Part shown: piece after piece, positions 1 to 64,000 of the stretch
How the letters are laid out: each line of letters begins with the position of its first letter
Numbering within the stretch: the stretch's first letter is position 1
Source: Candidatus Omnitrophota bacterium
GTDB lineage: Bacteria > Ratteibacteria > UBA8468 > B48-G9 > DTJG01
Assembly: GCA_023819255.1 (NCBI GenBank)
Contig: JAMWBU010000006.1
Coordinates: 2,902-66,901, forward strand
Direction of reading: 5' to 3'
Length of the DNA stretch: 64,000 nt
The notes under the pieces: generated by a model
What the model was told of the DNA's origin: nothing
Databases searched by the model: none
Seen by the model: the letters and a program-made list of their open reading frames with translations, nothing else
Made by a program: the position numbers and the translations under genes

Positions 1-867
1 AAAATAGAAAAAGCGATTTCAAAAAAAACAAAAGCGATTTTTATCGCTCATACACTTGGTAATCCAGCAGATTTGAAAAAAATAGTGAAAATTGTAAAAA
101 AATATAATCTCTGGTTCATTGAAGACAACTGTGATAGCTTAGGCTCGAAATACAAAGGAAGATACACAGGGACATTCGGTCATATTTCAACCTGCAGTTT
201 TTATCCAGCCCATACTATTACAACAGGAGAAGGCGGCGCAGTATTCACAGATGACCCCTTATTAAAAAGAATAATTATTTCCATGCGCGACTGGGGAAGA
301 GATTGCTGGTGCGAAACCGGTTGTGATAATACCTGTGGAAAAAGGTTCTCATGGAAACTTGGTAAATTGCCGTATGGTTACGATCACAAATACATCTATT
401 CTCATATTGGGTACAATTTGAAGATGACCGATCTTCAAGCAGCAATAGGTGTTGCCCAGCTTGAAAAACTGCCGGCTTTTATAGGGGCTCGAAAGAAAAA
501 CTTTAATCAACTTTATAAATTTTTTAAAAAATACGAAAAATACTTTATACTTCCGCACTGGAGCAAAAACTCAGATCCCGCATGGTTTGGTTTTCCACTC
601 CTTATTAAAAACAGTGCTCCTTTCAGCCGCGACGAGATTGTCAATTATCTTGAAAAACATAAAATCGCAACGAGAATGCTTTTCGGTGGCAATTTAACTA
701 AACAGCCTGCTTATCAAGGTATTAAATACAGAATTTTTCAAAATCTCAAAAACACGGATAATGTTATGAATAACCTTTTCTGGATTGGAGTATATCCGGG
801 AATAACAGAAGAAAAAATGAGGTATTTAATTAACACATTTGATGGGTTTTTAAGAAACTCGAAATGA
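1..867 (+). CDS. DegT/DnrJ/EryC1/StrS-family PLP-dependent sugar aminotransferase (5' end outside window)
   Basis: Frame-1 reading is open from nt 1, so the ORF-track M at 73 is internal. The motifs FIEDNCDSLGS, GHISTCSFYPAHTITTGEGGAVFTDD and AQLEKLP are typical of ArnB/WecE-like aminotransferases. Confidence 0.8.
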   Translation, partial: KIEKAISKKTKAIFIAHTLGNPADLKKIVKIVKKYNLWFIEDNCDSLGSKYKGRYTGTFGHISTCSFYPAHTITTGEGGAVFTDDPLLKRIIISMRDWGRDCWCETGCDNTCGKRFSWKLGKLPYGYDHKYIYSHIGYNLKMTDLQAAIGVAQLEKLPAFIGARKKNFNQLYKFFKKYEKYFILPHWSKNSDPAWFGFPLLIKNSAPFSRDEIVNYLEKHKIATRMLFGGNLTKQPAYQGIKYRIFQNLKNTDNVMNNLFWIGVYPGITEEKMRYLINTFDGFLRNSK

Positions 868-1874
868 AAATTGTTTCTGTTTTTCTTCATTACGACTATG
901 GAATAAAAAGTCGTGGAGAAACTCCGGAGTATCAAAAGGGTGGCTTTTATGCTGCTTTCTGCCAACTGGGATATGCTGTTTATCCGTTCTGGTGGGATGA
1001 CTACCTGGCTGACAAAAATATGTTACAAAAGAAATTGATACAATATGTTGATGGGATAAAACCTGACATAGTGTTTTTTATTTTGATGAGAGATGAATTT
1101 TCTTTTGAGACCCTATCTTATCTTAAAAGTAAATATATCACTATAAACTGGTTCTGGGACGACCAGTGGAGATTTGATGATTTTACAAAATATTACGCAC
1201 CATATTTTACCTATAGCATCACAACTGATAAATTTTCTCTGGCGAAGTACAGAAATATTGGATATAAAAATGTTATACTGATTCGACCCGCTTCCTATGA
1301 TTGCTACAGGGAACTTGATTTCGCAAAAATTCAGTACAAATATGATGTTTCCTTTGTTGGAGGAAAAAGCGCTTACAGAGAATGGATCGCGAGGCAGCTA
1401 CAGAAAAATAATATAAAGGTGCAGTGTTTTGGCCACGGCTGGCCTGCAGGACCGATTTCTTATACAGAAATGGCAGAAGTTTTCAAAACAACAAGAATAA
1501 ACCTTAATATTTCAAACAGTGTTTCCCACGATATCAGGTACATTTTTTCCAGCCGAAGAAGCTTGAAAGAATTTTTGAAGTCTCCGAAAAGATTGGAGCA
1601 ATTGAAACAGAGAAATTTTGAAATACCGGCGTTTGGTGGATTTCAACTGACAAATTATGTGCCATCCCTGGAGGATTATTTTGATATTGGCAGAGAGATA
1701 GCGATTTATACTGGTGTCGACGATTTACTTTTGCAGGTAAGATATTACTTAGAAAATGAAGATAAAAGAAAAATGGTTATGATTGGTGGATACAGGAAGG
1801 TTTTTAATAATGGTCCGACCTATGTGGATAGATTCAGGGATATCTTTTCGCTTATACGGGCAAAGTCATTATGA
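864..1874 (+). CDS. CgeB-like / DUF3880-type glycosyltransferase-associated protein (paralog 1)
   Basis: ATGA overlap with the upstream gene. Shares the motifs DVSFVGG...GHGWP...TTRINLNISNS with the ORF at 5402, matching the CgeB-family pattern. Confidence 0.45.
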   Translation: MKIVSVFLHYDYGIKSRGETPEYQKGGFYAAFCQLGYAVYPFWWDDYLADKNMLQKKLIQYVDGIKPDIVFFILMRDEFSFETLSYLKSKYITINWFWDDQWRFDDFTKYYAPYFTYSITTDKFSLAKYRNIGYKNVILIRPASYDCYRELDFAKIQYKYDVSFVGGKSAYREWIARQLQKNNIKVQCFGHGWPAGPISYTEMAEVFKTTRINLNISNSVSHDIRYIFSSRRSLKEFLKSPKRLEQLKQRNFEIPAFGGFQLTNYVPSLEDYFDIGREIAIYTGVDDLLLQVRYYLENEDKRKMVMIGGYRKVFNNGPTYVDRFRDIFSLIRAKSL

Positions 1875-2872
1875 GAAAAGCAACACTTTTTACCGAAAGC
1901 TTCTATCTGAACAATAAACAATTCGATCTGAGCGATGAAATGGTGAATCGTGATGATTGCCAGTATGGCGCATATCTTCTGAGAAAAAGGTTTTGTGAAA
2001 TTGGAATCGATTTAAGTACCCAGGATATAAATCCAATTTCTGAATCTGAGTTTGTTATCTATAATGAGTTTCCCGGAAAGAAACATATTTTTTCTGATAA
2101 GAAAAATTATCTTTTGATTTTTGAATGCGAGGTTATCAGACCTGATAACTGGGATGTAGAAAACCATAAGTATTTCAAAAAGATTTTTACCTGGCATGAT
2201 GGGCCTGTCGACAATAAGAAATATATCAAGCTTAACTTTTCTATGAAAATTCCTGAAAAACTTGATTTTGATTTATCAAAAAAAAACAGGTTGTGCGCGA
2301 TGATAGTAGCGAATAAATCTGTCAGGCATCCACTTGAGCTTTATTCTGAAACGAAAAGGGCGATTGACTGGTTTGAAGAAAATCATCCAGAGGATTTTGA
2401 CCTCTACGGGTTTGGCTGGGACAGGTTTTTATTTACCGGATATTTCAGAAGGTTAAACAGATTTGACTCCCTGCGTCGATTTTTTAAACCGCGATTGAAG
2501 ACATACAGGGGTTCTGTGAAATCAAAAAAAGAGACAATGTCACGATATAAATTTGCGATCTGTTATGAAAACGCAAAAGATATTCCTGGCTATATCACAG
2601 AAAAAATTTTTGATTGCTTTTTTTCCGGCTGTGTTCCTGTTTATCTTGGAGCGCCAAATATTGCCGACCATATTCCGCCAGAGACATTTATCGACAGAAG
2701 AAATTTTAAAAATTATGAAGAATTGTATAAATTTATTAAGGATATGTCTGAGACAGAATATATTGAGTATCTTGATGCAATTAGGGATTTTGTTTCGAGT
2801 GATAAAATTTATCCGTTCAGCGCAGAGTGTTTCGCTGAAACACTTGTAAGAGAGATTGTGGAAAAGGATTAG
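1871..2872 (+). CDS. GT10-family alpha-1,3-fucosyltransferase-like glycosyltransferase
   Basis: C-terminal motif YKFAICYENAKDIPGYITEKIFDCFFSGCVPVYLGAPNI matches the GT10 FucT signature (FALAFENS..GYVTEK..IPIYWG). Confidence 0.6.
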   Translation: MRKATLFTESFYLNNKQFDLSDEMVNRDDCQYGAYLLRKRFCEIGIDLSTQDINPISESEFVIYNEFPGKKHIFSDKKNYLLIFECEVIRPDNWDVENHKYFKKIFTWHDGPVDNKKYIKLNFSMKIPEKLDFDLSKKNRLCAMIVANKSVRHPLELYSETKRAIDWFEENHPEDFDLYGFGWDRFLFTGYFRRLNRFDSLRRFFKPRLKTYRGSVKSKKETMSRYKFAICYENAKDIPGYITEKIFDCFFSGCVPVYLGAPNIADHIPPETFIDRRNFKNYEELYKFIKDMSETEYIEYLDAIRDFVSSDKIYPFSAECFAETLVREIVEKD

Positions 2873-2895
2873 ACTTATTGTAAATAGGTCCTACT

Positions 2896-4398
2896 GTGAT
2901 TAAAGTGAATTTTACTCTTTTCAGAAAAATATGGTTTTTGCTTACACAGAATTATTTGACCAGGGCGTTTACTTCTTTTTCATCAGTGCAGATAATTGGG
3001 ACACTTGTTGGTCTTTTAGTTTTGTCCCTCTACACAAGGCATCTTTCTCCTGAAGATTACGGGAAAATCACATTTATAATGATTTTTGTTATTATAGCTT
3101 CAATAGTGATTGATAGTGGGCTTAATACTGCTTTTTCAATAAGATTTTATAAGGTTTCCGAAGAAGAAAACAAAAAAAACATTTACACTGTTTTGATTTA
3201 TAACTTCATTGTTTTGTTGGTTTTTTGTTCTGTTTTCCTTCTGTTTCCAGGTCTTTTTGAAAAATTGTTGAAAGTGAAAATATCCTTTCATCAGAAATTG
3301 CTGATATTTTATTTAATTCTTACAAGCATTGCGGGAAGGTTTTATACCAATCTTTTACTGATATCAAAGAAGCCAAAGAGTTATTTTATCGTTAATTCTT
3401 ATTTTTTTCTTGCGGTAATAGCGATGAGTTTTGTATTTCTTGTGGTTTGGGAAAAAGGTTATTTTTCATACATTTACGCCTATGCTATAGCGCATAGCGT
3501 GCTTGCAATCGCTGGTATGTTTTATTTTTTGACTGCGTACAAACCCAAGATAGCCGGTGTATTTTCGAAGAAAAACCTTATTTCGATTTTAAAACTCGGG
3601 TTTCCCCTTGTTCCAAATAGTTTGCTTCTTATGCTTCTGACATATGCTGATAGATACATACTCGAGAAGTATATGGATCTTGCGGCGGTTGGGATTTATA
3701 GTGTCGGGTATGTTTTTGCCGATAAGGTTTCTACGATTGTTATCAACCCCGCCGGTCAGGCGCTCACGCCTGTAAGTTTTCAAACATTCGCAAGGTCAGT
3801 TTCAGAATATACTGTACTTCTTAAAAAAATATTTGAGTCCTACTGGTTGATGATCGGAATTTTTCTGGCTTTGTACTTTTCAGTTCTTCGCGAAATTTTT
3901 GAACTTATTGTTGGTACAAAGTATGTTGAAGGATATAACATTATTCCCATAGTAATTGCCGGGACAATTTTCTGGGGCGCCGCAAATATGATCGGGGGTA
4001 CAGTTGTGATTAAAGAAAAAACGGATAAGGTTTTTCTGTTTTCCCTGCTTGCTGTTGTACTTAACATAGCGCTGAATTTTCTTTTAATTCCAGCATACGG
4101 GATTTATGGAGCAGCTCTGGCTACATTTGTTAGCTATGTGATATATTTTCTGCTTTTTTTTTCCTATACACAGAAACTTGTGTATGTGCCCTATAATATC
4201 AAATTGATTGTAAGTTCGGGTTTGATTTCTTTGTTTTTTTTAATCGTAATTATCTCCATATCGTATCTTCAGATCAATGTCTGGTGTCGGCTGTTAGGAA
4301 AGATTATTTGCGCGCTGCTTTTTATTTTAATAATGCAGAAGCTTTTCAATGTTAAAAATGTAATAAAAGATATTCTACAGTATGGACAGCAGAAATGA
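2896..4398 (+). CDS. Wzx-like oligosaccharide flippase / polysaccharide biosynthesis membrane protein
   Basis: 500 aa, about 12-14 hydrophobic helices, MOP-superfamily architecture, located inside a glycan locus. Confidence 0.6.
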   Translation: MIKVNFTLFRKIWFLLTQNYLTRAFTSFSSVQIIGTLVGLLVLSLYTRHLSPEDYGKITFIMIFVIIASIVIDSGLNTAFSIRFYKVSEEENKKNIYTVLIYNFIVLLVFCSVFLLFPGLFEKLLKVKISFHQKLLIFYLILTSIAGRFYTNLLLISKKPKSYFIVNSYFFLAVIAMSFVFLVVWEKGYFSYIYAYAIAHSVLAIAGMFYFLTAYKPKIAGVFSKKNLISILKLGFPLVPNSLLLMLLTYADRYILEKYMDLAAVGIYSVGYVFADKVSTIVINPAGQALTPVSFQTFARSVSEYTVLLKKIFESYWLMIGIFLALYFSVLREIFELIVGTKYVEGYNIIPIVIAGTIFWGAANMIGGTVVIKEKTDKVFLFSLLAVVLNIALNFLLIPAYGIYGAALATFVSYVIYFLLFFSYTQKLVYVPYNIKLIVSSGLISLFFLIVIISISYLQINVWCRLLGKIICALLFILIMQKLFNVKNVIKDILQYGQQK

Positions 4399-5405
4399 TT
4401 AACGGAGAGTCAAAATTGCCATTGCTTTCCATCGGGATTCCGACATATAACGGAGAACAGCATATAAAAGAAGCGATTGATAGCGTCATTGCGCAGCTGG
4501 ACGATTTAGAAGATGAAATAGAAATAGTTATTTCTGATAATGCTTCTACCGATAGCACTCCTGAAATAGTTAAGCAATGTGCGCAAAGATTCAATTTTAT
4601 AAGATATTTCAGAAATCAGCACAATACGGGTTTTGATAGAAATGTGGATTTGCTTTTTGAAAGGGCGACCGGAAAGTATGTATGGATTCTGAGCGATGAT
4701 GATTCGTTGAGAGAAGGGGCTTTAAAAAAGTTTTTAACCAGATTAAAAGAATATAAAAATGTCTCTGTTTTTCTTGTAAACTATGCAGAATGTGATATTA
4801 ATTTGAAAGAGTATCCTCGCAGGATTCGTCCAGATATTGAAGAAGACATTTATTGTGAAGATGGAGATGACTTTTTCCATAAAAGCAAATTTTTGTTTGT
4901 ACTTGTTTCTTCGCTTGTCATCAGAAGAGACAGATGGGATAAAAGAGTCAAAAAACATATTGGTTCTGGTTTTGTTCATGTGGGCGCTATTGCCGAAATT
5001 CTGGCAAAAGACGCGGCATTTATTGTTTCTGAAAAACTGGTGAATTACAGAACTCCTGAAACAGGAAAAGAAAGATGGCGGGCTGCCGGATACTGGGCGA
5101 TTGTGAGGCCAGGGCTTGAACTTGTTAGAATTTTTAATTATATGAAGGTTCTTGGCTATAGAAAAAAAACCTGCCTGTATTTGATTGATAGTATGTTGAG
5201 GGCAAATTTAAGATTGATTCTGGTATTAAATATAATGGAAGTCAAAGACAGAAGAGAAATCGCAAGGGGTATGATAAATTGTTATGGAAGATATCCAACC
5301 TTCTGGTTGATTCACCTTCCTTTTTTATTTACGCCAATTGCGGTTTTCCGTTTGTTGCGGAGAATAAGAAAAATGTTTAAGAAATTTATCGGAGGCATAC
5401 GGTGA
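4395..5405 (+). CDS. GT2-family glycosyltransferase
   Basis: N-terminal LLSIGIPTYNGEQHIKEAIDSV...ISDNASTDST is the GT2 DxD-fold signature. ATGA overlap upstream. Confidence 0.7.
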   Translation: MINGESKLPLLSIGIPTYNGEQHIKEAIDSVIAQLDDLEDEIEIVISDNASTDSTPEIVKQCAQRFNFIRYFRNQHNTGFDRNVDLLFERATGKYVWILSDDDSLREGALKKFLTRLKEYKNVSVFLVNYAECDINLKEYPRRIRPDIEEDIYCEDGDDFFHKSKFLFVLVSSLVIRRDRWDKRVKKHIGSGFVHVGAIAEILAKDAAFIVSEKLVNYRTPETGKERWRAAGYWAIVRPGLELVRIFNYMKVLGYRKKTCLYLIDSMLRANLRLILVLNIMEVKDRREIARGMINCYGRYPTFWLIHLPFLFTPIAVFRLLRRIRKMFKKFIGGIR

Positions 5406-6439
5406 AGATAGTATTCTGTCTTGTGAGATACATTGGCGGCAACAGAAATCTTGGAGTTTCTCTTGAGGAACAATACTGGGTTGAACCATTGCGACAGCTG
5501 GGACACGATGTTTTCATTTTTGAGATTGACGATTACCTGGTTGGTCCCGGGCTTGCTTCAAAAAAAGACGATGGCAGATTGCTTGAATATGTAAAAAAAA
5601 TTAAGCCCGATTGGGTTGTTATGAATGACTATTCTAACGATTCTATTTCAGAACAGACATGGATGGAAATTGCCGGAATTTGCAAAAGTTCTGACTGGTT
5701 CGGGGACGACAACCATAGATACGATAATTACACAAAATACAAGGCATCTTATTTTACCCATCCGATAACCTGCGATTTCTTCTCATATGATAAGTACCTG
5801 CGCGATGGATATACAAATGTGATAATGAGCCAGTGGGCTGCTTTTAATTTTGACAATGTTGAAGAAGAAGAGACCGATGCTTATCTCTACGATGTTACAT
5901 TTGTTGGAACATTCAGCCTTTACAGAAAATGCGTTTATGATTATCTGAAAAAAAATAAAGTAAGTGTCCAGTTTTATGGAAGTGGCTGGCCGGGAGGAAC
6001 AGTCACGCTTGGTCAGATGAAAAATATCTTCAGGACATCCAGAATCAATCTCAGTCTTGAAAAACTCGCCACCAATTATGATATAAGATTTTTGATTTCA
6101 GACAAAATGCGATTTTTGTCTTTTTTAAAGAGAACCATCATGAACAGATCTCTTTATACTGTTCATAAACAAATAAAAACAAGGCATTTTGATATATGTA
6201 TGTGTGGCGGATTTCAAATTTCAGAATATGTACCTATGATTGAGAAATATTTTGAGATTGGAAAAGAATTGGTTGTTTTTTCATCTCTTGAAGAAATGCT
6301 TTCTCTGATTCAGTATTATACGAAAAGAGAATACGAAAGAAAAAAAATTGCACAGGCAGGCCAGCAAAGGACAAAGAGCCAGCATTTAATGATAAACAGG
6401 TGGCAGGAAGTTATAAGACAGCTGGAAAGGAAAGAATAA
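5402..6439 (+). CDS. CgeB-like / DUF3880-type glycosyltransferase-associated protein (paralog 2)
   Basis: DVTFVGT...YGSGWPGG...TSRINLSLEK aligns with the ORF at 864, roughly 35-40% identical by eye. Confidence 0.45.
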   Translation: MKIVFCLVRYIGGNRNLGVSLEEQYWVEPLRQLGHDVFIFEIDDYLVGPGLASKKDDGRLLEYVKKIKPDWVVMNDYSNDSISEQTWMEIAGICKSSDWFGDDNHRYDNYTKYKASYFTHPITCDFFSYDKYLRDGYTNVIMSQWAAFNFDNVEEEETDAYLYDVTFVGTFSLYRKCVYDYLKKNKVSVQFYGSGWPGGTVTLGQMKNIFRTSRINLSLEKLATNYDIRFLISDKMRFLSFLKRTIMNRSLYTVHKQIKTRHFDICMCGGFQISEYVPMIEKYFEIGKELVVFSSLEEMLSLIQYYTKREYERKKIAQAGQQRTKSQHLMINRWQEVIRQLERKE

Positions 6440-6442
6440 CCT

Positions 6443-8005
6443 ATGGATAGAAGGAAAAGTTTTTTTCTTGGAGTTTTTTCAGGCGGGTTTACCAATATTG
6501 TTGCGACAGTTATCGGTATTTTTTCAGCGCCTATCGGGCTGAGCTACTTTGGAATTGAAAAATATGGAGCCCTGGCTGTAATCAGCGCCCTGTTAACATA
6601 TTTGTCCACTTCTCAAATAGGACTTCCGACAGCAGTCAATGTGCTGGCGTCAAAGGCTCTTGCAAGAGTTGAACAATTAAAGATTATTACGAAGGCATTT
6701 GTTATCAGTTCAGGCATTATTGCTGTTGTGGCTGTTGGTTTTCTGGTTTATACCCGCATGCCGCAATGGCTTGATATCATCGGTAAGGTGCCCTCTGGCA
6801 TTTACCGGGAAGTTGCGCAAGCCACTTTTATTTCAGCGATATTGTTTTTGTTCAATCTACCTCTTTCAATTTTCTTAAGTGGATTTGTTGCAAATCAAAG
6901 AGTTCACATTGAGAGATTCTACAATATGACCATTTCTTCGCTAATTCCATTTACTGGATTATTAATGACAATATGGTTGAAAGGAAGTCTTGTTTTTTAC
7001 GCATCTGTAAAAGGTATTCTAACAATAGCTATCAGTTTGATTGCCGCAGTTCATTTTCTATTTTTTGACAGAGACAACAGATCATATATCAAGTCATTCA
7101 GAGTTCTACTGCAACCGTCAAACATTGATGAGTTTTCAATGTGTTCGATAATAACTTCTTCTCTCAGATTTTTTATAATTGGACTGGCTACAATAGTGGT
7201 CTGGCATACTGACAATCTGATAATCAGCCATTTTTTTGGAGTAAAAGATGTAACGCCGTATGCGATTACTTTTAAGCTTATTACTTCTGCTTTTTTTATT
7301 TTTTCTGTTCTTACATATCCTGTTTTTCCGATGGTGGCAAGAGCATATAGCGCAGGAGAGTTTGACTGGATAAAAAAAACATATGACAGGTTGATTTCAA
7401 CACTGCCTTTGCTGGGAGGGTTTATCTGGATATCAAGCATTGCTTTTGCCCGTGATATCATTAACATCTGGGTTGGTCCAGATGGCTACGCTGGAATGCT
7501 AACTGTATTTGCTCTGGGTGGATATGGATATGCCTGTTCTGTGCTCGCGACCCCAAATATGATGGCAACCGGACTGAACTTCATAAATGTTTTTATAGGA
7601 TGGAGCGAGGCTGTTGTGAACATCCTGCTTTCAATATTTTTTATAAAATATTTGCAAATGGGAATAGGAGGTACTGCGCTTGGAACCTTTCTCGCATCAT
7701 TTCTAACTGTTTTCTGGATGGTTCCAATTTATATCCGCAAAAGAAGCCAGGGTAAAATTATTATTGATTATTCCAGTGTGTTTCGAACTTTCTTTTTTAT
7801 CATTCTTCCATCTCTTGCTTTGCTCATAGTTTTCAATCAGCTGAATTTTAATAATAATCTGAAAAGGGTTTTTAATTTTTTGATTGTTGTTGTCTATTGC
7901 TTAATTTCATACAGGGTATTACCTGCCAGCGTTAAAGAGATTGTTAGAAACACAAAAAGCGCATTTTATAAGAGGGTGATTTTGAAATGGAAAAGGTTAC
8001 CATAG
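6443..8005 (+). CDS. second Wzx-like flippase / MOP-family polysaccharide exporter
   Basis: 520 aa polytopic membrane protein, position equivalent to 2896 in the repeated module. Confidence 0.5.
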   Translation: MDRRKSFFLGVFSGGFTNIVATVIGIFSAPIGLSYFGIEKYGALAVISALLTYLSTSQIGLPTAVNVLASKALARVEQLKIITKAFVISSGIIAVVAVGFLVYTRMPQWLDIIGKVPSGIYREVAQATFISAILFLFNLPLSIFLSGFVANQRVHIERFYNMTISSLIPFTGLLMTIWLKGSLVFYASVKGILTIAISLIAAVHFLFFDRDNRSYIKSFRVLLQPSNIDEFSMCSIITSSLRFFIIGLATIVVWHTDNLIISHFFGVKDVTPYAITFKLITSAFFIFSVLTYPVFPMVARAYSAGEFDWIKKTYDRLISTLPLLGGFIWISSIAFARDIINIWVGPDGYAGMLTVFALGGYGYACSVLATPNMMATGLNFINVFIGWSEAVVNILLSIFFIKYLQMGIGGTALGTFLASFLTVFWMVPIYIRKRSQGKIIIDYSSVFRTFFFIILPSLALLIVFNQLNFNNNLKRVFNFLIVVVYCLISYRVLPASVKEIVRNTKSAFYKRVILKWKRLP

Positions 8006-9075
8006 GTATTCCGACATATAATAGCGAAAAATACATCAAAGATTGCCTCAGATCAATTTTAAGCCAGACATATGCCAATCTTGAAATCATCGTAGTGGAC
8101 AATGGCTCAACCGATAATACTGAAAAAATAGTTTTTTCTTTCGCGGATTCAAGGATTAGATTCCATAAAAACCCAGAAAACATTTACTGCTATGGAAGTT
8201 ACAATGTAATACTGCATCTTGCAGAAACTGAACTTGTTGCCATCTATCATTCTGACGATGTTTACCAGCCAACAATTGTAGAAAGGCAGGTAGAATTTTT
8301 GAAAAAGCACCCGGATGTGATGGCTGTTTTCACTGAAGCCAGTATCATAAATTCCAGAGGAGAAATTATTGGCGAATGGAAAATACCCGAACATCTGGAG
8401 AACACTGAAATTTTTGATTTTTACGCTGCCTATAATAATTTTTTGAAGTATGGCGATTTTTTCATATGTCCAAGCGGTATGTTTGTGAAAAAAGTTTTTT
8501 CAGAAATCGGGCTTTTTAAGGAAGAGGACTTCTTTCAGATAACAGATGATGCATACTGGCTTGAATTGCTTAAAAAATATGAAATGAAAAGAGAAATGCA
8601 GTTTACAGCGAACGACCTTGAAATGTGGCTTCGCATATTGCAGAAATTTTCGGTAGGTATTTTGCGCAAAAAGCTTATAAATTACAGGGTGCATCCAGCT
8701 CAGGGGACCTTTTCTCATTATTCAACATCTTCAGAAAACTATTTTATTGTGATGGACTATTATGAAAAATATGCAAGAGAAAAAAATTTCTTGTCTTTGC
8801 GTTACTGTAAACATTATCGGGCTAAAAAGATTAGATGGAAGTTTGCTAAAGGTCGTGATGCTTTGCTTTGCGGTGATTTTAAAATAGCAAAAGAAAAATT
8901 TATCAGGTTTATAAAAAAGTTTTATTTGATTTGCCCTGTTTTGACTTTTAAGGATATTGCCCGGTTTTTGTTCGCTCTGGCTTTTGTTTTTTTACCTGTT
9001 CAATCCTGGTATTTTTTCAAAAAGATTGCTTTTTATTATATGGCTTATAAAACAAGAAAGGAACAGAAAAGGTGA
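7987..9075 (+). CDS. GT2-family glycosyltransferase
   Basis: VTIGIPTYNSEKYIKDCLRSILSQTYANLEIIVVDNGSTDNT, homologous to the ORF at 4395. Confidence 0.7.
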   Translation: MEKVTIGIPTYNSEKYIKDCLRSILSQTYANLEIIVVDNGSTDNTEKIVFSFADSRIRFHKNPENIYCYGSYNVILHLAETELVAIYHSDDVYQPTIVERQVEFLKKHPDVMAVFTEASIINSRGEIIGEWKIPEHLENTEIFDFYAAYNNFLKYGDFFICPSGMFVKKVFSEIGLFKEEDFFQITDDAYWLELLKKYEMKREMQFTANDLEMWLRILQKFSVGILRKKLINYRVHPAQGTFSHYSTSSENYFIVMDYYEKYAREKNFLSLRYCKHYRAKKIRWKFAKGRDALLCGDFKIAKEKFIRFIKKFYLICPVLTFKDIARFLFALAFVFLPVQSWYFFKKIAFYYMAYKTRKEQKR

Positions 9076-9082
9076 AAATGAT

Positions 9083-10216
9083 ATGAAAATTGTTCTGGAT
9101 GTGAATTTTCCATTTGGTCATGCGGCCGGGCTTGAGATATGGGTCGAAGGTCTTATTGATGGCCTTGCCTGTGTTGACACTGAAAACCAGTATCTGATTT
9201 TTGGTTTTTTTATGAGGAATTTTGAAGAAAGAATAAAGAAAATCAGAATTCCTCGTCAGGAGAATTTTCAACTTTTTGTCAGGCGCGTTCCGAGACCTTT
9301 GATCGCGTTCTTTGAAAATAATAATATTTCCATTATTGAAAGATGGCTTTCAGGAGAGAAAGTTGATGTTTTCCATGGGACCGGTTATTTCCTTCCGCGT
9401 CTGAAAAAAATAAAAGGAATAGTTACAATACACGGCCTTGATTTTGTTGAAATGGATGTATACTGGTATTCAGATAAGTGGTACAAAAATGTTCATAATT
9501 ATTTGAAAAGGGCTTCTATTATTATTGCTGTTTCTGAACATGTGAAAAATGCGATAGTTCAACATTATGGCATTGAAAGGGAAAGAATAATGGTTGTATA
9601 CCCTGGTGTAAGAAAAGAATTTATGCCCCTTGAAAATACTGGTAATTCCGAAATATTTGAAAGGTTTAAGATTTCTTTTCCATATCTTTTAACTGTTGCT
9701 ACCTCTGTTGAAAGAAAAAATCTTAAACGATTGCTTGATGCTTTTGCAATTCTGGCTGGGAAAAACAGAGATTTGAAGTTGTTTATTGCAGGGGATAGAA
9801 GCATTCAAGATAAGATTGTACAGCAGATTCAACAGCATAAACTGGAAAACAGAGTTGTTTTTACCGGATATCTTGGCGCTGAACAGCTTGCCTGTCTTTA
9901 TAATATGGCGGAGGCGTTTGTGTTTCCATCTTTATATGAGGGTTTCGGTTTGCCTGTGCTTGAGGCAATGGCATGCGGATGCCCTGTAATAACATCAAAT
10001 GTTTCTGCTCTGCCAGAAGTGGCGGGAAATGCAGCGATTCTGGTTAATCCCTACAGCATCGAACAACTTGTCGAGGCAATGGAAAAGGTTTTACAGAGTT
10101 CTTATACAAGAGAACGAATGCGGATGGATGGATTGAAAAGAGCAAAGGATTTTTCCTGGGAAAAAAGCGCAAGGCAGATGATTGAAGTTTATCACATGGT
10201 TATGAATGCAGATTGA
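9083..10216 (+). CDS. GT4 (GT-B) glycosyltransferase
   Basis: Start set at MKIVLDV, the first ATG after the upstream stop at 9075. EGFGLPVLEAMACGCPVITSNVSALPEV is the GT4 EX7E motif. Confidence 0.75.
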   Translation: MKIVLDVNFPFGHAAGLEIWVEGLIDGLACVDTENQYLIFGFFMRNFEERIKKIRIPRQENFQLFVRRVPRPLIAFFENNNISIIERWLSGEKVDVFHGTGYFLPRLKKIKGIVTIHGLDFVEMDVYWYSDKWYKNVHNYLKRASIIIAVSEHVKNAIVQHYGIERERIMVVYPGVRKEFMPLENTGNSEIFERFKISFPYLLTVATSVERKNLKRLLDAFAILAGKNRDLKLFIAGDRSIQDKIVQQIQQHKLENRVVFTGYLGAEQLACLYNMAEAFVFPSLYEGFGLPVLEAMACGCPVITSNVSALPEVAGNAAILVNPYSIEQLVEAMEKVLQSSYTRERMRMDGLKRAKDFSWEKSARQMIEVYHMVMNAD

Positions 10217-11325
10217 AAATGGTTTCAGAAAATAAAATGGCAAGAATTTGTTTTATCACAGGCACTCTTGATGTCGGCGGCACAGAAAAGCAACTTTTGC
10301 TTTTATGCAGGTATATCAATCACCAGAGGTTTCATATTGTTATTATAAGTTTAAGAGGCGGAAGAATGAAAGAAGAGTTTCAAAAAGAAAACATCTCAGT
10401 CTGGGTGGTTGGCAAAAGGTTCAGGTTTGATGTGATCGCGTTATTCAGGTTAATAATAATTCTCCTGAGAGAAAAACCCGACATTCTTCAAACTTTTATG
10501 TTTACATCAAACACCTGGGGCAGAGTGGCCGGAATACTGTTGGGGGGCAAAATTATTATCGCTTCTGAAAGAAGCATTGATTTATGGAAGAAAAAACACC
10601 ATTTTTTTATTGACAGAATGTTAGGTTTTTTTACAGATAAAATAGTGTGCAATTCGATAAGCGTACAGAATAGATACAAGGAAAATCTGGGGTCTGTTGG
10701 AAGAAAAATTATTGTTATCAGAAATGGCATTGAACTGAACAAATTTAATTCTTATGCTGAGAAGAAAAAGGAAAGAAAAGAAAAAATTGTCTTCACCGCA
10801 AGCAGGCTTTCCCCCGAGAAAGGAATTCAATTTTTGATTGATGCAGCAAAAATCATTTTAAAGAAAGATAAAAGCGTTAAGTTTCTGATTGCTGGAGAGG
10901 GTTATTTCGAACCCAATCTTGTTGAAATGGTTAAAGAGTATGAGATAAAAGACAATGTAATATTTCTTGGATACAGAAGTGATATTTTGCAGCTTATTTC
11001 AGAATCTGATATCGTGGTCCTGCCTTCTTTATGGGAAGGAATGCCCAACATAATTCTTGAAGCAATGGCTATGAAAAAACCTGTTATCGCAACTGATGCT
11101 GGCGGTTCATCTGAAATTGTAAAAGATGGTCAAACAGGTTTACTTGTTCGTCCGGGTAGCGCAGAGGAGCTGGCAGAAAAAATCATTCTATTGTTTTCAG
11201 ATGAGATGCTTGCAAAAAAAATTGCTGAAAATGGTTATGAGCTGGTTAGCAGGGATTTTGATATTTCACTCATGGTTTCTGCATATGAAACACTTTATCA
11301 ACATCTTCTGCAGCGGAGGAAATAA
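10213..11325 (+). CDS. GT4 (GT-B) glycosyltransferase
   Basis: ITGTLDVGGTEKQ and LPSLWEGMPNIILEAMAMKKPVIATDAGGSSEIV. ATGA overlap. Confidence 0.75.
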   Translation: MKMVSENKMARICFITGTLDVGGTEKQLLLLCRYINHQRFHIVIISLRGGRMKEEFQKENISVWVVGKRFRFDVIALFRLIIILLREKPDILQTFMFTSNTWGRVAGILLGGKIIIASERSIDLWKKKHHFFIDRMLGFFTDKIVCNSISVQNRYKENLGSVGRKIIVIRNGIELNKFNSYAEKKKERKEKIVFTASRLSPEKGIQFLIDAAKIILKKDKSVKFLIAGEGYFEPNLVEMVKEYEIKDNVIFLGYRSDILQLISESDIVVLPSLWEGMPNIILEAMAMKKPVIATDAGGSSEIVKDGQTGLLVRPGSAEELAEKIILLFSDEMLAKKIAENGYELVSRDFDISLMVSAYETLYQHLLQRRK

Positions 11326-13224
11326 ATGTGCGGCATATGCGGAATTGTGAAAAGGAATAAAAGAGTTTCACAAGAAGATGTCAGGAAAATGGCTTCAACA
11401 ATGATTCATCGTGGTCCTGATGAAGAAGGTTACAAAATTTTTGACAGCGCTGGACTCGGCCATCGAAGACTGAGCATTATTGACCTTACAACAGGTAGAC
11501 AACCAATTTCAAATGAAGATGATTCTATTTTTCTTGTCTGCAATGGAGAAATTTATAACTTTAAGCAGTTGAGAAAGGTTCTTGAGGATAAGGGGCACAT
11601 TTTTAAGACAAAAACAGACAGTGAAGTCATCCTGCATCTTTATGAGCAGCATGGTACCCAGTGTCTGAAATTTTTAAGAGGAATGTTTGCCTTTGCAATA
11701 TGGGACAATAGAAAAAGAACACTATTTCTTGCCCGTGACAGGCTCGGGAAGAAGCCTCTTGTTTATTCAGTGAAAAATGGAGACATTTATTTTGCTTCTG
11801 AAATTAAGGCGCTTCTGGCAATGGATGAAATTTCAAAGGAAATAGATTATGTTGCAATTGATCTTTTTCTTACTTATCAGGCGATTCCTTCTCCGTGGAC
11901 AATATTCAGAGCAATAAGAAAATTGCCACCAGGACATTTTTTACTCTGGAGAGATGGTGAAATTAAAGTTGAAAGGTACTGGGAGATTGATTTTACAAAG
12001 AAATTGAAATTGAAAAGTGAGGAAGAATACATGGAGCTGATGTGGGAAAAACTTGTCGAATCAACAAAATTGAGAATGATCGCAGATGTGCCGCTCGGTG
12101 CATTCCTCAGTGGAGGCATAGATAGTTCAACAGTTGTTGGTATTATGAGTGAAAACTCCTGTCAGCCAGTAAAAACATTTTCCGTTGGATTTGAAGAAAG
12201 CGATTTCAGTGAACTGAATTACGCGAAAATTGTCGCTGACAGATTTGGAACCGAGCACCACCAGTTTATTGTAAGACCTGATGTTGTTGCAATTCTACCA
12301 AATCTTGTCTGGCATTACAATGAGCCATTTGCGGACTCTTCAATGATTCCCACTTATTATGTGGCAAGAGAGACAAAAAAGCATGTGACGGTCGCTCTCA
12401 ATGGTGACGGCGGAGATGAAAACTTTGCGGGTTACACAAGATACTGGCAAACAGAACTTCTGCGAATGATAAATGTTATCCATGAAAAAATGCCTTTCAG
12501 TTTTAATTTTATTTTAAAAAATTTTGCAAAGTTCTATAATAGGTATCCCTCAAACACATTTTTCAGGGTGTGGAAATGGCTTGAAGAATCTAAAAAATAT
12601 GGGTTTGACCATGCATACGCAAGACGGTTAATTTCTTTCACCAGGGATTTTCGACAGAGTATCTATTCTGAAGAAATGAAAAAGAACATTTCTGATTTTG
12701 ATTCTCTGATACTGGTGAAAAATATCTGGAATGCCACAGGCGAGATTGATCTGATTGAAAAAATGATTTCAACAGATATGCATCTTTATCTTCCAGAAGT
12801 TTTGCTGGTAAAAATGGATATTGCTTCAATGGCTAATTCCCTTGAAACAAGGAGCCCTTTTCTTGACCATGAGTTTGTTGAATTTATTGCATCTTTCCCT
12901 TTGAACCTGAAAATGAGGAATTTTAAGTCAAAATATATCCTTAAGAAGAAACTAAGAAATTTTCTGCCCGAAAAGATTGTTAAAAGGAATAAGATGGGAT
13001 TTGGTGTGCCTGTGGGAAGATGGTTCAGGAGAGAATTAAGAAATTATCTGATTGAAATATTGTTAAGTAGTAAAGCGCTTTCAAGAGAATATTTCAAACC
13101 GGAAAAAATAAAAGGAATTGTTGATGAGCACATTTCTGGAAATATCGACCACACAAGCAGATTATGGTCTCTTCTTGTCCTTGAATTGTGGCACAACATT
13201 TATGTTGATGAAAAAAATAGATGA
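11326..13224 (+). CDS. asnB: asparagine synthase (glutamine-hydrolysing), glycan-locus amidotransferase
   Basis: MCGICGIV N-terminal nucleophile and SGGIDSS PP-loop. 632 aa. Confidence 0.85.
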   Translation: MCGICGIVKRNKRVSQEDVRKMASTMIHRGPDEEGYKIFDSAGLGHRRLSIIDLTTGRQPISNEDDSIFLVCNGEIYNFKQLRKVLEDKGHIFKTKTDSEVILHLYEQHGTQCLKFLRGMFAFAIWDNRKRTLFLARDRLGKKPLVYSVKNGDIYFASEIKALLAMDEISKEIDYVAIDLFLTYQAIPSPWTIFRAIRKLPPGHFLLWRDGEIKVERYWEIDFTKKLKLKSEEEYMELMWEKLVESTKLRMIADVPLGAFLSGGIDSSTVVGIMSENSCQPVKTFSVGFEESDFSELNYAKIVADRFGTEHHQFIVRPDVVAILPNLVWHYNEPFADSSMIPTYYVARETKKHVTVALNGDGGDENFAGYTRYWQTELLRMINVIHEKMPFSFNFILKNFAKFYNRYPSNTFFRVWKWLEESKKYGFDHAYARRLISFTRDFRQSIYSEEMKKNISDFDSLILVKNIWNATGEIDLIEKMISTDMHLYLPEVLLVKMDIASMANSLETRSPFLDHEFVEFIASFPLNLKMRNFKSKYILKKKLRNFLPEKIVKRNKMGFGVPVGRWFRRELRNYLIEILLSSKALSREYFKPEKIKGIVDEHISGNIDHTSRLWSLLVLELWHNIYVDEKNR

Positions 13225-13541
13225 GAGAAAATTTGCATTAAAAAATTTTTATGTTATATTTTTTATAAATGGAGGAAAATAAAAGCATAAAAAAATCCGG
13301 AGAACAAGGTAAACTGCAGAAAAAGAGTTATCCTTCGAAATCTTCACGCCATTTTCATTTCCCTCATCCCTTCGATAAAAAAAATCTGTCACCTGATTTT
13401 AATTTTTACAGGACAGGGATTGGGAAAATATAACAAGAAATTTGCCTTCAATGATGTAGCTCTGGAAGAATACCCCACGTATATTTTATCCTTCGCATTG
13501 ATATCAATATTTTTTTTAACCTTTAAGGAGGTGATTTAAAA

Positions 13542-13622
13542 ATGGCATGCGCGAGAAAAACAGCGAAGAAAAAAACGGTAAAGAAAGTCGCGAAGAAGAC
13601 AGCGAAGAAAAAGAAAAAGTAG
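13542..13622 (+). CDS. 26-aa lysine-rich basic peptide (MACARKTAKKKTVKKVAKKTAKKKKK), function unknown
   Basis: Perfect SD (AAGGAGGTGA) 7 nt upstream of the ATG. Followed at once by a strong intrinsic terminator. Below the 60-aa ORF-track cutoff. Confidence 0.4.
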   Translation: MACARKTAKKKTVKKVAKKTAKKKKK

Positions 13623-13631
13623 TTTGAATTG

Positions 13632-13672
13632 AGCGCCCAACATTTTTCAATGTTTGGGCGCTTGCTGTTTTT
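13632..13672 (+). terminator. Rho-independent terminator
   Basis: AGCGCCCAA ... TTGGGCGCT 9-bp GC-rich stem followed by TGCTGTTTTTAT. Confidence 0.6.
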
Positions 13673-13708
13673 ATACTATATCCAGTGTTGCAGATGAAAG
13701 GAGTCCTT

Positions 13709-15079
13709 ATGGACGATAGAAAAATAGGTCAGTTGAAGAAAGAGTTTGAAAAAATATTAATTGTTCTTGAAACAACACAACAGGTTGATACTGGTTTTTG
13801 CATTCCTGAGTGCGAGTTTTTACAGAGACAGAGAAAAACATACCAGGCCATCAGGGGAAAAGGTATTGATGCCGGCATTGTTTTTTCAGATCAACACTAT
13901 AATGGCGATGTTCCTTATCTTGGCGGAAACACAAACATCACCATCGAACAGGTCGCCGGAGTTATCGGGGAAAACGGATTTCATATTATTGCGGGCCTTG
14001 AAGGAGGTTATGTTTCTGAACAGCTTGCGAAAAGAGCATCTGCAAAGGTGCATAAGGTCGAAATGCTTAAGCTTGCAGATGAACAGTATCCCATCAATGC
14101 TGAAAGGCTTGAAGATGTAATAGAAGAAGCTGCAGGAGGAAAGACAAAAAGTATTGGTCTGTTAACGCCGAGAGAGGTCATTCCCTATAGATTTGTAAAA
14201 TATCTTGAAGATGTTTATGGCGCAGAAAATGTTGTTGATATTCAGGATGTTTATTACAAAATTAAGTATGAAAAATCTGATAATGAAATGCGACTTATAC
14301 GCGATGCATGCTGTATTGCTGATGCAATGATGAGGGGAATGCTTGCTGTTTTAAAACCCGGAATGCTTGAAACACAGGTGGCTGCCTGGGGATATTTTAT
14401 TGCAAAGGAACTTGGGGCAGAAGAAATGGGATGGGACATTATAGTTGGCGCGAATGAAGCAAACCGAACTCTTATTGGAAAAGCGCTCAACCGTGAAATA
14501 AAAAAAGGTGATTATGTACATCTCGGAGTTGCTCCAAAAAGAGATGGTCTGAACTCCTGTATAAGAAGGTCTGTTGTAGCGGTGGAAAACCCATCTGAGG
14601 TTATTGATGAGCAAAGGTACTGGTTTGATCTTGTTGAGGAAGCTTACAGGATAGGTTTCCAAAAATATTGTGAAGTGGCAGAAAAGAATCTGCCCGCATA
14701 CCTTCAGGAAAAAGCGCTTGTTGACTATTTCGTTTCAAAATCAGAAGAGGTCTGTGCAAGAACAGGAAAAAAAATTAATCTTGAAAAATTAAAACCTTAT
14801 ACAGGCACGCATAACGCAGGATATACGGAATGCCAGGAGTTCTACGGCGCAATAACGTTTTCTTCCAATCAACCGCTCGGCAATCAGATTGTCACCATGC
14901 TGGATGTCGCATTGAGGGGGATAGGTGATAGGTGGGATGATGTTATTATTCCAGGTTTTGACTATCTCGTAATTGAAAACACGCTTGGAAAATTCGGGAA
15001 ACGGGTAGAGGTTTTTAACAGGTTACCTTTGAATGTGCAATCGCTCGTTGGCAATCCTGAACTACCAGATTCAGCTTGA
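13709..15079 (+). CDS. M24-family metallopeptidase (Xaa-Pro aminopeptidase/creatinase fold)
   Basis: Start chosen at MDDRK because AAAGGAG lies 5 nt upstream. LIRDACCIADAMM...GWDIIVGANEANRTLIG...GDYVHLGVAP fits the M24 pita-bread fold. Confidence 0.55.
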   Translation: MDDRKIGQLKKEFEKILIVLETTQQVDTGFCIPECEFLQRQRKTYQAIRGKGIDAGIVFSDQHYNGDVPYLGGNTNITIEQVAGVIGENGFHIIAGLEGGYVSEQLAKRASAKVHKVEMLKLADEQYPINAERLEDVIEEAAGGKTKSIGLLTPREVIPYRFVKYLEDVYGAENVVDIQDVYYKIKYEKSDNEMRLIRDACCIADAMMRGMLAVLKPGMLETQVAAWGYFIAKELGAEEMGWDIIVGANEANRTLIGKALNREIKKGDYVHLGVAPKRDGLNSCIRRSVVAVENPSEVIDEQRYWFDLVEEAYRIGFQKYCEVAEKNLPAYLQEKALVDYFVSKSEEVCARTGKKINLEKLKPYTGTHNAGYTECQEFYGAITFSSNQPLGNQIVTMLDVALRGIGDRWDDVIIPGFDYLVIENTLGKFGKRVEVFNRLPLNVQSLVGNPELPDSA

Positions 15080-16663
15080 TTTTTTTCTTATACGTTTATT
15101 GGAATACATCATCCTGTCAGCAATAGATATAAGATTGTCAATTGTAAGCTTCTGACCTGGTTTGTAAAGCGCGAATCCCACGCTGGCCTGAAGTTTATAA
15201 TCTTTGATTTTGCTGTTTTCTGTTTCAAATTCAGACTGCATCCGTCGCAAAATGGAATCTATGTCAGCAGGAGAATCCTGTATAACAAGAGTGAGAAATT
15301 CATCTCCGCCTACCCTTCCGATAATATCCGCCTGCCTGAATGTGGTTTTTAAAACATCAGCCGTTTTGATGAGCGCAATGTCTCCTTCCTGGTGTCCAAG
15401 AGCATCATTAATATTTTTGAAATCATCAAGGTCTATGTAGAAAAGAACCATATGTTGATTTACTCTTTCGGCTATTTTTAACTGCTGTTCTGCAAGAAGG
15501 AAAAAGCCTCGTCTGTTATATAATCCTGTTAATGGATCTGTCACTGAAAGATGTTCAAGAACTCTTTCCGCATATTCCTTTTTTAAGGTAATTCGAGCTA
15601 TAATCCACGAAACGATAATGAAAAACAACAATAAAACCAGATCATACATAAGAAATTCTTTAAGTCTTGTGGTTGATTGAATTGTGCATATGTTTCTGGG
15701 CACGAAAGAAATAATCTTCCAGAGTCGGTCAAAACTTCTAATATTTCCTGAAACAATATTTTCGAATTCATCTGCGGTTTGTTGACTTGCTTTTTCTGCG
15801 CGCGCTAATGGATAAAAAGTCGTAAAAGTGAAAAGCCCGTCTTTGATGAAAATCTGACCGGTCTGGTCCTTTGTGATTTTTTCCCACGCTTCAGGAAAAA
15901 CATACCCGAACCTTTTTTCTCTTTTTGTGCTGTAAAGAAACCCGAATTCATCCTCTGGTTTCGGCCCTTTTATCCAGTATCCATCGGCATCGATAATGAA
16001 ATAGTTTGAAACTTTTGTCCTTTTTTCTTCTGGCAGTTCAAAAGTCCATTTGAATATCTCGAATATTGGTTTGCAGTTGTAGCTGATAAGAAGCGCTGCT
16101 TTTTTCTTTTTATATTGATCAACAACAGGCGTGCCAAAAACAAGCACAGGAATTCCTTCTTCAAGTTGAAAATCAGAAACATACACATGTCCGCGTCCTG
16201 TTGCCATAGTATTTTTGAAATCAAGATTATTTTTGAGGTTCTGACTTGCTGAATGAACAAGTGTTAATTCCCTGTCCTGTGTCCTGATTTCGATAAGAAT
16301 TTTGCCATCTGCGTTGGCAAGAATAATTTTTTGATAATAGTTTTTGCTTTTCAAAAATGAAGAAATCGCTTCAAATAATTGGGTTTTGCTTTCCTGACCT
16401 GATATAAAACTTGTGCTCAGTTCGTTGAGGAAAATAACATCAGAAATTGCCGAATCAAAACCTTTGATAACAAGTCTGGAGACCGTGGAAATATTCTTAA
16501 TTTCGTGGTTTTCGATTATTGATAGTTCATTCCTTGCGCTCGATATGAATAAAACTGCTGTAATGCCGGCAAGGATCACCATTATCGAGAAGAAAATAAA
16601 CAAAAATCTTTTGACCAGGTCAGATAGTTTTATCCCTTCATCTTCCGGCCTTGTAAATTTCAT
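15071..16663 (-). CDS. membrane diguanylate cyclase with periplasmic sensor domain, active-site GGDEF
   Basis: TM segment, about 300-aa extracytoplasmic domain, second TM, then DPLTGLYNRRGF...RVGGDEFLTLV (GGDEF). 9-nt convergent overlap with the peptidase. Confidence 0.8.
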   Translation of the reverse strand: MKFTRPEDEGIKLSDLVKRFLFIFFSIMVILAGITAVLFISSARNELSIIENHEIKNISTVSRLVIKGFDSAISDVIFLNELSTSFISGQESKTQLFEAISSFLKSKNYYQKIILANADGKILIEIRTQDRELTLVHSASQNLKNNLDFKNTMATGRGHVYVSDFQLEEGIPVLVFGTPVVDQYKKKKAALLISYNCKPIFEIFKWTFELPEEKRTKVSNYFIIDADGYWIKGPKPEDEFGFLYSTKREKRFGYVFPEAWEKITKDQTGQIFIKDGLFTFTTFYPLARAEKASQQTADEFENIVSGNIRSFDRLWKIISFVPRNICTIQSTTRLKEFLMYDLVLLLFFIIVSWIIARITLKKEYAERVLEHLSVTDPLTGLYNRRGFFLLAEQQLKIAERVNQHMVLFYIDLDDFKNINDALGHQEGDIALIKTADVLKTTFRQADIIGRVGGDEFLTLVIQDSPADIDSILRRMQSEFETENSKIKDYKLQASVGFALYKPGQKLTIDNLISIADRMMYSNKRIRKKSS

Positions 16664-16796
16664 TTTGCCTTCCTGTTTTTCATAGTATACACCACATCTT
16701 TTTTTGAATAAAACGAAAAAAAATTCTACTGCATTTTATCTCTGTCAGTGATCCAGATTGCTGTTGATTTCGGTAGTATAAAAGAGTGGAGAGTTT

Positions 16797-16825
16797 TTGA
16801 CGCTTTATTGTTCATATGGTAAAAA
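16797..16825 (+). promoter_or_regulatory. sigma70-like promoter TTGACG-17-TAAAAT
   Basis: Hexamers with 17-bp spacer, then AAGGAG about 8 nt before the ATG at 16845. Confidence 0.4.
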
Positions 16826-16844
16826 TTAGAGAAAAAGGAGCCAA

Positions 16845-17891
16845 ATGGGAAAAAACAGAGGGCAGTTAGAGTTTATTGAAACTGAACACCAACTAGAAGA
16901 AGTTCTTTCAAGGCCATATGAAGGCACCATTGATACATCCAGGACTCTTAAAGGAGATATTGTAATACTTGGTGTTGCAGGGAAGATGGGTCCTTCTCTT
17001 GCTGTTCAGATAAAACGAAGCTGCCAGTTATCAGGAATAAAGAAAAGAATTATCGGAGTTGCGAGGTTTTCGGATTTGCGTACAAGAGAGTATCTTGAAA
17101 AAGCAGGCATAGAAACAATTGCTTGTGATTTACTTGATGCCAGTGCAGTAAATGGCCTTCCTGAAGCCGAAAATGTGATTTTTATGGCAGGTATGAAATT
17201 CGGAACAGGGCTTAATCCGTCTTTAACATGGGCTATGAACTCTTATGTGCCTGCGCTTGTCGCCAATAGATATAAGAACTCAAAAATTGTTGTCCTTTCC
17301 ACTGGTAATGTATATCCACTCGTGCCAGTGCATTCAAAAGGATCAAAAGAAGACGATGTACCTGTTCCATCTGGCGAATATGCTCAATCATGTCTTGGAA
17401 GAGAAAGGGTTTTTGAATATTTTTCCGAGAAATTTTCGATACAGTCCTGTATTATAAGGCTCAATTACGCGGTTGAATTACGCTATGGTGTGATCTATGA
17501 CATTGGAAGCAAGGTTTACAGCGGAGAAGCAATAAATCTTGAAAACGGTTATGTAAATGTCGTGTGGCAGGGATGGGCAAACAGCGTAATTTTTCAGTGT
17601 TTGAAAATTTGTTCAGTTCCACCGCGAATTCTTAATCTCACTGGCCCTGAGATCCTTTCTGTTCGCAAGATAGCAGAAGAGTTTGGAAAAATTTTTAAAA
17701 AAGAGCCGGTTTTTGAGGGCAAAGAGGCAGAAACAGCGTATCTTTCTGATGCGTCTGTTTGTTTCAATCTGTTTGGCAAGCCTGATATAGATATTGAGAC
17801 AATAATCAGATGGGTCGCTCACTGGATTCAAATAGACGGGAGAGCTCTTAACAAACCCACTCATTTTGAAGAAAGAAAAGGGAGGTATTGA
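16845..17891 (+). CDS. NAD(P)-binding Rossmann oxidoreductase (epimerase/dehydratase-like)
   Basis: GVAGKMG glycine-rich loop and overall SDR-extended-like pattern. Weak. Confidence 0.4.
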   Translation: MGKNRGQLEFIETEHQLEEVLSRPYEGTIDTSRTLKGDIVILGVAGKMGPSLAVQIKRSCQLSGIKKRIIGVARFSDLRTREYLEKAGIETIACDLLDASAVNGLPEAENVIFMAGMKFGTGLNPSLTWAMNSYVPALVANRYKNSKIVVLSTGNVYPLVPVHSKGSKEDDVPVPSGEYAQSCLGRERVFEYFSEKFSIQSCIIRLNYAVELRYGVIYDIGSKVYSGEAINLENGYVNVVWQGWANSVIFQCLKICSVPPRILNLTGPEILSVRKIAEEFGKIFKKEPVFEGKEAETAYLSDASVCFNLFGKPDIDIETIIRWVAHWIQIDGRALNKPTHFEERKGRY

Positions 17892-18949
17892 TGGCTGATG
17901 TTCTTTCAGAAAAAATTATTCGTAAAATAAGGAAAGGAACAGTAATTCCGGCTCATCCCCTCGCGCTTACGGCAAGAAGAAAGCTCGATGAGAAAAGACA
18001 GAGGGCTTTAACACGTTATTACATTTCTGCAGGCGCCGGTGGAGTCGCTATTGGGGTTCACACAACACAGTTTGAGATCCATGACAAAAAGATTGGGCTT
18101 TATAAACCCGTTTTAGAGCTTGGTTCAGAAACGATTTCAGACTATGAACAGAAAAACAGACTGGATGAGCCAGTAATAAGGGTTGCAGGTGTTATCGGAA
18201 AAACATCGCAGGCAGTGGAAGAGGCGCAGATTGCAAAATCGCTGGGATATCATGCTGTGCTATTGAGTTTGTCTGCTTTCAAAAACAGCACCAATGAAGA
18301 AATGATTCAGCATGTTAAAACAATTGCCCGGATTATTCCGGTGTTTGGATTTTATCTGCAACCGGCTGTCGGCGGCCGAGTTTTGAATTATGATTTCTGG
18401 AGAAGATTTGCTGAAATTGAAAATGTGGTTGCAATAAAGATTGCTCCATTTAATAGATATTACACAATTGATGTTGTCAGGGCAATTGCTGATAGCGGCA
18501 GTGAAATCGCTTTATACACCGGCAACGACGACAGCATTGTTGTTGACCTTCTTACAAAATTCAATTTTGGAAATAGAAAACTTCGCATCGTTGGCGGGCT
18601 TCTTGGGCACTGGGCGTTCTGGACGCGCAAAGCAGTCGAACTTCTTCAAAAGATACATTTTTTAATAGAGAAGGAAGATGGAATTCCTTCTGAGATTTTA
18701 TCGCTTGGTATTGAAGTCACGGATTGCAACGCAGCGATTTTTGATGCAGCAAATGGGTTTGAAGGTTGTATTCCTGGAATTCACGAGATTTTAAGAAGAC
18801 AGGGAATACTTGAAGGTATCTGGACTCTAAAAGAAGACGAAGGATTGTCTTTGGGTCAGAAAGAAGAAATTGACAGAATTTACCATATGTATCCTCATCT
18901 AAACGACGATGAATTTGTGTCAGAGCATCTTGATAGGTGGTTGAGATAA
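17888..18949 (+). CDS. DapA/DHDPS-family (class I aldolase-like) protein
   Basis: TIM-barrel aldolase-like pattern (VAIGVHTTQFE, VVAIKIAP). ATGA overlap upstream. Confidence 0.35.
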   Translation: MMADVLSEKIIRKIRKGTVIPAHPLALTARRKLDEKRQRALTRYYISAGAGGVAIGVHTTQFEIHDKKIGLYKPVLELGSETISDYEQKNRLDEPVIRVAGVIGKTSQAVEEAQIAKSLGYHAVLLSLSAFKNSTNEEMIQHVKTIARIIPVFGFYLQPAVGGRVLNYDFWRRFAEIENVVAIKIAPFNRYYTIDVVRAIADSGSEIALYTGNDDSIVVDLLTKFNFGNRKLRIVGGLLGHWAFWTRKAVELLQKIHFLIEKEDGIPSEILSLGIEVTDCNAAIFDAANGFEGCIPGIHEILRRQGILEGIWTLKEDEGLSLGQKEEIDRIYHMYPHLNDDEFVSEHLDRWLR

Positions 18950-21522
18950 CCTTTCGATTACAGAAAAAAATGGACAATATTTCGGGTTTAACAGAAACTG
19001 AGGCGCAGAGTCTTCTCAAGACCTGTGGTCATAATGAAATTCCATATTCTGGAGAAAGAAGTATTCTTATCATTGCCAGAAGCATAATTAAGGAACCAAT
19101 GTTTTTGCTTCTTGTTGGGTGCGGAATTATTTATCTTTTGCTTGGCAGTAAACTTGAAGCCCAGATGCTTTTGTGTTTTGTTCTTGTGATGATGGGCATT
19201 ACCTTTTATCAGGAGAGAAAAAGCGAAAAAGCTCTTCGATCCCTGAGGGATCTTTCAAGCCCGCGCGCAATTGTAATAAGAGATGGAAAGGAAAAAAGAA
19301 TCTCTGGCAGGGATGTCGTTTGTGGAGACATTGTCGTTTTGAAAGAAGGCGATAGAGTTCCAGCAGATGGATATCTTATTACCTGTAGCAATCTATATAT
19401 TGATGAATCTTTGATTACGGGCGAATCTGTCCCTGTAAGAAAAAAAATTCGTGATTCTAATGCTGAAGGCGTGGCAGATAAAGATAGCAGATGCAATGTT
19501 TTTGCAGGAGGTCTTGTGGTCAGGGGATATGGCTTAATGAAGGTTGAAAAAACTGGACAGCATACACTTATGGGAAAAATTGGTAAGTCCATTCAGTCCA
19601 TAGAACAATCCAGAACTCTTGTTCAGGTAGAGGTAGAAAAACTTGTGAGGATTTTTTCTATTTCAGGACTTTTTCTCTGTGTGCTGATTACTATTTCCTA
19701 TAGTTTGTTCGGTTATGGCTGGTTGCATGGAATACTCGCAGGACTTACCCTGGCAATGGCAATTCTTCCCGAAGAATTCCCGGTCATTCTTGCGGTTTTT
19801 TTTGCTCTTGGCGCGTGGCGGTTAGCCCGGCACAATGTTCTGACAAGAAGAGTTCCTGTTATTGAGACACTTGGCGCAACGACTGTTTTGTGTGTTGATA
19901 AAACCGGGACACTCACGACAAACCGTATGGAAGTCAACGGACTTTATGCAAACGGCGAACTTATTATTTTTGACAGACATTTGAAAAATCTTCCGGAATC
20001 CTTTCATCATCTGATCGAATTTGGAGTTCTTGCGAGTTTAGAAAAGCCGTTTGATCCAATGGAAAAAGCATTTCAGGTTTTTTTTGAGCAACATCTTTCT
20101 GCGACAGAACATTTGCACAATGACTGGGTTCTTATTCACGAATATCCGCTTTCTGAAGACATTGTGGCAATGTCCAATGTATGGAAATCTCCACGAAGCG
20201 ATGATTATATAATTGCTGTAAAAGGGTCTCCTGAAGCAATTATTGAGCTGTGCCACCTGAATGAAATAGAAATAGCACATCTTAACGGAATTATCGCGAA
20301 GATGGCTAAGGAAGGTTTAAGGGTAATCGGGGTTGCCTCTGCTGAATTCAAAGGTGGCAAAGACCTTCCTGACCAGCAACACGACTTCAATTTTGTTTTT
20401 GCTGGTTTTATCGGACTAATAGATCCATTGCGAGAAGAAATTGGTTTTTCTGTAAAACTTTGCCGTAGCGCCGGGATAAGAGTATTAATGATTACAGGCG
20501 ACTATTCTGAAACAGCGAAAAGTATCGCAAAAAAAATCGGTCTCGTTCCGTATGATAAAGTTGTCACCGGTCAACAGATTTCGGAACTTGACGATATTGA
20601 ACTATCGGAAATTATAAAAAAAGTTAATGTTTTTGCAAGGATAATGCCTGAACAAAAACTTAGAATTGTTAATATCCTGAAAAAGATGGGAGAGATTGTT
20701 GCGATGACAGGAGATGGAGTTAACGACGCGCCTGCTTTAAAGGCGGCTCATATTGGCATCGCAATGGGAGAAAAGGGGACAGATGTTGCAAGAGAATCCT
20801 CAGATATTGTTCTGTTAGACGATGATTTTTCATCAATTGTCAGGGGTATAAAAACTGGCAGGGCAATTTTTGATAATCTAAAAAAAGCGGTCTCCTATGT
20901 TATTTCCGTCCATATTCCTATTATTGGGATGTCTATTTTTCCTGTTTTTATGGGATTACCTCTTGTTCTTGGTCCTGTTCACATTGTTTTTCTTGAAATG
21001 ATTATAGACCCGGTATGTTCCATAGTTTTCGAAGCAGAACTTCCAGAGCAGGATTTAATGGAACGGCCACCAAGAAGAATAACAGAACATTTGCTGGACG
21101 GGAGAACTTTTTTTCTCAGTTTTCTTCAGGGGTTTGTTGTTCTTATTGTGGTATTGATAGTTTTTCTGTACGCTCTTGCCAGCGGGCACGATGAAACAAG
21201 ATCCAGAGCCATCACTTACATAACCCTGATTGTTGCCAATATATGTTTGATACTTACAAATCGTTCGAAAACAAGATTTGCCTTTTCGAAATCAAATTTC
21301 AAGAACAAAGCGTTGATCTTTGTGATAACAGGCACAATGGGTGTGCTTGTTTTAATCAATGCCACAAATTTTTTCAGAACTCTTTTCAATTTTGGCTCTG
21401 TCGACCTGCACGATGTTTTAATCTGTTTTATGTCAGGAGTTGCGAGCATCCTGTGGTTTGAGGGTCTGAAGTTTTTCAACCTCAGGAAAACAATTAAAAC
21501 AGTCCGCCAAGTTGTTCAATAG
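18937..21522 (+). CDS. cation-transporting P-type ATPase (P2-type, Ca2+/Mg2+-like)
   Basis: CVDKTGTLTTN phosphorylation motif, MITGD and TGDGVNDAPALKAAHIGIAMG hinge, 10 TM helices. Alternative ATG at 18970. Confidence 0.85.
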   Translation: MVEITFRLQKKMDNISGLTETEAQSLLKTCGHNEIPYSGERSILIIARSIIKEPMFLLLVGCGIIYLLLGSKLEAQMLLCFVLVMMGITFYQERKSEKALRSLRDLSSPRAIVIRDGKEKRISGRDVVCGDIVVLKEGDRVPADGYLITCSNLYIDESLITGESVPVRKKIRDSNAEGVADKDSRCNVFAGGLVVRGYGLMKVEKTGQHTLMGKIGKSIQSIEQSRTLVQVEVEKLVRIFSISGLFLCVLITISYSLFGYGWLHGILAGLTLAMAILPEEFPVILAVFFALGAWRLARHNVLTRRVPVIETLGATTVLCVDKTGTLTTNRMEVNGLYANGELIIFDRHLKNLPESFHHLIEFGVLASLEKPFDPMEKAFQVFFEQHLSATEHLHNDWVLIHEYPLSEDIVAMSNVWKSPRSDDYIIAVKGSPEAIIELCHLNEIEIAHLNGIIAKMAKEGLRVIGVASAEFKGGKDLPDQQHDFNFVFAGFIGLIDPLREEIGFSVKLCRSAGIRVLMITGDYSETAKSIAKKIGLVPYDKVVTGQQISELDDIELSEIIKKVNVFARIMPEQKLRIVNILKKMGEIVAMTGDGVNDAPALKAAHIGIAMGEKGTDVARESSDIVLLDDDFSSIVRGIKTGRAIFDNLKKAVSYVISVHIPIIGMSIFPVFMGLPLVLGPVHIVFLEMIIDPVCSIVFEAELPEQDLMERPPRRITEHLLDGRTFFLSFLQGFVVLIVVLIVFLYALASGHDETRSRAITYITLIVANICLILTNRSKTRFAFSKSNFKNKALIFVITGTMGVLVLINATNFFRTLFNFGSVDLHDVLICFMSGVASILWFEGLKFFNLRKTIKTVRQVVQ

Positions 21523-22840
21523 TTTTCTGCGCTTTTTTTACAGGGACAGATTGCGCGTCACATTTTTCATTCAGGCAAACAGAAGCAATTGCGCCTGCCG
21601 CATCTCCTGTCGCCATACATGTTGCCATAACCCTTGTTGCACCCATTGCCTTGTGGTCAGCGGAAATGCATCTTCCCGCCACAAGAAGATTTTTTGCTTT
21701 TTCTGGCATTAAACATCTTGACGGAATGCTGAACCAGTCATTATCAGGCGGGTACAGTTTGTCTTTTGAGGGCAGATAGTCCCTGTATTTATCGAGCATA
21801 ACACAATATTCAGATGTCTGGCATTCTTTATAACAAAGATGGGTATTGATCGTTCTTCCAAAAGGGCAGTGTATATCAATCCAGTATGTGCATCTTGCCA
21901 CGCTGTCGTCGTTTTTTCTTCCTTCAATGACATCCTGTTCTGTCAGGGTATACAGTCCTTTTATCTGTCTTGTTTCTCTTACCCCGGCATTGATATTAAA
22001 GGCAGAGATATAAGAATTTTCAAAACCAGGCACATTTTCCTTGAAAAATTTATAGATTTTGAATGTTTCTTTTCGAAGAAATATTTCGGCATTTGTTAGT
22101 TCTATTGCATTTGTTGCGTCGCCAGCATATCTTGTCATATTAAAGCTTCTTTCTCCTTTTCTTATTGTGCTTCCTTTTCCGCCGAGTCCTTCATTGAATA
22201 TTTTCAATTCGCCACTTTTTCTAAATTCAGAAAGCTTCCTTCTTGCTTCATCGATCGCCTGTTCTGTTAGTTTGTCTTCATCAATGCCAGCAATCTTAAA
22301 AATACTTCCCATTGATTCTGTTTTTTCGTCCTGGGGCCTGCCTTTTGTGCATTCAAATCCAGCGAAGTAAGCAATGTCGGCATCTCCTGTTGCGTCAATG
22401 AAAAATTTTCCTTCTATTTCCATCGTTCCGTTTTTGTTAACAACTTCTATAAAATCAATATGTCCTGAACTTACTTTTGCTTTTGAAAAATATGAGTGAT
22501 AAAGGAATTTTACACCTGCGTCACAGAGCACCTGTTCGGCAGCGTATTTCAGAATTTCAGAATCAAAGGAGATGCCATATTTTTTGAATACGTTTTCCCA
22601 CTTTTCGCAGCCACCGAGTTGTGCCATTTTTTCAACAAGAACCTTTAAAAACCCTGCAACCGCGGGTTCTTTTTCATTAAGGTAATGGCCGAGTATCGAG
22701 CCTATTATGCCTGTAGTTGCCATGCCTCCACAAAAACCGTATCTTTCCACCAGAAGAGTTTCAGCGCCTGATTTTGCCGCCGTCCAGGCAGCAGCCATTC
22801 CACCAGGTCCGGCTCCGACGACAACTATGTCTGCTTTCAT
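21494..22840 (-). CDS. FAD-dependent oxidoreductase (PF12831-like)
   Basis: VVVGAGPGGMAAAWTAAKSGAETLLVERYGFCGG dinucleotide-binding motif. 29-nt convergent overlap with the ATPase. Confidence 0.6.
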   Translation of the reverse strand: MKADIVVVGAGPGGMAAAWTAAKSGAETLLVERYGFCGGMATTGIIGSILGHYLNEKEPAVAGFLKVLVEKMAQLGGCEKWENVFKKYGISFDSEILKYAAEQVLCDAGVKFLYHSYFSKAKVSSGHIDFIEVVNKNGTMEIEGKFFIDATGDADIAYFAGFECTKGRPQDEKTESMGSIFKIAGIDEDKLTEQAIDEARRKLSEFRKSGELKIFNEGLGGKGSTIRKGERSFNMTRYAGDATNAIELTNAEIFLRKETFKIYKFFKENVPGFENSYISAFNINAGVRETRQIKGLYTLTEQDVIEGRKNDDSVARCTYWIDIHCPFGRTINTHLCYKECQTSEYCVMLDKYRDYLPSKDKLYPPDNDWFSIPSRCLMPEKAKNLLVAGRCISADHKAMGATRVMATCMATGDAAGAIASVCLNEKCDAQSVPVKKAQKTIEQLGGLF

Positions 22841-22872
22841 AATGAACTCCTTTTTTACAAATTTTTAGTATT

Positions 22873-22912
22873 ATAGCACAAAGTGCTATTTGTTTTTTGA
22901 ATGTGATATAAT
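22873..22912. promoter_or_regulatory. perfect 6-3-6 palindrome TAGCACaaaGTGCTA plus extended -10 (TGaTATAAT) in a divergent intergenic region
   Basis: IR at 22873-22887. TGATATAAT at 22904-22912, 35 nt before the ATG at 22947, with an AAAGGAGGG SD. Confidence 0.45.
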
Positions 22913-22946
22913 CAATTAAGAAGGTTTTTTTTAAAAAGGAGGGCAC

Positions 22947-25541
22947 ATGAAACTAAAAAAGACTGCAATACTTACAGTGCTGTTGGCTTTCTATTGTTTT
23001 GCTGGTGTTAATATGAGTGGCAGGGTTTCTGACATTCAAAACGGTCAGGGAATTGCTGGTGCAACAGTATCCATCGTCGGAACAGGATTTTCTTCCACTA
23101 CTGACAGTCAGGGGAATTTTACAATATCAAATGTTCCGGCTTATTCCACTGGATTTCAGTTTAAAGCAAGCAAAACCGGTTATGTCGACACATACACTCA
23201 GCTTGGGAATTCAGGAGAAATGGATGCGAATGATATTACTTTTCCCCTGATTTCAAACACACTGTACGGCAATTTGCACAATCAATTATATGGTGGCATT
23301 GCCCATACAAGCGGTAAAGCGGATATTTTTGGTAGGGTTGGTAATGAGTACACTGGAGTGTCCGGGGTTGTTATAACTGCCAGATATATCGACAACAACG
23401 CAAATGCTGGAACTATTAGATATGTCAACGCAAGCAATATGCCTGATGGTTCATTAACATCAACATCTTCAAATGGAGTTTTCATTGCCTATAATGTGGA
23501 TCCTTACAGACCAATAAAGATAACAGGAACAAAAGCCGCAAGTTATTTTTCTTCCTGTGTTGCAATTTGTTATCCTGACAAAGTCACTGTCGGCGGAATT
23601 GAGCAGGTCGACAGTTTACTTCAACTTTCAGGAAAGGTTGGTTGGGATGAAAACCCTGTTTCAGGAGTGACAGTTTCAATCCCTGGCACTTTGAGTTCAA
23701 CGACAACCGGAACTGATGGTTCATTCAATATATCTTTTAATCCTGTAAACTACGGCGTACTCAAATTTTCAAAGTCAAACTATGTTGACACATATTTTTC
23801 AGAAAGAATAGACGAAGATGAAGGAAACAGGAAACAGGGCGATGATGAAGAAGAGAATGAATTTTTCATTATTCCTCAAACTGATTATACAGGGTTGTTG
23901 AATCAGCTTGGAAGGTCGCACATTAATGGTAAAGGAGATATTGTAATAGAGCTTGAAACAATCAATGAAATGAATGTGGCTGGAGCAAAAATAACCCTTT
24001 ATGATAAAAATGGCACAAAGCTCAATCCAGATATCTTATATTTTGATGAAGAAGGTATGCCTGCAACTGGTTTAAATGAAACCACCAGCGAAAGTCAGTG
24101 TCTGATTTTAAATCTTGACCCTGGATATTATTTTATTGCTGCGGAGAAATCAGGTTGTGAATTTTCAAGAAATACAGTTTTTGTTTTTGCCAATGGCATA
24201 ACCAGCGCTCCAAGAATAATTGGACTCCCTCCGATACCTGAAATTATCAAAGCAAAAGCAGAGGACATTCCTTCCGCAAATATCAGCAAGAGCGCTCAAA
24301 ATGTGCCAATGCTTGCTTTTATGTTCCATCTTAACAAGTGGGAAACAGATGAAAGCGTGATTTTTGACAGCATTATTGTAACAGCGAAAGGTACGGGAAA
24401 TATCTCGACAGCGCTTTCAAGCGCAAAGCTTTATCTTGACGCAGACAACAATGGCACCTATGAAACAGAGGTGTCGACAGGAACAATTTCAGGAAATAAA
24501 ATCACATTTAAAAATATCAATAAAGAGATGGATATAGGCTTGAATCAGAGATATCAGGTTGTTTTCAATTTCAATGGAACAGCCTCTATCGGGCAGACCT
24601 TTGGAGTTGATATTCTTAAAAACGCTGATGTTTACAGCCATACAAAAAATACAGGCATTTCAGTAACCTGTGATGGCTGGACGGTTGAAGGAAATCTGAT
24701 GACGATTGCCCAGGTTTATCCACCCTCAAAACCCAGCAATTTTTCACCCGCAAATGGAGCAACACAAGTTAATCCTCTATCATATGTATTGCAGTCGAGT
24801 CCGTTTAACCCGGGTCAGGGCAGCAATGTTCACAGTTCTTCGCAATGGATGATGTGGAAGGATGGAGAAACAGAGGAAACCTTTACCTGGGATAGTGGAA
24901 CAAACACAATAAATCTCACATCTGTTTCAACACCTGTCTTGTTAGAGGGTTCCACAAAATACTGGTGGAAGGTACGGCATCAAAATGGAGATAATATCTG
25001 GAGTGATTGGTCAGATGCGACATACTTTACGACAGCGCAGGGTGGAATTACACCTGCAGGCAAACCGAGCAATCAATCGCCCGAAGATGGGCAAACAGAT
25101 GTTCCATTGCCGGTAGTGTTAACAGGGAGCCAGTTTTCACCGGGTAACTCTGTAGTTCATGCTGCTTCTCAGTGGCAAATTTACCTCGACACCAAGAATG
25201 TAAATCCTGTTTTTGATTCAAAAAGGGATGGAAATAATCTCACCTCAATTACAGTTTCAGGACTTTCATACAATACTCAATATCTGTGGAGAGTCAGGTA
25301 TCAGGATGGAAACGGCGCGTGGAGCCAGTGGAGCGAGTTTACCAGTTTTGAAACAAAAGAGGGTATGAAGGGCGATTTAAATCACGATGCCGAGGTTGAC
25401 ATAAGAGATGTAATACTTTGTTTAAGGATGGCAATTGATCTTGATCCTGTTGATCCTGGTCTTGCAGATATGAATGAAGATGGACAGGTTGATATTTTAG
25501 ATGTCATTTTAATTCTGCGAAAAGCAATTGACCTGGATTAA
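22947..25541 (+). CDS. secreted multidomain protein: signal peptide, CarboxypepD_reg-like beta-sandwiches, two tandem FN3-like repeats, C-terminal type-I dockerin
   Basis: MKLKKTAILTVLLAFYCFA signal peptide. GRVSDIQNGQGIAGATVSIVGTG is CarboxypepD_reg-like. Two FN3-like repeats (...YWWKVRHQNGDNIWSDWSDATYFTT and ...YLWRVRYQDGNGAWSQWSEFTSFET). C-terminal dockerin duplicated segments GDLNHDAEVDIRDVILCLRMAIDLD and DMNEDGQVDILDVILILRKAIDLD. Confidence 0.6.
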   Translation: MKLKKTAILTVLLAFYCFAGVNMSGRVSDIQNGQGIAGATVSIVGTGFSSTTDSQGNFTISNVPAYSTGFQFKASKTGYVDTYTQLGNSGEMDANDITFPLISNTLYGNLHNQLYGGIAHTSGKADIFGRVGNEYTGVSGVVITARYIDNNANAGTIRYVNASNMPDGSLTSTSSNGVFIAYNVDPYRPIKITGTKAASYFSSCVAICYPDKVTVGGIEQVDSLLQLSGKVGWDENPVSGVTVSIPGTLSSTTTGTDGSFNISFNPVNYGVLKFSKSNYVDTYFSERIDEDEGNRKQGDDEEENEFFIIPQTDYTGLLNQLGRSHINGKGDIVIELETINEMNVAGAKITLYDKNGTKLNPDILYFDEEGMPATGLNETTSESQCLILNLDPGYYFIAAEKSGCEFSRNTVFVFANGITSAPRIIGLPPIPEIIKAKAEDIPSANISKSAQNVPMLAFMFHLNKWETDESVIFDSIIVTAKGTGNISTALSSAKLYLDADNNGTYETEVSTGTISGNKITFKNINKEMDIGLNQRYQVVFNFNGTASIGQTFGVDILKNADVYSHTKNTGISVTCDGWTVEGNLMTIAQVYPPSKPSNFSPANGATQVNPLSYVLQSSPFNPGQGSNVHSSSQWMMWKDGETEETFTWDSGTNTINLTSVSTPVLLEGSTKYWWKVRHQNGDNIWSDWSDATYFTTAQGGITPAGKPSNQSPEDGQTDVPLPVVLTGSQFSPGNSVVHAASQWQIYLDTKNVNPVFDSKRDGNNLTSITVSGLSYNTQYLWRVRYQDGNGAWSQWSEFTSFETKEGMKGDLNHDAEVDIRDVILCLRMAIDLDPVDPGLADMNEDGQVDILDVILILRKAIDLD

Positions 25542-25581
25542 GTCAGATTATTTATAGTAAACTTTTTGCAGTTATAAAAAA

Positions 25582-26250
25582 TTATAACTTCTTATGACAG
25601 AGCCACCAGTCAAAGCACTCAAACTCGCCTTTTTTCGATTTTTCAATCCTTTCTTTAGCTGTTTTAACATCCTTTGCCGGCGGAATAATGACATGATTTC
25701 CTATAATTTCATTGTTGGGCCAGTTTGCCGGCATGGCAACGCCATTGGCGTCTGATATCTGCATTGCTTCAACGGCTCTCAGGATTTCATCCATATTTCT
25801 TCCAAGTTCCTGCGGATAATAAAGAATAATCCTGATTATTCCTTTTGCGTCAACAACAAACACTGCCCTGACAGTGTTTGTGCCTTTGCCAGGATGAATG
25901 AGCCCGAGTTTTTCTGCGACGATACCGGTATCAGCGATAATTGGAAACAGGATCTCAACATTCAGGTTATCCTTTATCCACTCTTCCCATTTTATATGAG
26001 AGAAAACCTGGTCTACACTGAGCCCGATGAGTTCGCAATTTAATGCTTTGAATCTGTCATATCTTTTCTGAAATGCGACAAACTCAGTTGTGCAAACAGG
26101 CGTAAAATCAGCAGGGTGGCTGAATAGCACAAACCATTTTCCTGCAAAAGCATCCGGCAAAATCATTATGCCATGCGTTGTTTGAACAGTGATCTTTGGA
26201 AAAGCGTCTCCCAATAGCGGCATACTTTTCTTTTCATTCATTGCTTCCAT
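25582..26250 (-). CDS. 1-Cys peroxiredoxin (Prx6/AhpC-TSA family)
   Basis: [13 protein letters not shown] peroxidatic-Cys motif. AGGAGG SD upstream. Confidence 0.85.
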
Positions 26251-26369
26251 TTTGCCTCCTTTGTTTGGTTATTATAATTATAACATTTTGAGAAGGTTCC
26301 TAAAATTATTTTTTCTTCCCTCTTTCAAATGGGAGCACACAAGAGGGATGAAAAAGCTGGTAGTAAGGA

Positions 26370-26416
26370 CATTCAAATCCTTTCAAGGAAGGAATAAGCT
26401 GGGGGACTAGGATTTG
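26370..26416. repeat. direct-repeat copy 1 (47 bp) of the tRNA-Gln 3' end plus 28-bp downstream flank
   Basis: cattcaaatcctttcaaggaaggaataagctgggggactaggatttg, identical to 26496-26544 except for a 2-nt AG indel. Confidence 0.7.
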
Positions 26417-26495
26417 GCGCCTTCGCCTCCCACTACGGCTCAGGTCGGCCACCGCACAAGTCCTCGCACTTGCTCGGACTTATACGTCTTCGCTC

Positions 26496-26544
26496 CATTC
26501 AAATCCTTTCAAGGAAGAGGAATAAGCTGGGGGACTAGGATTTG
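26496..26544. repeat. direct-repeat copy 2 (49 bp), overlapping the genuine tRNA-Gln 3' end
   Basis: See copy 1. The repeat ends inside the tRNA T-loop. Confidence 0.7.
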
Positions 26545-26597
26545 AACCTAGACACTCAGATCCAGAGTCTGATGTCCTACCGTTAGACGATCCCCCA
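26527..26597 (-). tRNA. tRNA-Gln (anticodon CUG)
   Basis: Manual fold: acceptor TGGGGGA/TCCCCCA, D-arm GTCT-AACGGTA-GGAC, anticodon stem TCAGA/TCTGA with loop CT-CTG-GA, T-arm CTAGG-TTCAAAT-CCTAG, discriminator G. Close to E. coli tRNA-Gln2. Confidence 0.8.
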
Positions 26598-26706
26598 GTT
26601 TCAGAAGATTTTACCATTGAAGAAACTTATTATCAATGCAGAGATTGTTTTCGGAAGATTCCTTTAAGAAAAATGGCAACAAACAGCAGGTTTCATAGTC
26701 AAATAA

Positions 26707-26913
26707 TTAACGATTTCTCAGTTTAACCTTGAAGTCATTTCTACCGTGTCTTACAACTTCCACATGTCCTTCTCTTGCCAGCCATCCAAGGCTCATCAGA
26801 GAGAGATCCTTTGGCCTATCAATATCCTTGACCATTTTCAAAAATGATACCTCTCCATGTTTATCCAGATAATTCCATATGTCTCCTGCCGCAAAACCAA
26901 TGTCTGTAATCAT
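26707..26913 (-). CDS. small winged-helix (wHTH) domain protein
   Basis: 68 aa. Pattern consistent with a wHTH DNA-binding fold. Last gene of the TonB operon, ATGA-overlapped. Confidence 0.35.
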   Translation of the reverse strand: MITDIGFAAGDIWNYLDKHGEVSFLKMVKDIDRPKDLSLMSLGWLAREGHVEVVRHGRNDFKVKLRNR

Positions 26914-27182
26914 TTTGCCTCCTTGTTATCATCTTTTCCGCAAAGATTATACCCTGATTCTCCTTTTTTGTGAAGACTTCCGCAAAGGGGACATCTTGAT
27001 ATTTGATTCCCGGAACTATCAATATAGAGGTGAAAACATAACGGACACTCCCATAAATAGTTTTCTTTTCTTAAAGAGAAATTGCTTTTTTTCTTTGCTT
27101 CTTTATAAATCCATAAAAAAAGAATCAGAAGGGCTAAAAAAAGATAACCAGTAACCGCAAAAGTAAGTTCTATTTTTATCAT
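26910..27182 (-). CDS. small membrane-anchored zinc-ribbon protein (CPLC...CPLC)
   Basis: N-terminal TM helix followed by ECPLCFH...RCPLCGS. ATGA overlap on both sides. Confidence 0.35.
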   Translation of the reverse strand: MIKIELTFAVTGYLFLALLILFLWIYKEAKKKSNFSLRKENYLWECPLCFHLYIDSSGNQISRCPLCGSLHKKGESGYNLCGKDDNKEAK

Positions 27183-27886
27183 TTAAGCCTGAATTTTAGC
27201 GTTACAATTGCCCAGACATTTATATCTTTATCAATTTTTGCAAATCGCCATTTTTTAATGGCTTCTTCTGCGATAATGTCAAGTTTTCTATATCCGCTTG
27301 TTTCAACAATGTCAGTCGCTGACACAAAACCGTCTTTGTTTACCCATATCTTGATCCGCACATTTGATTCAATGCTTTGTTGTTCTGCCCAGAAAGGATA
27401 TTCAGGGATCGTTTTTGATATAACAGGTCTTGTTCCTCCAGGTCCGGATATTTCAAATTCTTCTCCCTCCACTTTAATATTTGGCAGGGTTTCCATTTCC
27501 GGCCGGCCTTCAGTTGTTTGCGGGGTGGTTTCGGTTATTCTCGGCACAGGCAATTCCCAGTTGACATTATCCAGTTTTTCAGCAGTTAGCAGCGGAGTTT
27601 TCTGGATGCCGATAGAAATTTCTTTTTCGATTCTTCCGACCTTTTGCATCGATATGTCTATCTTTTGTTTTTCAATTATCCTTGTTGAGGGTAGATCTGG
27701 CGAAGCTTTTGTTAAATAAGCGTTCGAGATATTTGTTTTTGCTTCCTGATACAAATACACCAGATAATATGGCGGTTTTTCAACTTTTGCAGGAAGTACT
27801 AAACTCAAAACCGGCAGTATCAGAATATGTGCACCAAGACAGACTAAAAATATTCTTAAAAGGTTTCTATTGCTGGATTCCATCAT
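27179..27886 (-). CDS. tonB: TonB-family energy transducer
   Basis: N-terminal TM anchor, Pro/Glu-rich linker and a C-terminal TonB_C-like domain. Follows exbD. Confidence 0.65.
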   Translation of the reverse strand: MMESSNRNLLRIFLVCLGAHILILPVLSLVLPAKVEKPPYYLVYLYQEAKTNISNAYLTKASPDLPSTRIIEKQKIDISMQKVGRIEKEISIGIQKTPLLTAEKLDNVNWELPVPRITETTPQTTEGRPEMETLPNIKVEGEEFEISGPGGTRPVISKTIPEYPFWAEQQSIESNVRIKIWVNKDGFVSATDIVETSGYRKLDIIAEEAIKKWRFAKIDKDINVWAIVTLKFRLK

Positions 27887-28293
27887 TGTTCGGAAACAGG
27901 CATTGTTGCGATCGCAATCTTTGATATGCCGGCGACTCTTGCAATGTCCATCACGCTAACAATTTTTCCATGCGGTGTTTTCACATCGCCCTTTATAATA
28001 ATAATGATATTTTTTGATGTTTCATTAAATTTTCTCAAAAACTGCTCGAGTTGTTGAGGGGAAACCTGTTTTTCTCCCAGAAATATGATGCCTTCAGCTG
28101 AAACGCTGATGAAAACTTCATTTTTCTCAATGCTGTCGGTTGAAATAGCAGTTGGTAGATTTATTTTTATGCCAGGTTGCATTATGAAGCTTGATGTCAG
28201 CATAAAGTAAACCAGCAACTGAAGAATCACATCAATCAGTGGTGCCATATTTGTCTGACCTTTGAAGATTTCATACCTTTTTGGAAATCTCAT
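27883..28293 (-). CDS. exbD: biopolymer transport protein ExbD/TolR
   Basis: 136 aa, single TM. Pattern FISVSAEGIIFLGEKQVSP...IIIKGDVKTPHGKIVSVMDI. Confidence 0.85.
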   Translation of the reverse strand: MRFPKRYEIFKGQTNMAPLIDVILQLLVYFMLTSSFIMQPGIKINLPTAISTDSIEKNEVFISVSAEGIIFLGEKQVSPQQLEQFLRKFNETSKNIIIIIKGDVKTPHGKIVSVMDIARVAGISKIAIATMPVSEQ

Positions 28294-28925
28294 TTTATTT
28301 CCTCTTCTTCGGACCTCAAAAAGAGCAGAATGTCCATCATTCGGGATGTTGCCCGTTCCATGTCGTTGATCAAGCCATTAACCCGTGAAACAAGATAATT
28401 ATATCCAAGATAAGCCGGGATACTTACCACAAGTCCTGCGACAGTTGTGATCAGTGCTTCCCATATGCCACGCGCCAAATCTGTTGGATTTACAAGACCT
28501 GATTTTGCTTCTATCACCATAAACGCCTTAATCAATCCTGTAACAGTGCCCAGCAGTCCAAGCAGGGGAGCGACGGTTGCAATTGTTGCAAGGACTCCAA
28601 GATATTTTTCAAGATACGGGATAATCTGGTTAGCTTCATCCTGAATATTTTCTTTTATGACTTCAGGAGGCTTGTCAGATTTTACCAGGGCTCTGTAGAC
28701 CAATCTTGCAACCGGTCCTGGAGTATTTTCACAAAGTTCAAGTGTCTCCCTTATTTTTCTCTTTTTCATTTTTTCTTCCACACTGCCGATAAACTTCTCA
28801 GTGTCCACTTCGGATTTTCTCAGCGCGATAAGTCGTTCAATAATTACCGCCAGTGTCAGAGCGCCGCAGATAATAATCGGGATCATCAGCCATCCACCAC
28901 GAATGACAAATTGCCATAAACTCAT
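28290..28925 (-). CDS. exbB: MotA/TolQ/ExbB proton-channel protein
   Basis: 211 aa, three TM helices. LGLLGTVTGLIKAF motif. Confidence 0.85.
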   Translation of the reverse strand: MSLWQFVIRGGWLMIPIIICGALTLAVIIERLIALRKSEVDTEKFIGSVEEKMKKRKIRETLELCENTPGPVARLVYRALVKSDKPPEVIKENIQDEANQIIPYLEKYLGVLATIATVAPLLGLLGTVTGLIKAFMVIEAKSGLVNPTDLARGIWEALITTVAGLVVSIPAYLGYNYLVSRVNGLINDMERATSRMMDILLFLRSEEEEIK

Positions 28926-28952
28926 AATATACCCCCGTGTATTTTTACTAAT

Positions 28953-30383
28953 TTACCATCTTGCCTGAAAACCCGCAATGAAATCAAATGGTCTGCCTGG
29001 ATAACCAGGCGCTATTTCGTAGTCATTGCCCAGAATATTGTTAAATCTGAAAAACAGTTTCAGATCAGGTGTAACATTGTATGAAATTGCTGTTGAAAAA
29101 ATGGTGTATCCTTTCACTTTTTCACTGTCAAAAATCTGGTTTCCCTCATATATTAATTGAAAATCAGAACTTAACTTTCCTTCAACAAACCCTGCTTTGA
29201 AATAACTGGTGCTTTCAGGAAATCCGGATTTTTTTTTGTTCTGATTAAAGCGGAAGTGACCTGATTCAATATAGAATTTTTCAAATTTCTTTGATAGTGT
29301 AAAACCTGTCATATTTGTAAAATTGTCTTTAAGAACCGAAGGTTCATAAAGGTTATCATTATCTATGTCAAGCCAATGATAGCCCAGTTTTTCATATGAG
29401 ATCTGGCCTTCTATTGAGAAATCAACGCCTGTTATTTTTCCATAAAATCCAGCATAAATGGAATAAATTTCTTCAGGAGGAAGGAAAACATTCTTCATAT
29501 CAAGATGGGGCTGTTCTCCAGCAATCTTCCATAAATCAGGGAAAGAGAAAGTGCTCGAAAACCCTGCTTGAAATTTTGTTCCATCTTTCTCAACCTGAAA
29601 ATTTGCAGAAGGTAAAACCCTGATCTCATCTCCAATATTTTTTATCGTGATTGCTACAGCAAGGTTTTCATTACGATACTGGCCTGATAAATCGACGATT
29701 CTATTCTTTTCATCAGCAAATTCGTTAAATCCCAATTCCGCGTTAAAATCAAATTTTCCAATTTTATTGTTCAAAATAAAAAACACGCCTGTTTGTTCAA
29801 GCTCTCCAAGCGAATTTTTTGTTCCAGCAAATGTGATTCTGTAATCCTGCTGTTTCAAAATTAGTTTTGTGTCAGTTGTTACAGTGTGCTTCTTTTTATA
29901 AGTCAAAAAACCACCTGGAGGAGAAACTTCTTTTATACAGTTCCAGAGATCAAAAGCAAAATCTATATTTTCAGCAAAAGATTTTTGAATATGGGCTTCA
30001 ATGATATTTTTGCCATCGCGGCGTCTGTAGGAGTTGTCATGCAATGCAGAAAGATTCAGGTGCCACCCCGGATAATTTAATAAAATGTCAGATGATATGT
30101 ATCCGAATTTGCCTGCGCATACGGTCAATTCCTTGAAATTTTTGGTGCCAACATCTGCAACTTTTTCATTCTTTGTCGAAGTGGGTTTTTTTAGATATTG
30201 TTCGGGAATTCCGGGGGTATGCGGGAAATTAATCTGAAACTGGTGTGGGTAGAAGAAAACAGGTGTTTTATAAATGTTTCTATCGCTTCCAGTCACAACA
30301 GTTTCAGGGATTTCAATGTTCTGTCCATATATCAGACTTGATGAGATCAAAAAAAACACTGCAAATGTAAAAAGGCATTTCAT
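28953..30383 (-). CDS. outer-membrane beta-barrel protein with N-terminal TonB-box-like motif
   Basis: Signal peptide, ETVVTGSDRNIY right after the cleavage site, alternating amphipathic strands, C-terminal FQARW aromatic end. Only 476 aa, so shorter than classical TonB-dependent transporters. Confidence 0.5.
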   Translation of the reverse strand: MKCLFTFAVFFLISSSLIYGQNIEIPETVVTGSDRNIYKTPVFFYPHQFQINFPHTPGIPEQYLKKPTSTKNEKVADVGTKNFKELTVCAGKFGYISSDILLNYPGWHLNLSALHDNSYRRRDGKNIIEAHIQKSFAENIDFAFDLWNCIKEVSPPGGFLTYKKKHTVTTDTKLILKQQDYRITFAGTKNSLGELEQTGVFFILNNKIGKFDFNAELGFNEFADEKNRIVDLSGQYRNENLAVAITIKNIGDEIRVLPSANFQVEKDGTKFQAGFSSTFSFPDLWKIAGEQPHLDMKNVFLPPEEIYSIYAGFYGKITGVDFSIEGQISYEKLGYHWLDIDNDNLYEPSVLKDNFTNMTGFTLSKKFEKFYIESGHFRFNQNKKKSGFPESTSYFKAGFVEGKLSSDFQLIYEGNQIFDSEKVKGYTIFSTAISYNVTPDLKLFFRFNNILGNDYEIAPGYPGRPFDFIAGFQARW

Positions 30384-32026
30384 CTGGTTTTATAAGTTGA
30401 TAAATCCTGTTTTGCTTTTTGTGCCCAAACAGTTTTCGGAAAAGCGGCGAGGAGTTTCACATAATATGTTTGCGCATCTTTTATTCTGGATTTTTCTATG
30501 TTGATTTTGACAAGTATGTAAAGAGCCTCAGCGGCGAAGATGCTTTTTCTATCTATGTTTTTCAATATTTTTTCGCTTTCGTCAATGTTTCCAGTAAGAT
30601 AAAGAATTTTTGCATTCAAAAACAAAAGATCCGAATTCCTGCTGGATTCCATTTTTTTAAGGTAACTATTAGCAACATCTATTCCGTCTGTATTCAGGAT
30701 CTCATTGATAAAAATTATTCCTTCTGTCAGAATGAAGTTGTCTTCAGGGTAGATTTCCAGCATCTTGGTAAAAAATTTTTTCATTTTTTCTCTGTCACCC
30801 GAATCCTTGTAAAAGCCGTAAATTGCTTTGAGCACCTGAACAGGCAGAGGATAATCAGGATTCTGGTTGGCTAAAAATTCCCATATATTTATAGCCTGCT
30901 GTATTTTATCGCTATTATAAAAAGCCAGACCGAGTGTGTACATCACATCCGGGTCACTTGTATTTTTCAGATATTCGGAAAAAATCTCTATGGCATTTTC
31001 ATATTGTTTCTGGTTGAAATAGATATACCCAATCTGCAATTTTGTTTTTAGAAGCATTTCCTGGTTTGTTGCGGATTGCAGTATTTTTTCATACCAGCCA
31101 ATTGCCTGGTCTTTTCTGTCTTCCAATTCAGAAATTTTGCCAAGTTCCCAGAATGAACGAATAAGAATTTCATTATTCTTTGTGGTTTTTATAATGGCTG
31201 TGAGCAGGCTCTTTGCTTCTTTATACTTATTATTTCTTTTGTATATGAGCGCTTTTTGCAATTTTGCCCATTCCGCCTGTGGAGAACCAGAAAATTTTGA
31301 TATTACACTGTTATAATACCTTTCACTTTCAGAATAGTTTTTCATATTGAAAAAGCAATCCCCGATTTTCAAAAGTATTTCCGGCTCAATTTTTTGATTC
31401 CTGAAGTAAGTTAGGGAGTTCAGAAAATTCTCGACCCCTTCGGCAAAATTGTTTTCCTGATAAAGTATCAGCCCTCGGTAATATTCTATTTCATGGTTAA
31501 TACCCGGTTCAGAAAATACCTTTTCCATTTCATCAAGAATTTTTTTTGCCGCAGAGATGTCGCCAGATGCAATTTTTTGACCTGCTTCGTTAAGAAGCAT
31601 ATATCCCATATTTTTTTCAATTTCAGGTTCTCTGCCATAAACCGGCAATCCTTCTTTATATGTTTTCAATGCTTCATAGAGCATGTTTAAAAACATTTTG
31701 AGCGTTAATGTATACTTCCAGACATCATGATTGTATCTGGAATCCGGAAAAATCTTTGTGAATTCCTCAAACTTTTCAAGCGATTTATCGTATTTTTTTA
31801 ATTTGAGAAGGTTTATTCCGTAAAGAAAAAGAGCGTATTGATTCTTTTTAATTTCTGTTTTTTCAAAGTATTTATCAAGGAATTCCAGAGATATTTCATA
31901 AAACCCTTCATTGAAAGCAATAACAGCGCAAGTGAAGGGATCATCCTGATCTGCATTTTCTTGAGGGTATGCATTAAGTGAAAAGATAACAACTGATATT
32001 ATTAAAAGAAGTCCTTTTAGTTTCAC
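30380..32026 (-). CDS. secreted TPR-repeat protein
   Basis: Signal peptide plus many 34-aa TPR-like repeats. GTG start. First gene of the TPR-OMP-exbBD-tonB operon. Confidence 0.7.
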   Translation of the reverse strand: MKLKGLLLIISVVIFSLNAYPQENADQDDPFTCAVIAFNEGFYEISLEFLDKYFEKTEIKKNQYALFLYGINLLKLKKYDKSLEKFEEFTKIFPDSRYNHDVWKYTLTLKMFLNMLYEALKTYKEGLPVYGREPEIEKNMGYMLLNEAGQKIASGDISAAKKILDEMEKVFSEPGINHEIEYYRGLILYQENNFAEGVENFLNSLTYFRNQKIEPEILLKIGDCFFNMKNYSESERYYNSVISKFSGSPQAEWAKLQKALIYKRNNKYKEAKSLLTAIIKTTKNNEILIRSFWELGKISELEDRKDQAIGWYEKILQSATNQEMLLKTKLQIGYIYFNQKQYENAIEIFSEYLKNTSDPDVMYTLGLAFYNSDKIQQAINIWEFLANQNPDYPLPVQVLKAIYGFYKDSGDREKMKKFFTKMLEIYPEDNFILTEGIIFINEILNTDGIDVANSYLKKMESSRNSDLLFLNAKILYLTGNIDESEKILKNIDRKSIFAAEALYILVKINIEKSRIKDAQTYYVKLLAAFPKTVWAQKAKQDLSTYKTR

Positions 32027-32030
32027 TGAT

Positions 32031-32063
32031 GTAAGGGAAAAGGGGGGCGTGGTGCGCCCCCCT
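32031..32063 (-). terminator. intrinsic terminator downstream of csp
   Basis: AGGGGGGCG-TGGTG-CGCCCCCCT perfect 9-bp GC stem followed on the minus strand by a TTTTCCC T-run. Confidence 0.65.
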
Positions 32064-32077
32064 GGGTGATTGTCGGC

Positions 32078-32284
32078 TTACAGTTTTACCACGTTTGTGG
32101 CCTGGAGCCCTTTCTTACCCTGAACTACTTCAAATTCAACGGTTGCGCCTTCTTCAAGCGTCTTGTATCCATCTCCCACGATCGCCGTGTAGTGGACAAA
32201 GACATCCTCACCGTTTTCTCGTTCAACAAAGCCATATCCTTTAGCATTGTTGAACCACTTCACCTTCCCTTTCTCCTTCGCCAT
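32078..32284 (-). CDS. cspA: cold-shock protein (CspA family)
   Basis: [19 protein letters not shown]1 motif and [11 protein letters not shown]2 motif. Confidence 0.9.
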
Positions 32285-32551
32285 GCTTTCCTCCTTTTAT
32301 CCACGCAAATTCTTTAGCCGTTATTCGGCTGTGCGTGGATTTTATCTGAACTGGTAATAATAAATCTGATTTGTACACAATTATTGCCTATCGGGTTGAA
32401 CTTGAGGATTTGCCCTGCGGATGCAAATCTAAACTCATTGTACAGCCGGCTAATCCAATTAAAAAAGTTAACACTGCCAATAGCAAAATCTTCTTCATTT
32501 ATCCTCCGACAGGAGATAGTTTAACACTAAAAAAAATTATGTCAAGTTCTG

Positions 32552-32710
32552 TCATCCCTTGAGAGCAAGGTATTTATCCGGTTCTTTTTCAAACTTTGAC
32601 TTACACCGAGGGGAACAAAAATAAAATATCTTTCCGTCTTTTTCAAAACTATTTTTTGTTGGCTGCTTCAACCAGGTTCTACAAACAACATCTTTAATGT
32701 TTTTTTTCAT
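32552..32710 (-). CDS. 52-aa YHS/TRASH-like metal-binding zinc-ribbon protein
   Basis: MKKNIKDVVCRTW...KDGKIFYFCSPRCKSKFEKEPDKY. The C..(x)..FYFCS..C spacing is typical of YHS domains. Below the ORF-track cutoff. Confidence 0.4.
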   Translation of the reverse strand: MKKNIKDVVCRTWLKQPTKNSFEKDGKIFYFCSPRCKSKFEKEPDKYLALKG

Positions 32711-32734
32711 AATATAACTCCGTATCGAATGCTT

Positions 32735-33628
32735 TTATTTTACCTTTTTTTCTGAAGAAGTCAAATTACACTTTTCAATTTCTTTAATTTTTGCCATTTG
32801 CTCAGCAATCTTCACCACTTCGTCTAATTTCAGTTGATGGCTTCTTAGAGTGGGCTCAATCTGTAATTTTTCCAGAATTGAAAGGGCTGTTTTTTTATCA
32901 ATTCTGAATGATTTGTTCAAAACATTCAGAATGTTTTTTCTGCGCTGGATGAAAAGTCCTGGTAAAAAGGACCATAAAATTTTATGGTTTTTTACCTGTA
33001 TTTTAATTTTTGATTCTGGCAAAATTTTCATCGCAACAGATTTGATTTCAGTTTCTGGATAAAATACAGACCCCGGAATTCTGTGGCATACCGAACAACT
33101 GGTTAAAAGCGCGAACACCACAGACAGCAAACCAAAGTTCTTCTCCCCTGATTTAGCAACAATTCTTGTCGCCACGTCCTCGGGTATCATAACAACAGCC
33201 ATTTTCCAGTATTGCCTGAATTTTAGCAATTCAAACAGAATTGGAGATGCGATATAGTAAGGAAGATTTCCAATTATTTTGATTTTGTTTTTAAATCCTA
33301 AAGAATCCCAATCCAGTTCAAGAAAATCTTTTTCTTCGATGCGAATGCTGGAAATGCCTGCAAATCTTTTTTTGAGAATGTCAGCGATTTTTTTGTCTTT
33401 TTCAACAGCGTAGACAAAACCGGCTTTTTCAACCAGTGAGCCTGTTAACGCGCCCAGTCCTGGACCTATTTCCATACAGATATCGTCTTTTGTTATTTCA
33501 GCGAAGGAGAGAATTTTATCTCTTATATTTCTGTCTATGAGAAAATTCTGTCCAAGTTCTTTTCTGGGAAAGATATTATTTTGCCTGAGAAGTTCCTGCA
33601 GTTGTTTCAATGTCAGGAATGTGTCCAT
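32735..33628 (-). CDS. rsmA: 16S rRNA (adenine1518/1519-N6)-dimethyltransferase
   Basis: LGQNFLID and EIGPGLGALT SAM-binding motifs. Confidence 0.85.
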   Translation of the reverse strand: MDTFLTLKQLQELLRQNNIFPRKELGQNFLIDRNIRDKILSFAEITKDDICMEIGPGLGALTGSLVEKAGFVYAVEKDKKIADILKKRFAGISSIRIEEKDFLELDWDSLGFKNKIKIIGNLPYYIASPILFELLKFRQYWKMAVVMIPEDVATRIVAKSGEKNFGLLSVVFALLTSCSVCHRIPGSVFYPETEIKSVAMKILPESKIKIQVKNHKILWSFLPGLFIQRRKNILNVLNKSFRIDKKTALSILEKLQIEPTLRSHQLKLDEVVKIAEQMAKIKEIEKCNLTSSEKKVK

Positions 33629-34584
33629 TATTTTCTTCTGGCCATCTTGACCGCGGTTTTAATTGCTTCTTTCATCGCTGAAGCGCATGCCTTATTTTTC
33701 CACGCTATGTCAAAAGCGGTTCCATGCCCGGGACTGGTTCTTATCCATCCGGTTTTGTTGACTGTGATATTGACAAGTTTTTCAAAAAATAATGTTTTAA
33801 GCACTGGCAGCGCCTGATCATGATACATAGATACAATAAGGTCGATGTTGCCTTTTTCAATTACATTTCTGAAAATGGCATCAGCAGGATATGGACCGGA
33901 GACATTGAGACCTTTTTTTGAAAGTTCTTTAATGACAGGAGCAATAATTGTTTTTTCTTCTTTGCCCAGGGTTTTTGATTCGCCCGCGTGGGGGTTCAAC
34001 CCACAAAAGGCTATGTGAGGATTTTTTATTCCAAAGAACCTTGCCAAAAACTCTGAGGTGGTCTTAACAGCAAAAAAAAGATTTTCCCTGGACATATATT
34101 GCCATATTTTCTTCATTGGAATGTGAACTGTAGCAAGTAGCACTCGAATTTTTCCGGCAGTCATCAGCATGTATGTTTTTTCTTTCCAGAAGGATGAAAG
34201 CGCTTCTGTATGTCCGTGGTATGAAATCCCGGAAAGATTCCACGCTGCTTTTGATACAGGAGCGGTAATAATGCAATCTCCTTTATTTTCTTTGAGAAGA
34301 CACCATGCTTTTTTTAGATATGAGAAAGAAGCCCTGCCGGCAAGAGCAGAATCCTTTCCCTTTGGAAGTTCCCTGTTTTTTATCACCGGCACATCAACAA
34401 GAATTACATTTTCTTTTGTTTTTTTTATTTTGAGGTTTTCAAATGTGTTGATGATGACGGATTTATCTCCCACCAGCACTGGAATAAATTTGAAATCTTC
34501 TTCCATTAATTCATACACTGCCTTAATTGATACTTCTGGACCAATTCCAGCAGGATCACCAATTGAAATTAATGCTCTTATCAT
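33628..34584 (-). CDS. pdxA: 4-hydroxythreonine-4-phosphate dehydrogenase
   Basis: GDPAGIGPE and HGHTE motifs. Conserved surA-pdxA-ksgA synteny. Confidence 0.85.
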   Translation of the reverse strand: MIRALISIGDPAGIGPEVSIKAVYELMEEDFKFIPVLVGDKSVIINTFENLKIKKTKENVILVDVPVIKNRELPKGKDSALAGRASFSYLKKAWCLLKENKGDCIITAPVSKAAWNLSGISYHGHTEALSSFWKEKTYMLMTAGKIRVLLATVHIPMKKIWQYMSRENLFFAVKTTSEFLARFFGIKNPHIAFCGLNPHAGESKTLGKEEKTIIAPVIKELSKKGLNVSGPYPADAIFRNVIEKGNIDLIVSMYHDQALPVLKTLFFEKLVNITVNKTGWIRTSPGHGTAFDIAWKNKACASAMKEAIKTAVKMARRK

Positions 34585-35435
34585 TGGCTGATGGGGATAG
34601 AAAATTTTTTAGCGATATTCGTGTCGAAAATCTTTATTGGAATCTTTTTCGCGAGGCTATCAAGATATTTGGAATATTCCTTGACGAATTTTTCCTGTCT
34701 GATTTCTTGATATGCCCTTTTGTATCTTTCTTCAGGAGAGTTGTTTTTTTCTTCTGCAAGAATATACACGATAGTTTTTTCCGAAAGTTTTCTGATTACA
34801 GGATTTCCTTTTCCAGCCGAATACAGCTCAGAAACAAGCTCGTTGTCAACTTTATTTATGCTAACCCAGCCAGTGGATTCCATTTTTTCAAGATATGCCA
34901 TATCATTTTTTATTGCTGTGACAAAACTTTCAGCATCAGTGGCGTCGCCAAACGATTTTTTGTATAAAAGAATCTGTTTTTCTTTTGGCATTTCTGCCAT
35001 CTTTTTTGAAATTTCAAAAGGCGAAATTTTTATTCTGTTATGAATTTTCTCTGATATAAGTTTCTCCTTTTGAATATCCTCTTTAATTATTTCTTTATAT
35101 TGATCGATCGTCAGGCCGTTTTCTCTGATAAATTTGTAGAAATCAATTCCCCTTTTATTCCACTGGTCAACGATAAAATTGAAGCGATTGTCAAGTTCTT
35201 CTTTTGAAACAGAAATGCCTTCTTCTTTTGCCTGAATTATCAGAAGATTTTCTTCTATAAGTTGCAAAAGAGCAGTTTCATAAGACAGGCCTCTTACCTG
35301 GGCTCTTTCCTTGATGTCGTTATCCCAGATAACTCTATTGCCAATCACGGCAATACTTCTGTCTTCTTTAATTTCAAATCCGTAAATGATTTTAAACAAA
35401 AAGCAAACCAGAAAGATTACAGAATACTTTTTCAT
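34581..35435 (-). CDS. surA: SurA-like periplasmic chaperone / peptidyl-prolyl isomerase
   Basis: Signal peptide plus SurA_N-like domain. Position upstream of pdxA-ksgA as in E. coli. Confidence 0.55.
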   Translation of the reverse strand: MKKYSVIFLVCFLFKIIYGFEIKEDRSIAVIGNRVIWDNDIKERAQVRGLSYETALLQLIEENLLIIQAKEEGISVSKEELDNRFNFIVDQWNKRGIDFYKFIRENGLTIDQYKEIIKEDIQKEKLISEKIHNRIKISPFEISKKMAEMPKEKQILLYKKSFGDATDAESFVTAIKNDMAYLEKMESTGWVSINKVDNELVSELYSAGKGNPVIRKLSEKTIVYILAEEKNNSPEERYKRAYQEIRQEKFVKEYSKYLDSLAKKIPIKIFDTNIAKKFSIPISQ

Positions 35436-35590
35436 CAGAGATTTTTTAGTTTTTCGTTGAACCTGGTAATTTTCGATTTATTCTTCAGTTCATTGATATA
35501 GGTATTCAACAGTTGACTCCTTTTCTGGTTAACAAGAATCTGTTTTATTACAGAAGATGCTTCTTCAACTGTTTGACGAGGCGCGGGCTG

Positions 35591-36355
35591 TTATTCTCCT
35601 GATTTTATAATGTGAAAACCCTGGTCGGTTCTCACTACTTTTTCAAGTACCTGGTCGGGCTTCATTGAAAAAAGAATTTCCTCCAGTTCAGGCATCAATT
35701 GGCCCCGTGAAATCATTCCAAGGTCTCCGCCTTTGTCCTTTGAAGAACTTATTGATTCTTTTTTTGCTATTTCGGAAAAATCCGCTCCGTTTGAAAGCCT
35801 GCTGATAATGTCTCTTGCCTGTTGTTCTGTAGGCACGACTATTTCATAAAGATGAATTCGTTCCGGCACAAGAAAATCTTTAAGATTGTTGTTGTAGTAG
35901 TTTTTTATTTCCTCAGGGGAAATTTGCGCTTTGTTCAATACCTGGTCTGAAAGAAATTCTTTTATCAATAGATCTTTCCTGTAGTTCTCAATCGCTTTCT
36001 TAATATTTTTTCTATAATGCCTTTGGTATTTTTTTGCCTGTTGCGTCAAAAGTTTTTCTCCTATGAAATCTTCAAGAGCCTGCTGGGGAAATTGTTTTAC
36101 ATATTCCTGATAAAATTCGGGATATGTTGAGATTTTTTCTTTTAAGTCCGCCAGCGTAATAATATGGCCATTGACGACCGCAACGGCATTTTTTTTCAGA
36201 TATTGTCTATATGCAGAATATACTGCGATCACAATTATCACCGGTATTCCCAGCATAAGTATGAATTTTTTTCTTTTTTTCCTATCCTTGAAATAACTTC
36301 CTATTCTTACACACAACGTCCTGCACTGATTCTTGACTTTCTCTTTTATTTTCAC
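35591..36355 (-). CDS. parvulin-type peptidyl-prolyl cis-trans isomerase (PpiC/PrsA-like)
   Basis: C-terminal rotamase motif SIS...GGDLGMISRGQLMPELE...GFHIIK. Confidence 0.6.
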   Translation of the reverse strand: MKIKEKVKNQCRTLCVRIGSYFKDRKKRKKFILMLGIPVIIVIAVYSAYRQYLKKNAVAVVNGHIITLADLKEKISTYPEFYQEYVKQFPQQALEDFIGEKLLTQQAKKYQRHYRKNIKKAIENYRKDLLIKEFLSDQVLNKAQISPEEIKNYYNNNLKDFLVPERIHLYEIVVPTEQQARDIISRLSNGADFSEIAKKESISSSKDKGGDLGMISRGQLMPELEEILFSMKPDQVLEKVVRTDQGFHIIKSGE

Positions 36356-38664
36356 AATCGTCTCCTTTCTATAATCTTATTTTTATGGCGGTCATAGATT
36401 ATCCTGTATCTCGTTTCTGCTTTTATTTCTTTGCCTTCTATTATACCATCGTTATTACTATCCTGCACTTTCTGGGATACAACAAGAATCCTGAATACAT
36501 TTGCCCTTACTGTGATAAGATTGATAATTTTAGAAATGACAAGCTCTTTTTCATCTTCTGTGTCAATCCAGCGATTTTCATTATCGTCGAGAGAATTTCT
36601 GCCATACCTGGTAATTACCTGTTTCAGCAATGAGCCGGGTTTACCCACAATATCGGATATATCCCTGAATGGTCTTTCATTTATTATTTGTCTTGCAATG
36701 TCTGTATCCACAAGAGGCAGGCATTGGAGAACAAAGGGTGATGCTGTATTTATATTAATCCTGCCATATACAGGTTTTTCAACTTCCTCTGCGACAGTGA
36801 ACACATCAAGCAATTTTTTATCTTCGCCTTTCCACATATTCAGTGTTTTCCACTGAGTTCCTTTATGAATAAAAGAAAGCTCGGCTGGATTTGAAAACGG
36901 ATTGTTTTTTATTATGAAGGAGGCAGGCCACTGAAAGACCTGAAAGGTCTCAAATTCACCTCCGGAACAGGGGTTGAAACTGAGATTAAATTTTCCTGGA
37001 GTTTCAGGCAGCGAAAACCACTGGTTAACCCTGGGATCGTTTTTCTGTCTTGATAGTTTACCGGGTTTTTCTTTTCCATAATCTAGCTGTTCTATCAAAT
37101 TGCCATTCTGGTTCAATAAATACATATTCCCACTGAATGCGAAATCTATTCCGAAAACTCTGGCAATAATAGAAAACATTTCTTTAAGTATCGGAAAATC
37201 AAAATTCATAAAAAGAATGGGTTCAAACTGGTCGGCATTTGACGGACTTTTTACTGGTATCAGAAATGGAATTACAACTGGTCCGGCTGGAGTAATTTTG
37301 ATAAAAATTTTCCATTTTATGGAGTCTCCGATCAGATAATATGAACGTGGGTTCAATTTTGTGCCATCTGGAATCCTTATTGAATTGAGAGTAAGGGACT
37401 CCCAGAAATTTTTCATATGCTGCATGTCCGGTGTTTTTTCATTGTCGATTTCATCAAGGGTGTCTTCAGATTTTTTGTTAAAATCGTTTATGTCAATTTT
37501 GGGCAGCAGTACCATTCCACCTTTTATAAGCCAGCCACCTATGTCAATTGTTTCATCGTATGGATTAAAAATTTCTATAAAATGCGGTCCAAGTTCTTCA
37601 ATTATCGTAACAGAGCCAATTGTTTTTATGCTTAGCTCAGGAGCTGGTTTTACTTCATTGATATATGGTGTTTTTTCCAGACCGATGAATTGTTCACCTT
37701 CTGCGGTTTTTACAACAGTGGGAATGCTGTCTTTATCGCGATAATCAACTGCGTTTACGGCTATCTGAATGGCTTGGTTCTGTTTATAACCGAGTGATAT
37801 CAAAATTGACGCAATTTGAGAAGCGCTTGCTTTATTTATGTTTGTTCTTAAATAATTTTCCGAATCAATGTTTAAATCATAGCTGTGGCAGGTGATAGAA
37901 TTTTTGATTTTTTTGAAAAAATCCTCCTTCATTCCATAGACCATTTTTATGTCTTCAATCGTAAAAAAAGGTCTGTCATCACCACGTGGTTTATTATGAT
38001 TGAACTCATCTTCTTCATCGATTCCTTCATCTTGTTCATCAATGGTGCCATCGCCATCATTGTCAATCCCATCATTTGAGATAGTTTGGTTATCATTATC
38101 ATCGTCCTGATTTGCTTTACCGGGTTTCAAATTTTCGCCTCTTCTGAATTGCACAATATGTCTGTGAAATTTCGGGAAAAGGCCAATTTCAAAACTTGTC
38201 CAGCCTTCATTGAATGAATGCTGGTTGTTTTTTGAAAGATTTCCTGCGTAATTCAGGTTTAAAGATCCTGATTCGTCTGCCACAAGCACCGCGTATCTTC
38301 CGACAATTTTATTTTTGAAGTTTCTAACATAAAAGAACCTGCTTTCGCAGATGCCGTCTCCATCAATATCCACATCGTCGCCGGCAAATTTCTGGTGCCA
38401 CTGCTGGTCGTATCCGTCGTAATTATCTGTGTCGTTTTTAATTTCCCATATTGCCTGTTCTATTCCTATCTTTGCGGCATGGTCGGAAAAAACCGTTGAA
38501 AACATAAGAAACGAGGATTTTTCCCACTGGCCGAATATGAGTAGAAGTCCCATTGTTATGACAAATAAAAGCAGTATTATCCCGATAGCAAAAATTAACG
38601 CGTCTCCTTTATCTGTCCATCCAGATTTCTTCTTCAAATGCCTTTTCAATATCTTTTCCCTCAA
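36352..38664 (-). CDS. giant GspK/PilX-like minor pseudopilin (770 aa) with acidic Ca-binding-like insert and C-terminal HhH motif
   Basis: Non-ATG (TTG) start. N-terminal KGDALIFAIGIILLL is a prepilin-like hydrophobic helix lacking Glu5. DNDGDGTIDEQDEGIDEEDE acidic loop. ININTASPFVLQCLPLVDTDIARQIINERPF helix-hairpin-helix as in GspK. Confidence 0.5.
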   Translation of the reverse strand: MREKILKRHLKKKSGWTDKGDALIFAIGIILLLFVITMGLLLIFGQWEKSSFLMFSTVFSDHAAKIGIEQAIWEIKNDTDNYDGYDQQWHQKFAGDDVDIDGDGICESRFFYVRNFKNKIVGRYAVLVADESGSLNLNYAGNLSKNNQHSFNEGWTSFEIGLFPKFHRHIVQFRRGENLKPGKANQDDDNDNQTISNDGIDNDGDGTIDEQDEGIDEEDEFNHNKPRGDDRPFFTIEDIKMVYGMKEDFFKKIKNSITCHSYDLNIDSENYLRTNINKASASQIASILISLGYKQNQAIQIAVNAVDYRDKDSIPTVVKTAEGEQFIGLEKTPYINEVKPAPELSIKTIGSVTIIEELGPHFIEIFNPYDETIDIGGWLIKGGMVLLPKIDINDFNKKSEDTLDEIDNEKTPDMQHMKNFWESLTLNSIRIPDGTKLNPRSYYLIGDSIKWKIFIKITPAGPVVIPFLIPVKSPSNADQFEPILFMNFDFPILKEMFSIIARVFGIDFAFSGNMYLLNQNGNLIEQLDYGKEKPGKLSRQKNDPRVNQWFSLPETPGKFNLSFNPCSGGEFETFQVFQWPASFIIKNNPFSNPAELSFIHKGTQWKTLNMWKGEDKKLLDVFTVAEEVEKPVYGRININTASPFVLQCLPLVDTDIARQIINERPFRDISDIVGKPGSLLKQVITRYGRNSLDDNENRWIDTEDEKELVISKIINLITVRANVFRILVVSQKVQDSNNDGIIEGKEIKAETRYRIIYDRHKNKIIERRRL

Positions 38665-39283
38665 ATTTTCTTGTTTTCAAAACAAAAAATACTTTAATCT
38701 TGTCCGGCAATTTAGCACGACCAATTTGATTTTGCGTATTCCAGGATTTTTCCCATGTGTTCCCATCCCAATATAAAAATGAAAACGTTTTTACATTTTC
38801 AACCAGTGGTTGGCTGCCAGAAAACCCGGAATCAAAAGCATAGGTTTTCATTTTTCTGTCAAGCCTTTCAAACGATAATTTTATCTCATCGCCATCAAAA
38901 TATATTCCATACTTTCCAATATCTGAACCACTACCAGGCGCGTAAGGTGCAACATATTTTATTGCTGTTTCTGTTCCAATGAAGTCAATTCTAAAAGGCC
39001 CTTCAATATCCTGAATTATTGCTTCCTTCAGTGAGCGTCTTAAGAAAAAAGTAAAATCTCTTGCCGAAGCTATCATTGTTTTTTCTGCTGCTTGTTTTGT
39101 TGCTCTAAGGGTAATACTGGAAAAAATCATAACTCCTGAAATAAAAACAACAACCATAACAACCATTGTAATGAGGATTTCAACAAGGGAAAAAGCCCTT
39201 TTATCTTTGATGCAGGGCTGTAACAAAATCCTGGGTATACTTTTTCCCTTCGTAAGTTTTTGTAAGTTTAATATGAACCTCAT
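38609..39283 (-). CDS. prepilin-type N-terminal domain protein (GspJ/PilW-like), long leader
   Basis: Strong SD (AAGGAG, spacing 7) before the ATG at 39283. KRAFSLVEIL prepilin motif lies 29 aa in. The track ORF extends to 39448. Start uncertain, with a TTG alternative at 39226. Confidence 0.45.
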   Translation of the reverse strand: MRFILNLQKLTKGKSIPRILLQPCIKDKRAFSLVEILITMVVMVVVFISGVMIFSSITLRATKQAAEKTMIASARDFTFFLRRSLKEAIIQDIEGPFRIDFIGTETAIKYVAPYAPGSGSDIGKYGIYFDGDEIKLSFERLDRKMKTYAFDSGFSGSQPLVENVKTFSFLYWDGNTWEKSWNTQNQIGRAKLPDKIKVFFVLKTRKFEGKDIEKAFEEEIWMDR

Positions 39284-39563
39284 AGAGGTGCTCCTTAATC
39301 TGCTTAAAAGATATATCATAATATAAATTTGAAAATCCAGGCATCTTGCCCTTGATATTTTCAGGAACAGCGATGCCATAATGGCTAAATTCTTCCTGTA
39401 TTTTATCACTAAGAATTTCGGCTGCGATTGCAAAATCCTGAAAATCACTGGCTCTTCTGTAAAGTTTTTCTGTGTTCTGCACGACCATCAAGACGCATGA
39501 GATGCCAAGAATGATAATAATTGTTGCCACAAGGACAGAAATTAAGGAAAATCCTCTATTCAT
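39201..39563 (-). CDS. small pseudopilin (GspI/PilV-like, Ser at +5)
   Basis: MNRGFSLISVLVATIIIIL. 120 aa. Confidence 0.5.
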   Translation of the reverse strand: MNRGFSLISVLVATIIIILGISCVLMVVQNTEKLYRRASDFQDFAIAAEILSDKIQEEFSHYGIAVPENIKGKMPGFSNLYYDISFKQIKEHLYEVHIKLTKTYEGKKYTQDFVTALHQR

Positions 39564-40008
39564 TCTTTTCTATTTTTGTCTTACCGGTGAGATTGTAGAG
39601 AACAATCTTTGCTGTTTTTTTGCTTGATGTGTCCTGAAGAACTAAATAACCTGCCTGCCTTGCAGTGCCCTGCGGTAAAAATTCAGCAGGTGAAAAACCG
39701 TCGGTTTTTTCTTTAATGATGATAAACTGCGGAAGTTTAATTACTTTTCCAACCAGTGTTCCATCAATCCTGTAGATTCCATATGAGTTGTTTCCAAAGA
39801 AAACACGAAAGTTTTGTTTTTCCGCTATTGCGTAGTATCTTGCAGTTTGAAGGGTTTCACAGATGCTTTTGCATGCATTATCAAGGTTGATTCTACTAAT
39901 TGCTTTGTGAGGGAAAAAAACAGAAAAACCAATGAGCAAGCCAATAATCACAACAACAACAAGAATTTCAATAAGGGTGATTCCTTTTTTACCAGTTTCC
40001 GATGTCAT
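39556..40008 (-). CDS. prepilin-type pseudopilin (GspH/FimT-like)
   Basis: MTSETGKKG|ITLIEILVVVVIIGLL, canonical E5. The track ORF extends to 40140 and would overlap the upstream gene by 152 nt. Confidence 0.5.
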   Translation of the reverse strand: MTSETGKKGITLIEILVVVVIIGLLIGFSVFFPHKAISRINLDNACKSICETLQTARYYAIAEKQNFRVFFGNNSYGIYRIDGTLVGKVIKLPQFIIIKEKTDGFSPAEFLPQGTARQAGYLVLQDTSSKKTAKIVLYNLTGKTKIEKNE

Positions 40009-40426
40009 CTTTTGTATTAGTTTTTCTGTCAGGACCATTGGAAAAAATGACAAATGGAACACTGTCTTTTTGTGTTTGTGGATAGATGTAAAAAATCGGG
40101 TTTCCCCAGGTGTCAATAATATTTTTGTTTTCATCGACATCTGCCTGCTTAAATCTCATATATGGACCTTTCCAGTTCTCGTCATCCACTGGTCCCATCA
40201 AAGCTTCAAAAAGAATTGTGCTTGAGCCAGTACTTTCAGGATAATCGCCCATATCTGTTTGATACATAAATAGGGCTGTTTCGATTGAAGCAATTATGCT
40301 TTTTGTTTTTAAAATGGCTGCTTTATTTCGCGCCTTTCTCACAGCTGGCATAGATATAGCGGCGATTGCTGATATTATCACCAGTACAACAAGAATTTCA
40401 ATGAGAGTAAATCCAGTTTTCTTCAT
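39989..40426 (-). CDS. GspG/PulG-like major pseudopilin
   Basis: MKKTGFTLIEILVVLVIISAIAAI and C-terminal FSNGPD...DDIGNW, the GspG-type tail. Confidence 0.65.
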   Translation of the reverse strand: MKKTGFTLIEILVVLVIISAIAAISMPAVRKARNKAAILKTKSIIASIETALFMYQTDMGDYPESTGSSTILFEALMGPVDDENWKGPYMRFKQADVDENKNIIDTWGNPIFYIYPQTQKDSVPFVIFSNGPDRKTNTKDDIGNW

Positions 40427-40529
40427 TTTTTCTTTTCTTTTTTCTGCCCAAAATCCTGTCTGTTCCCTTTATAAAAGGAGTAAATGCGAGGAAAATTAAA
40501 AACTGTAGGACATTTTTTTGCGTTCATCC

Positions 40530-41159
40530 TTAGAATGGGAGTTTGTTCTTAATCCTTGCAAGAATTGTTGTGGTAATGACCGGTCTTGTTTTCAAAGATG
40601 GATCAGTTGTTTTGCCTTTCAATGTAATTTTTACAGCGACGCAGGTATCAGGTAAAACTTCTGAATTTATTTCATGCAATCCTGAGTTTGTTTGTCCGTA
40701 ATAGGTAAATCCACTTCCAGAATCCAGCACTATGGATTTGTTTGCGTCAATCAGTTTCCACAGGCCAGAGTTTCTCGCCGGAGTGCCAGCTGAATTTGAT
40801 TTTGCCTGCCACAATGTTGTGTCTGTGGTTATTTCAGAATTCATTCCAGGTGAAATCAGATAAAACACTGTTTCTCCTTTTGTTCTGTCGTAAAAGGCCA
40901 GTTCATAAAAAGCATTTTGCGGGTCATTTTTTATATTATGCGCAAACTCAAGCCCGATTGTATTCCTGGAACCATAGGAAATTTCTGTTATCATTGAGTT
41001 CAATGTGTTTTGAACCTCATTTTGATATGTAATCAGTTTTCGCAGTCGCGCAGCGCGCGCATAAAGGTAAGCAGACAGCCCAACAATAATCACAAGAAGC
41101 GCAAGCGCAACAAGCAGTTCAAGTAGTGTGAACCCTGATTTAAGTCTGTTTTTTTTCAT
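40530..41159 (-). CDS. prepilin-type N-terminal cleavage/methylation domain protein
   Basis: KSGFTLLELLVALALLVIIV. Confidence 0.6.
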   Translation of the reverse strand: MKKNRLKSGFTLLELLVALALLVIIVGLSAYLYARAARLRKLITYQNEVQNTLNSMITEISYGSRNTIGLEFAHNIKNDPQNAFYELAFYDRTKGETVFYLISPGMNSEITTDTTLWQAKSNSAGTPARNSGLWKLIDANKSIVLDSGSGFTYYGQTNSGLHEINSEVLPDTCVAVKITLKGKTTDPSLKTRPVITTTILARIKNKLPF

Positions 41160-41611
41160 CAGTATATCCCGTTTCTTGTGATATAAACAGGCATTGCAAT
41201 CAATGGGTAATCATCTTTGATTCTTCTTATTTCTATCTTTATTTTTCGTAAAGCCACCTGATCTATTTCGGTATCGCTTGCTTCGCTGCCATCATATTTA
41301 TACCATACGCAACCCATCAGGACTTTGTAATATGGATCTAAACTTGAAACCTGGTATGAATTGTCAAATTCATCGTTTTCTCCCATCTTTTTTGGGAATT
41401 CTGATTGCCTATCAGAACAAACAGGAGGAAAATCGATTGTTTTTACAATCTCAATATGATACTGGGCGATTGCTGAAGCGATAAGTATCTCATTTGATTT
41501 TTTCATAATATTCAGATTCCCCGCAATAATCAATAGACCTGTTCCAATAACAATCGTCAGCAGAAATACTGCCACCACAAGTTCAAGAACGGAAAAACCC
41601 TTTTTTACCAT
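41159..41611 (-). CDS. prepilin-type N-terminal cleavage/methylation domain protein
   Basis: MVKKGFSVLELVVAVFLLTIVIG. Confidence 0.6.
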   Translation of the reverse strand: MVKKGFSVLELVVAVFLLTIVIGTGLLIIAGNLNIMKKSNEILIASAIAQYHIEIVKTIDFPPVCSDRQSEFPKKMGENDEFDNSYQVSSLDPYYKVLMGCVWYKYDGSEASDTEIDQVALRKIKIEIRRIKDDYPLIAMPVYITRNGIY

Positions 41612-43344
41612 TGTATTTTCCAGTTAACTGGAAGATAAATTCTTCTTCCGCCTGTAAATCCTGAATAAATCCGGATTCTATCAATATCAAGCGCGTTTTT
41701 ATCATAGGTAAGGGTTCCATTGTTTAGGTTAACTGTGCCATTTGCAACAAGGCACCCATTTATAAATGTATTTGCATTGTTTAATGTGATATTTCCTGCT
41801 GATGCACCATAAGAATAAACAAGTCCAGGGATTCTCGCATAATAAGAAGTGCTCCCAATATCTATTGTTGCAGAACTGCCTGTTGAATAAGCCACTATTG
41901 TCGCTTTATCACCAAGCCCTGTAATTGGATTTGAAATAAAATCGACGTTTCCGGTTGATGCTATGTGCACCTCTATTGGTTGATTTTGAGATAATAGCAA
42001 AAACGCGTAATTTTGATTGCTTCCAAGCGTAATTGAAGGAGTTGAATTTAGAGTGAATGGGGCTCTTGAAGGTGAATAAAGGACGATAGCAGCAGGTTTT
42101 GCGCTGCTTGAGGCATCAATGGTCAGATTAGGGGCGTTAATTGTTAGTGATGTGTTTGTGATAAGAGCGCCGTTTATTGTAATATTGGAATGATTTATTG
42201 TAAAAGTTCCATCACCGTTGTAATCATAGACAATCAGGTCTGAATTAGAAAATGTTGTGTTTGGATGGATGATCATTGTTCTCTTTCCATCTCCATTAAC
42301 ATCTGCTTCAAAAAGCGCATTCTGTAAAAGGTTAATACTTCCTTTGAAAACAATGTCTCCATCAGCAAGGACAGAATTAACAACATAAACCGTTGATGAT
42401 GTTCCGTCAAAACAAGCACCACCGCTTCTGCCCGAGCTTGCTCTGACATAGATTTTTCTGTTTCCTGGTGGAGTGTAGCTAGTGAATGTAAATGTTTCTG
42501 TTGTTGTTTCATCTGAAGTATAAGAAACACCTGGTGGCAGTGGCGTGTTCCAGGAACCACCATCAATCCTGTATCTTGGTTGACCTTCTTCCCCCTGAAA
42601 CTCAATCCAGCCCGAGCCTGCTGGGTCTGGCGGTCGGGTTTCAAATGGTAGATATGGAACAATTGGCTTTGGCAATGAGATACTTGTTTGTGTCCATGTT
42701 GCATCAGTCCATCCAGCAGGCCATAAAGCTGGTCTGGCTGAATTTGTTGCGATATTTCCTTTTACTTTTGCGTCTGTGTCTGAAACAGTATTAGCATAGA
42801 TCACATGCTTGTTGAACGCTTCAGGAACGCCTTTTGTATCAAGATCCGTAATATCTGCCAGAGGCAAACCAAGATTCATATTCCCATCGCTTAAGGTTCT
42901 TATTCCAGCAGCAATCATCACTTTTCTTCCGCGATATTTTCCAGTTGCAACAAGTGTATCAGGATAGGTGCCATCGTTGATGAAAAGTTGAATTGTTACT
43001 CCATCGTTTGCAGATGCCTGCGTCAATCCAAGTTCAGCGGCTTTCAGGGTATATGTATAGATATCACCATTATTTGGAACTCCATCGGCCAGAGTCAGGC
43101 ATTCTCCATCTGGTCTGAATCCATAATAGTGTCCTGGATCATGATACCTGTAGTTCAATTTGTATAAGGCGTCAGCAATACCAAGATGAGCAAGATTAAA
43201 GGCAATATTTCGGTCCCTCAAATATGTGGACCTTCTATATGCAGTTGTGCTTGTCAGGACAACAGAAAGAATGATTGCTGAAAAAAGTAAAATAAGTATG
43301 ATGACGATTACGAGCGCAACTCCGTTTCTGTTTTTTTTGTTCAT
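41605..43344 (-). CDS. 579-aa PilX/GspK-like pilus-tip protein with beta-helix-like repeat body
   Basis: MNKKNRNGVALVIVIILILL (no Glu5). Body rich in short N/T/G-containing repeats (ITINGALITNTSLTINAPNLTIDASS), suggesting a parallel beta-helix adhesin. Confidence 0.45.
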   Translation of the reverse strand: MNKKNRNGVALVIVIILILLFSAIILSVVLTSTTAYRRSTYLRDRNIAFNLAHLGIADALYKLNYRYHDPGHYYGFRPDGECLTLADGVPNNGDIYTYTLKAAELGLTQASANDGVTIQLFINDGTYPDTLVATGKYRGRKVMIAAGIRTLSDGNMNLGLPLADITDLDTKGVPEAFNKHVIYANTVSDTDAKVKGNIATNSARPALWPAGWTDATWTQTSISLPKPIVPYLPFETRPPDPAGSGWIEFQGEEGQPRYRIDGGSWNTPLPPGVSYTSDETTTETFTFTSYTPPGNRKIYVRASSGRSGGACFDGTSSTVYVVNSVLADGDIVFKGSINLLQNALFEADVNGDGKRTMIIHPNTTFSNSDLIVYDYNGDGTFTINHSNITINGALITNTSLTINAPNLTIDASSSAKPAAIVLYSPSRAPFTLNSTPSITLGSNQNYAFLLLSQNQPIEVHIASTGNVDFISNPITGLGDKATIVAYSTGSSATIDIGSTSYYARIPGLVYSYGASAGNITLNNANTFINGCLVANGTVNLNNGTLTYDKNALDIDRIRIYSGFTGGRRIYLPVNWKIQW

Positions 43345-43934
43345 CTGAATACATAAACAATGTCATCTGACTTTACCCGCGCTTGCTTATCCCCGGCATT
43401 TGTTTGTATCTTTCCATCCGGACCTGCTGAATAGATTATCATTACCTTATCAGATTGATTATAGGCAACAAGGTATGGATGACCCCAGGGGTCTAAAGGT
43501 GTTCCATACAAGTCTGTTGCAACAAGAGACCAGCTTGTTTCTTCATCAATCGCAGGCAGGCTTCCTCTGCTTGCGCTGAAAACTGAACCTTCCTGAAAAA
43601 CCTGATAGGGTCCATCCCATGGATGACCACTAGTAAGTGGGCTTGTTGTGCTGGTATCATCGTCAGTGCCATTAAAATAAACATAGGTCTGGGTCTTGTC
43701 ATCATACTTTAACGGAAGCGTAGCGTCTGAAAGATCGCATATCCTCACATAGTAACCAATATCGTTTTTCGCGGTAATTATAGCGCTTGCAATTGCAGCC
43801 ATTTCATTTTTTGCTCTGTCTATTGCTGCTTTTGCTCTTGCTTTTCTTAATGCAGGCAGCAACATCGCAGCAAGCATTGCAATAATAACCATTACCACAA
43901 GAAGTTCAATTACAGTAAAACCTTTTCTTTTCAT
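43341..43934 (-). CDS. GspG-like pseudopilin
   Basis: Start set at MKRKGFTVIELLVVMVIIAML, so the track ORF's extra 25 codons are dropped. C-terminal IIYSAGPDGKIQTN. Confidence 0.6.
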   Translation of the reverse strand: MKRKGFTVIELLVVMVIIAMLAAMLLPALRKARAKAAIDRAKNEMAAIASAIITAKNDIGYYVRICDLSDATLPLKYDDKTQTYVYFNGTDDDTSTTSPLTSGHPWDGPYQVFQEGSVFSASRGSLPAIDEETSWSLVATDLYGTPLDPWGHPYLVAYNQSDKVMIIYSAGPDGKIQTNAGDKQARVKSDDIVYVFR

Positions 43935-43935
43935 T

Positions 43936-44598
43936 TTATTGCCCCCATTCAGATTCAACACCATCCGCTTTAATATCAATGTTCCGGCCATCTTGGGTGC
44001 AGGCAACATTCACACCACTTGCTGGTCCGTTGGAACCTTTATAATAAACAACCTTTGCCTTAAGAACCCACATTGCAGAGCCATCAAGATACTGGACATT
44101 AATTCCATCTTTATGATTTCCGTATTTGAGTCTAGGATCCACGAAAATACCATTGTCGCTTATTACTGGAACAGGATTTGGGCAATTGTTTCCTGTCGTT
44201 AGTCCAAAAACAAAAGAGTAAGAATCGTTCCAGTTATTTTCATTAATGGTGTCCGGCGGTCTTACACCTCTTGATATTGTCGATGGACACCAGAATGTAT
44301 GCGGGGTTTTAATGTAATTAGGGTAGATTCCATCATATATGCTATAGGCAACTATCTCAGGGGGATCAGGGGGATAAGGGGGATTATATTTATAGTAAGC
44401 TACTGGATACCTTTCAAAAAAATCTTCAGAATACATTTCAAAAGCAGCCATAATCTGCTTCAGGTTATTGATGCAGGTTGTTCTTCTTGCTCTTTCCCTT
44501 GCTCCAACAAGAGCCGGCAAGAGCATCGCAGCCAGTATTCCTATTATTGCAATGACTATGAGCACTTCGATAAGCGTAAATCCATCTTTTTTTCGCAT
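43936..44598 (-). CDS. prepilin N-terminal domain protein of the H-X9-DG (DUF1559) class
   Basis: [30 protein letters not shown]...[10 protein letters not shown] and C-terminal [12 protein letters not shown]. Confidence 0.65.
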
Positions 44599-45911
44599 TA
44601 TTCACCTCCTCCGCCGCCTCCTGAGCCGCCGGACAAACTCAGGGCTATTTTTATAAGTGGCATAAACAGCGAAATGACTATAAATCCGACAACAACTCCG
44701 AGACAAACAATCAATATCGGTTCAAGCATAGAAGTCATCGCAGCCACAGCAGCGTCAACTTCTGCTTCGTATGCGTCAGCGACTTTTTCAAGCATAGCAT
44801 CCATAGCACCTGTTTCTTCTCCAACCGCAATCATATTTGTAACCATCGGCGGAAAAGCATGTGTTCTCATCATAATGCCTGAGATGCCCTCTCCTTCTCG
44901 GACACGATTGCGAATTTCGTTGATGGCATTGGCAATGACTTCATTGCCAACAGTGTCCCTGACAATTTGAAGTGACTGAAGTATTGGCACGCCGCTGGTT
45001 ATAAGGGTGGCAAATGTTCTTGCAAAGCGCGCTACAATGGTTTTTGAAATCACAGGTCCAAATATAAACAACTTCAGTTTTATCTTGTCGATCAGATATT
45101 TGGTAAATTTTATTTTGTTTGCCACCTTGTATAGAATCGCAAGGGCAAAAATGAAAGCGATTATAAGATAAGACCTTTCAGCCATAAGCTTTGACATTTT
45201 GATAAGAAGCACTGTTGTGGGTGGTAGATCCCCGACTTCCATATCTTCAAAAATTTTTGTGAAAGTCGGCACGATTTTAACCATGATGAATGTTAAAATG
45301 CCAATCATAACAACGATCACAACAGAAGGATATGCCATCGCTGATTTTATTTTTCCTTTCAGTTTTGCCTCTTTTTCCATAAACTCTGCAAGACGACTCA
45401 GCACAGATTCAAGGGCTCCACCTGCTTCACCGGCCTTTACCATAGCAACATAGATTCTGGGGAAACTTGAAGGAAACTTGGCAAGCGCTTCAGAAAAAAG
45501 CGCTCCCTGTTCAATTTCACTCGCGACCCTGTTAAGAACCTTTGCCGCTCCACCTTTTCTTTGCTGTTCGAGCACTTTCAAGGCTCTTAACAATGGAAGA
45601 CCTGAACCAATGAGAGTGGCAAGCTGCCGGGTGACAATCATTAGTTCTTTTGGTTTTATTCTGGATCCGCCAAGAAATGGCAGATTTATGTTTATTCCGC
45701 CAGCGGCTTTCTTTTTTGCAGGGGCTTTTTGCGCCTGTTTTGCTGCTGGCGCGGATTTTGGCGCGGCAGCGGTTTTCCCGGAACTTATGTTTGTGACATA
45801 ATATCCCATTGTTTTCAGTTTTCCTATGGCGTCCTGAGAATTTGCTGCTTCTATCGCGCCGCTGACTGTTTTGCCTGTTCCGTCCAGAGCCGTGTAATTG
45901 AAATTTGCCAT
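44598..45911 (-). CDS. pilC: type II secretion / type IV pilus platform protein (GspF/PilC family)
   Basis: Two T2SSF repeats, 3-4 TM helices, and an unusual C-terminal [11 protein letters not shown] tail. Confidence 0.8.
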
Positions 45912-45978
45912 CTTTTTTTGTCCCTTTTCTCTATTATAATACCCTGCAATTTCTGTTCAGTAAAGCCCGCATTTTTTA

Positions 45979-47703
45979 TTAACCATAACCATGGACTTCC
46001 TTCATAACTTCTTCCACTGATGTTATCCCTAAATTTATTTTTTCAATGCCGTCTTCAACAAGTGTTTTCATCTTGCATTCGTTAACTGCTATCTCGCGAA
46101 TTTCTCCCAGCGGCCTGTTTTCGAGCACAGCGCGCCATAACTGCTCGCTGGGAACAAGAATTTCAAATATGCCTGTTCTTCCTTTATATCCGCCCCTGCA
46201 GAAAGGGCATCCCACAGGTTTGTAAAATTTCATCTCCTGGACTTTTTCATCGCTGAGCCCGAGTTCAATGATTTCCTGTTTTGTGGGTCTGTATTCTTCC
46301 TTGCATCTTGGACACAGAACCCGTACAAGGCGCTGCGCGATGATACCTTCGATTGTTGACGCGAGAAGGAAAGGTTCTACCTTCATATCCACCAATCTCA
46401 TAATCGTTGTTGGCGCGTCATTTGTGTGCAGGGTACTTAAAACAAGATGTCCGGTGAGCGATGATTGTATCGCCATCTGCGCTGTGTCAAAATCGCGGAC
46501 CTCTCCAACCAGAATAATGTCAGGGTCCTGACGCAGTATACTTCTTATGCACGCAGCGAAAGTGAGGCCAATGCTTTCCTTTACTGGAACCTGCACGGCT
46601 CCTTCCAGCATATATTCAACAGGATCCTCTGTGGTAATAAGTTTTACTTCCGGAGTGTTTAGTTTTCTCAAAAGCGCATAAAGTGTTGTGGTTTTTCCGC
46701 AACCGGTTGGTCCTGTTGCAAGGATAATGCCATGCGGTTTGTGTATGAGCTTTTCAACCTTATCCATATCAGAGGCCAGAAGTCCAAGATTTTCCATATC
46801 AAAAATAGTTTTTCCTCTATCAAGCACACGAATTGCCAGACATTCGCCAAATACTGTTGGAACTGTGTTTACACGAAGGTCTACCGGTCTTCCCATAACA
46901 GATAGCTCTATTCTTCCATCCTGGGGCAGTCGTCTTTCCGCTATGTCCATTGAAGCCATAATTTTAAATCTACAGAAAAGGGCAAAGGCAAGACCTTTTG
47001 GCGGATGAACCATGTCATAAAGCACACCATCAACCCTGTATCTGACTCTGAAATCGTTTTCAAAAGGTTCAAGATGTACGTCAGAAGCATTGTCTCTAAC
47101 TGTTTGAAGCAAGATTAGATCAAACAGTTTCACAACCGGTGGAAGAGATGCGATTTCTTCAAGACTTGTAATTGTTGCATATTCTCCGCTGGCTGACGCT
47201 ATTGTCTCAAGTTCTTCCATTTCACTCATATCCTGAGATATCCACTTTATAAGGTCGTCTATCGTTTCAAGTTCTGACCCATAGTAAACATTAATGTTTT
47301 CCTTGATGTCATCTTCGTCTGCCAGAACCATTTTTATTTTGTATCCAAGGATGAATGAAATATCGTCCTGTATGTTCAAACTCAAAGTATCGCCAACAGC
47401 AAGTGTAAGTATATTTTTTTCCAGTTTTACCGGAATAACATTGTATGTTTTTGCGAGAGCAGAAGGAAAGACATTGACTGCATTCTTGTCGATGACAGTA
47501 TTTTTAAGGTCTATCATTTCTATACCGGCCTGGACGCTCAAAATTTTTTTAAGTTCCTTTTCGTCAATAATTCCTCTTTCAACAAGAATTCTTCCAAGAA
47601 ATTTGCCTGTTTTTACCTGTTCCTGCAGGGCCGTTTCAATCTGTTGTTCTGTAACAAGCCCGGCTTCGATCAGCATATCTCCAAGTCGTTTTCTTTCTGC
47701 CAT
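45979..47703 (-). CDS. pilB: GspE/PilB-family assembly ATPase (copy 1) with T2SSE_N domain
   Basis: Walker A GPTGCGKTTT, Asp box, His box and a tetracysteine CPRC...CPFC motif. Confidence 0.8.
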   Translation of the reverse strand: MAERKRLGDMLIEAGLVTEQQIETALQEQVKTGKFLGRILVERGIIDEKELKKILSVQAGIEMIDLKNTVIDKNAVNVFPSALAKTYNVIPVKLEKNILTLAVGDTLSLNIQDDISFILGYKIKMVLADEDDIKENINVYYGSELETIDDLIKWISQDMSEMEELETIASASGEYATITSLEEIASLPPVVKLFDLILLQTVRDNASDVHLEPFENDFRVRYRVDGVLYDMVHPPKGLAFALFCRFKIMASMDIAERRLPQDGRIELSVMGRPVDLRVNTVPTVFGECLAIRVLDRGKTIFDMENLGLLASDMDKVEKLIHKPHGIILATGPTGCGKTTTLYALLRKLNTPEVKLITTEDPVEYMLEGAVQVPVKESIGLTFAACIRSILRQDPDIILVGEVRDFDTAQMAIQSSLTGHLVLSTLHTNDAPTTIMRLVDMKVEPFLLASTIEGIIAQRLVRVLCPRCKEEYRPTKQEIIELGLSDEKVQEMKFYKPVGCPFCRGGYKGRTGIFEILVPSEQLWRAVLENRPLGEIREIAVNECKMKTLVEDGIEKINLGITSVEEVMKEVHGYG

Positions 47704-47704
47704 A

Positions 47705-48850
47705 TTATCCCTTTGTTTCTCCAGTGCTTTCCAGTTCTATTGTCTCGCCATACTCTTTAGACGCAAGAGACTGATCAATGACTCCTTCTGCGGCAAGCTG
47801 ATGTTTCACCTGCTCGGGATACTGACTGTAAATCATAACATCTTCAAAGGAAATTTTGCCTTCTTTGAAGAGTCTCATCAAAAATGCGTCAAGCGTCACC
47901 ATACCCATTTTCATTCCTGTTTGAATATCCGAAATAATCCTGTATGTTTTGCGCTCGCGAATCAGGTTCTGTATTGACGGGGTGGCTATCATAATTTCGA
48001 AAGCCGCAACCCTTCCAGGTTTGTCCTTGCGATGAAGAAGAATCTGAGATATTATTGCCAGTATTGAAACTGAAAGCATAACCCTTATCTGTTCTTGCTG
48101 TTCCACAGGGAACACATTGACAATTCGGTCTATGGTGCGGGTCGCTCCTGTTGTATGCAGGGTGCCGAAAACGATATGACCTGTTTCAGCCGCAGTGATG
48201 GCGGCTTCGATGGTTTCAAGGTCTCTCATTTCACCGACCAGAAACACATCCGGATCCTGTCTCAATCCTCTTCTCAACGCTTCAGCGAATGATGGCACAT
48301 CAACTCCGAGTTCCCTCTGTGTTATGATGGATCTTTTGTGCGGATGATAGTATTCAATAGGGTCTTCAATTGTGATGATGTGATGGTCCATATGTGTATT
48401 CATATAGTCAATCATTGAAGCGAGAGTGGTGGTTTTTCCACTGCCAGTTGGTCCAGTGACAAGTATTAATCCGCGGGGTCTTGTAAGCAAATATTTCATT
48501 GTTTTTTCTTCAAGTCCAAGCTGCTCAAAGGTTAGAAACCTATATGGAATCAAACGAAGCGCCATTGCGATGTGACCCCTTTCTTTGAATACAGAAACAC
48601 GGAATCTTGCAATATCTTTGAACGCAAAGCCAAAGTCAGTGCCGCCAACTCTTTGAAGTTCTTCCTGGTGCTCTCTGGAAGTAATTGCTTTCATATAATT
48701 GACTGTATCTTCGGGTGTGAGAGGTTCTGAGTCCATTTTGACAAGCCCGCCATGTCCTCTCATCATTGGCGGCAACCCCACATTTATATGAAGATCCGCA
48801 GCGTTTTCACGCACTATCATTTCAAGAAGTTCTTCAATTCGCTTTGGCAT
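47705..48850 (-). CDS. pilT: twitching-motility retraction ATPase PilT
   Basis: LHINVGLPPMMR, GPTGSGKTTT, and SIQNLIRERK resembling the PilT AIRNLIRE signature. Confidence 0.85.
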   Translation of the reverse strand: MPKRIEELLEMIVRENAADLHINVGLPPMMRGHGGLVKMDSEPLTPEDTVNYMKAITSREHQEELQRVGGTDFGFAFKDIARFRVSVFKERGHIAMALRLIPYRFLTFEQLGLEEKTMKYLLTRPRGLILVTGPTGSGKTTTLASMIDYMNTHMDHHIITIEDPIEYYHPHKRSIITQRELGVDVPSFAEALRRGLRQDPDVFLVGEMRDLETIEAAITAAETGHIVFGTLHTTGATRTIDRIVNVFPVEQQEQIRVMLSVSILAIISQILLHRKDKPGRVAAFEIMIATPSIQNLIRERKTYRIISDIQTGMKMGMVTLDAFLMRLFKEGKISFEDVMIYSQYPEQVKHQLAAEGVIDQSLASKEYGETIELESTGETKG

Positions 48851-50568
48851 TATTCCTCCTCTCCGGTGACATCTATTACCTCCTGCATTGTTGTTAGCCC
48901 GAGTTTAACCTTTCTGAAGCCGTCATCTTTCATGGTTGACATTCCAAGCCTGCGCGCTTCTTTTTTCAGTTCTTCTGCTGTGGCTCTTCTCATTGTGAGT
49001 TCTCTCAGCGTGTCGTTCATAATAAATATTTCAAAAATAGCCAATCTATCAGTAAAACCTGTAAAGTTGCATTCAGGACATCCTCTTGGCTCATAGATTG
49101 TGATTTTTTCTCCTTCCTGTATTTTCAGTTTTTGTTTCATAGATTCATCCGGCTCAATGGGCTGTTTGCAGTACTTGCAAAGAACCCTCACAAGCCTTTG
49201 CGCCATAACGCCCTGCACTGACGAAGCAACAAGAAAAGGTGGTATGCCAAGATCAATTAATCTTGTGATGGCGCTTGGCGCGTCGTTTGTGTGAAGGGTG
49301 CTGAAAACAAGATGTCCGGTAAGCGCGGCTCGCAACGCGATATCCGCTGTTTCAAAATCGCGAATTTCTCCGACAAGTATTACATCCGGGGATTGTCTTA
49401 AAAAAGCCCTAAGCACAGAGGCAAAGGTAAGCCCTATTTCAGATCTAACAGGTGTCTGGTTTATTCCCTGTATCTGGTATTCAACAGGCTCTTCAACTGT
49501 CATCAATTTTCTGTCAATGGTATTCAATCTTTTCAGTGATGCGTAGAGTGTGGTTGTTTTTCCTGAACCAGTCGGCCCTGTCACAAGAAGAATTCCACCC
49601 GAATATTTCAGGAGGTTTTCCCATATCTTTCGGTCCTGTTCCATAAATCCGAGTCCTTCAAGATCCTTGAGGGCTTTTGTTTTATCAAGGATTCTCAAAA
49701 CAACGCTTTCTCCATAAATACCTGGAAGCGTTGAAACGCGAAAATCTACCGGTCTTCCACCTATATCAAGCATAATGCGGCCGTCCTGGGGAAGCCTTTT
49801 TTCCGCAAGGTCCATTTTTGACATAAGTTTCACGCGCGCAATGACCGCTCTTTCAACTCTTTTGGGTGGGCTGACTACTTCGTAAAGGACTCCGTCAATC
49901 CTGAATCTTACCCTGAATTTTTTTTCCATGGGCTCAAGGTGAATATCGCTTGCTCTTCTTCTTAAGGCTTCAACAAAAATCAAATTAACAATTTTTACGA
50001 CAGGAGCCTGAAGGGCAAGAGCTTCTTCGTCTTCATCTGTTGTAATTTCCTCATCTTCAAGAGTTTCAATCGTGTCGGCGCTTCCAACTTCTTGAAGCAT
50101 GGCGGATAGGTCCTCAATATCCTGCTGTTCAAAATATTTAGCTATCAGCTGGTCTATTTCATTTGGGAAGGTTACCATAATTTCTATCTCATTGGGCACA
50201 TTGAGTACCTTTTTAAAATAGTCGCTTGCTATAATGTTAATAGGGTCATCTGTTACCAGAACAAGTTTTTGATCTTCACGAATTTCCCAGGGTATTATCC
50301 TGTGTTTTTTAGCAAATGATGGAGATATAAGATTTATTACTTCTGCAGGAATTTCTCTGAGTGGAAGGTTTTGCTGCACAATTCCAAGTTGAAAAAAAAG
50401 CGTTGCCGGGATATCTCCAAATGGCAACAGTCCCATATTCTGAAATACTTCTTTAAGTGGCCTGTCTGTTGCTTCTTGTTCCTGTAGCGCTTTTTCAATC
50501 GCCGCACGGTCCCAGAGACCTATGTTCTGGATAATCGTTGTAATTTCTTTTTTCGTCGGCATACACAA
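48850..50568 (-). CDS. GspE/PilB-family assembly ATPase (copy 2) with N-terminal T2SSE_N/MshEN-like domain
   Basis: GPTGSGKTTT, and CKYC...CPEC tetracysteine. First gene of the cluster. Confidence 0.8.
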   Translation of the reverse strand: MCMPTKKEITTIIQNIGLWDRAAIEKALQEQEATDRPLKEVFQNMGLLPFGDIPATLFFQLGIVQQNLPLREIPAEVINLISPSFAKKHRIIPWEIREDQKLVLVTDDPINIIASDYFKKVLNVPNEIEIMVTFPNEIDQLIAKYFEQQDIEDLSAMLQEVGSADTIETLEDEEITTDEDEEALALQAPVVKIVNLIFVEALRRRASDIHLEPMEKKFRVRFRIDGVLYEVVSPPKRVERAVIARVKLMSKMDLAEKRLPQDGRIMLDIGGRPVDFRVSTLPGIYGESVVLRILDKTKALKDLEGLGFMEQDRKIWENLLKYSGGILLVTGPTGSGKTTTLYASLKRLNTIDRKLMTVEEPVEYQIQGINQTPVRSEIGLTFASVLRAFLRQSPDVILVGEIRDFETADIALRAALTGHLVFSTLHTNDAPSAITRLIDLGIPPFLVASSVQGVMAQRLVRVLCKYCKQPIEPDESMKQKLKIQEGEKITIYEPRGCPECNFTGFTDRLAIFEIFIMNDTLRELTMRRATAEELKKEARRLGMSTMKDDGFRKVKLGLTTMQEVIDVTGEEE

Positions 50569-50821
50569 TTAAAATACTTCAAAAAGAGACCTGTGTCAAG
50601 CGGTTGTAACAGTGTTTTAGATTAATTACAGTTTCATTCAAGATTCAAATTTGAATAGCGAATAGTATTATGTTTTTGTCCCAAAGTCGAGAAGTGGATT
50701 TTCCCTTTATAAAAAGAACTGATGGGATTGTTTTTAACCAACCCATATTCATATTCAAGCCAGAAAAAGCAAGGTGAGAGACAATAAGAGAATTCAGAGA
50801 ATTCGGGGAATTAGAGTAATG

Positions 50822-52441
50822 TCACATTTTTTCTGGTTGTGATATGCCAAGAAGTTCAAGTCCGGTGTGCATAACGATGAACAAACATTGAACCAGCGCG
50901 GTTCTCGCGCAGGATTTTTTTAGATTTTCATCCACAACCCTGAATTTCTGGTAGTAAGAATGGAATGTTCCAGAAAGGTCAAGAATGTAAGGCGCAATTT
51001 TTGAGACTTCGACAGTCGTCGCAGCCTGTTGCACAATCGAGGGAAATTTTTTAAGTTTCTTGAGTATGTCTAATTCGATAGGTTCTCTCAATAACGAAAA
51101 ATCAGCGCCTGCGATATCCTTCTGATCGATTCCTTTTTCTTTCGCAAATTCAAGGATGTGTTTTGCTCTAACATAAGCATACTGAATATAGTATACTGGA
51201 TTTTCTTCTGTTTTCTTTCTGGCGATTTCAATGTCGAAATCGAGATGGCTGTCCGCTTTCCTGAAAAGGAAGAAAAACTTTGCAGCATCAGGTCCAACTT
51301 CATCCATCAGTTGTTTCAATGTTATAAACTGGCCCTTTCTTGTTGACATAGAGATTTTTTCTTTTCCGCGATAAAGGGTTGTTAACTGTACGATTATGAT
51401 CTGAAGTTTTTCGGGAGAAAACCCTAAGGCATTAACAGCTGCCTTGATTCTTGCAACATAACCAGCATGATCAGGTCCCCATAGATTAATCAACAGGTCG
51501 TATCCTCTGTTTATTTTATACTGGTGATAAGCAATATCCGGAGCAAGGTATGTGTAAGAGTTGTCTTTTTTCCTTATGACCCTGTCTTTATCGTCGCCAT
51601 AGAGAGTTGATTTGAACCAGATAGCATCGTCTTTTTCATAAATAAGTCCTTTTTCTTCAAGCATCCTGATAACCTCTTCCACTCTGCCGCTTTTTCGAAG
51701 TTCAGCTTCTGAAAACCACCGATCAAAAACCACGCCGAATTCCCTGAGGTCGTCCTTTATCATTGTCATTATTTCCTGTTTTGCAAGGCCCTCAAAAAAT
51801 CCGGATTCTTTTTTTTCATATCCATCAGGCAATTTTTTTGCGATTTCTTTAAGATATTCTCCGTGATAACCGTCCTGGGGAATTTCAGCGGGCATTCCCC
51901 TGATTTTGAGGTAATGGGATTTTAGAGAAATTCCAAGAAGTTCCATCTGTCTTCCGCAATCGTTAAGATAATACTCTTTTGTTACCTGCCATCCAGAGAA
52001 AGCCAGTATCCTTGAAAGCGCCTCGCCGAACGCTGCCTGCCTTCCGTGCGCTATTGTGAGCGGACCTGTTGGATTAGCGCTTACAAATTCAATGAGAACC
52101 TTTTTTTTGTTTCCAGAATCAGATCTGCCATAGTCTTGTTTTTTTGAAAGAATTTCGTTGATGACAGAGTAAACAATGCTGTCTTTGAGAAAGAAGTTTA
52201 AAAATCCATTTTTTTCTTCTATTTTTTCAAAGTTTTCTTTCATCCAGGCATTTTTCTGAATCAGAATAATTAATTTTTTGATAGAAATATTTTTTTCTGT
52301 TTGCTTGATTTTAAGAAAGATATTGGTTGAAAAATCCCCGAACTCTTTTTTTGCGGAAGGAAAAACATTAAAGTTTTCATAATTAAGTCCTGCGCCAGAG
52401 AGAATTTCAACAAGTTTTGTTTTTAATTCTTCAGCCTTCAT
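50822..52441 (-). CDS. argS: arginine--tRNA ligase
   Basis: ANPTGPLTIAHGRQAAFGEAL, the class I HIGH-region analogue. 539 aa with DALR-type C-terminal domain. Confidence 0.9.
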   Translation of the reverse strand: MKAEELKTKLVEILSGAGLNYENFNVFPSAKKEFGDFSTNIFLKIKQTEKNISIKKLIILIQKNAWMKENFEKIEEKNGFLNFFLKDSIVYSVINEILSKKQDYGRSDSGNKKKVLIEFVSANPTGPLTIAHGRQAAFGEALSRILAFSGWQVTKEYYLNDCGRQMELLGISLKSHYLKIRGMPAEIPQDGYHGEYLKEIAKKLPDGYEKKESGFFEGLAKQEIMTMIKDDLREFGVVFDRWFSEAELRKSGRVEEVIRMLEEKGLIYEKDDAIWFKSTLYGDDKDRVIRKKDNSYTYLAPDIAYHQYKINRGYDLLINLWGPDHAGYVARIKAAVNALGFSPEKLQIIIVQLTTLYRGKEKISMSTRKGQFITLKQLMDEVGPDAAKFFFLFRKADSHLDFDIEIARKKTEENPVYYIQYAYVRAKHILEFAKEKGIDQKDIAGADFSLLREPIELDILKKLKKFPSIVQQAATTVEVSKIAPYILDLSGTFHSYYQKFRVVDENLKKSCARTALVQCLFIVMHTGLELLGISQPEKM

Positions 52442-52796
52442 TATCGCCTTTCTCCTTCATTTCTCTAAGAATTTCTTCTATTTTTAATCCAGGGTTTTCA
52501 TCTCTGACAAATTCAATTTCAGGAGTAAATCTCGTTTCAAGTTTCTTGCCAAGAAGGTGTCTCACATACCCAGCAGCATTGGCAAGTCCCTTCAATGATT
52601 CTTCTTGTTGCTCCTGGTTTCCAAGAGCGCTGACAAACACAGTTGCGTGTTTTCTGTCTGAGCTGACCCTCACATCCGTGATGGTTACAAAGCCAATTCT
52701 CGGATCAGAGATTCCTTTTTGCAGAATCTCATTTATCTGGTGTTTTAAGATACTTGCGAACTTTAAATTCTTTCTGTTTCTTATATCAAAGGACAT
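52431..52796 (-). CDS. rbfA: ribosome-binding factor A
   Basis: RIGFVTITDVRVSSDRKHATVFV, a KH-like fold. Confidence 0.85.
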   Translation of the reverse strand: MSFDIRNRKNLKFASILKHQINEILQKGISDPRIGFVTITDVRVSSDRKHATVFVSALGNQEQQEESLKGLANAAGYVRHLLGKKLETRFTPEIEFVRDENPGLKIEEILREMKEKGDNEG

Positions 52797-52844
52797 TCTT
52801 TCTCCCTGTTGGTTATATATTTATTTTATGCTAAAATTAAAAAG

Positions 52845-55064
52845 ATGGAAAGAAACTCTGCGAGATTTGTGGGAATTTTTCTTCTTGGGTTGACCGTTTT
52901 TCTTTTTCTCTGCCTGATTTCTTATGATCCACTGGATCCCTGTTTCGGGTTCTGTCAATCAGGATACCCTGTGAGGGACGCGCCTGTTAATTTTGGCGGA
53001 AAATTTGGCGCGAATGTTTCTGCGTCGCTGTTTTTTATGCTCGGATGGATTTCATATCTGTGTGTTTTATCTGTTTTTCTTTACGCCTGGTCGAAAACAT
53101 GGAAAAAAGAAAAATTCACATCGCTTGAAATTGTTAGTTGCGCGATTTTTATCCTGATTCTGGCAGGATTTGTTGAAGCGACAAAGAATATTCTTTGCAT
53201 TTCAAACAATTCTTTTTTTCCCGCAGGCGGAATTGCTGGATTGTTGATTAGCAACGGAGTTGGAGCGTATTTTGGCGCTAAAGGCGGATTTTTCTTGCTT
53301 GCAATAACTGCGGCTGGCTTGTTAATAGCGTCCTGGAAGATTTTTTACTCGCCTTTTGAGAATTTTTCGTTGATTTTTCCTGGCGTATGGAAGCCGATAG
53401 AACCTGTTTCCATGCCAAAAACAGATGTGAAGCAGAGAATAAAAAAGCCCTTGCAGTTACAGACTGACAGCAGTGAGAAGGTTGAACCTGTGACGCAAAC
53501 GCAGCGAACTTCCATTCCGGATCATAAAGAAGAAGTAAATGTGGAAACAATCCATGCCGGCACAGCTGAAAAAATGGTTTCAAAAAAACAGGCGACAGTT
53601 AAAGGCGTTAAATACCAGCTGCCTTCACTATCTTTTCTGAAGGCCGCAAAACAGCCTGAAAAAGAAACAGAAAAAGATCTCAGAGTTTACGCTCAGGTAA
53701 TAGAAGAAACACTGAACGATTTTGGCATAGAAGGAGAAGTTGTCAATTTTACGCAGGGTCCGAGAGTCACTCTTTATGAGGTGCAACCCGCGCCGGGCAT
53801 ACCGCTGGTGAAGATAACAAAACTAGCGGACAACATCGCAATGAGTTTGAAAGCAAGTCCTATAAGAATGGTTGCGCCGATACCCGGCAAGTCAACCATC
53901 GGTATAGAGGTTCCAAACAGAGAAATTTCAATTGTTTGTTTGAAGGAAATTCTTGAAAGCAAGGAATTTCAAAGTTCTCCTTCAAAACTTACAATAGCGA
54001 TAGGGAAAAACATACTCGGCAAACCTGTTATATCCGATTTGAAAATAATGCCGCATCTCTTGATAGCTGGAGCAACCGGGTCCGGCAAGACCGTGTGTTT
54101 GAATTCTTTGATTACAAGTATTCTGTATAAAGCCACAGCAGAAGAAGTTAAGTTCATAATGATAGACCCAAAAATGGTGGAACTCGTCATATACAATGAT
54201 ATACCTCACCTTATTTTGCCTGTAATCACAGATATCAAGAAAGCAGTGAATTCCCTTAAATGGCTGATACGCGAGATGGACCGACGATATCACCTTTTTG
54301 CTCAGACAAAGGTGAGAAATATTGAGTTGTACAATCACCAGGCGCAGGAAAAACTTCCTTATGTCGTGGTTGTGGTTGACGAACTCGCGGATCTTATGCT
54401 TATTTCGAGAAATGAGATTGAAAATAGTATCATCAGGTTGACTGCTCTTTCTCGCGCTGCCGGGATTCACCTGATACTTGCCACTCAGAGACCTTCCGTG
54501 AATGTCATAACCGGGATAATAAAGGCAAATCTTCCATGCAGAATAGCGTTTCAGGTTTCTTCAAAGTTTGATTCTCAAACAATACTTGACTCAAAAGGAG
54601 CAGAGAAACTTCTTGGCAGGGGAGACCTTCTTTTTATTCCGCCAGGCAGGTCCCATCCTGTGAGAGCGCAGGGTGGATATGTCAGCGATGAAGAACTGGA
54701 AGAAATCACAGGATTTTTGAAATCCCAGGGTGCCCCTGAATATAAAATGGATATTCTTGAACATCAGCCAGAAAGCAATGATGTTAATGTTTTCGATAGT
54801 TCTTCGACTGGTTCTGAGGATGACGAACTTTATACCAGAGCGGTAAGAATTGTTCTTGAAACAAGAATTGCTTCGATATCAATGCTTCAGAGAAGACTTG
54901 AAATAGGATTCAACAGAGCCGCAAGGCTGATAGAAAGAATGGAGCAAGAGGGTATAGTTGGTCCGTACAGAGAGGGCAAACCAAGAGTGATTCTAAAGGG
55001 CGCGGTGCAAGACAAAGATCATGACCAGGCCAATCCACGAAATTCTGAAGGAAGTTCGTTCTAA
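52845..55064 (+). CDS. ftsK: DNA translocase FtsK/SpoIIIE
   Basis: N-terminal 4-TM domain, linker, then GATGSGKT Walker A and a C-terminal winged-helix gamma domain. Start ambiguous (52809 or 52845). Confidence 0.85.
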   Translation: MERNSARFVGIFLLGLTVFLFLCLISYDPLDPCFGFCQSGYPVRDAPVNFGGKFGANVSASLFFMLGWISYLCVLSVFLYAWSKTWKKEKFTSLEIVSCAIFILILAGFVEATKNILCISNNSFFPAGGIAGLLISNGVGAYFGAKGGFFLLAITAAGLLIASWKIFYSPFENFSLIFPGVWKPIEPVSMPKTDVKQRIKKPLQLQTDSSEKVEPVTQTQRTSIPDHKEEVNVETIHAGTAEKMVSKKQATVKGVKYQLPSLSFLKAAKQPEKETEKDLRVYAQVIEETLNDFGIEGEVVNFTQGPRVTLYEVQPAPGIPLVKITKLADNIAMSLKASPIRMVAPIPGKSTIGIEVPNREISIVCLKEILESKEFQSSPSKLTIAIGKNILGKPVISDLKIMPHLLIAGATGSGKTVCLNSLITSILYKATAEEVKFIMIDPKMVELVIYNDIPHLILPVITDIKKAVNSLKWLIREMDRRYHLFAQTKVRNIELYNHQAQEKLPYVVVVVDELADLMLISRNEIENSIIRLTALSRAAGIHLILATQRPSVNVITGIIKANLPCRIAFQVSSKFDSQTILDSKGAEKLLGRGDLLFIPPGRSHPVRAQGGYVSDEELEEITGFLKSQGAPEYKMDILEHQPESNDVNVFDSSSTGSEDDELYTRAVRIVLETRIASISMLQRRLEIGFNRAARLIERMEQEGIVGPYREGKPRVILKGAVQDKDHDQANPRNSEGSSF

Positions 55065-55686
55065 AGCAGGCATTGACCTTGAAACAGTTTCAAAAGACAC
55101 ATTCATACCGATCAAATTCTTGCGTGAAATGGAAAACGGTCAGTGGCAGGCGTTTTCATCGACGGCTCATAGAATTGGATTTTTGAAAAAGTATCTTGCC
55201 TATCTCAAGATACCTTCTGACATTCTGCTCGAATATCCTGAGTTTTATCCGGTTGCTGAAAGCGTTGAAAATGTGAAAAATGAGAAACCGGCTGAATCAT
55301 CATTGATATGGATTTTGATTGTGTCCAGCGTTTTTTTGTGCTTACTGCTTTTTTTACTATTATTCAATAAAGATGCCAGATTGAAGGAAAATTTTGTGTC
55401 TGTGGATTCTGGTTATGTTCTGCCAGATCCAGTGAAAGAAAACAGAGACATAAAATTAAAAGCGATCGATGATGTTTGGATAAGGGTTGCGGTTGACGAT
55501 AAGAAAATAGTTGAAAAAATACTTAAAGCAGGTGAGAGTATTTCGATTTCAGGCAATGAAATATTTATAAGAATCGGGAACGCAGGCGGATTGCTGATTG
55601 AAAGAAACGGAGAAACGACCGGTCCATTTGGAAAACTCGGCCAGGTAAAGGAGTTAAGGATAAATAATACCGGGAAAAAACGATGA
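55021..55686 (+). CDS. rodZ: RodZ-like HTH (XRE) membrane protein
   Basis: N-terminal HTH (LKEVRSKAGIDLETVSKDTFIPIKFLREME), one TM helix, C-terminal DUF4115-like domain. Confidence 0.5.
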   Translation: MTRPIHEILKEVRSKAGIDLETVSKDTFIPIKFLREMENGQWQAFSSTAHRIGFLKKYLAYLKIPSDILLEYPEFYPVAESVENVKNEKPAESSLIWILIVSSVFLCLLLFLLLFNKDARLKENFVSVDSGYVLPDPVKENRDIKLKAIDDVWIRVAVDDKKIVEKILKAGESISISGNEIFIRIGNAGGLLIERNGETTGPFGKLGQVKELRINNTGKKR

Positions 55687-56981
55687 GAAAAGTATCTGTT
55701 ATAAGCCTTGGCTGTCCAAAAAACACAGTGGATTCCGAGAAAATGCTTGGCATTCTCGGTAGCAGCGGTTATGCAATTTCATCTATTCCTGAAGAGTCGG
55801 ATTTTGTGATAGTCAATACATGCGCTTTTATTGAGCCGGCAGTAAAAGAGGCAAAACAAATGATTGCGAACTTGAAGAAAAACAAGAATCGATACGGATA
55901 CAAACTTATTGTAACAGGTTGTTTGCCTGCCAGAGACAATCGGCTTCTTGACATCCGGGATATCGATGGAGTTATAGGCCCTTACGATATTGATAATCTG
56001 GTTGACATTCTTTCCGATATTGACGCGGGGAGAAAGATAAATGTCAAGTCCTGTTTGAGGATAACAAACTACTGCAGAATACCCAGGGTAATATCCACCC
56101 TGCCATACGCTTATCTTAAGATTACAGAAGGATGCAGCAATCATTGTTCTTATTGCACTATTCCGTCTATAAGAGGACCTCTTTTCAGTTTTCCGGAGAA
56201 AGAAATTTTGAAAGAAGCTGAATCTCTGTTTGATTCTGGAGTTAAGGAACTTATCATTGTTGGGCATGATATAACTGCTTACGGGAAGGATAGGGGCAGA
56301 GGAAATCTTTGCAATCTATTAAGAAAAATTTTGAAAATAGGTTTTCAATGGATCAGGTTGATGTATTTGCATCCATCCGGGATCACAGAAGAGTTATTGG
56401 AATTAATTAACGATAATGCCAGTATGTGCAAGTATCTTGATATTCCTTTGCAACATGTGAATCCGCGGATTCTAAAAAAAATGAACAGACCTGTATTTGA
56501 CTACAAGAAGTTGATTGAGGACATAAGAAGGGCAGTTCCGCGAGTTGCAATTCGCACCACATTCATTGTCGGGTTTCCAGGTGAAACAGAAGAAATTTTT
56601 GAGCAGTTGATAGATTTTGTCAGGACTTTTAAATTTGAAAGAATGGGTTCGTTTATTTATTATCCGGAAAAAAACACAAAAGCTTTTTTTCTGAAAAAAC
56701 AGATTCCTTTTGAAATAAAGAAAAAAAGATTTTTTGAGCTGATGAATGTTCAAAAGACAATAAGCAAAGACCTTTCCCGCTCATTTGTTGGTAAAGAAAT
56801 TGATGTTCTTGTGGAGAAAAATGGAAATGGCTGCCTTGAAGGTCGCACAGAAATGGATGCGCCTGATATTGACTGGACTGCAAAAATTTATGGAAGAGCA
56901 AGCATTGGAGATACAGTCAGAATAAAAATAATAAAAAGCTCGCCTTATTGTCTTAAAGGTACTATAATCAGGCGCAAATAA
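55683..56981 (+). CDS. rimO: ribosomal protein S12 methylthiotransferase (radical SAM, MiaB/RimO family)
   Basis: N-terminal VSLGCPKNTVDSEKMLGIL close to E. coli RimO, CSNHCSYC radical-SAM cluster, TRAM C-terminus. Confidence 0.75.
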   Translation: MRKVSVISLGCPKNTVDSEKMLGILGSSGYAISSIPEESDFVIVNTCAFIEPAVKEAKQMIANLKKNKNRYGYKLIVTGCLPARDNRLLDIRDIDGVIGPYDIDNLVDILSDIDAGRKINVKSCLRITNYCRIPRVISTLPYAYLKITEGCSNHCSYCTIPSIRGPLFSFPEKEILKEAESLFDSGVKELIIVGHDITAYGKDRGRGNLCNLLRKILKIGFQWIRLMYLHPSGITEELLELINDNASMCKYLDIPLQHVNPRILKKMNRPVFDYKKLIEDIRRAVPRVAIRTTFIVGFPGETEEIFEQLIDFVRTFKFERMGSFIYYPEKNTKAFFLKKQIPFEIKKKRFFELMNVQKTISKDLSRSFVGKEIDVLVEKNGNGCLEGRTEMDAPDIDWTAKIYGRASIGDTVRIKIIKSSPYCLKGTIIRRK

Positions 56982-56994
56982 GAATGGTCGTTAT

Positions 56995-57023
56995 TTGACA
57001 TTCATTCCTGTTATTCTTATAAT
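56995..57023 (+). promoter_or_regulatory. perfect consensus sigma70 promoter TTGACA-17-TATAAT upstream of nusA-infB
   Basis: Exact hexamers with a 17-bp spacer, about 80 nt upstream of the nusA ATG. Confidence 0.6.
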
Positions 57024-57103
57024 TAACAATAGCCAATGTTAATAAACATCCTTATGAATTAATCATTTGTGAGAATAAAAATTTGCTTGCGGAGTTCAGA
57101 GGA

Positions 57104-58270
57104 ATGAAAAAAGAACTGGTGGCATTGCTTGATTACTGGGAAAAGAACAAGGGGATATCAAAAGAGTTTTTGATAGCTTCCCTCGAAGAGGGATTGTCTG
57201 CTGTTTACAGAAAAAAGGCCATGCTTCAGGATAACATTGAAGTTAAAATAGACCCTGAAACAGGAGATATCAATTTCGTCGATGAAAACGGCAATAGTGT
57301 AACTCCTCCCTCTTTCCCGTGGGAAAGAATAGCGGCGCAGACGGCCAAACAGATACTCATTCAGAAAATTCGTGAAGCAGAAAAAGCGGCGATATACAGC
57401 GAATTCAAAAAACTTGAGAACACAATTATCTCAGGAAGGATAGAAAGGTTTGAAACCGGCAATCTTGTTATCTCTGTAGCCAGGATAGAAGCTCTTTTGC
57501 CTCAGAAACACCTGCTTCCTCGCGACAGGTTTCATCTGGGCGATCCGATAAAAGCACTTTTACTTGAGGTTCGCAAGCCGAATAAAGGAGTTTATCCTAT
57601 AATTCTTTCAAGAACCGCAACAGATTTTGCTAAAAGGTTGCTTATGGATGAAATACCGGAAATAAGGGACGGAATTGTTGAAATAAAAGCGATTGCGAGA
57701 TTTCCTGGAGATCTTACAAAGATTGCTGTGTATTCTTCGAATCCAAAAGTAGACCCTGTTGGCACATGTATAGGAGACAAGGCTAACAGGATAAAAAATA
57801 TCACAAAAGAACTGAGCGGAGAGAAAATTGAGGTTGTTAAATGGAGTTCTGACCCTGAAAAATTTACTGCCAGCGCCTTGTTACCTGCGGTATGCGAACG
57901 TGTTGTTTATGATCCGACAAAAAATGAAGCGACTGTCTGGGTGAGTAAAGACCAGCTATTTGTTGCCATAGGGAAAAAAGGACAGAATGTGAGGCTTGCT
58001 TGCAAGTTAACAGGGTGGAATATTGTGGTAAACAGAGCCGAAGGAGAAGGCCCTGCAACTTTGCTGCTGGGTATCAGCGAGGAATTAGCTCAAAAGCTCA
58101 GCGATGCTGGTTATGAGACAATTAAATCTGTGAGCGAAGCAAAATCAAAAGAGTTATCCGAAAAGATAAATATCTCTGAAGATCATGCCAGAGAACTTAT
58201 TGAGGCCGCCACCAGACAAATGCAGGATGCAGCCGGCGATAAAAAAATCGACCAAACGGAGAATGAATGA
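57104..58270 (+). CDS. nusA: transcription termination/antitermination factor NusA
   Basis: MKKELVALLDYWEKNKGISKEFLIASLEEGLSAVYRKK N-terminal domain, S1 and two KH domains. The track ORF starts at a TTG at 57083. Confidence 0.9.
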   Translation: MKKELVALLDYWEKNKGISKEFLIASLEEGLSAVYRKKAMLQDNIEVKIDPETGDINFVDENGNSVTPPSFPWERIAAQTAKQILIQKIREAEKAAIYSEFKKLENTIISGRIERFETGNLVISVARIEALLPQKHLLPRDRFHLGDPIKALLLEVRKPNKGVYPIILSRTATDFAKRLLMDEIPEIRDGIVEIKAIARFPGDLTKIAVYSSNPKVDPVGTCIGDKANRIKNITKELSGEKIEVVKWSSDPEKFTASALLPAVCERVVYDPTKNEATVWVSKDQLFVAIGKKGQNVRLACKLTGWNIVVNRAEGEGPATLLLGISEELAQKLSDAGYETIKSVSEAKSKELSEKINISEDHARELIEAATRQMQDAAGDKKIDQTENE

Positions 58271-60189
58271 GGGTTTATCAGTTTGCAAAACAGATAAAAG
58301 TTTCACCAAAAAACCTTGTTGAAATTTGTGAGAAGGCTGGAATAAAGGGTAAGACATATGTTAGTGGATTAAAAGATGATGAGATAGGTCTTATTAAGGA
58401 ATATATCAAGAAAAGCAAATTAGCCGGAAAACCTTTAATTGCAACGGGTATAGAAACAGTTGGAGAAATTGCTTCGAAACTGGGCATTTCTGCATCAGAA
58501 ATCATAAAATATCTTTCATCTCTTGATATCAAAGTTTCTATCAATGACAGAATGGGAGCTGAAAACATCAAGAAGTTTTGCGACTCTCAAGGTGTGGTTG
58601 TTGAGTTTAGGAAAACAAGGGAGAGCTATCTTCTTGGAGCAGATATAGATACGCCACAGGACCTTGTTTCCCGCGCACCGGTTGTGACAGTTATGGGACA
58701 TGTGGATCATGGTAAAACCACAATTCTCGATTTTATCCGAAAGTCCAATGTGGCAGCGAGGGAATACGGGCAGATTACACAGAAGATAGGCGCATACAAG
58801 GTACATTTGAAAGAGGGTTCCATAGTTTTCATAGATACGCCGGGTCATGAGGTATTTACGGCAATGAGAGCTCGCGGTGCAAAACTTACAGATATTGCTG
58901 TTCTTGTTATTGCCGCGGATGAAGGAGTAAAATTGCAGACAATAGAGGCCATCAATCACTGTAAAGCGGCAAGTGTCCCGATAATTGTTGCAATTAACAA
59001 AATAGACAGGCCTAACGCCAATCCTGAAGCAGTCAAGAAGAAATTGAGCGAATACGGAATTGTGCCCGAAGAGTGGGGCGGTCAGAATGTGTTTCTAAAT
59101 GTTTCTGGAGTTACGGGCGCCAACATCAATGAGTTGCTTGAGATTATTCTTCTTATGGGCGAAATGATGGAGTTGAAAGCAAATCCTGAAAGGCCTGGCG
59201 AAGGCGTTGTTCTCGAATCTTATCTTCATAAACAGAAAGGTCCGGTTATCAATCTGCTGGTTCAGAATGGAACAGTCGCCAGCGGCGATTTTTTTGTTTG
59301 TGGAAGTATCTGGGGAAAAGTCAGAGCAATGTTTGACGAGAATGGCAAGAGAATAGAAAAAGCCGGACCTTCTACTCCTGTTGAACTTCTTGGAGCCAAT
59401 TCCACGCCTGTCCCGGGAGATATGTTCAAAGTTGTTTGTTCTGAAGCAGACGCAAGAAAAATGGCTGAAGGGAGGAATAGAGAACACGATTTTTCTCAGG
59501 AAAAAGTGCAGAAGGTTCTTACTCTTGAAGACCTTCAGAAACAAATTATGCAGGGCGAAGTCAAGGAATTCAATATGATTTTGAAAACAGATTCAATAGG
59601 TTCTCAGGAAGCAATAAAAGCTTCCATTGAGAAGATAAGTCAGTCTTCTTCAGAAAAACATAATGTGTCTGTCAATTGCCTCCATTACGGGCTGGGCACT
59701 GTTAGTGAATCTGATATTCTTCTTGCGGTTTGTTCTAACGCAATTGTATTTGCTTATAATGTGGGCATTGATTCAAAGGCAGAGAAAGTCGCCAAGCAGC
59801 ACGGAATAGAAATTAAGCTTTATCGGCTCGTTTACGATCTGATAGAAGACATAAAAAATACTGTTGAGGGTATGACAAAACCAAAAGAAGTTGAGATTAT
59901 GATCGGCCAGGCGCTGGTAAAGCAGGTATTCAAAATTGGGAAAAACCAGGCAGTTGCCGGATGTCTTATTGTTGATGGTAAAGCCGTAAGGGACGCAAAG
60001 GTGAAAATTGTTCGCAATGGCAGTTTTGTTTTTGAAGGGTTCATCTCAAGTTTAAAAAGATTTAAGAATTCTGTTCGGGAGGTCGCAACAAATACTGAGT
60101 GCGGCATAGGAGTCTCGGGTTTCGGTGATTTCCAACAGGGGGACATAATTCAGATTTATCAAAAGGTTGCAGAAGGAACGACAGCATGA
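58267..60189 (+). CDS. infB: translation initiation factor IF-2 (short form)
   Basis: VVTVMGHVDHGKTT G1 motif and DTPGH. 640 aa. ATGA overlap with nusA. Confidence 0.9.
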   Translation: MRVYQFAKQIKVSPKNLVEICEKAGIKGKTYVSGLKDDEIGLIKEYIKKSKLAGKPLIATGIETVGEIASKLGISASEIIKYLSSLDIKVSINDRMGAENIKKFCDSQGVVVEFRKTRESYLLGADIDTPQDLVSRAPVVTVMGHVDHGKTTILDFIRKSNVAAREYGQITQKIGAYKVHLKEGSIVFIDTPGHEVFTAMRARGAKLTDIAVLVIAADEGVKLQTIEAINHCKAASVPIIVAINKIDRPNANPEAVKKKLSEYGIVPEEWGGQNVFLNVSGVTGANINELLEIILLMGEMMELKANPERPGEGVVLESYLHKQKGPVINLLVQNGTVASGDFFVCGSIWGKVRAMFDENGKRIEKAGPSTPVELLGANSTPVPGDMFKVVCSEADARKMAEGRNREHDFSQEKVQKVLTLEDLQKQIMQGEVKEFNMILKTDSIGSQEAIKASIEKISQSSSEKHNVSVNCLHYGLGTVSESDILLAVCSNAIVFAYNVGIDSKAEKVAKQHGIEIKLYRLVYDLIEDIKNTVEGMTKPKEVEIMIGQALVKQVFKIGKNQAVAGCLIVDGKAVRDAKVKIVRNGSFVFEGFISSLKRFKNSVREVATNTECGIGVSGFGDFQQGDIIQIYQKVAEGTTA

Positions 60190-60533
60190 GTTTGTATTGT
60201 GTATTCTGCGAAATTTCAGCAGGGAAGATGCCTGCAAAAAAAGTGTATGAAGATGAGGAAATAATTGCATTTTATGACATAAACCCTCAGTCTCCGGTAC
60301 ATCTGCTTGTTATACCTCGTAAGCATATAAGCAATTTACTCGATATCAAGCAACAGGATGCTGATTTGCTTGCAAAAATGATTATGACTGCCACAATTCT
60401 GGCTAAAAAGCATGATATTGCGGAAACAGGATACAGAATTGTGATAAACACTAATAGATATGCAGGACAGAGCATTGACCATCTCCATATTCATATTCTG
60501 GGAGGTCGAGTTATGGGGTGGCCTCCAGGTTAG
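60186..60533 (+). CDS. HIT-family (histidine triad) hydrolase
   Basis: HLHIHILGG histidine triad. ATGA overlap with infB. Confidence 0.8.
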   Translation: MSLYCVFCEISAGKMPAKKVYEDEEIIAFYDINPQSPVHLLVIPRKHISNLLDIKQQDADLLAKMIMTATILAKKHDIAETGYRIVINTNRYAGQSIDHLHIHILGGRVMGWPPG

Positions 60534-62367
<1,834 letters not shown>

Positions 62368-62368
62368 A

Positions 62369-62884
62369 ATGAATATTTATGACATACGACTTATTGCAAC
62401 TGATGTGGATGGGGTTTTAACTGATGGGAAGATTTTTTACGATGCTGATGGCAGGCAGGGAAAATTGTTCTCTATCAAAGATGGTATTGCTTTCAGAATG
62501 CTGAAAATTGCTGGATTGAAAAGCGCAATTATTTCCGGTAAGACAGCAGGTATTGTTAGAGAAAGACTTTCCGGCATAGATGTCGATTTGATATTTGAAA
62601 ATGTCGAGAATAAACTGGCCGTTATGGAAATGATATGCGGTCAAGAATCTGTTTCAATTGAAAATGTATGCTATATAGGTGATGATGCTGGTGATATACC
62701 GGTTTTGAAGAAAGTGGGTTTTTCGGTTGCGCCTTGCGATGCGGTCGAAGATGTAAAAAATGCGGTTATGTATGTCACAGGTAAAAGAGCTGGTGAAGGT
62801 GTTTTCAGGGAATGTGTGGAAATAATACTGAGAGGGCAGAACAAATGGGAAAAAACGCTGGAAAAATTATTGCAATCGCTTTGA
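62369..62884 (+). CDS. kdsC: KDO 8-phosphate phosphatase (HAD superfamily)
   Basis: ATDVDGVLTDGKIFY...GDDAGDIPVLKKVGFSVAPCDA. Start at MNIYD, since the track start at 62315 overlaps kdsD. Confidence 0.8.
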   Translation: MNIYDIRLIATDVDGVLTDGKIFYDADGRQGKLFSIKDGIAFRMLKIAGLKSAIISGKTAGIVRERLSGIDVDLIFENVENKLAVMEMICGQESVSIENVCYIGDDAGDIPVLKKVGFSVAPCDAVEDVKNAVMYVTGKRAGEGVFRECVEIILRGQNKWEKTLEKLLQSL

Positions 62885-63402
62885 CTTTGCTTGTGATTCT
62901 GTCAGGTTGCGGAAGAAAAAAATCTCCAGAAGAAATGCGAGAGACAGGTCAGGTTCTGAAAAATTTTACCATGCAATTTTTTGACACTTCGTTTTCCATC
63001 ACCCTCACCGGGCTTGCCGCAGAGAAAAATTCCGCAAATACACAGGCAACCGTTTCAAAGCCGGCCATCGAAATCAAAAGCAGAAATTTTATCGTTGAAA
63101 TCAAAACAGGGGCCAGAGGCACAGGTGAGATTTTTCTTGACCCGGAAACACAGGATGTGACAAAAATTGTAATCCAGAATAGCGTTTCAATAATTCAGAG
63201 AATTCCTGAAACAAACCAGATTAATTTTTCAGCAACCTGTGAAAGATTGACATATCTTGAAAAAGAAGGCACCATAATAATGGATGGTTCGCCGGTGGTT
63301 ACGCAGGGGACAAATCAATATGGCGCAGACCGCATTACTTATTCTTTTAAGGAAAACAAACTGAAATTTGATGGAAATGTTAAGGTCCGGTTTAACAAAT
63401 AA
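62845..63402 (+). CDS. LptC-like lipoprotein (LPS export bridge component candidate)
   Basis: Lipobox LLVILSGC-G, about 185 aa, beta-rich. Occupies the lptC position after kdsD-kdsC. Confidence 0.35.
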   Translation: MGKNAGKIIAIALTLLVILSGCGRKKSPEEMRETGQVLKNFTMQFFDTSFSITLTGLAAEKNSANTQATVSKPAIEIKSRNFIVEIKTGARGTGEIFLDPETQDVTKIVIQNSVSIIQRIPETNQINFSATCERLTYLEKEGTIIMDGSPVVTQGTNQYGADRITYSFKENKLKFDGNVKVRFNK

Positions 63403-64000
63403 AACAAAGACAACGCTTGTTGCAATTTTTCTTTTTGGTTTATTGACTGCCGACGCTGAATCGGTTCGAATATGCGTATGGGAAGGCAGTAAAAGGCCAT
63501 CTATTGAAAATTACAAAGGAAAATACAGGGGGCAACTGTCTTTTGCAAGGTGGGGCGGAAAGTATTTGATTATTAATACCATGGATGTAGAAGAATATCT
63601 TTTTGGAGTTATAGGAAAAGAAATGGAGAAGTCCTGGCCTTTTGAAGCTTTAAAAGCTCAGGCGGTTTGTTCCAGAACCCTTATTTATTACTACAAAGAG
63701 ATGGCGATAAAAAAGAAACTTCCATATGATGTTAGTGGCACGATCTATCATCAGGTTTATGGCGGAGTATCGTCTGAAAACGAGAACATCGTCAGGGCGG
63801 TTGAAGAGACAGCAAATCTTGTGCTTGCTGGACAGAACGATGAAAACGGATATAATATAGTTCCATCTTTTTTTCATGCGTGTTGCGGCGGGCACACAAA
63901 TTCCGCTTCAGGTGCGTGGGGTGGCAGATATCCGTTGCTTGAAGGCGTAGAAGATCCGTATTGTGAAGGTTCGCCATTTTACACATGGCAGCGGATTCTT
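63371..64000 (+). CDS. SpoIID/LytB-domain protein (3' end outside window)
   Basis: Frame-2 ORF opens at MEMLRSGL, with signal peptide. EEYLFGVIGKEM...ALKAQAVCSRTLIYY...FFHACCGGHT is the SpoIID/LytB signature. No stop before the window end. Confidence 0.6.
   Translation, partial: MEMLRSGLTNKTKTTLVAIFLFGLLTADAESVRICVWEGSKRPSIENYKGKYRGQLSFARWGGKYLIINTMDVEEYLFGVIGKEMEKSWPFEALKAQAVCSRTLIYYYKEMAIKKKLPYDVSGTIYHQVYGGVSSENENIVRAVEETANLVLAGQNDENGYNIVPSFFHACCGGHTNSASGAWGGRYPLLEGVEDPYCEGSPFYTWQRIL

Follow-up and report, generated by a model that had tools for sequence, protein, structure and literature searches.

A consolidated type IV filament locus of Ratteibacteria with two PilB paralogues, PilT and two candidate tip modules

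In Myxococcus xanthus, PilB, PilT and PilC are accompanied by three minor-pilin/PilY1 clusters, and Pseudomonas carries the FimU-PilVWXY1E set. The T4aP core minor pilins FimU, PilV, PilW and PilX are homologues of GspH, GspI, GspJ and GspK. Canonical class III cleavage sites need an A24 peptidase. Modular pilins with grafted functional domains are known from Streptococcus sanguinis. We know of no T2SS that includes PilT. T4aP systems are typically encoded at several loci and often share a prepilin peptidase with other systems (PMC6668835), and in the T2SS arrangement GspK has C-terminal strands of its own (PMC12918778).

Omnitrophota are the PVC-related sister phylum of Ratteibacteria, and NCBI often labels Ratteibacteria as 'Omnitrophica'. 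A T2SS-like locus has been noted in Omnitrophota, with gspE/F, genes for class III signal peptides and a Rotamase_2 PPIase next to giant genes; the loci there also hold gspD secretins and rcpC, and Ratteibacteria are without giant proteins (West-Roberts et al., bioRxiv 10.1101/2023.11.21.568195).

We analysed a cluster of 14 genes in a 64-kb stretch of Ratteibacteria DNA (the window). The cluster is intact and represents a known machine in variant form, not a new kind, and we think it probable that it encodes the motor, platform, filament subunits and two priming or tip modules of a retractile, T4aP-like filament machine whose genes lie at several loci. It resembles T4aP systems in its PilB-type extension ATPase, PilT, PilC platform and putative priming minor pilins homologous to GspH/I/J/K, and also in having more than one tip set and genes spread over several loci (PMC6668835). 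It differs in having two ancient PilB paralogues that flank PilT, in pilins of the GspG or DUF1559 type instead of the PilA type, and in carrying a lamin-tail GspK-fold cap and a pilin-anchored beta-solenoid protein where a PilY1-type adhesin is absent; PilMNOPQ and PilD were not found in the window or in related flanking DNA.

Gene layout and motor

The 14 co-directional ORFs occupy positions 50568-36352 of the minus strand between argS (50822-52441, on the G1 side) and a gene for a SurA-like PPIase (Table 1). Most of the genes abut or share overlaps of 1-8 nt, and a gap of 103 nt precedes G10. Two PilB-type assembly ATPases, PilT and PilC are encoded together with ten pilin-like proteins; all ten have class III-like N-termini, and two are large. 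An earlier note on this DNA had described 14 co-directional, mostly overlapping genes next to argS; the ORF listing agrees, and Pfam and NCBIfam scans bore out its gene content and domain assignments. The SurA-like PPIase gene shares 4 nt with G14 and is probably co-transcribed with it. In a promoter and terminator scan the counts equalled those of shuffled sequence, and the sole suggestive site (50599-50571) lay upstream of G1.

Table 1. Positions of the cluster genes and the adjoining PPIase gene in the window
Gene	Product	Position	Strand	Remark
G1 / PilB1	Assembly ATPase paralogue 1	48850..50562	-	likely ATG 50562 (ORF to 50568)
G2 / PilT	Retraction ATPase	47705..48850	-	
G3 / PilB2	Assembly ATPase paralogue 2	45979..47703	-	
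G4 / PilC (GspF)	Inner-membrane platform	44598..45911	-	
G5	DUF1559 / H-X9-DG prepilin, candidate pilin	43936..44598	-	
G6	GspG-like pilin 2, long form	43341..43934	-	likely ATG 43934
G7	579-aa modular pilin	41605..43344	-	
G8	Small pilin, 150 aa, G7 partner	41159..41611	-	
G9	209-aa pilin, third of the G7-G8-G9 trio	40530..41159	-	
G10	GspG-type pilin, 145 aa, candidate major subunit of the GspG-K set	39989..40426	-	
G11	GspH/ComGD-like minor pilin	39556..40008	-	likely ATG 40008
G12	GspI/PilV-like minor pilin, 120 aa	39201..39563	-	
G13	GspJ-like minor pilin	38609..39226	-	likely TTG 39226
G14	770-aa GspK-fold tip pilin	36352..38664	-	
SurA-like	Periplasmic PPIase (Rotamase_2)	35591..36355	-	Pfam Rotamase, Rotamase_2, SurA_N_3

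Three components expected of a T4aP machine are encoded: a PilB-type extension ATPase in two copies, PilT and a PilC platform. PilB1 matches Pfam T2SSE (450.7 bits) and MshEN; with the NCBIfam models it scores 605.7 bits for GspE (cut-off 630.25) and 578.1 bits for PilB (cut-off 675.65), both below the cut-off, and its best PDB match is Geobacter PilB with 473 bits (EpsE: ~425). PilB2 matches T2SSE with 427.8 bits and MshEN with 63.2 bits, reaches 592 bits for NCBIfam PilB, under the equivalog cut-off of 675.65, and matches solved PilB with 482 bits compared with 386 for EpsE. For both copies the closest solved ATPases are PilB of Geobacter and Myxococcus. PilT belongs to the PilT/PilU family (NCBIfam TIGR01420, 450.6 bits; cut-off 319.1) and carries SIQNLIRE at residue 292, resembling AIRNLIRE. 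PilC contains Pfam T2SSF twice (213.7 bits) and scores 389.2 bits for NCBIfam GspF (cut-off 424) and 372 bits for PilC, each below its cut-off.

PilB1 and PilB2 are 41% identical, and Walker A and B, the Asp and His boxes and two CxxC pairs are intact in both. The two tetracysteine assembly ATPases of the earlier note are thus a real, intact and ancient duplication. The phylogenetic comparison of the copies that it had proposed, a neighbour-joining tree without support values or curated references, separated them into two clades, each holding Verrucomicrobia and a further lineage; neither copy is degraded in these motifs. Judged from these sequences, the pair is an old, PVC-wide duplication common to Verrucomicrobia. 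The c-di-GMP_motif model NF053729 exceeded its cut-off of 38 in PilB2 only (64.9 bits), where the tandem MshEN motif reads RLGDMLIEAGLVTEQQIETALQEQ, a 5-aa spacer and FLGRILVERGIIDEKELKKILSVQ. The N-terminal MshEN motif of PilB1 is degenerate. None of 27 PilB1 orthologues carries the c-di-GMP motif, and it is present in PilB2 orthologues. This pattern suggests that c-di-GMP probably gates PilB2, by way of the MshEN motif, but not PilB1.

Pilins and cap proteins

Canonical cleavage motifs are present in eight pilins. G5 matches N_methyl (39.2 bits) and SBP_bac_10 (DUF1559; 35.3 bits), with the cleavage site G|FTLIE and a visible H-X9-DG motif. G10 matches Pfam T2SSG over its full length (53.2 bits) as well as N_methyl and reaches 83 bits for NCBIfam GspG (cut-off 88.85); G6, which matches N_methyl and the C-terminal part of T2SSG (Pfam), is its full-length paralogue (hhalign probability 99.9% over 136 columns). 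The candidate major pilins are therefore GspG-like or DUF1559-like and not PilA-like. The small pilins G8 (cleavage site G|FSVLE) and G9 (G|FTLLE) match N_methyl, weakly in G8 and with 28.6 bits in G9, and resemble G12 and G13 only in the N-terminal helix (hhalign).

The remaining minor pilins are H/I/J/K-like at weak scores, K being confirmed through its predicted fold. G11 matches N_methyl and, with sub-cut-off scores, NCBIfam ComGD (37.6 bits) and GspH (34.6 bits), and its orthologue in a relative with a minimal locus, L066, matches Pfam GspH. We regard G12 as GspI/PilV-like from a weak PilV match (TIGR02523, E 4e-4; N-terminus G|FSLIS) and also from its place between the H-like and J-like genes. 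G13 scores 24.5 bits for Pfam T2SSJ (cut-off 28), its NCBIfam gspJ match is weak, and its orthologues likewise match T2SSJ weakly. The GspG-like, GspH/I/J-like and H-X9-DG prepilins called earlier from the sequence are thus supported by N_methyl, T2SSG and DUF1559 matches and, weakly, by the H/I/J models. The Verru_Chthon pilin cassette (TIGR02596-02600) was rejected as a candidate; protein D alone matched, in G6, G10 and G11, with 20-31 bits where the cut-off is 70.

The earlier note had considered the mix of pseudopilins G-K with PilT and duplicated extension ATPases unusual. For GspH-K-like pseudopilins and PilT this view does not hold: the T4aP minor pilins FimU, PilV, PilW and PilX are homologous to GspH/I/J/K, so that combination is not in itself unusual, and both ATPases are nearer to solved PilB than to GspE.

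The two large proteins carry pilin-type N-termini beneath different heads. G7 has a weak PilX_N match and a PilX/GspK-type N-terminus without Glu5. In its predicted fold a pilin helix precedes a small sheet like that of pilins and an adhesin-like beta-solenoid domain, in agreement with the beta-helix-like protein noted previously. G7 constitutes its own narrow family. A 6.6-kb contig of GCA_023818575.1 was the sole place where the exact protein was found, and a Foldseek search gave no significant match. Thermus thermophilus ComZ (PDB 6qvi) ranked 31st, with generic beta-solenoid similarity and no sequence similarity; unlike ComZ and other modular pilins, G7 travels with two dedicated small pilins.

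G14, described earlier as GspK-like, matches T2SSK and HHH_3 (35 bits; cut-off 27) and, weakly, LTD. It is predicted to adopt the GspK/XcpX fold with its own C-terminal strands, as expected for a GspK-type cap pseudopilin of a T2SS. A lamin-tail Ig domain is inserted into this fold, and the protein also has HhH motifs and a stretch rich in Asp. Extra domains make G14 2-3 times larger than the usual GspK. More distant homologues include an Aerophobetes gene with one upstream ORF amid housekeeping genes and an orphan gene in Planctomycetota; these contexts give no lead to partner genes.

The HhH motifs raise the question of DNA uptake. A competence pilus whose G14 tip binds DNA through ComEA-like HhH would be compatible with the retractile T4aP-like machine that we favour. 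The HHH_3 match exceeds its cut-off, PDB matches of the G14 family profile include ComEA chains and the HhH repeats of EEPD1, and PilT-dependent retraction fits DNA uptake. However, the HHH_3 and Pfam T2SSK matches cover the same stretch, so the HhH elements are probably part of the GspK fold itself. In addition, the NCBIfam ComEA score is under its cut-off, no comEC, dprA or comEA gene was found in the window, and the likeness of G7 to ComZ is generic. We therefore give a role in competence only a slim chance.

Conserved modules in Ratteibacteria

The cluster is a conserved standard locus of the phylum Ratteibacteria and not a one-off. It consists of four modules: the motor with two pilins; the G7-G8-G9 trio of the beta-solenoid protein and two small pilins; GspG; and GspH-I-J-K joined to surA-pdxA-ksgA. 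The earlier note had proposed screening relatives for this synteny, and close relatives indeed keep the full order. In most Ratteibacteria species the four modules lie at separate genomic sites amid housekeeping genes; the motor block with G5 (and G6) stands alone among such genes in ~25 of ~32 species loci, and in some relatives the trio and the GspHIJK-SurA-PdxA-KsgA block form islands of their own. The present window thus brings together, to an unusual degree, modules that most relatives keep apart.

Within the modules, gene order is stable. Of the 32 Ratteibacteria loci covering the motor block, 31 have PilT flanked by the two assembly ATPases; it went uncalled in L028 owing to a greedy ORF call. 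G5 directly follows PilC in the loci that reach past it, with three exceptions: it was not found in L024 or L086, and the more distant L035 does not have it. G6 is linked to G5 throughout the phylum. G8 follows G7 in each locus reaching past G7 except L096, and also accompanies distant G7 homologues (26-35% identity), while G9 occurs alongside both in nearly all loci that reach that far. A SurA-like PPIase gene follows the GspK-like gene in each Ratteibacteria locus examined.

In L066, the locus has the minimal form E-T-E-F-G-H-I-J-K, with the G10 orthologue directly after PilC. This T2SS-like gene order runs counter to a T4aP reading, as do the better scores of pilins and platform on T2SS models (GspG, GspF) than on T4aP models. 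The cluster might then serve T2SS-like secretion, alone or as a dual-purpose hybrid with one shared PilC, in which the GspE-leaning PilB1 would power a short GspG-K pseudopilus, pushing folded proteins out by way of a secretin, and PilB2 and PilT would run a separate retractile G5/G6 pilus tipped by G7. The best NCBIfam models (GspE for PilB1, PilB for PilB2) would suit such a division, as would the presence of two ATPases, two GspG paralogues and two cap proteins. The full-length T2SSG match of G10 and the XcpX/GspK fold of G14 also recall a T2SS pseudopilus operon, the C-terminal strands of G14 matching the T2SS arrangement (PMC12918778), and related Omnitrophota loci are called T2SS-like in the literature. 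In contrast to a T2SS, the cluster has a duplicated ATPase and a PilT that sits inside the motor block in nearly every locus, its GspK-like protein is oversized, and GspO is absent locally; GspC, GspL, GspM and GspD were found neither in the window nor in any related locus. Moreover, the T2SS equivalog scores are all below their cut-offs, solved PilB outscores GspE for both ATPases, and one platform gene serving two filament types is here an unproven assumption. Taken together, these points make a secretion machine or hybrid unlikely, and we retain the T4aP-like reading.

The Omnitrophota locus is similar in its gspE/gspF homologues, its many class III genes and its Rotamase_2 PPIase, and LTD-bearing GspK homologues occur there too. 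It differs in having gspD, rcpC, a PilM/N fusion and giant genes, none of which lie near the Ratteibacteria cluster; the latter is therefore not an instance of the Omnitrophota locus. Literature searches on Ratteibacteria and Omnitrophota pili found this Omnitrophota locus and no account of the present one. The earlier note had suggested an undescribed composition; the arrangement is conserved across its phylum, and a related locus had already been noted.

Partner genes and the proposed machine

The earlier note had reported no secretin, peptidase, PilMNO or GspLM genes in the 64-kb window, and our searches agree. Pfam scans of nearly all gene-like ORFs of at least 150 aa (short ORFs and ORFs inside longer genes left out), together with tblastn, detected no secretin, Peptidase_A24, PilM/N/O or GspL/M in the window. 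The tblastn queries were Omnitrophota PilMN, PilO-like and secretin proteins, searched against 72 loci and the window; over ~1.16 Mb, including some 36 Ratteibacteria loci, they matched no Ratteibacteria locus. Matches in loci outside the Ratteibacteria indicate that the test works. A profile search with two secretins from the Omnitrophota locus L067 yielded 2362 matches; among the best 120, apparently all from Omnitrophota (about one third carry an Omnitrophota or Omnitrophica name), no Ratteibacteria match was recognised. The window and all the Pfam-annotated neighbourhoods were without a peptidase gene.

These absences could indicate a self-contained machine of new architecture, a periplasmic or novel filament without secretin, alignment complex or dedicated peptidase. 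Such genes are missing from the window, and none adjoins the motor, tip or trio modules in the Ratteibacteria-type loci examined. However, the absence rests on flanking DNA, and eight pilins carry canonical class III sites that require an A24 peptidase; none is encoded nearby, which means that the cluster must depend on essential partners from elsewhere and cannot stand on its own. The window also encodes SurA, TonB/ExbB, a BamD/YbgF-like TPR protein, KdsA/D/C and LptA/C-like proteins. We conclude from these that the cell has an outer membrane, and a fibre displayed on the surface must get across it; the host belongs to the candidate phylum Ratteibacteria and is a diderm that contains LPS. Furthermore, an Omnitrophota G14 homologue adjoins a PilM_2/PilN fusion, a PilO-like gene and two secretins. 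We consider a self-contained machine very improbable. Nor do we expect, beyond a small chance, that PilB1, PilB2 (one of them c-di-GMP-gated) and PilT act on a single PilC to build two filaments without a conventional secretin or PilMNO/GspLM, namely a GspG fibre with the lamin-tail GspK cap and a DUF1559/GspG-like fibre with the beta-solenoid cap.

The absence from 64 kb had been taken as a possible sign of a machine of undescribed composition. This does not follow, given that T4aP systems are multi-locus, the modules are dispersed in relatives and Omnitrophota link G14 to PilM/N and secretins. Since the modules are scattered in most relatives, a secretin, PilM/N/O-type proteins and a peptidase are expected at other loci. 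The genome most likely encodes the 'missing' outer-membrane and alignment components at other sites, and the same is presumed for the prepilin peptidase.

In the T4aP-like machine that we propose, the prepilins G5, G6 and G8-G13 would be cleaved by a peptidase encoded elsewhere, and a minor-pilin complex would prime assembly on PilC. Two candidates for this complex are the GspH-I-J-K-like G11-G14, with the GspK-fold protein and its displayed lamin-tail Ig domain as cap, and the G7-G8-G9 trio, with the beta-solenoid adhesin-like pilin as cap. PilB hexamers would then polymerise GspG-type or DUF1559-type pilins, and PilT would retract the fibre.

With all of its modules cleanly brought together, the window can serve as a reference locus for the type IV filament system that an uncultured, PVC-related phylum builds from four movable gene modules. 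Three of its features are without prior experimental study: the PilB pair, PVC-wide as judged from sequence, with a c-di-GMP motif in one copy alone; a GspK cap with a lamin-tail Ig domain tied to the gene of a SurA-type chaperone; and a new, narrow family whose beta-solenoid proteins are pilin-anchored and travel with two small pilins. Unless secretin and alignment genes are truly missing genome-wide, the current picture of type IV filaments is unchallenged, and the locus can be of use in annotating PVC and Omnitrophota genomes and in thinking about the swapping of tip adhesins.

Gene content and host of the cluster

The ORF listing bears out the 14 co-directional, mostly overlapping genes described in the earlier note: G1 to G14 all lie on the minus strand, flanked by argS and a SurA-like gene. 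The spacing of most of these ORFs is -8 to +1 nt, and three gaps are larger, namely 253 nt from argS to G1, 67 nt before PilC and 103 nt before G10; small corrections were made to the listed start codons. Searches with Pfam and NCBIfam confirmed the domain calls of that note for the two PilB/GspE-type ATPases, PilT, PilC/GspF, the GspG-like proteins and the DUF1559 prepilin. PilC carries an Ala/Lys/Pro-rich low-complexity insert at residues ~45-70 and a poly-Gly tail at its end.

Features of the window and of two other loci (assignments of G1 to G14 from Pfam and NCBIfam)
Feature	Position	Strand	Assignment
Polysaccharide/O-antigen-type cluster	73-13224		DegT aminotransferase, 6-7 glycosyltransferases (one GT10 fucosyltransferase-like), Wzx-type flippase, asparagine synthase; 520-aa membrane-protein candidate, no annotation
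Cache-GGDEF gene	15071-16663	-	Cache-sensor GGDEF diguanylate cyclase
TPR-TonB set	27179-32026	-	Operon-like: 548-aa TPR protein (YbgF and BamD-like matches), 476-aa protein, ExbB, ExbD-sized ORF, TonB
SurA-like gene	35591-36355		Rotamase_2 PPIase
Whole cluster	36352-50568	-	G1 to G14
G14 (GspK-like)	36352-38664	-	770 aa; T2SSK, HHH_3, weak lamin-tail match
G13		-	GspJ-like, weak
G12		-	PilV-like, weak
G11		-	GspH/ComGD-like, weak
G8, G9		-	N-methyl domain alone
G7	41605-43344	-	579 aa; weak PilX_N match
G6, G10		-	GspG-like
G5		-	DUF1559 prepilin, H-X9-DG motif visible
G4 (PilC)	44598-45911	-	PilC/GspF
G3 (PilB2)	45979-47703	-	PilB/GspE-type ATPase, MshEN N-domain
G2 (PilT)	47705-48850	-	Bona fide PilT (TIGR01420, 450.6 bits; cut-off 319.1)
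G1 (PilB1)	48850-50562	-	PilB/GspE-type ATPase, MshEN N-domain
KDO/Lpt genes	60546-63402		KdsA, KdsD (SIS+CBS), KdsC-like HAD, LptA/LptC-like protein
L032 (Ratteibacteria MAG)	11335-19158		Six DUF1559/H-X9-DG prepilin paralogues, 3' of PilC
L067 (Omnitrophota contig)	858-5690		1610-aa ribonucleotide reductase gene; two intein-splicing segments with LAGLIDADG endonuclease domains (Pfam)

The exact G7 protein sequence is also present on a short contig of GCA_023818575.1, and NCBI names on G7 and G14 homologues include "Candidatus Omnitrophica", "Candidatus Ratteibacteria" and "TA06 ADurb.Bin131". Public "Omnitrophica" genomes are often Ratteibacteria under GTDB (West-Roberts et al., bioRxiv 10.1101/2023.11.21.568195). 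A PilC-seeded scan that sampled one genome per GTDB species yielded ~32 loci of this cluster's type (PilC identity 57-92%), several labelled Ratteibacteria; the next nearest PilC proteins were those of Verrucomicrobia (45-47%).

Besides the cluster, the window contains the polysaccharide biosynthesis genes, the Cache-GGDEF protein, a P-type ATPase, the TPR/beta-barrel/ExbB/ExbD/TonB set, FtsK, RodZ, MiaB, NusA and IF2. The 476-aa member of the TonB set weakly matches a TonB-dependent-receptor C-terminal barrel and nothing else, and the TPR gene lies 3' of ksgA in close relatives too. Taken together, the KDO/Lpt, SurA, TonB and BamD/YbgF-like genes indicate an LPS-bearing diderm host: the Kds and Lpt-like genes show it to be an LPS producer and hence a cell with an outer membrane.

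A modular layout across Ratteibacteria

A synteny screen of related MAGs, as suggested in the earlier note, recovered the full order (argS, PilB1, PilT, PilB2, PilC, G5 to G14, SurA, SurA_N, pdxA, ksgA) in ten loci of close relatives and in one more remote relative (L024/L086), and found it split into modules across the phylum. Nearly all Ratteibacteria loci have PilB1-PilT-PilB2-PilC-G5, mostly followed by G6. In ~25 species this motor block with G5, or G5 and G6, stands alone amid housekeeping genes, usually with a ParA-like gene 5' of it. A separate island of GspH-I-J-K (with the lamin-tail domain, LTD), SurA, SurA_N, pdxA and ksgA occurs in four loci (L065, L069, L070 and L071), and a minimal form (L066) runs argS, PilB1, PilT, PilB2, PilC, GspG, H, I, J, K, SurA and lacks G5-G9. 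The distantly related G7 homologues, at 26-35% identity, sit in a G7-G8-G9 trio with the sole exception of L096, beside arginine-biosynthesis-like, riboflavin-like or uvrA genes, as judged from length and N-terminal sequence. Since these pieces are separate across the phylum and together here, the window represents four modules consolidated at one site. The modular dispersal shows that filament genes are not kept together in Ratteibacteria.

Several loci carry additional genes. In five stand-alone motor blocks (L013, L016, L019, L032 and L033; at ~4.2-5.4 kb within each locus) a ParA/MinD-like ATPase gene of ~256-270 aa precedes PilB1, as does a conserved ~70-aa ORF in at least L013 and L032. 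Neither is found in the window, whose PilB1 follows argS; the two could act as a pair in positioning or regulation. In the metagenomic loci L097, L099 and L103, one or two pairs of ~70-80-aa ORFs with HicB/HicA-like N-termini are inserted between the homologues of G7 and G8. The DUF1559 paralogues clustered in L032 echo the expansion of this family in Planctomycetes and Verrucomicrobia.

Motor ATPases and c-di-GMP

The earlier note had reported tetracysteine motifs in both assembly ATPases and had considered that one copy might be a pseudogene. PilB1 and PilB2 (41% identity) each possess two CxxC pairs and an intact Walker A, Walker B, Asp box and His box; the Walker A of PilB2 reads GPTGCGKT, with Cys replacing Ser. 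In a neighbour-joining tree, the phylogeny proposed in that note, the two copies fell into distinct clades with non-Ratteibacteria members, each grouping with one member of the tandem ATPase pair in Luteolibacter and Akkermansiaceae MAGs and in a further lineage (L039/L041). This grouping suggests that the duplication predates the Ratteibacteria, Verrucomicrobia-type and L039/L041 lineages, although a simple tree without support values is only indicative.

By NCBIfam, PilB1 leans slightly to GspE (605.7 bits vs 578.1 for PilB) and PilB2 to PilB (592 vs 573.6 for GspE), all below the equivalog cut-offs. Among solved structures, the top scores for PilB1/PilB2 were to Geobacter and Myxococcus PilB (473/482 bits) vs Vibrio EpsE (425/386). 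Chimeras of gspE and pilB profiles are included in the "generic" class of Denise et al. (PMC6668835).

Only PilB2 of the two matched the curated MshE-type c-di-GMP motif model (64.9 bits; cut-off 38), through a tandem 24-residue motif with a 5-residue spacer. Regular-expression searches detected 37 core motifs in 32 PilB2 orthologues and none in 27 PilB1 orthologues. PilT has the motif SIQNLIRE, which is AIRNLIRE-like. We infer that extension is partly gated by c-di-GMP via PilB2. The Cache-GGDEF gene lies 30 kb from the PilB2 gene, and it is possible that its product is the source of the c-di-GMP that the MshEN motif would sense.

Tip proteins, partner genes and the nature of the machine

G6 and G10 are paralogues over their full length (hhalign, 99.9%), and similarity in the remaining pilin pairs is confined to the N-terminal helix. 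The predicted structure of G7 (pLDDT 82.9) has an N-terminal helix of 64 residues, which is of the PilX/GspK type and lacks Glu5, together with a small sheet and a long beta-solenoid. An invariant G-x-P-E-A-F-N-K-H (residues 172-180) occupies a low-confidence loop joining the pilin-like head to the solenoid, and the unstructured C-terminal tail (residues 553-579) is conserved as GFxGGRRIYLPxNWKxxW. By analogy with PilY1 C-termini, this tail may donate a beta-strand to a partner pilin. That there are two cap-type proteins lacking Glu5, and that each has small pilins of its own, suggests two alternative priming complexes. Multiple minor-pilin/PilY1 sets in Myxococcus are a precedent.

The GspK-like gene overlaps the SurA-like PPIase gene by 4 nt. 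The linkage of GspK, PPIase, SurA_N and pdxA(-ksgA) was present in all Ratteibacteria loci seen, also with the motor elsewhere, and a Rotamase_2 PPIase is listed in a T2SS-like locus of Omnitrophota (West-Roberts et al., bioRxiv 10.1101/2023.11.21.568195). The PPIase is possibly a dedicated periplasmic chaperone of the tip complex. A role in DNA uptake, to which the HhH motifs of G14 would point, is possible, but these motifs are probably an inherent part of the GspK fold.

A scan of nearly all gene-like ORFs of at least 150 aa found no secretin, A24 peptidase, PilM/N/O or GspL/M in the window outside the cluster, and tblastn with Omnitrophota PilMN, PilO-like and secretin proteins gave no match there. 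The absence noted earlier was thus upheld; that it points to an undescribed composition was not, as several results speak for partners elsewhere. Canonical cleavage sites of the form G|F(T/S)xxE are present in eight pilins, yet no A24 peptidase was found in the window or any Pfam-annotated neighbourhood, so the cluster cannot be self-sufficient. Two contigs (L067 and L072) of the sister phylum Omnitrophota encode, in order after their LTD-bearing GspK homologue, an Ig-like protein, MerR, a PilM_2/PilN fusion, a PilO-like protein with weak matches to Amuc_1100 and T2SSM_b, the product of a small ORF and two secretins. The best 120 of 2362 matches listed in a secretin profile search appear to be Omnitrophota. 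No secretin or PilM was detected by tblastn in ~36 Ratteibacteria loci; matches came solely from the loci of other phyla, which confirms that the search can detect such genes. A truly secretin-less machine would agree with these negative results, but is unlikely: the cleavage sites, the modular dispersal, the typically multi-locus organization of T4aP systems (Denise et al., PMC6668835) and the Omnitrophota GspK-PilM/N-secretin linkage argue that the Ratteibacteria secretin, peptidase and alignment genes lie elsewhere in the genome.

The main rival is a T2SS-like or dual-function machine, for which the gene order E-F-G-H-I-J-K, the GspK fold and the GspE lean of PilB1 speak; we regard it as improbable, as PilT is conserved and GspC/L/M/D are lacking. 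Our preferred reading is that the genes probably encode a Ratteibacteria type IV filament machine that is retractile, T4aP-like and multi-locus; the genes for its secretin, alignment proteins and peptidase should lie at other loci. The cluster is within known type IV filament biology and is no departure from it; the details that make it worthwhile are the pair of PilB paralogues, the constant linkage of an LTD-bearing GspK to a SurA-type PPIase, and the G7-G8-G9 trio.
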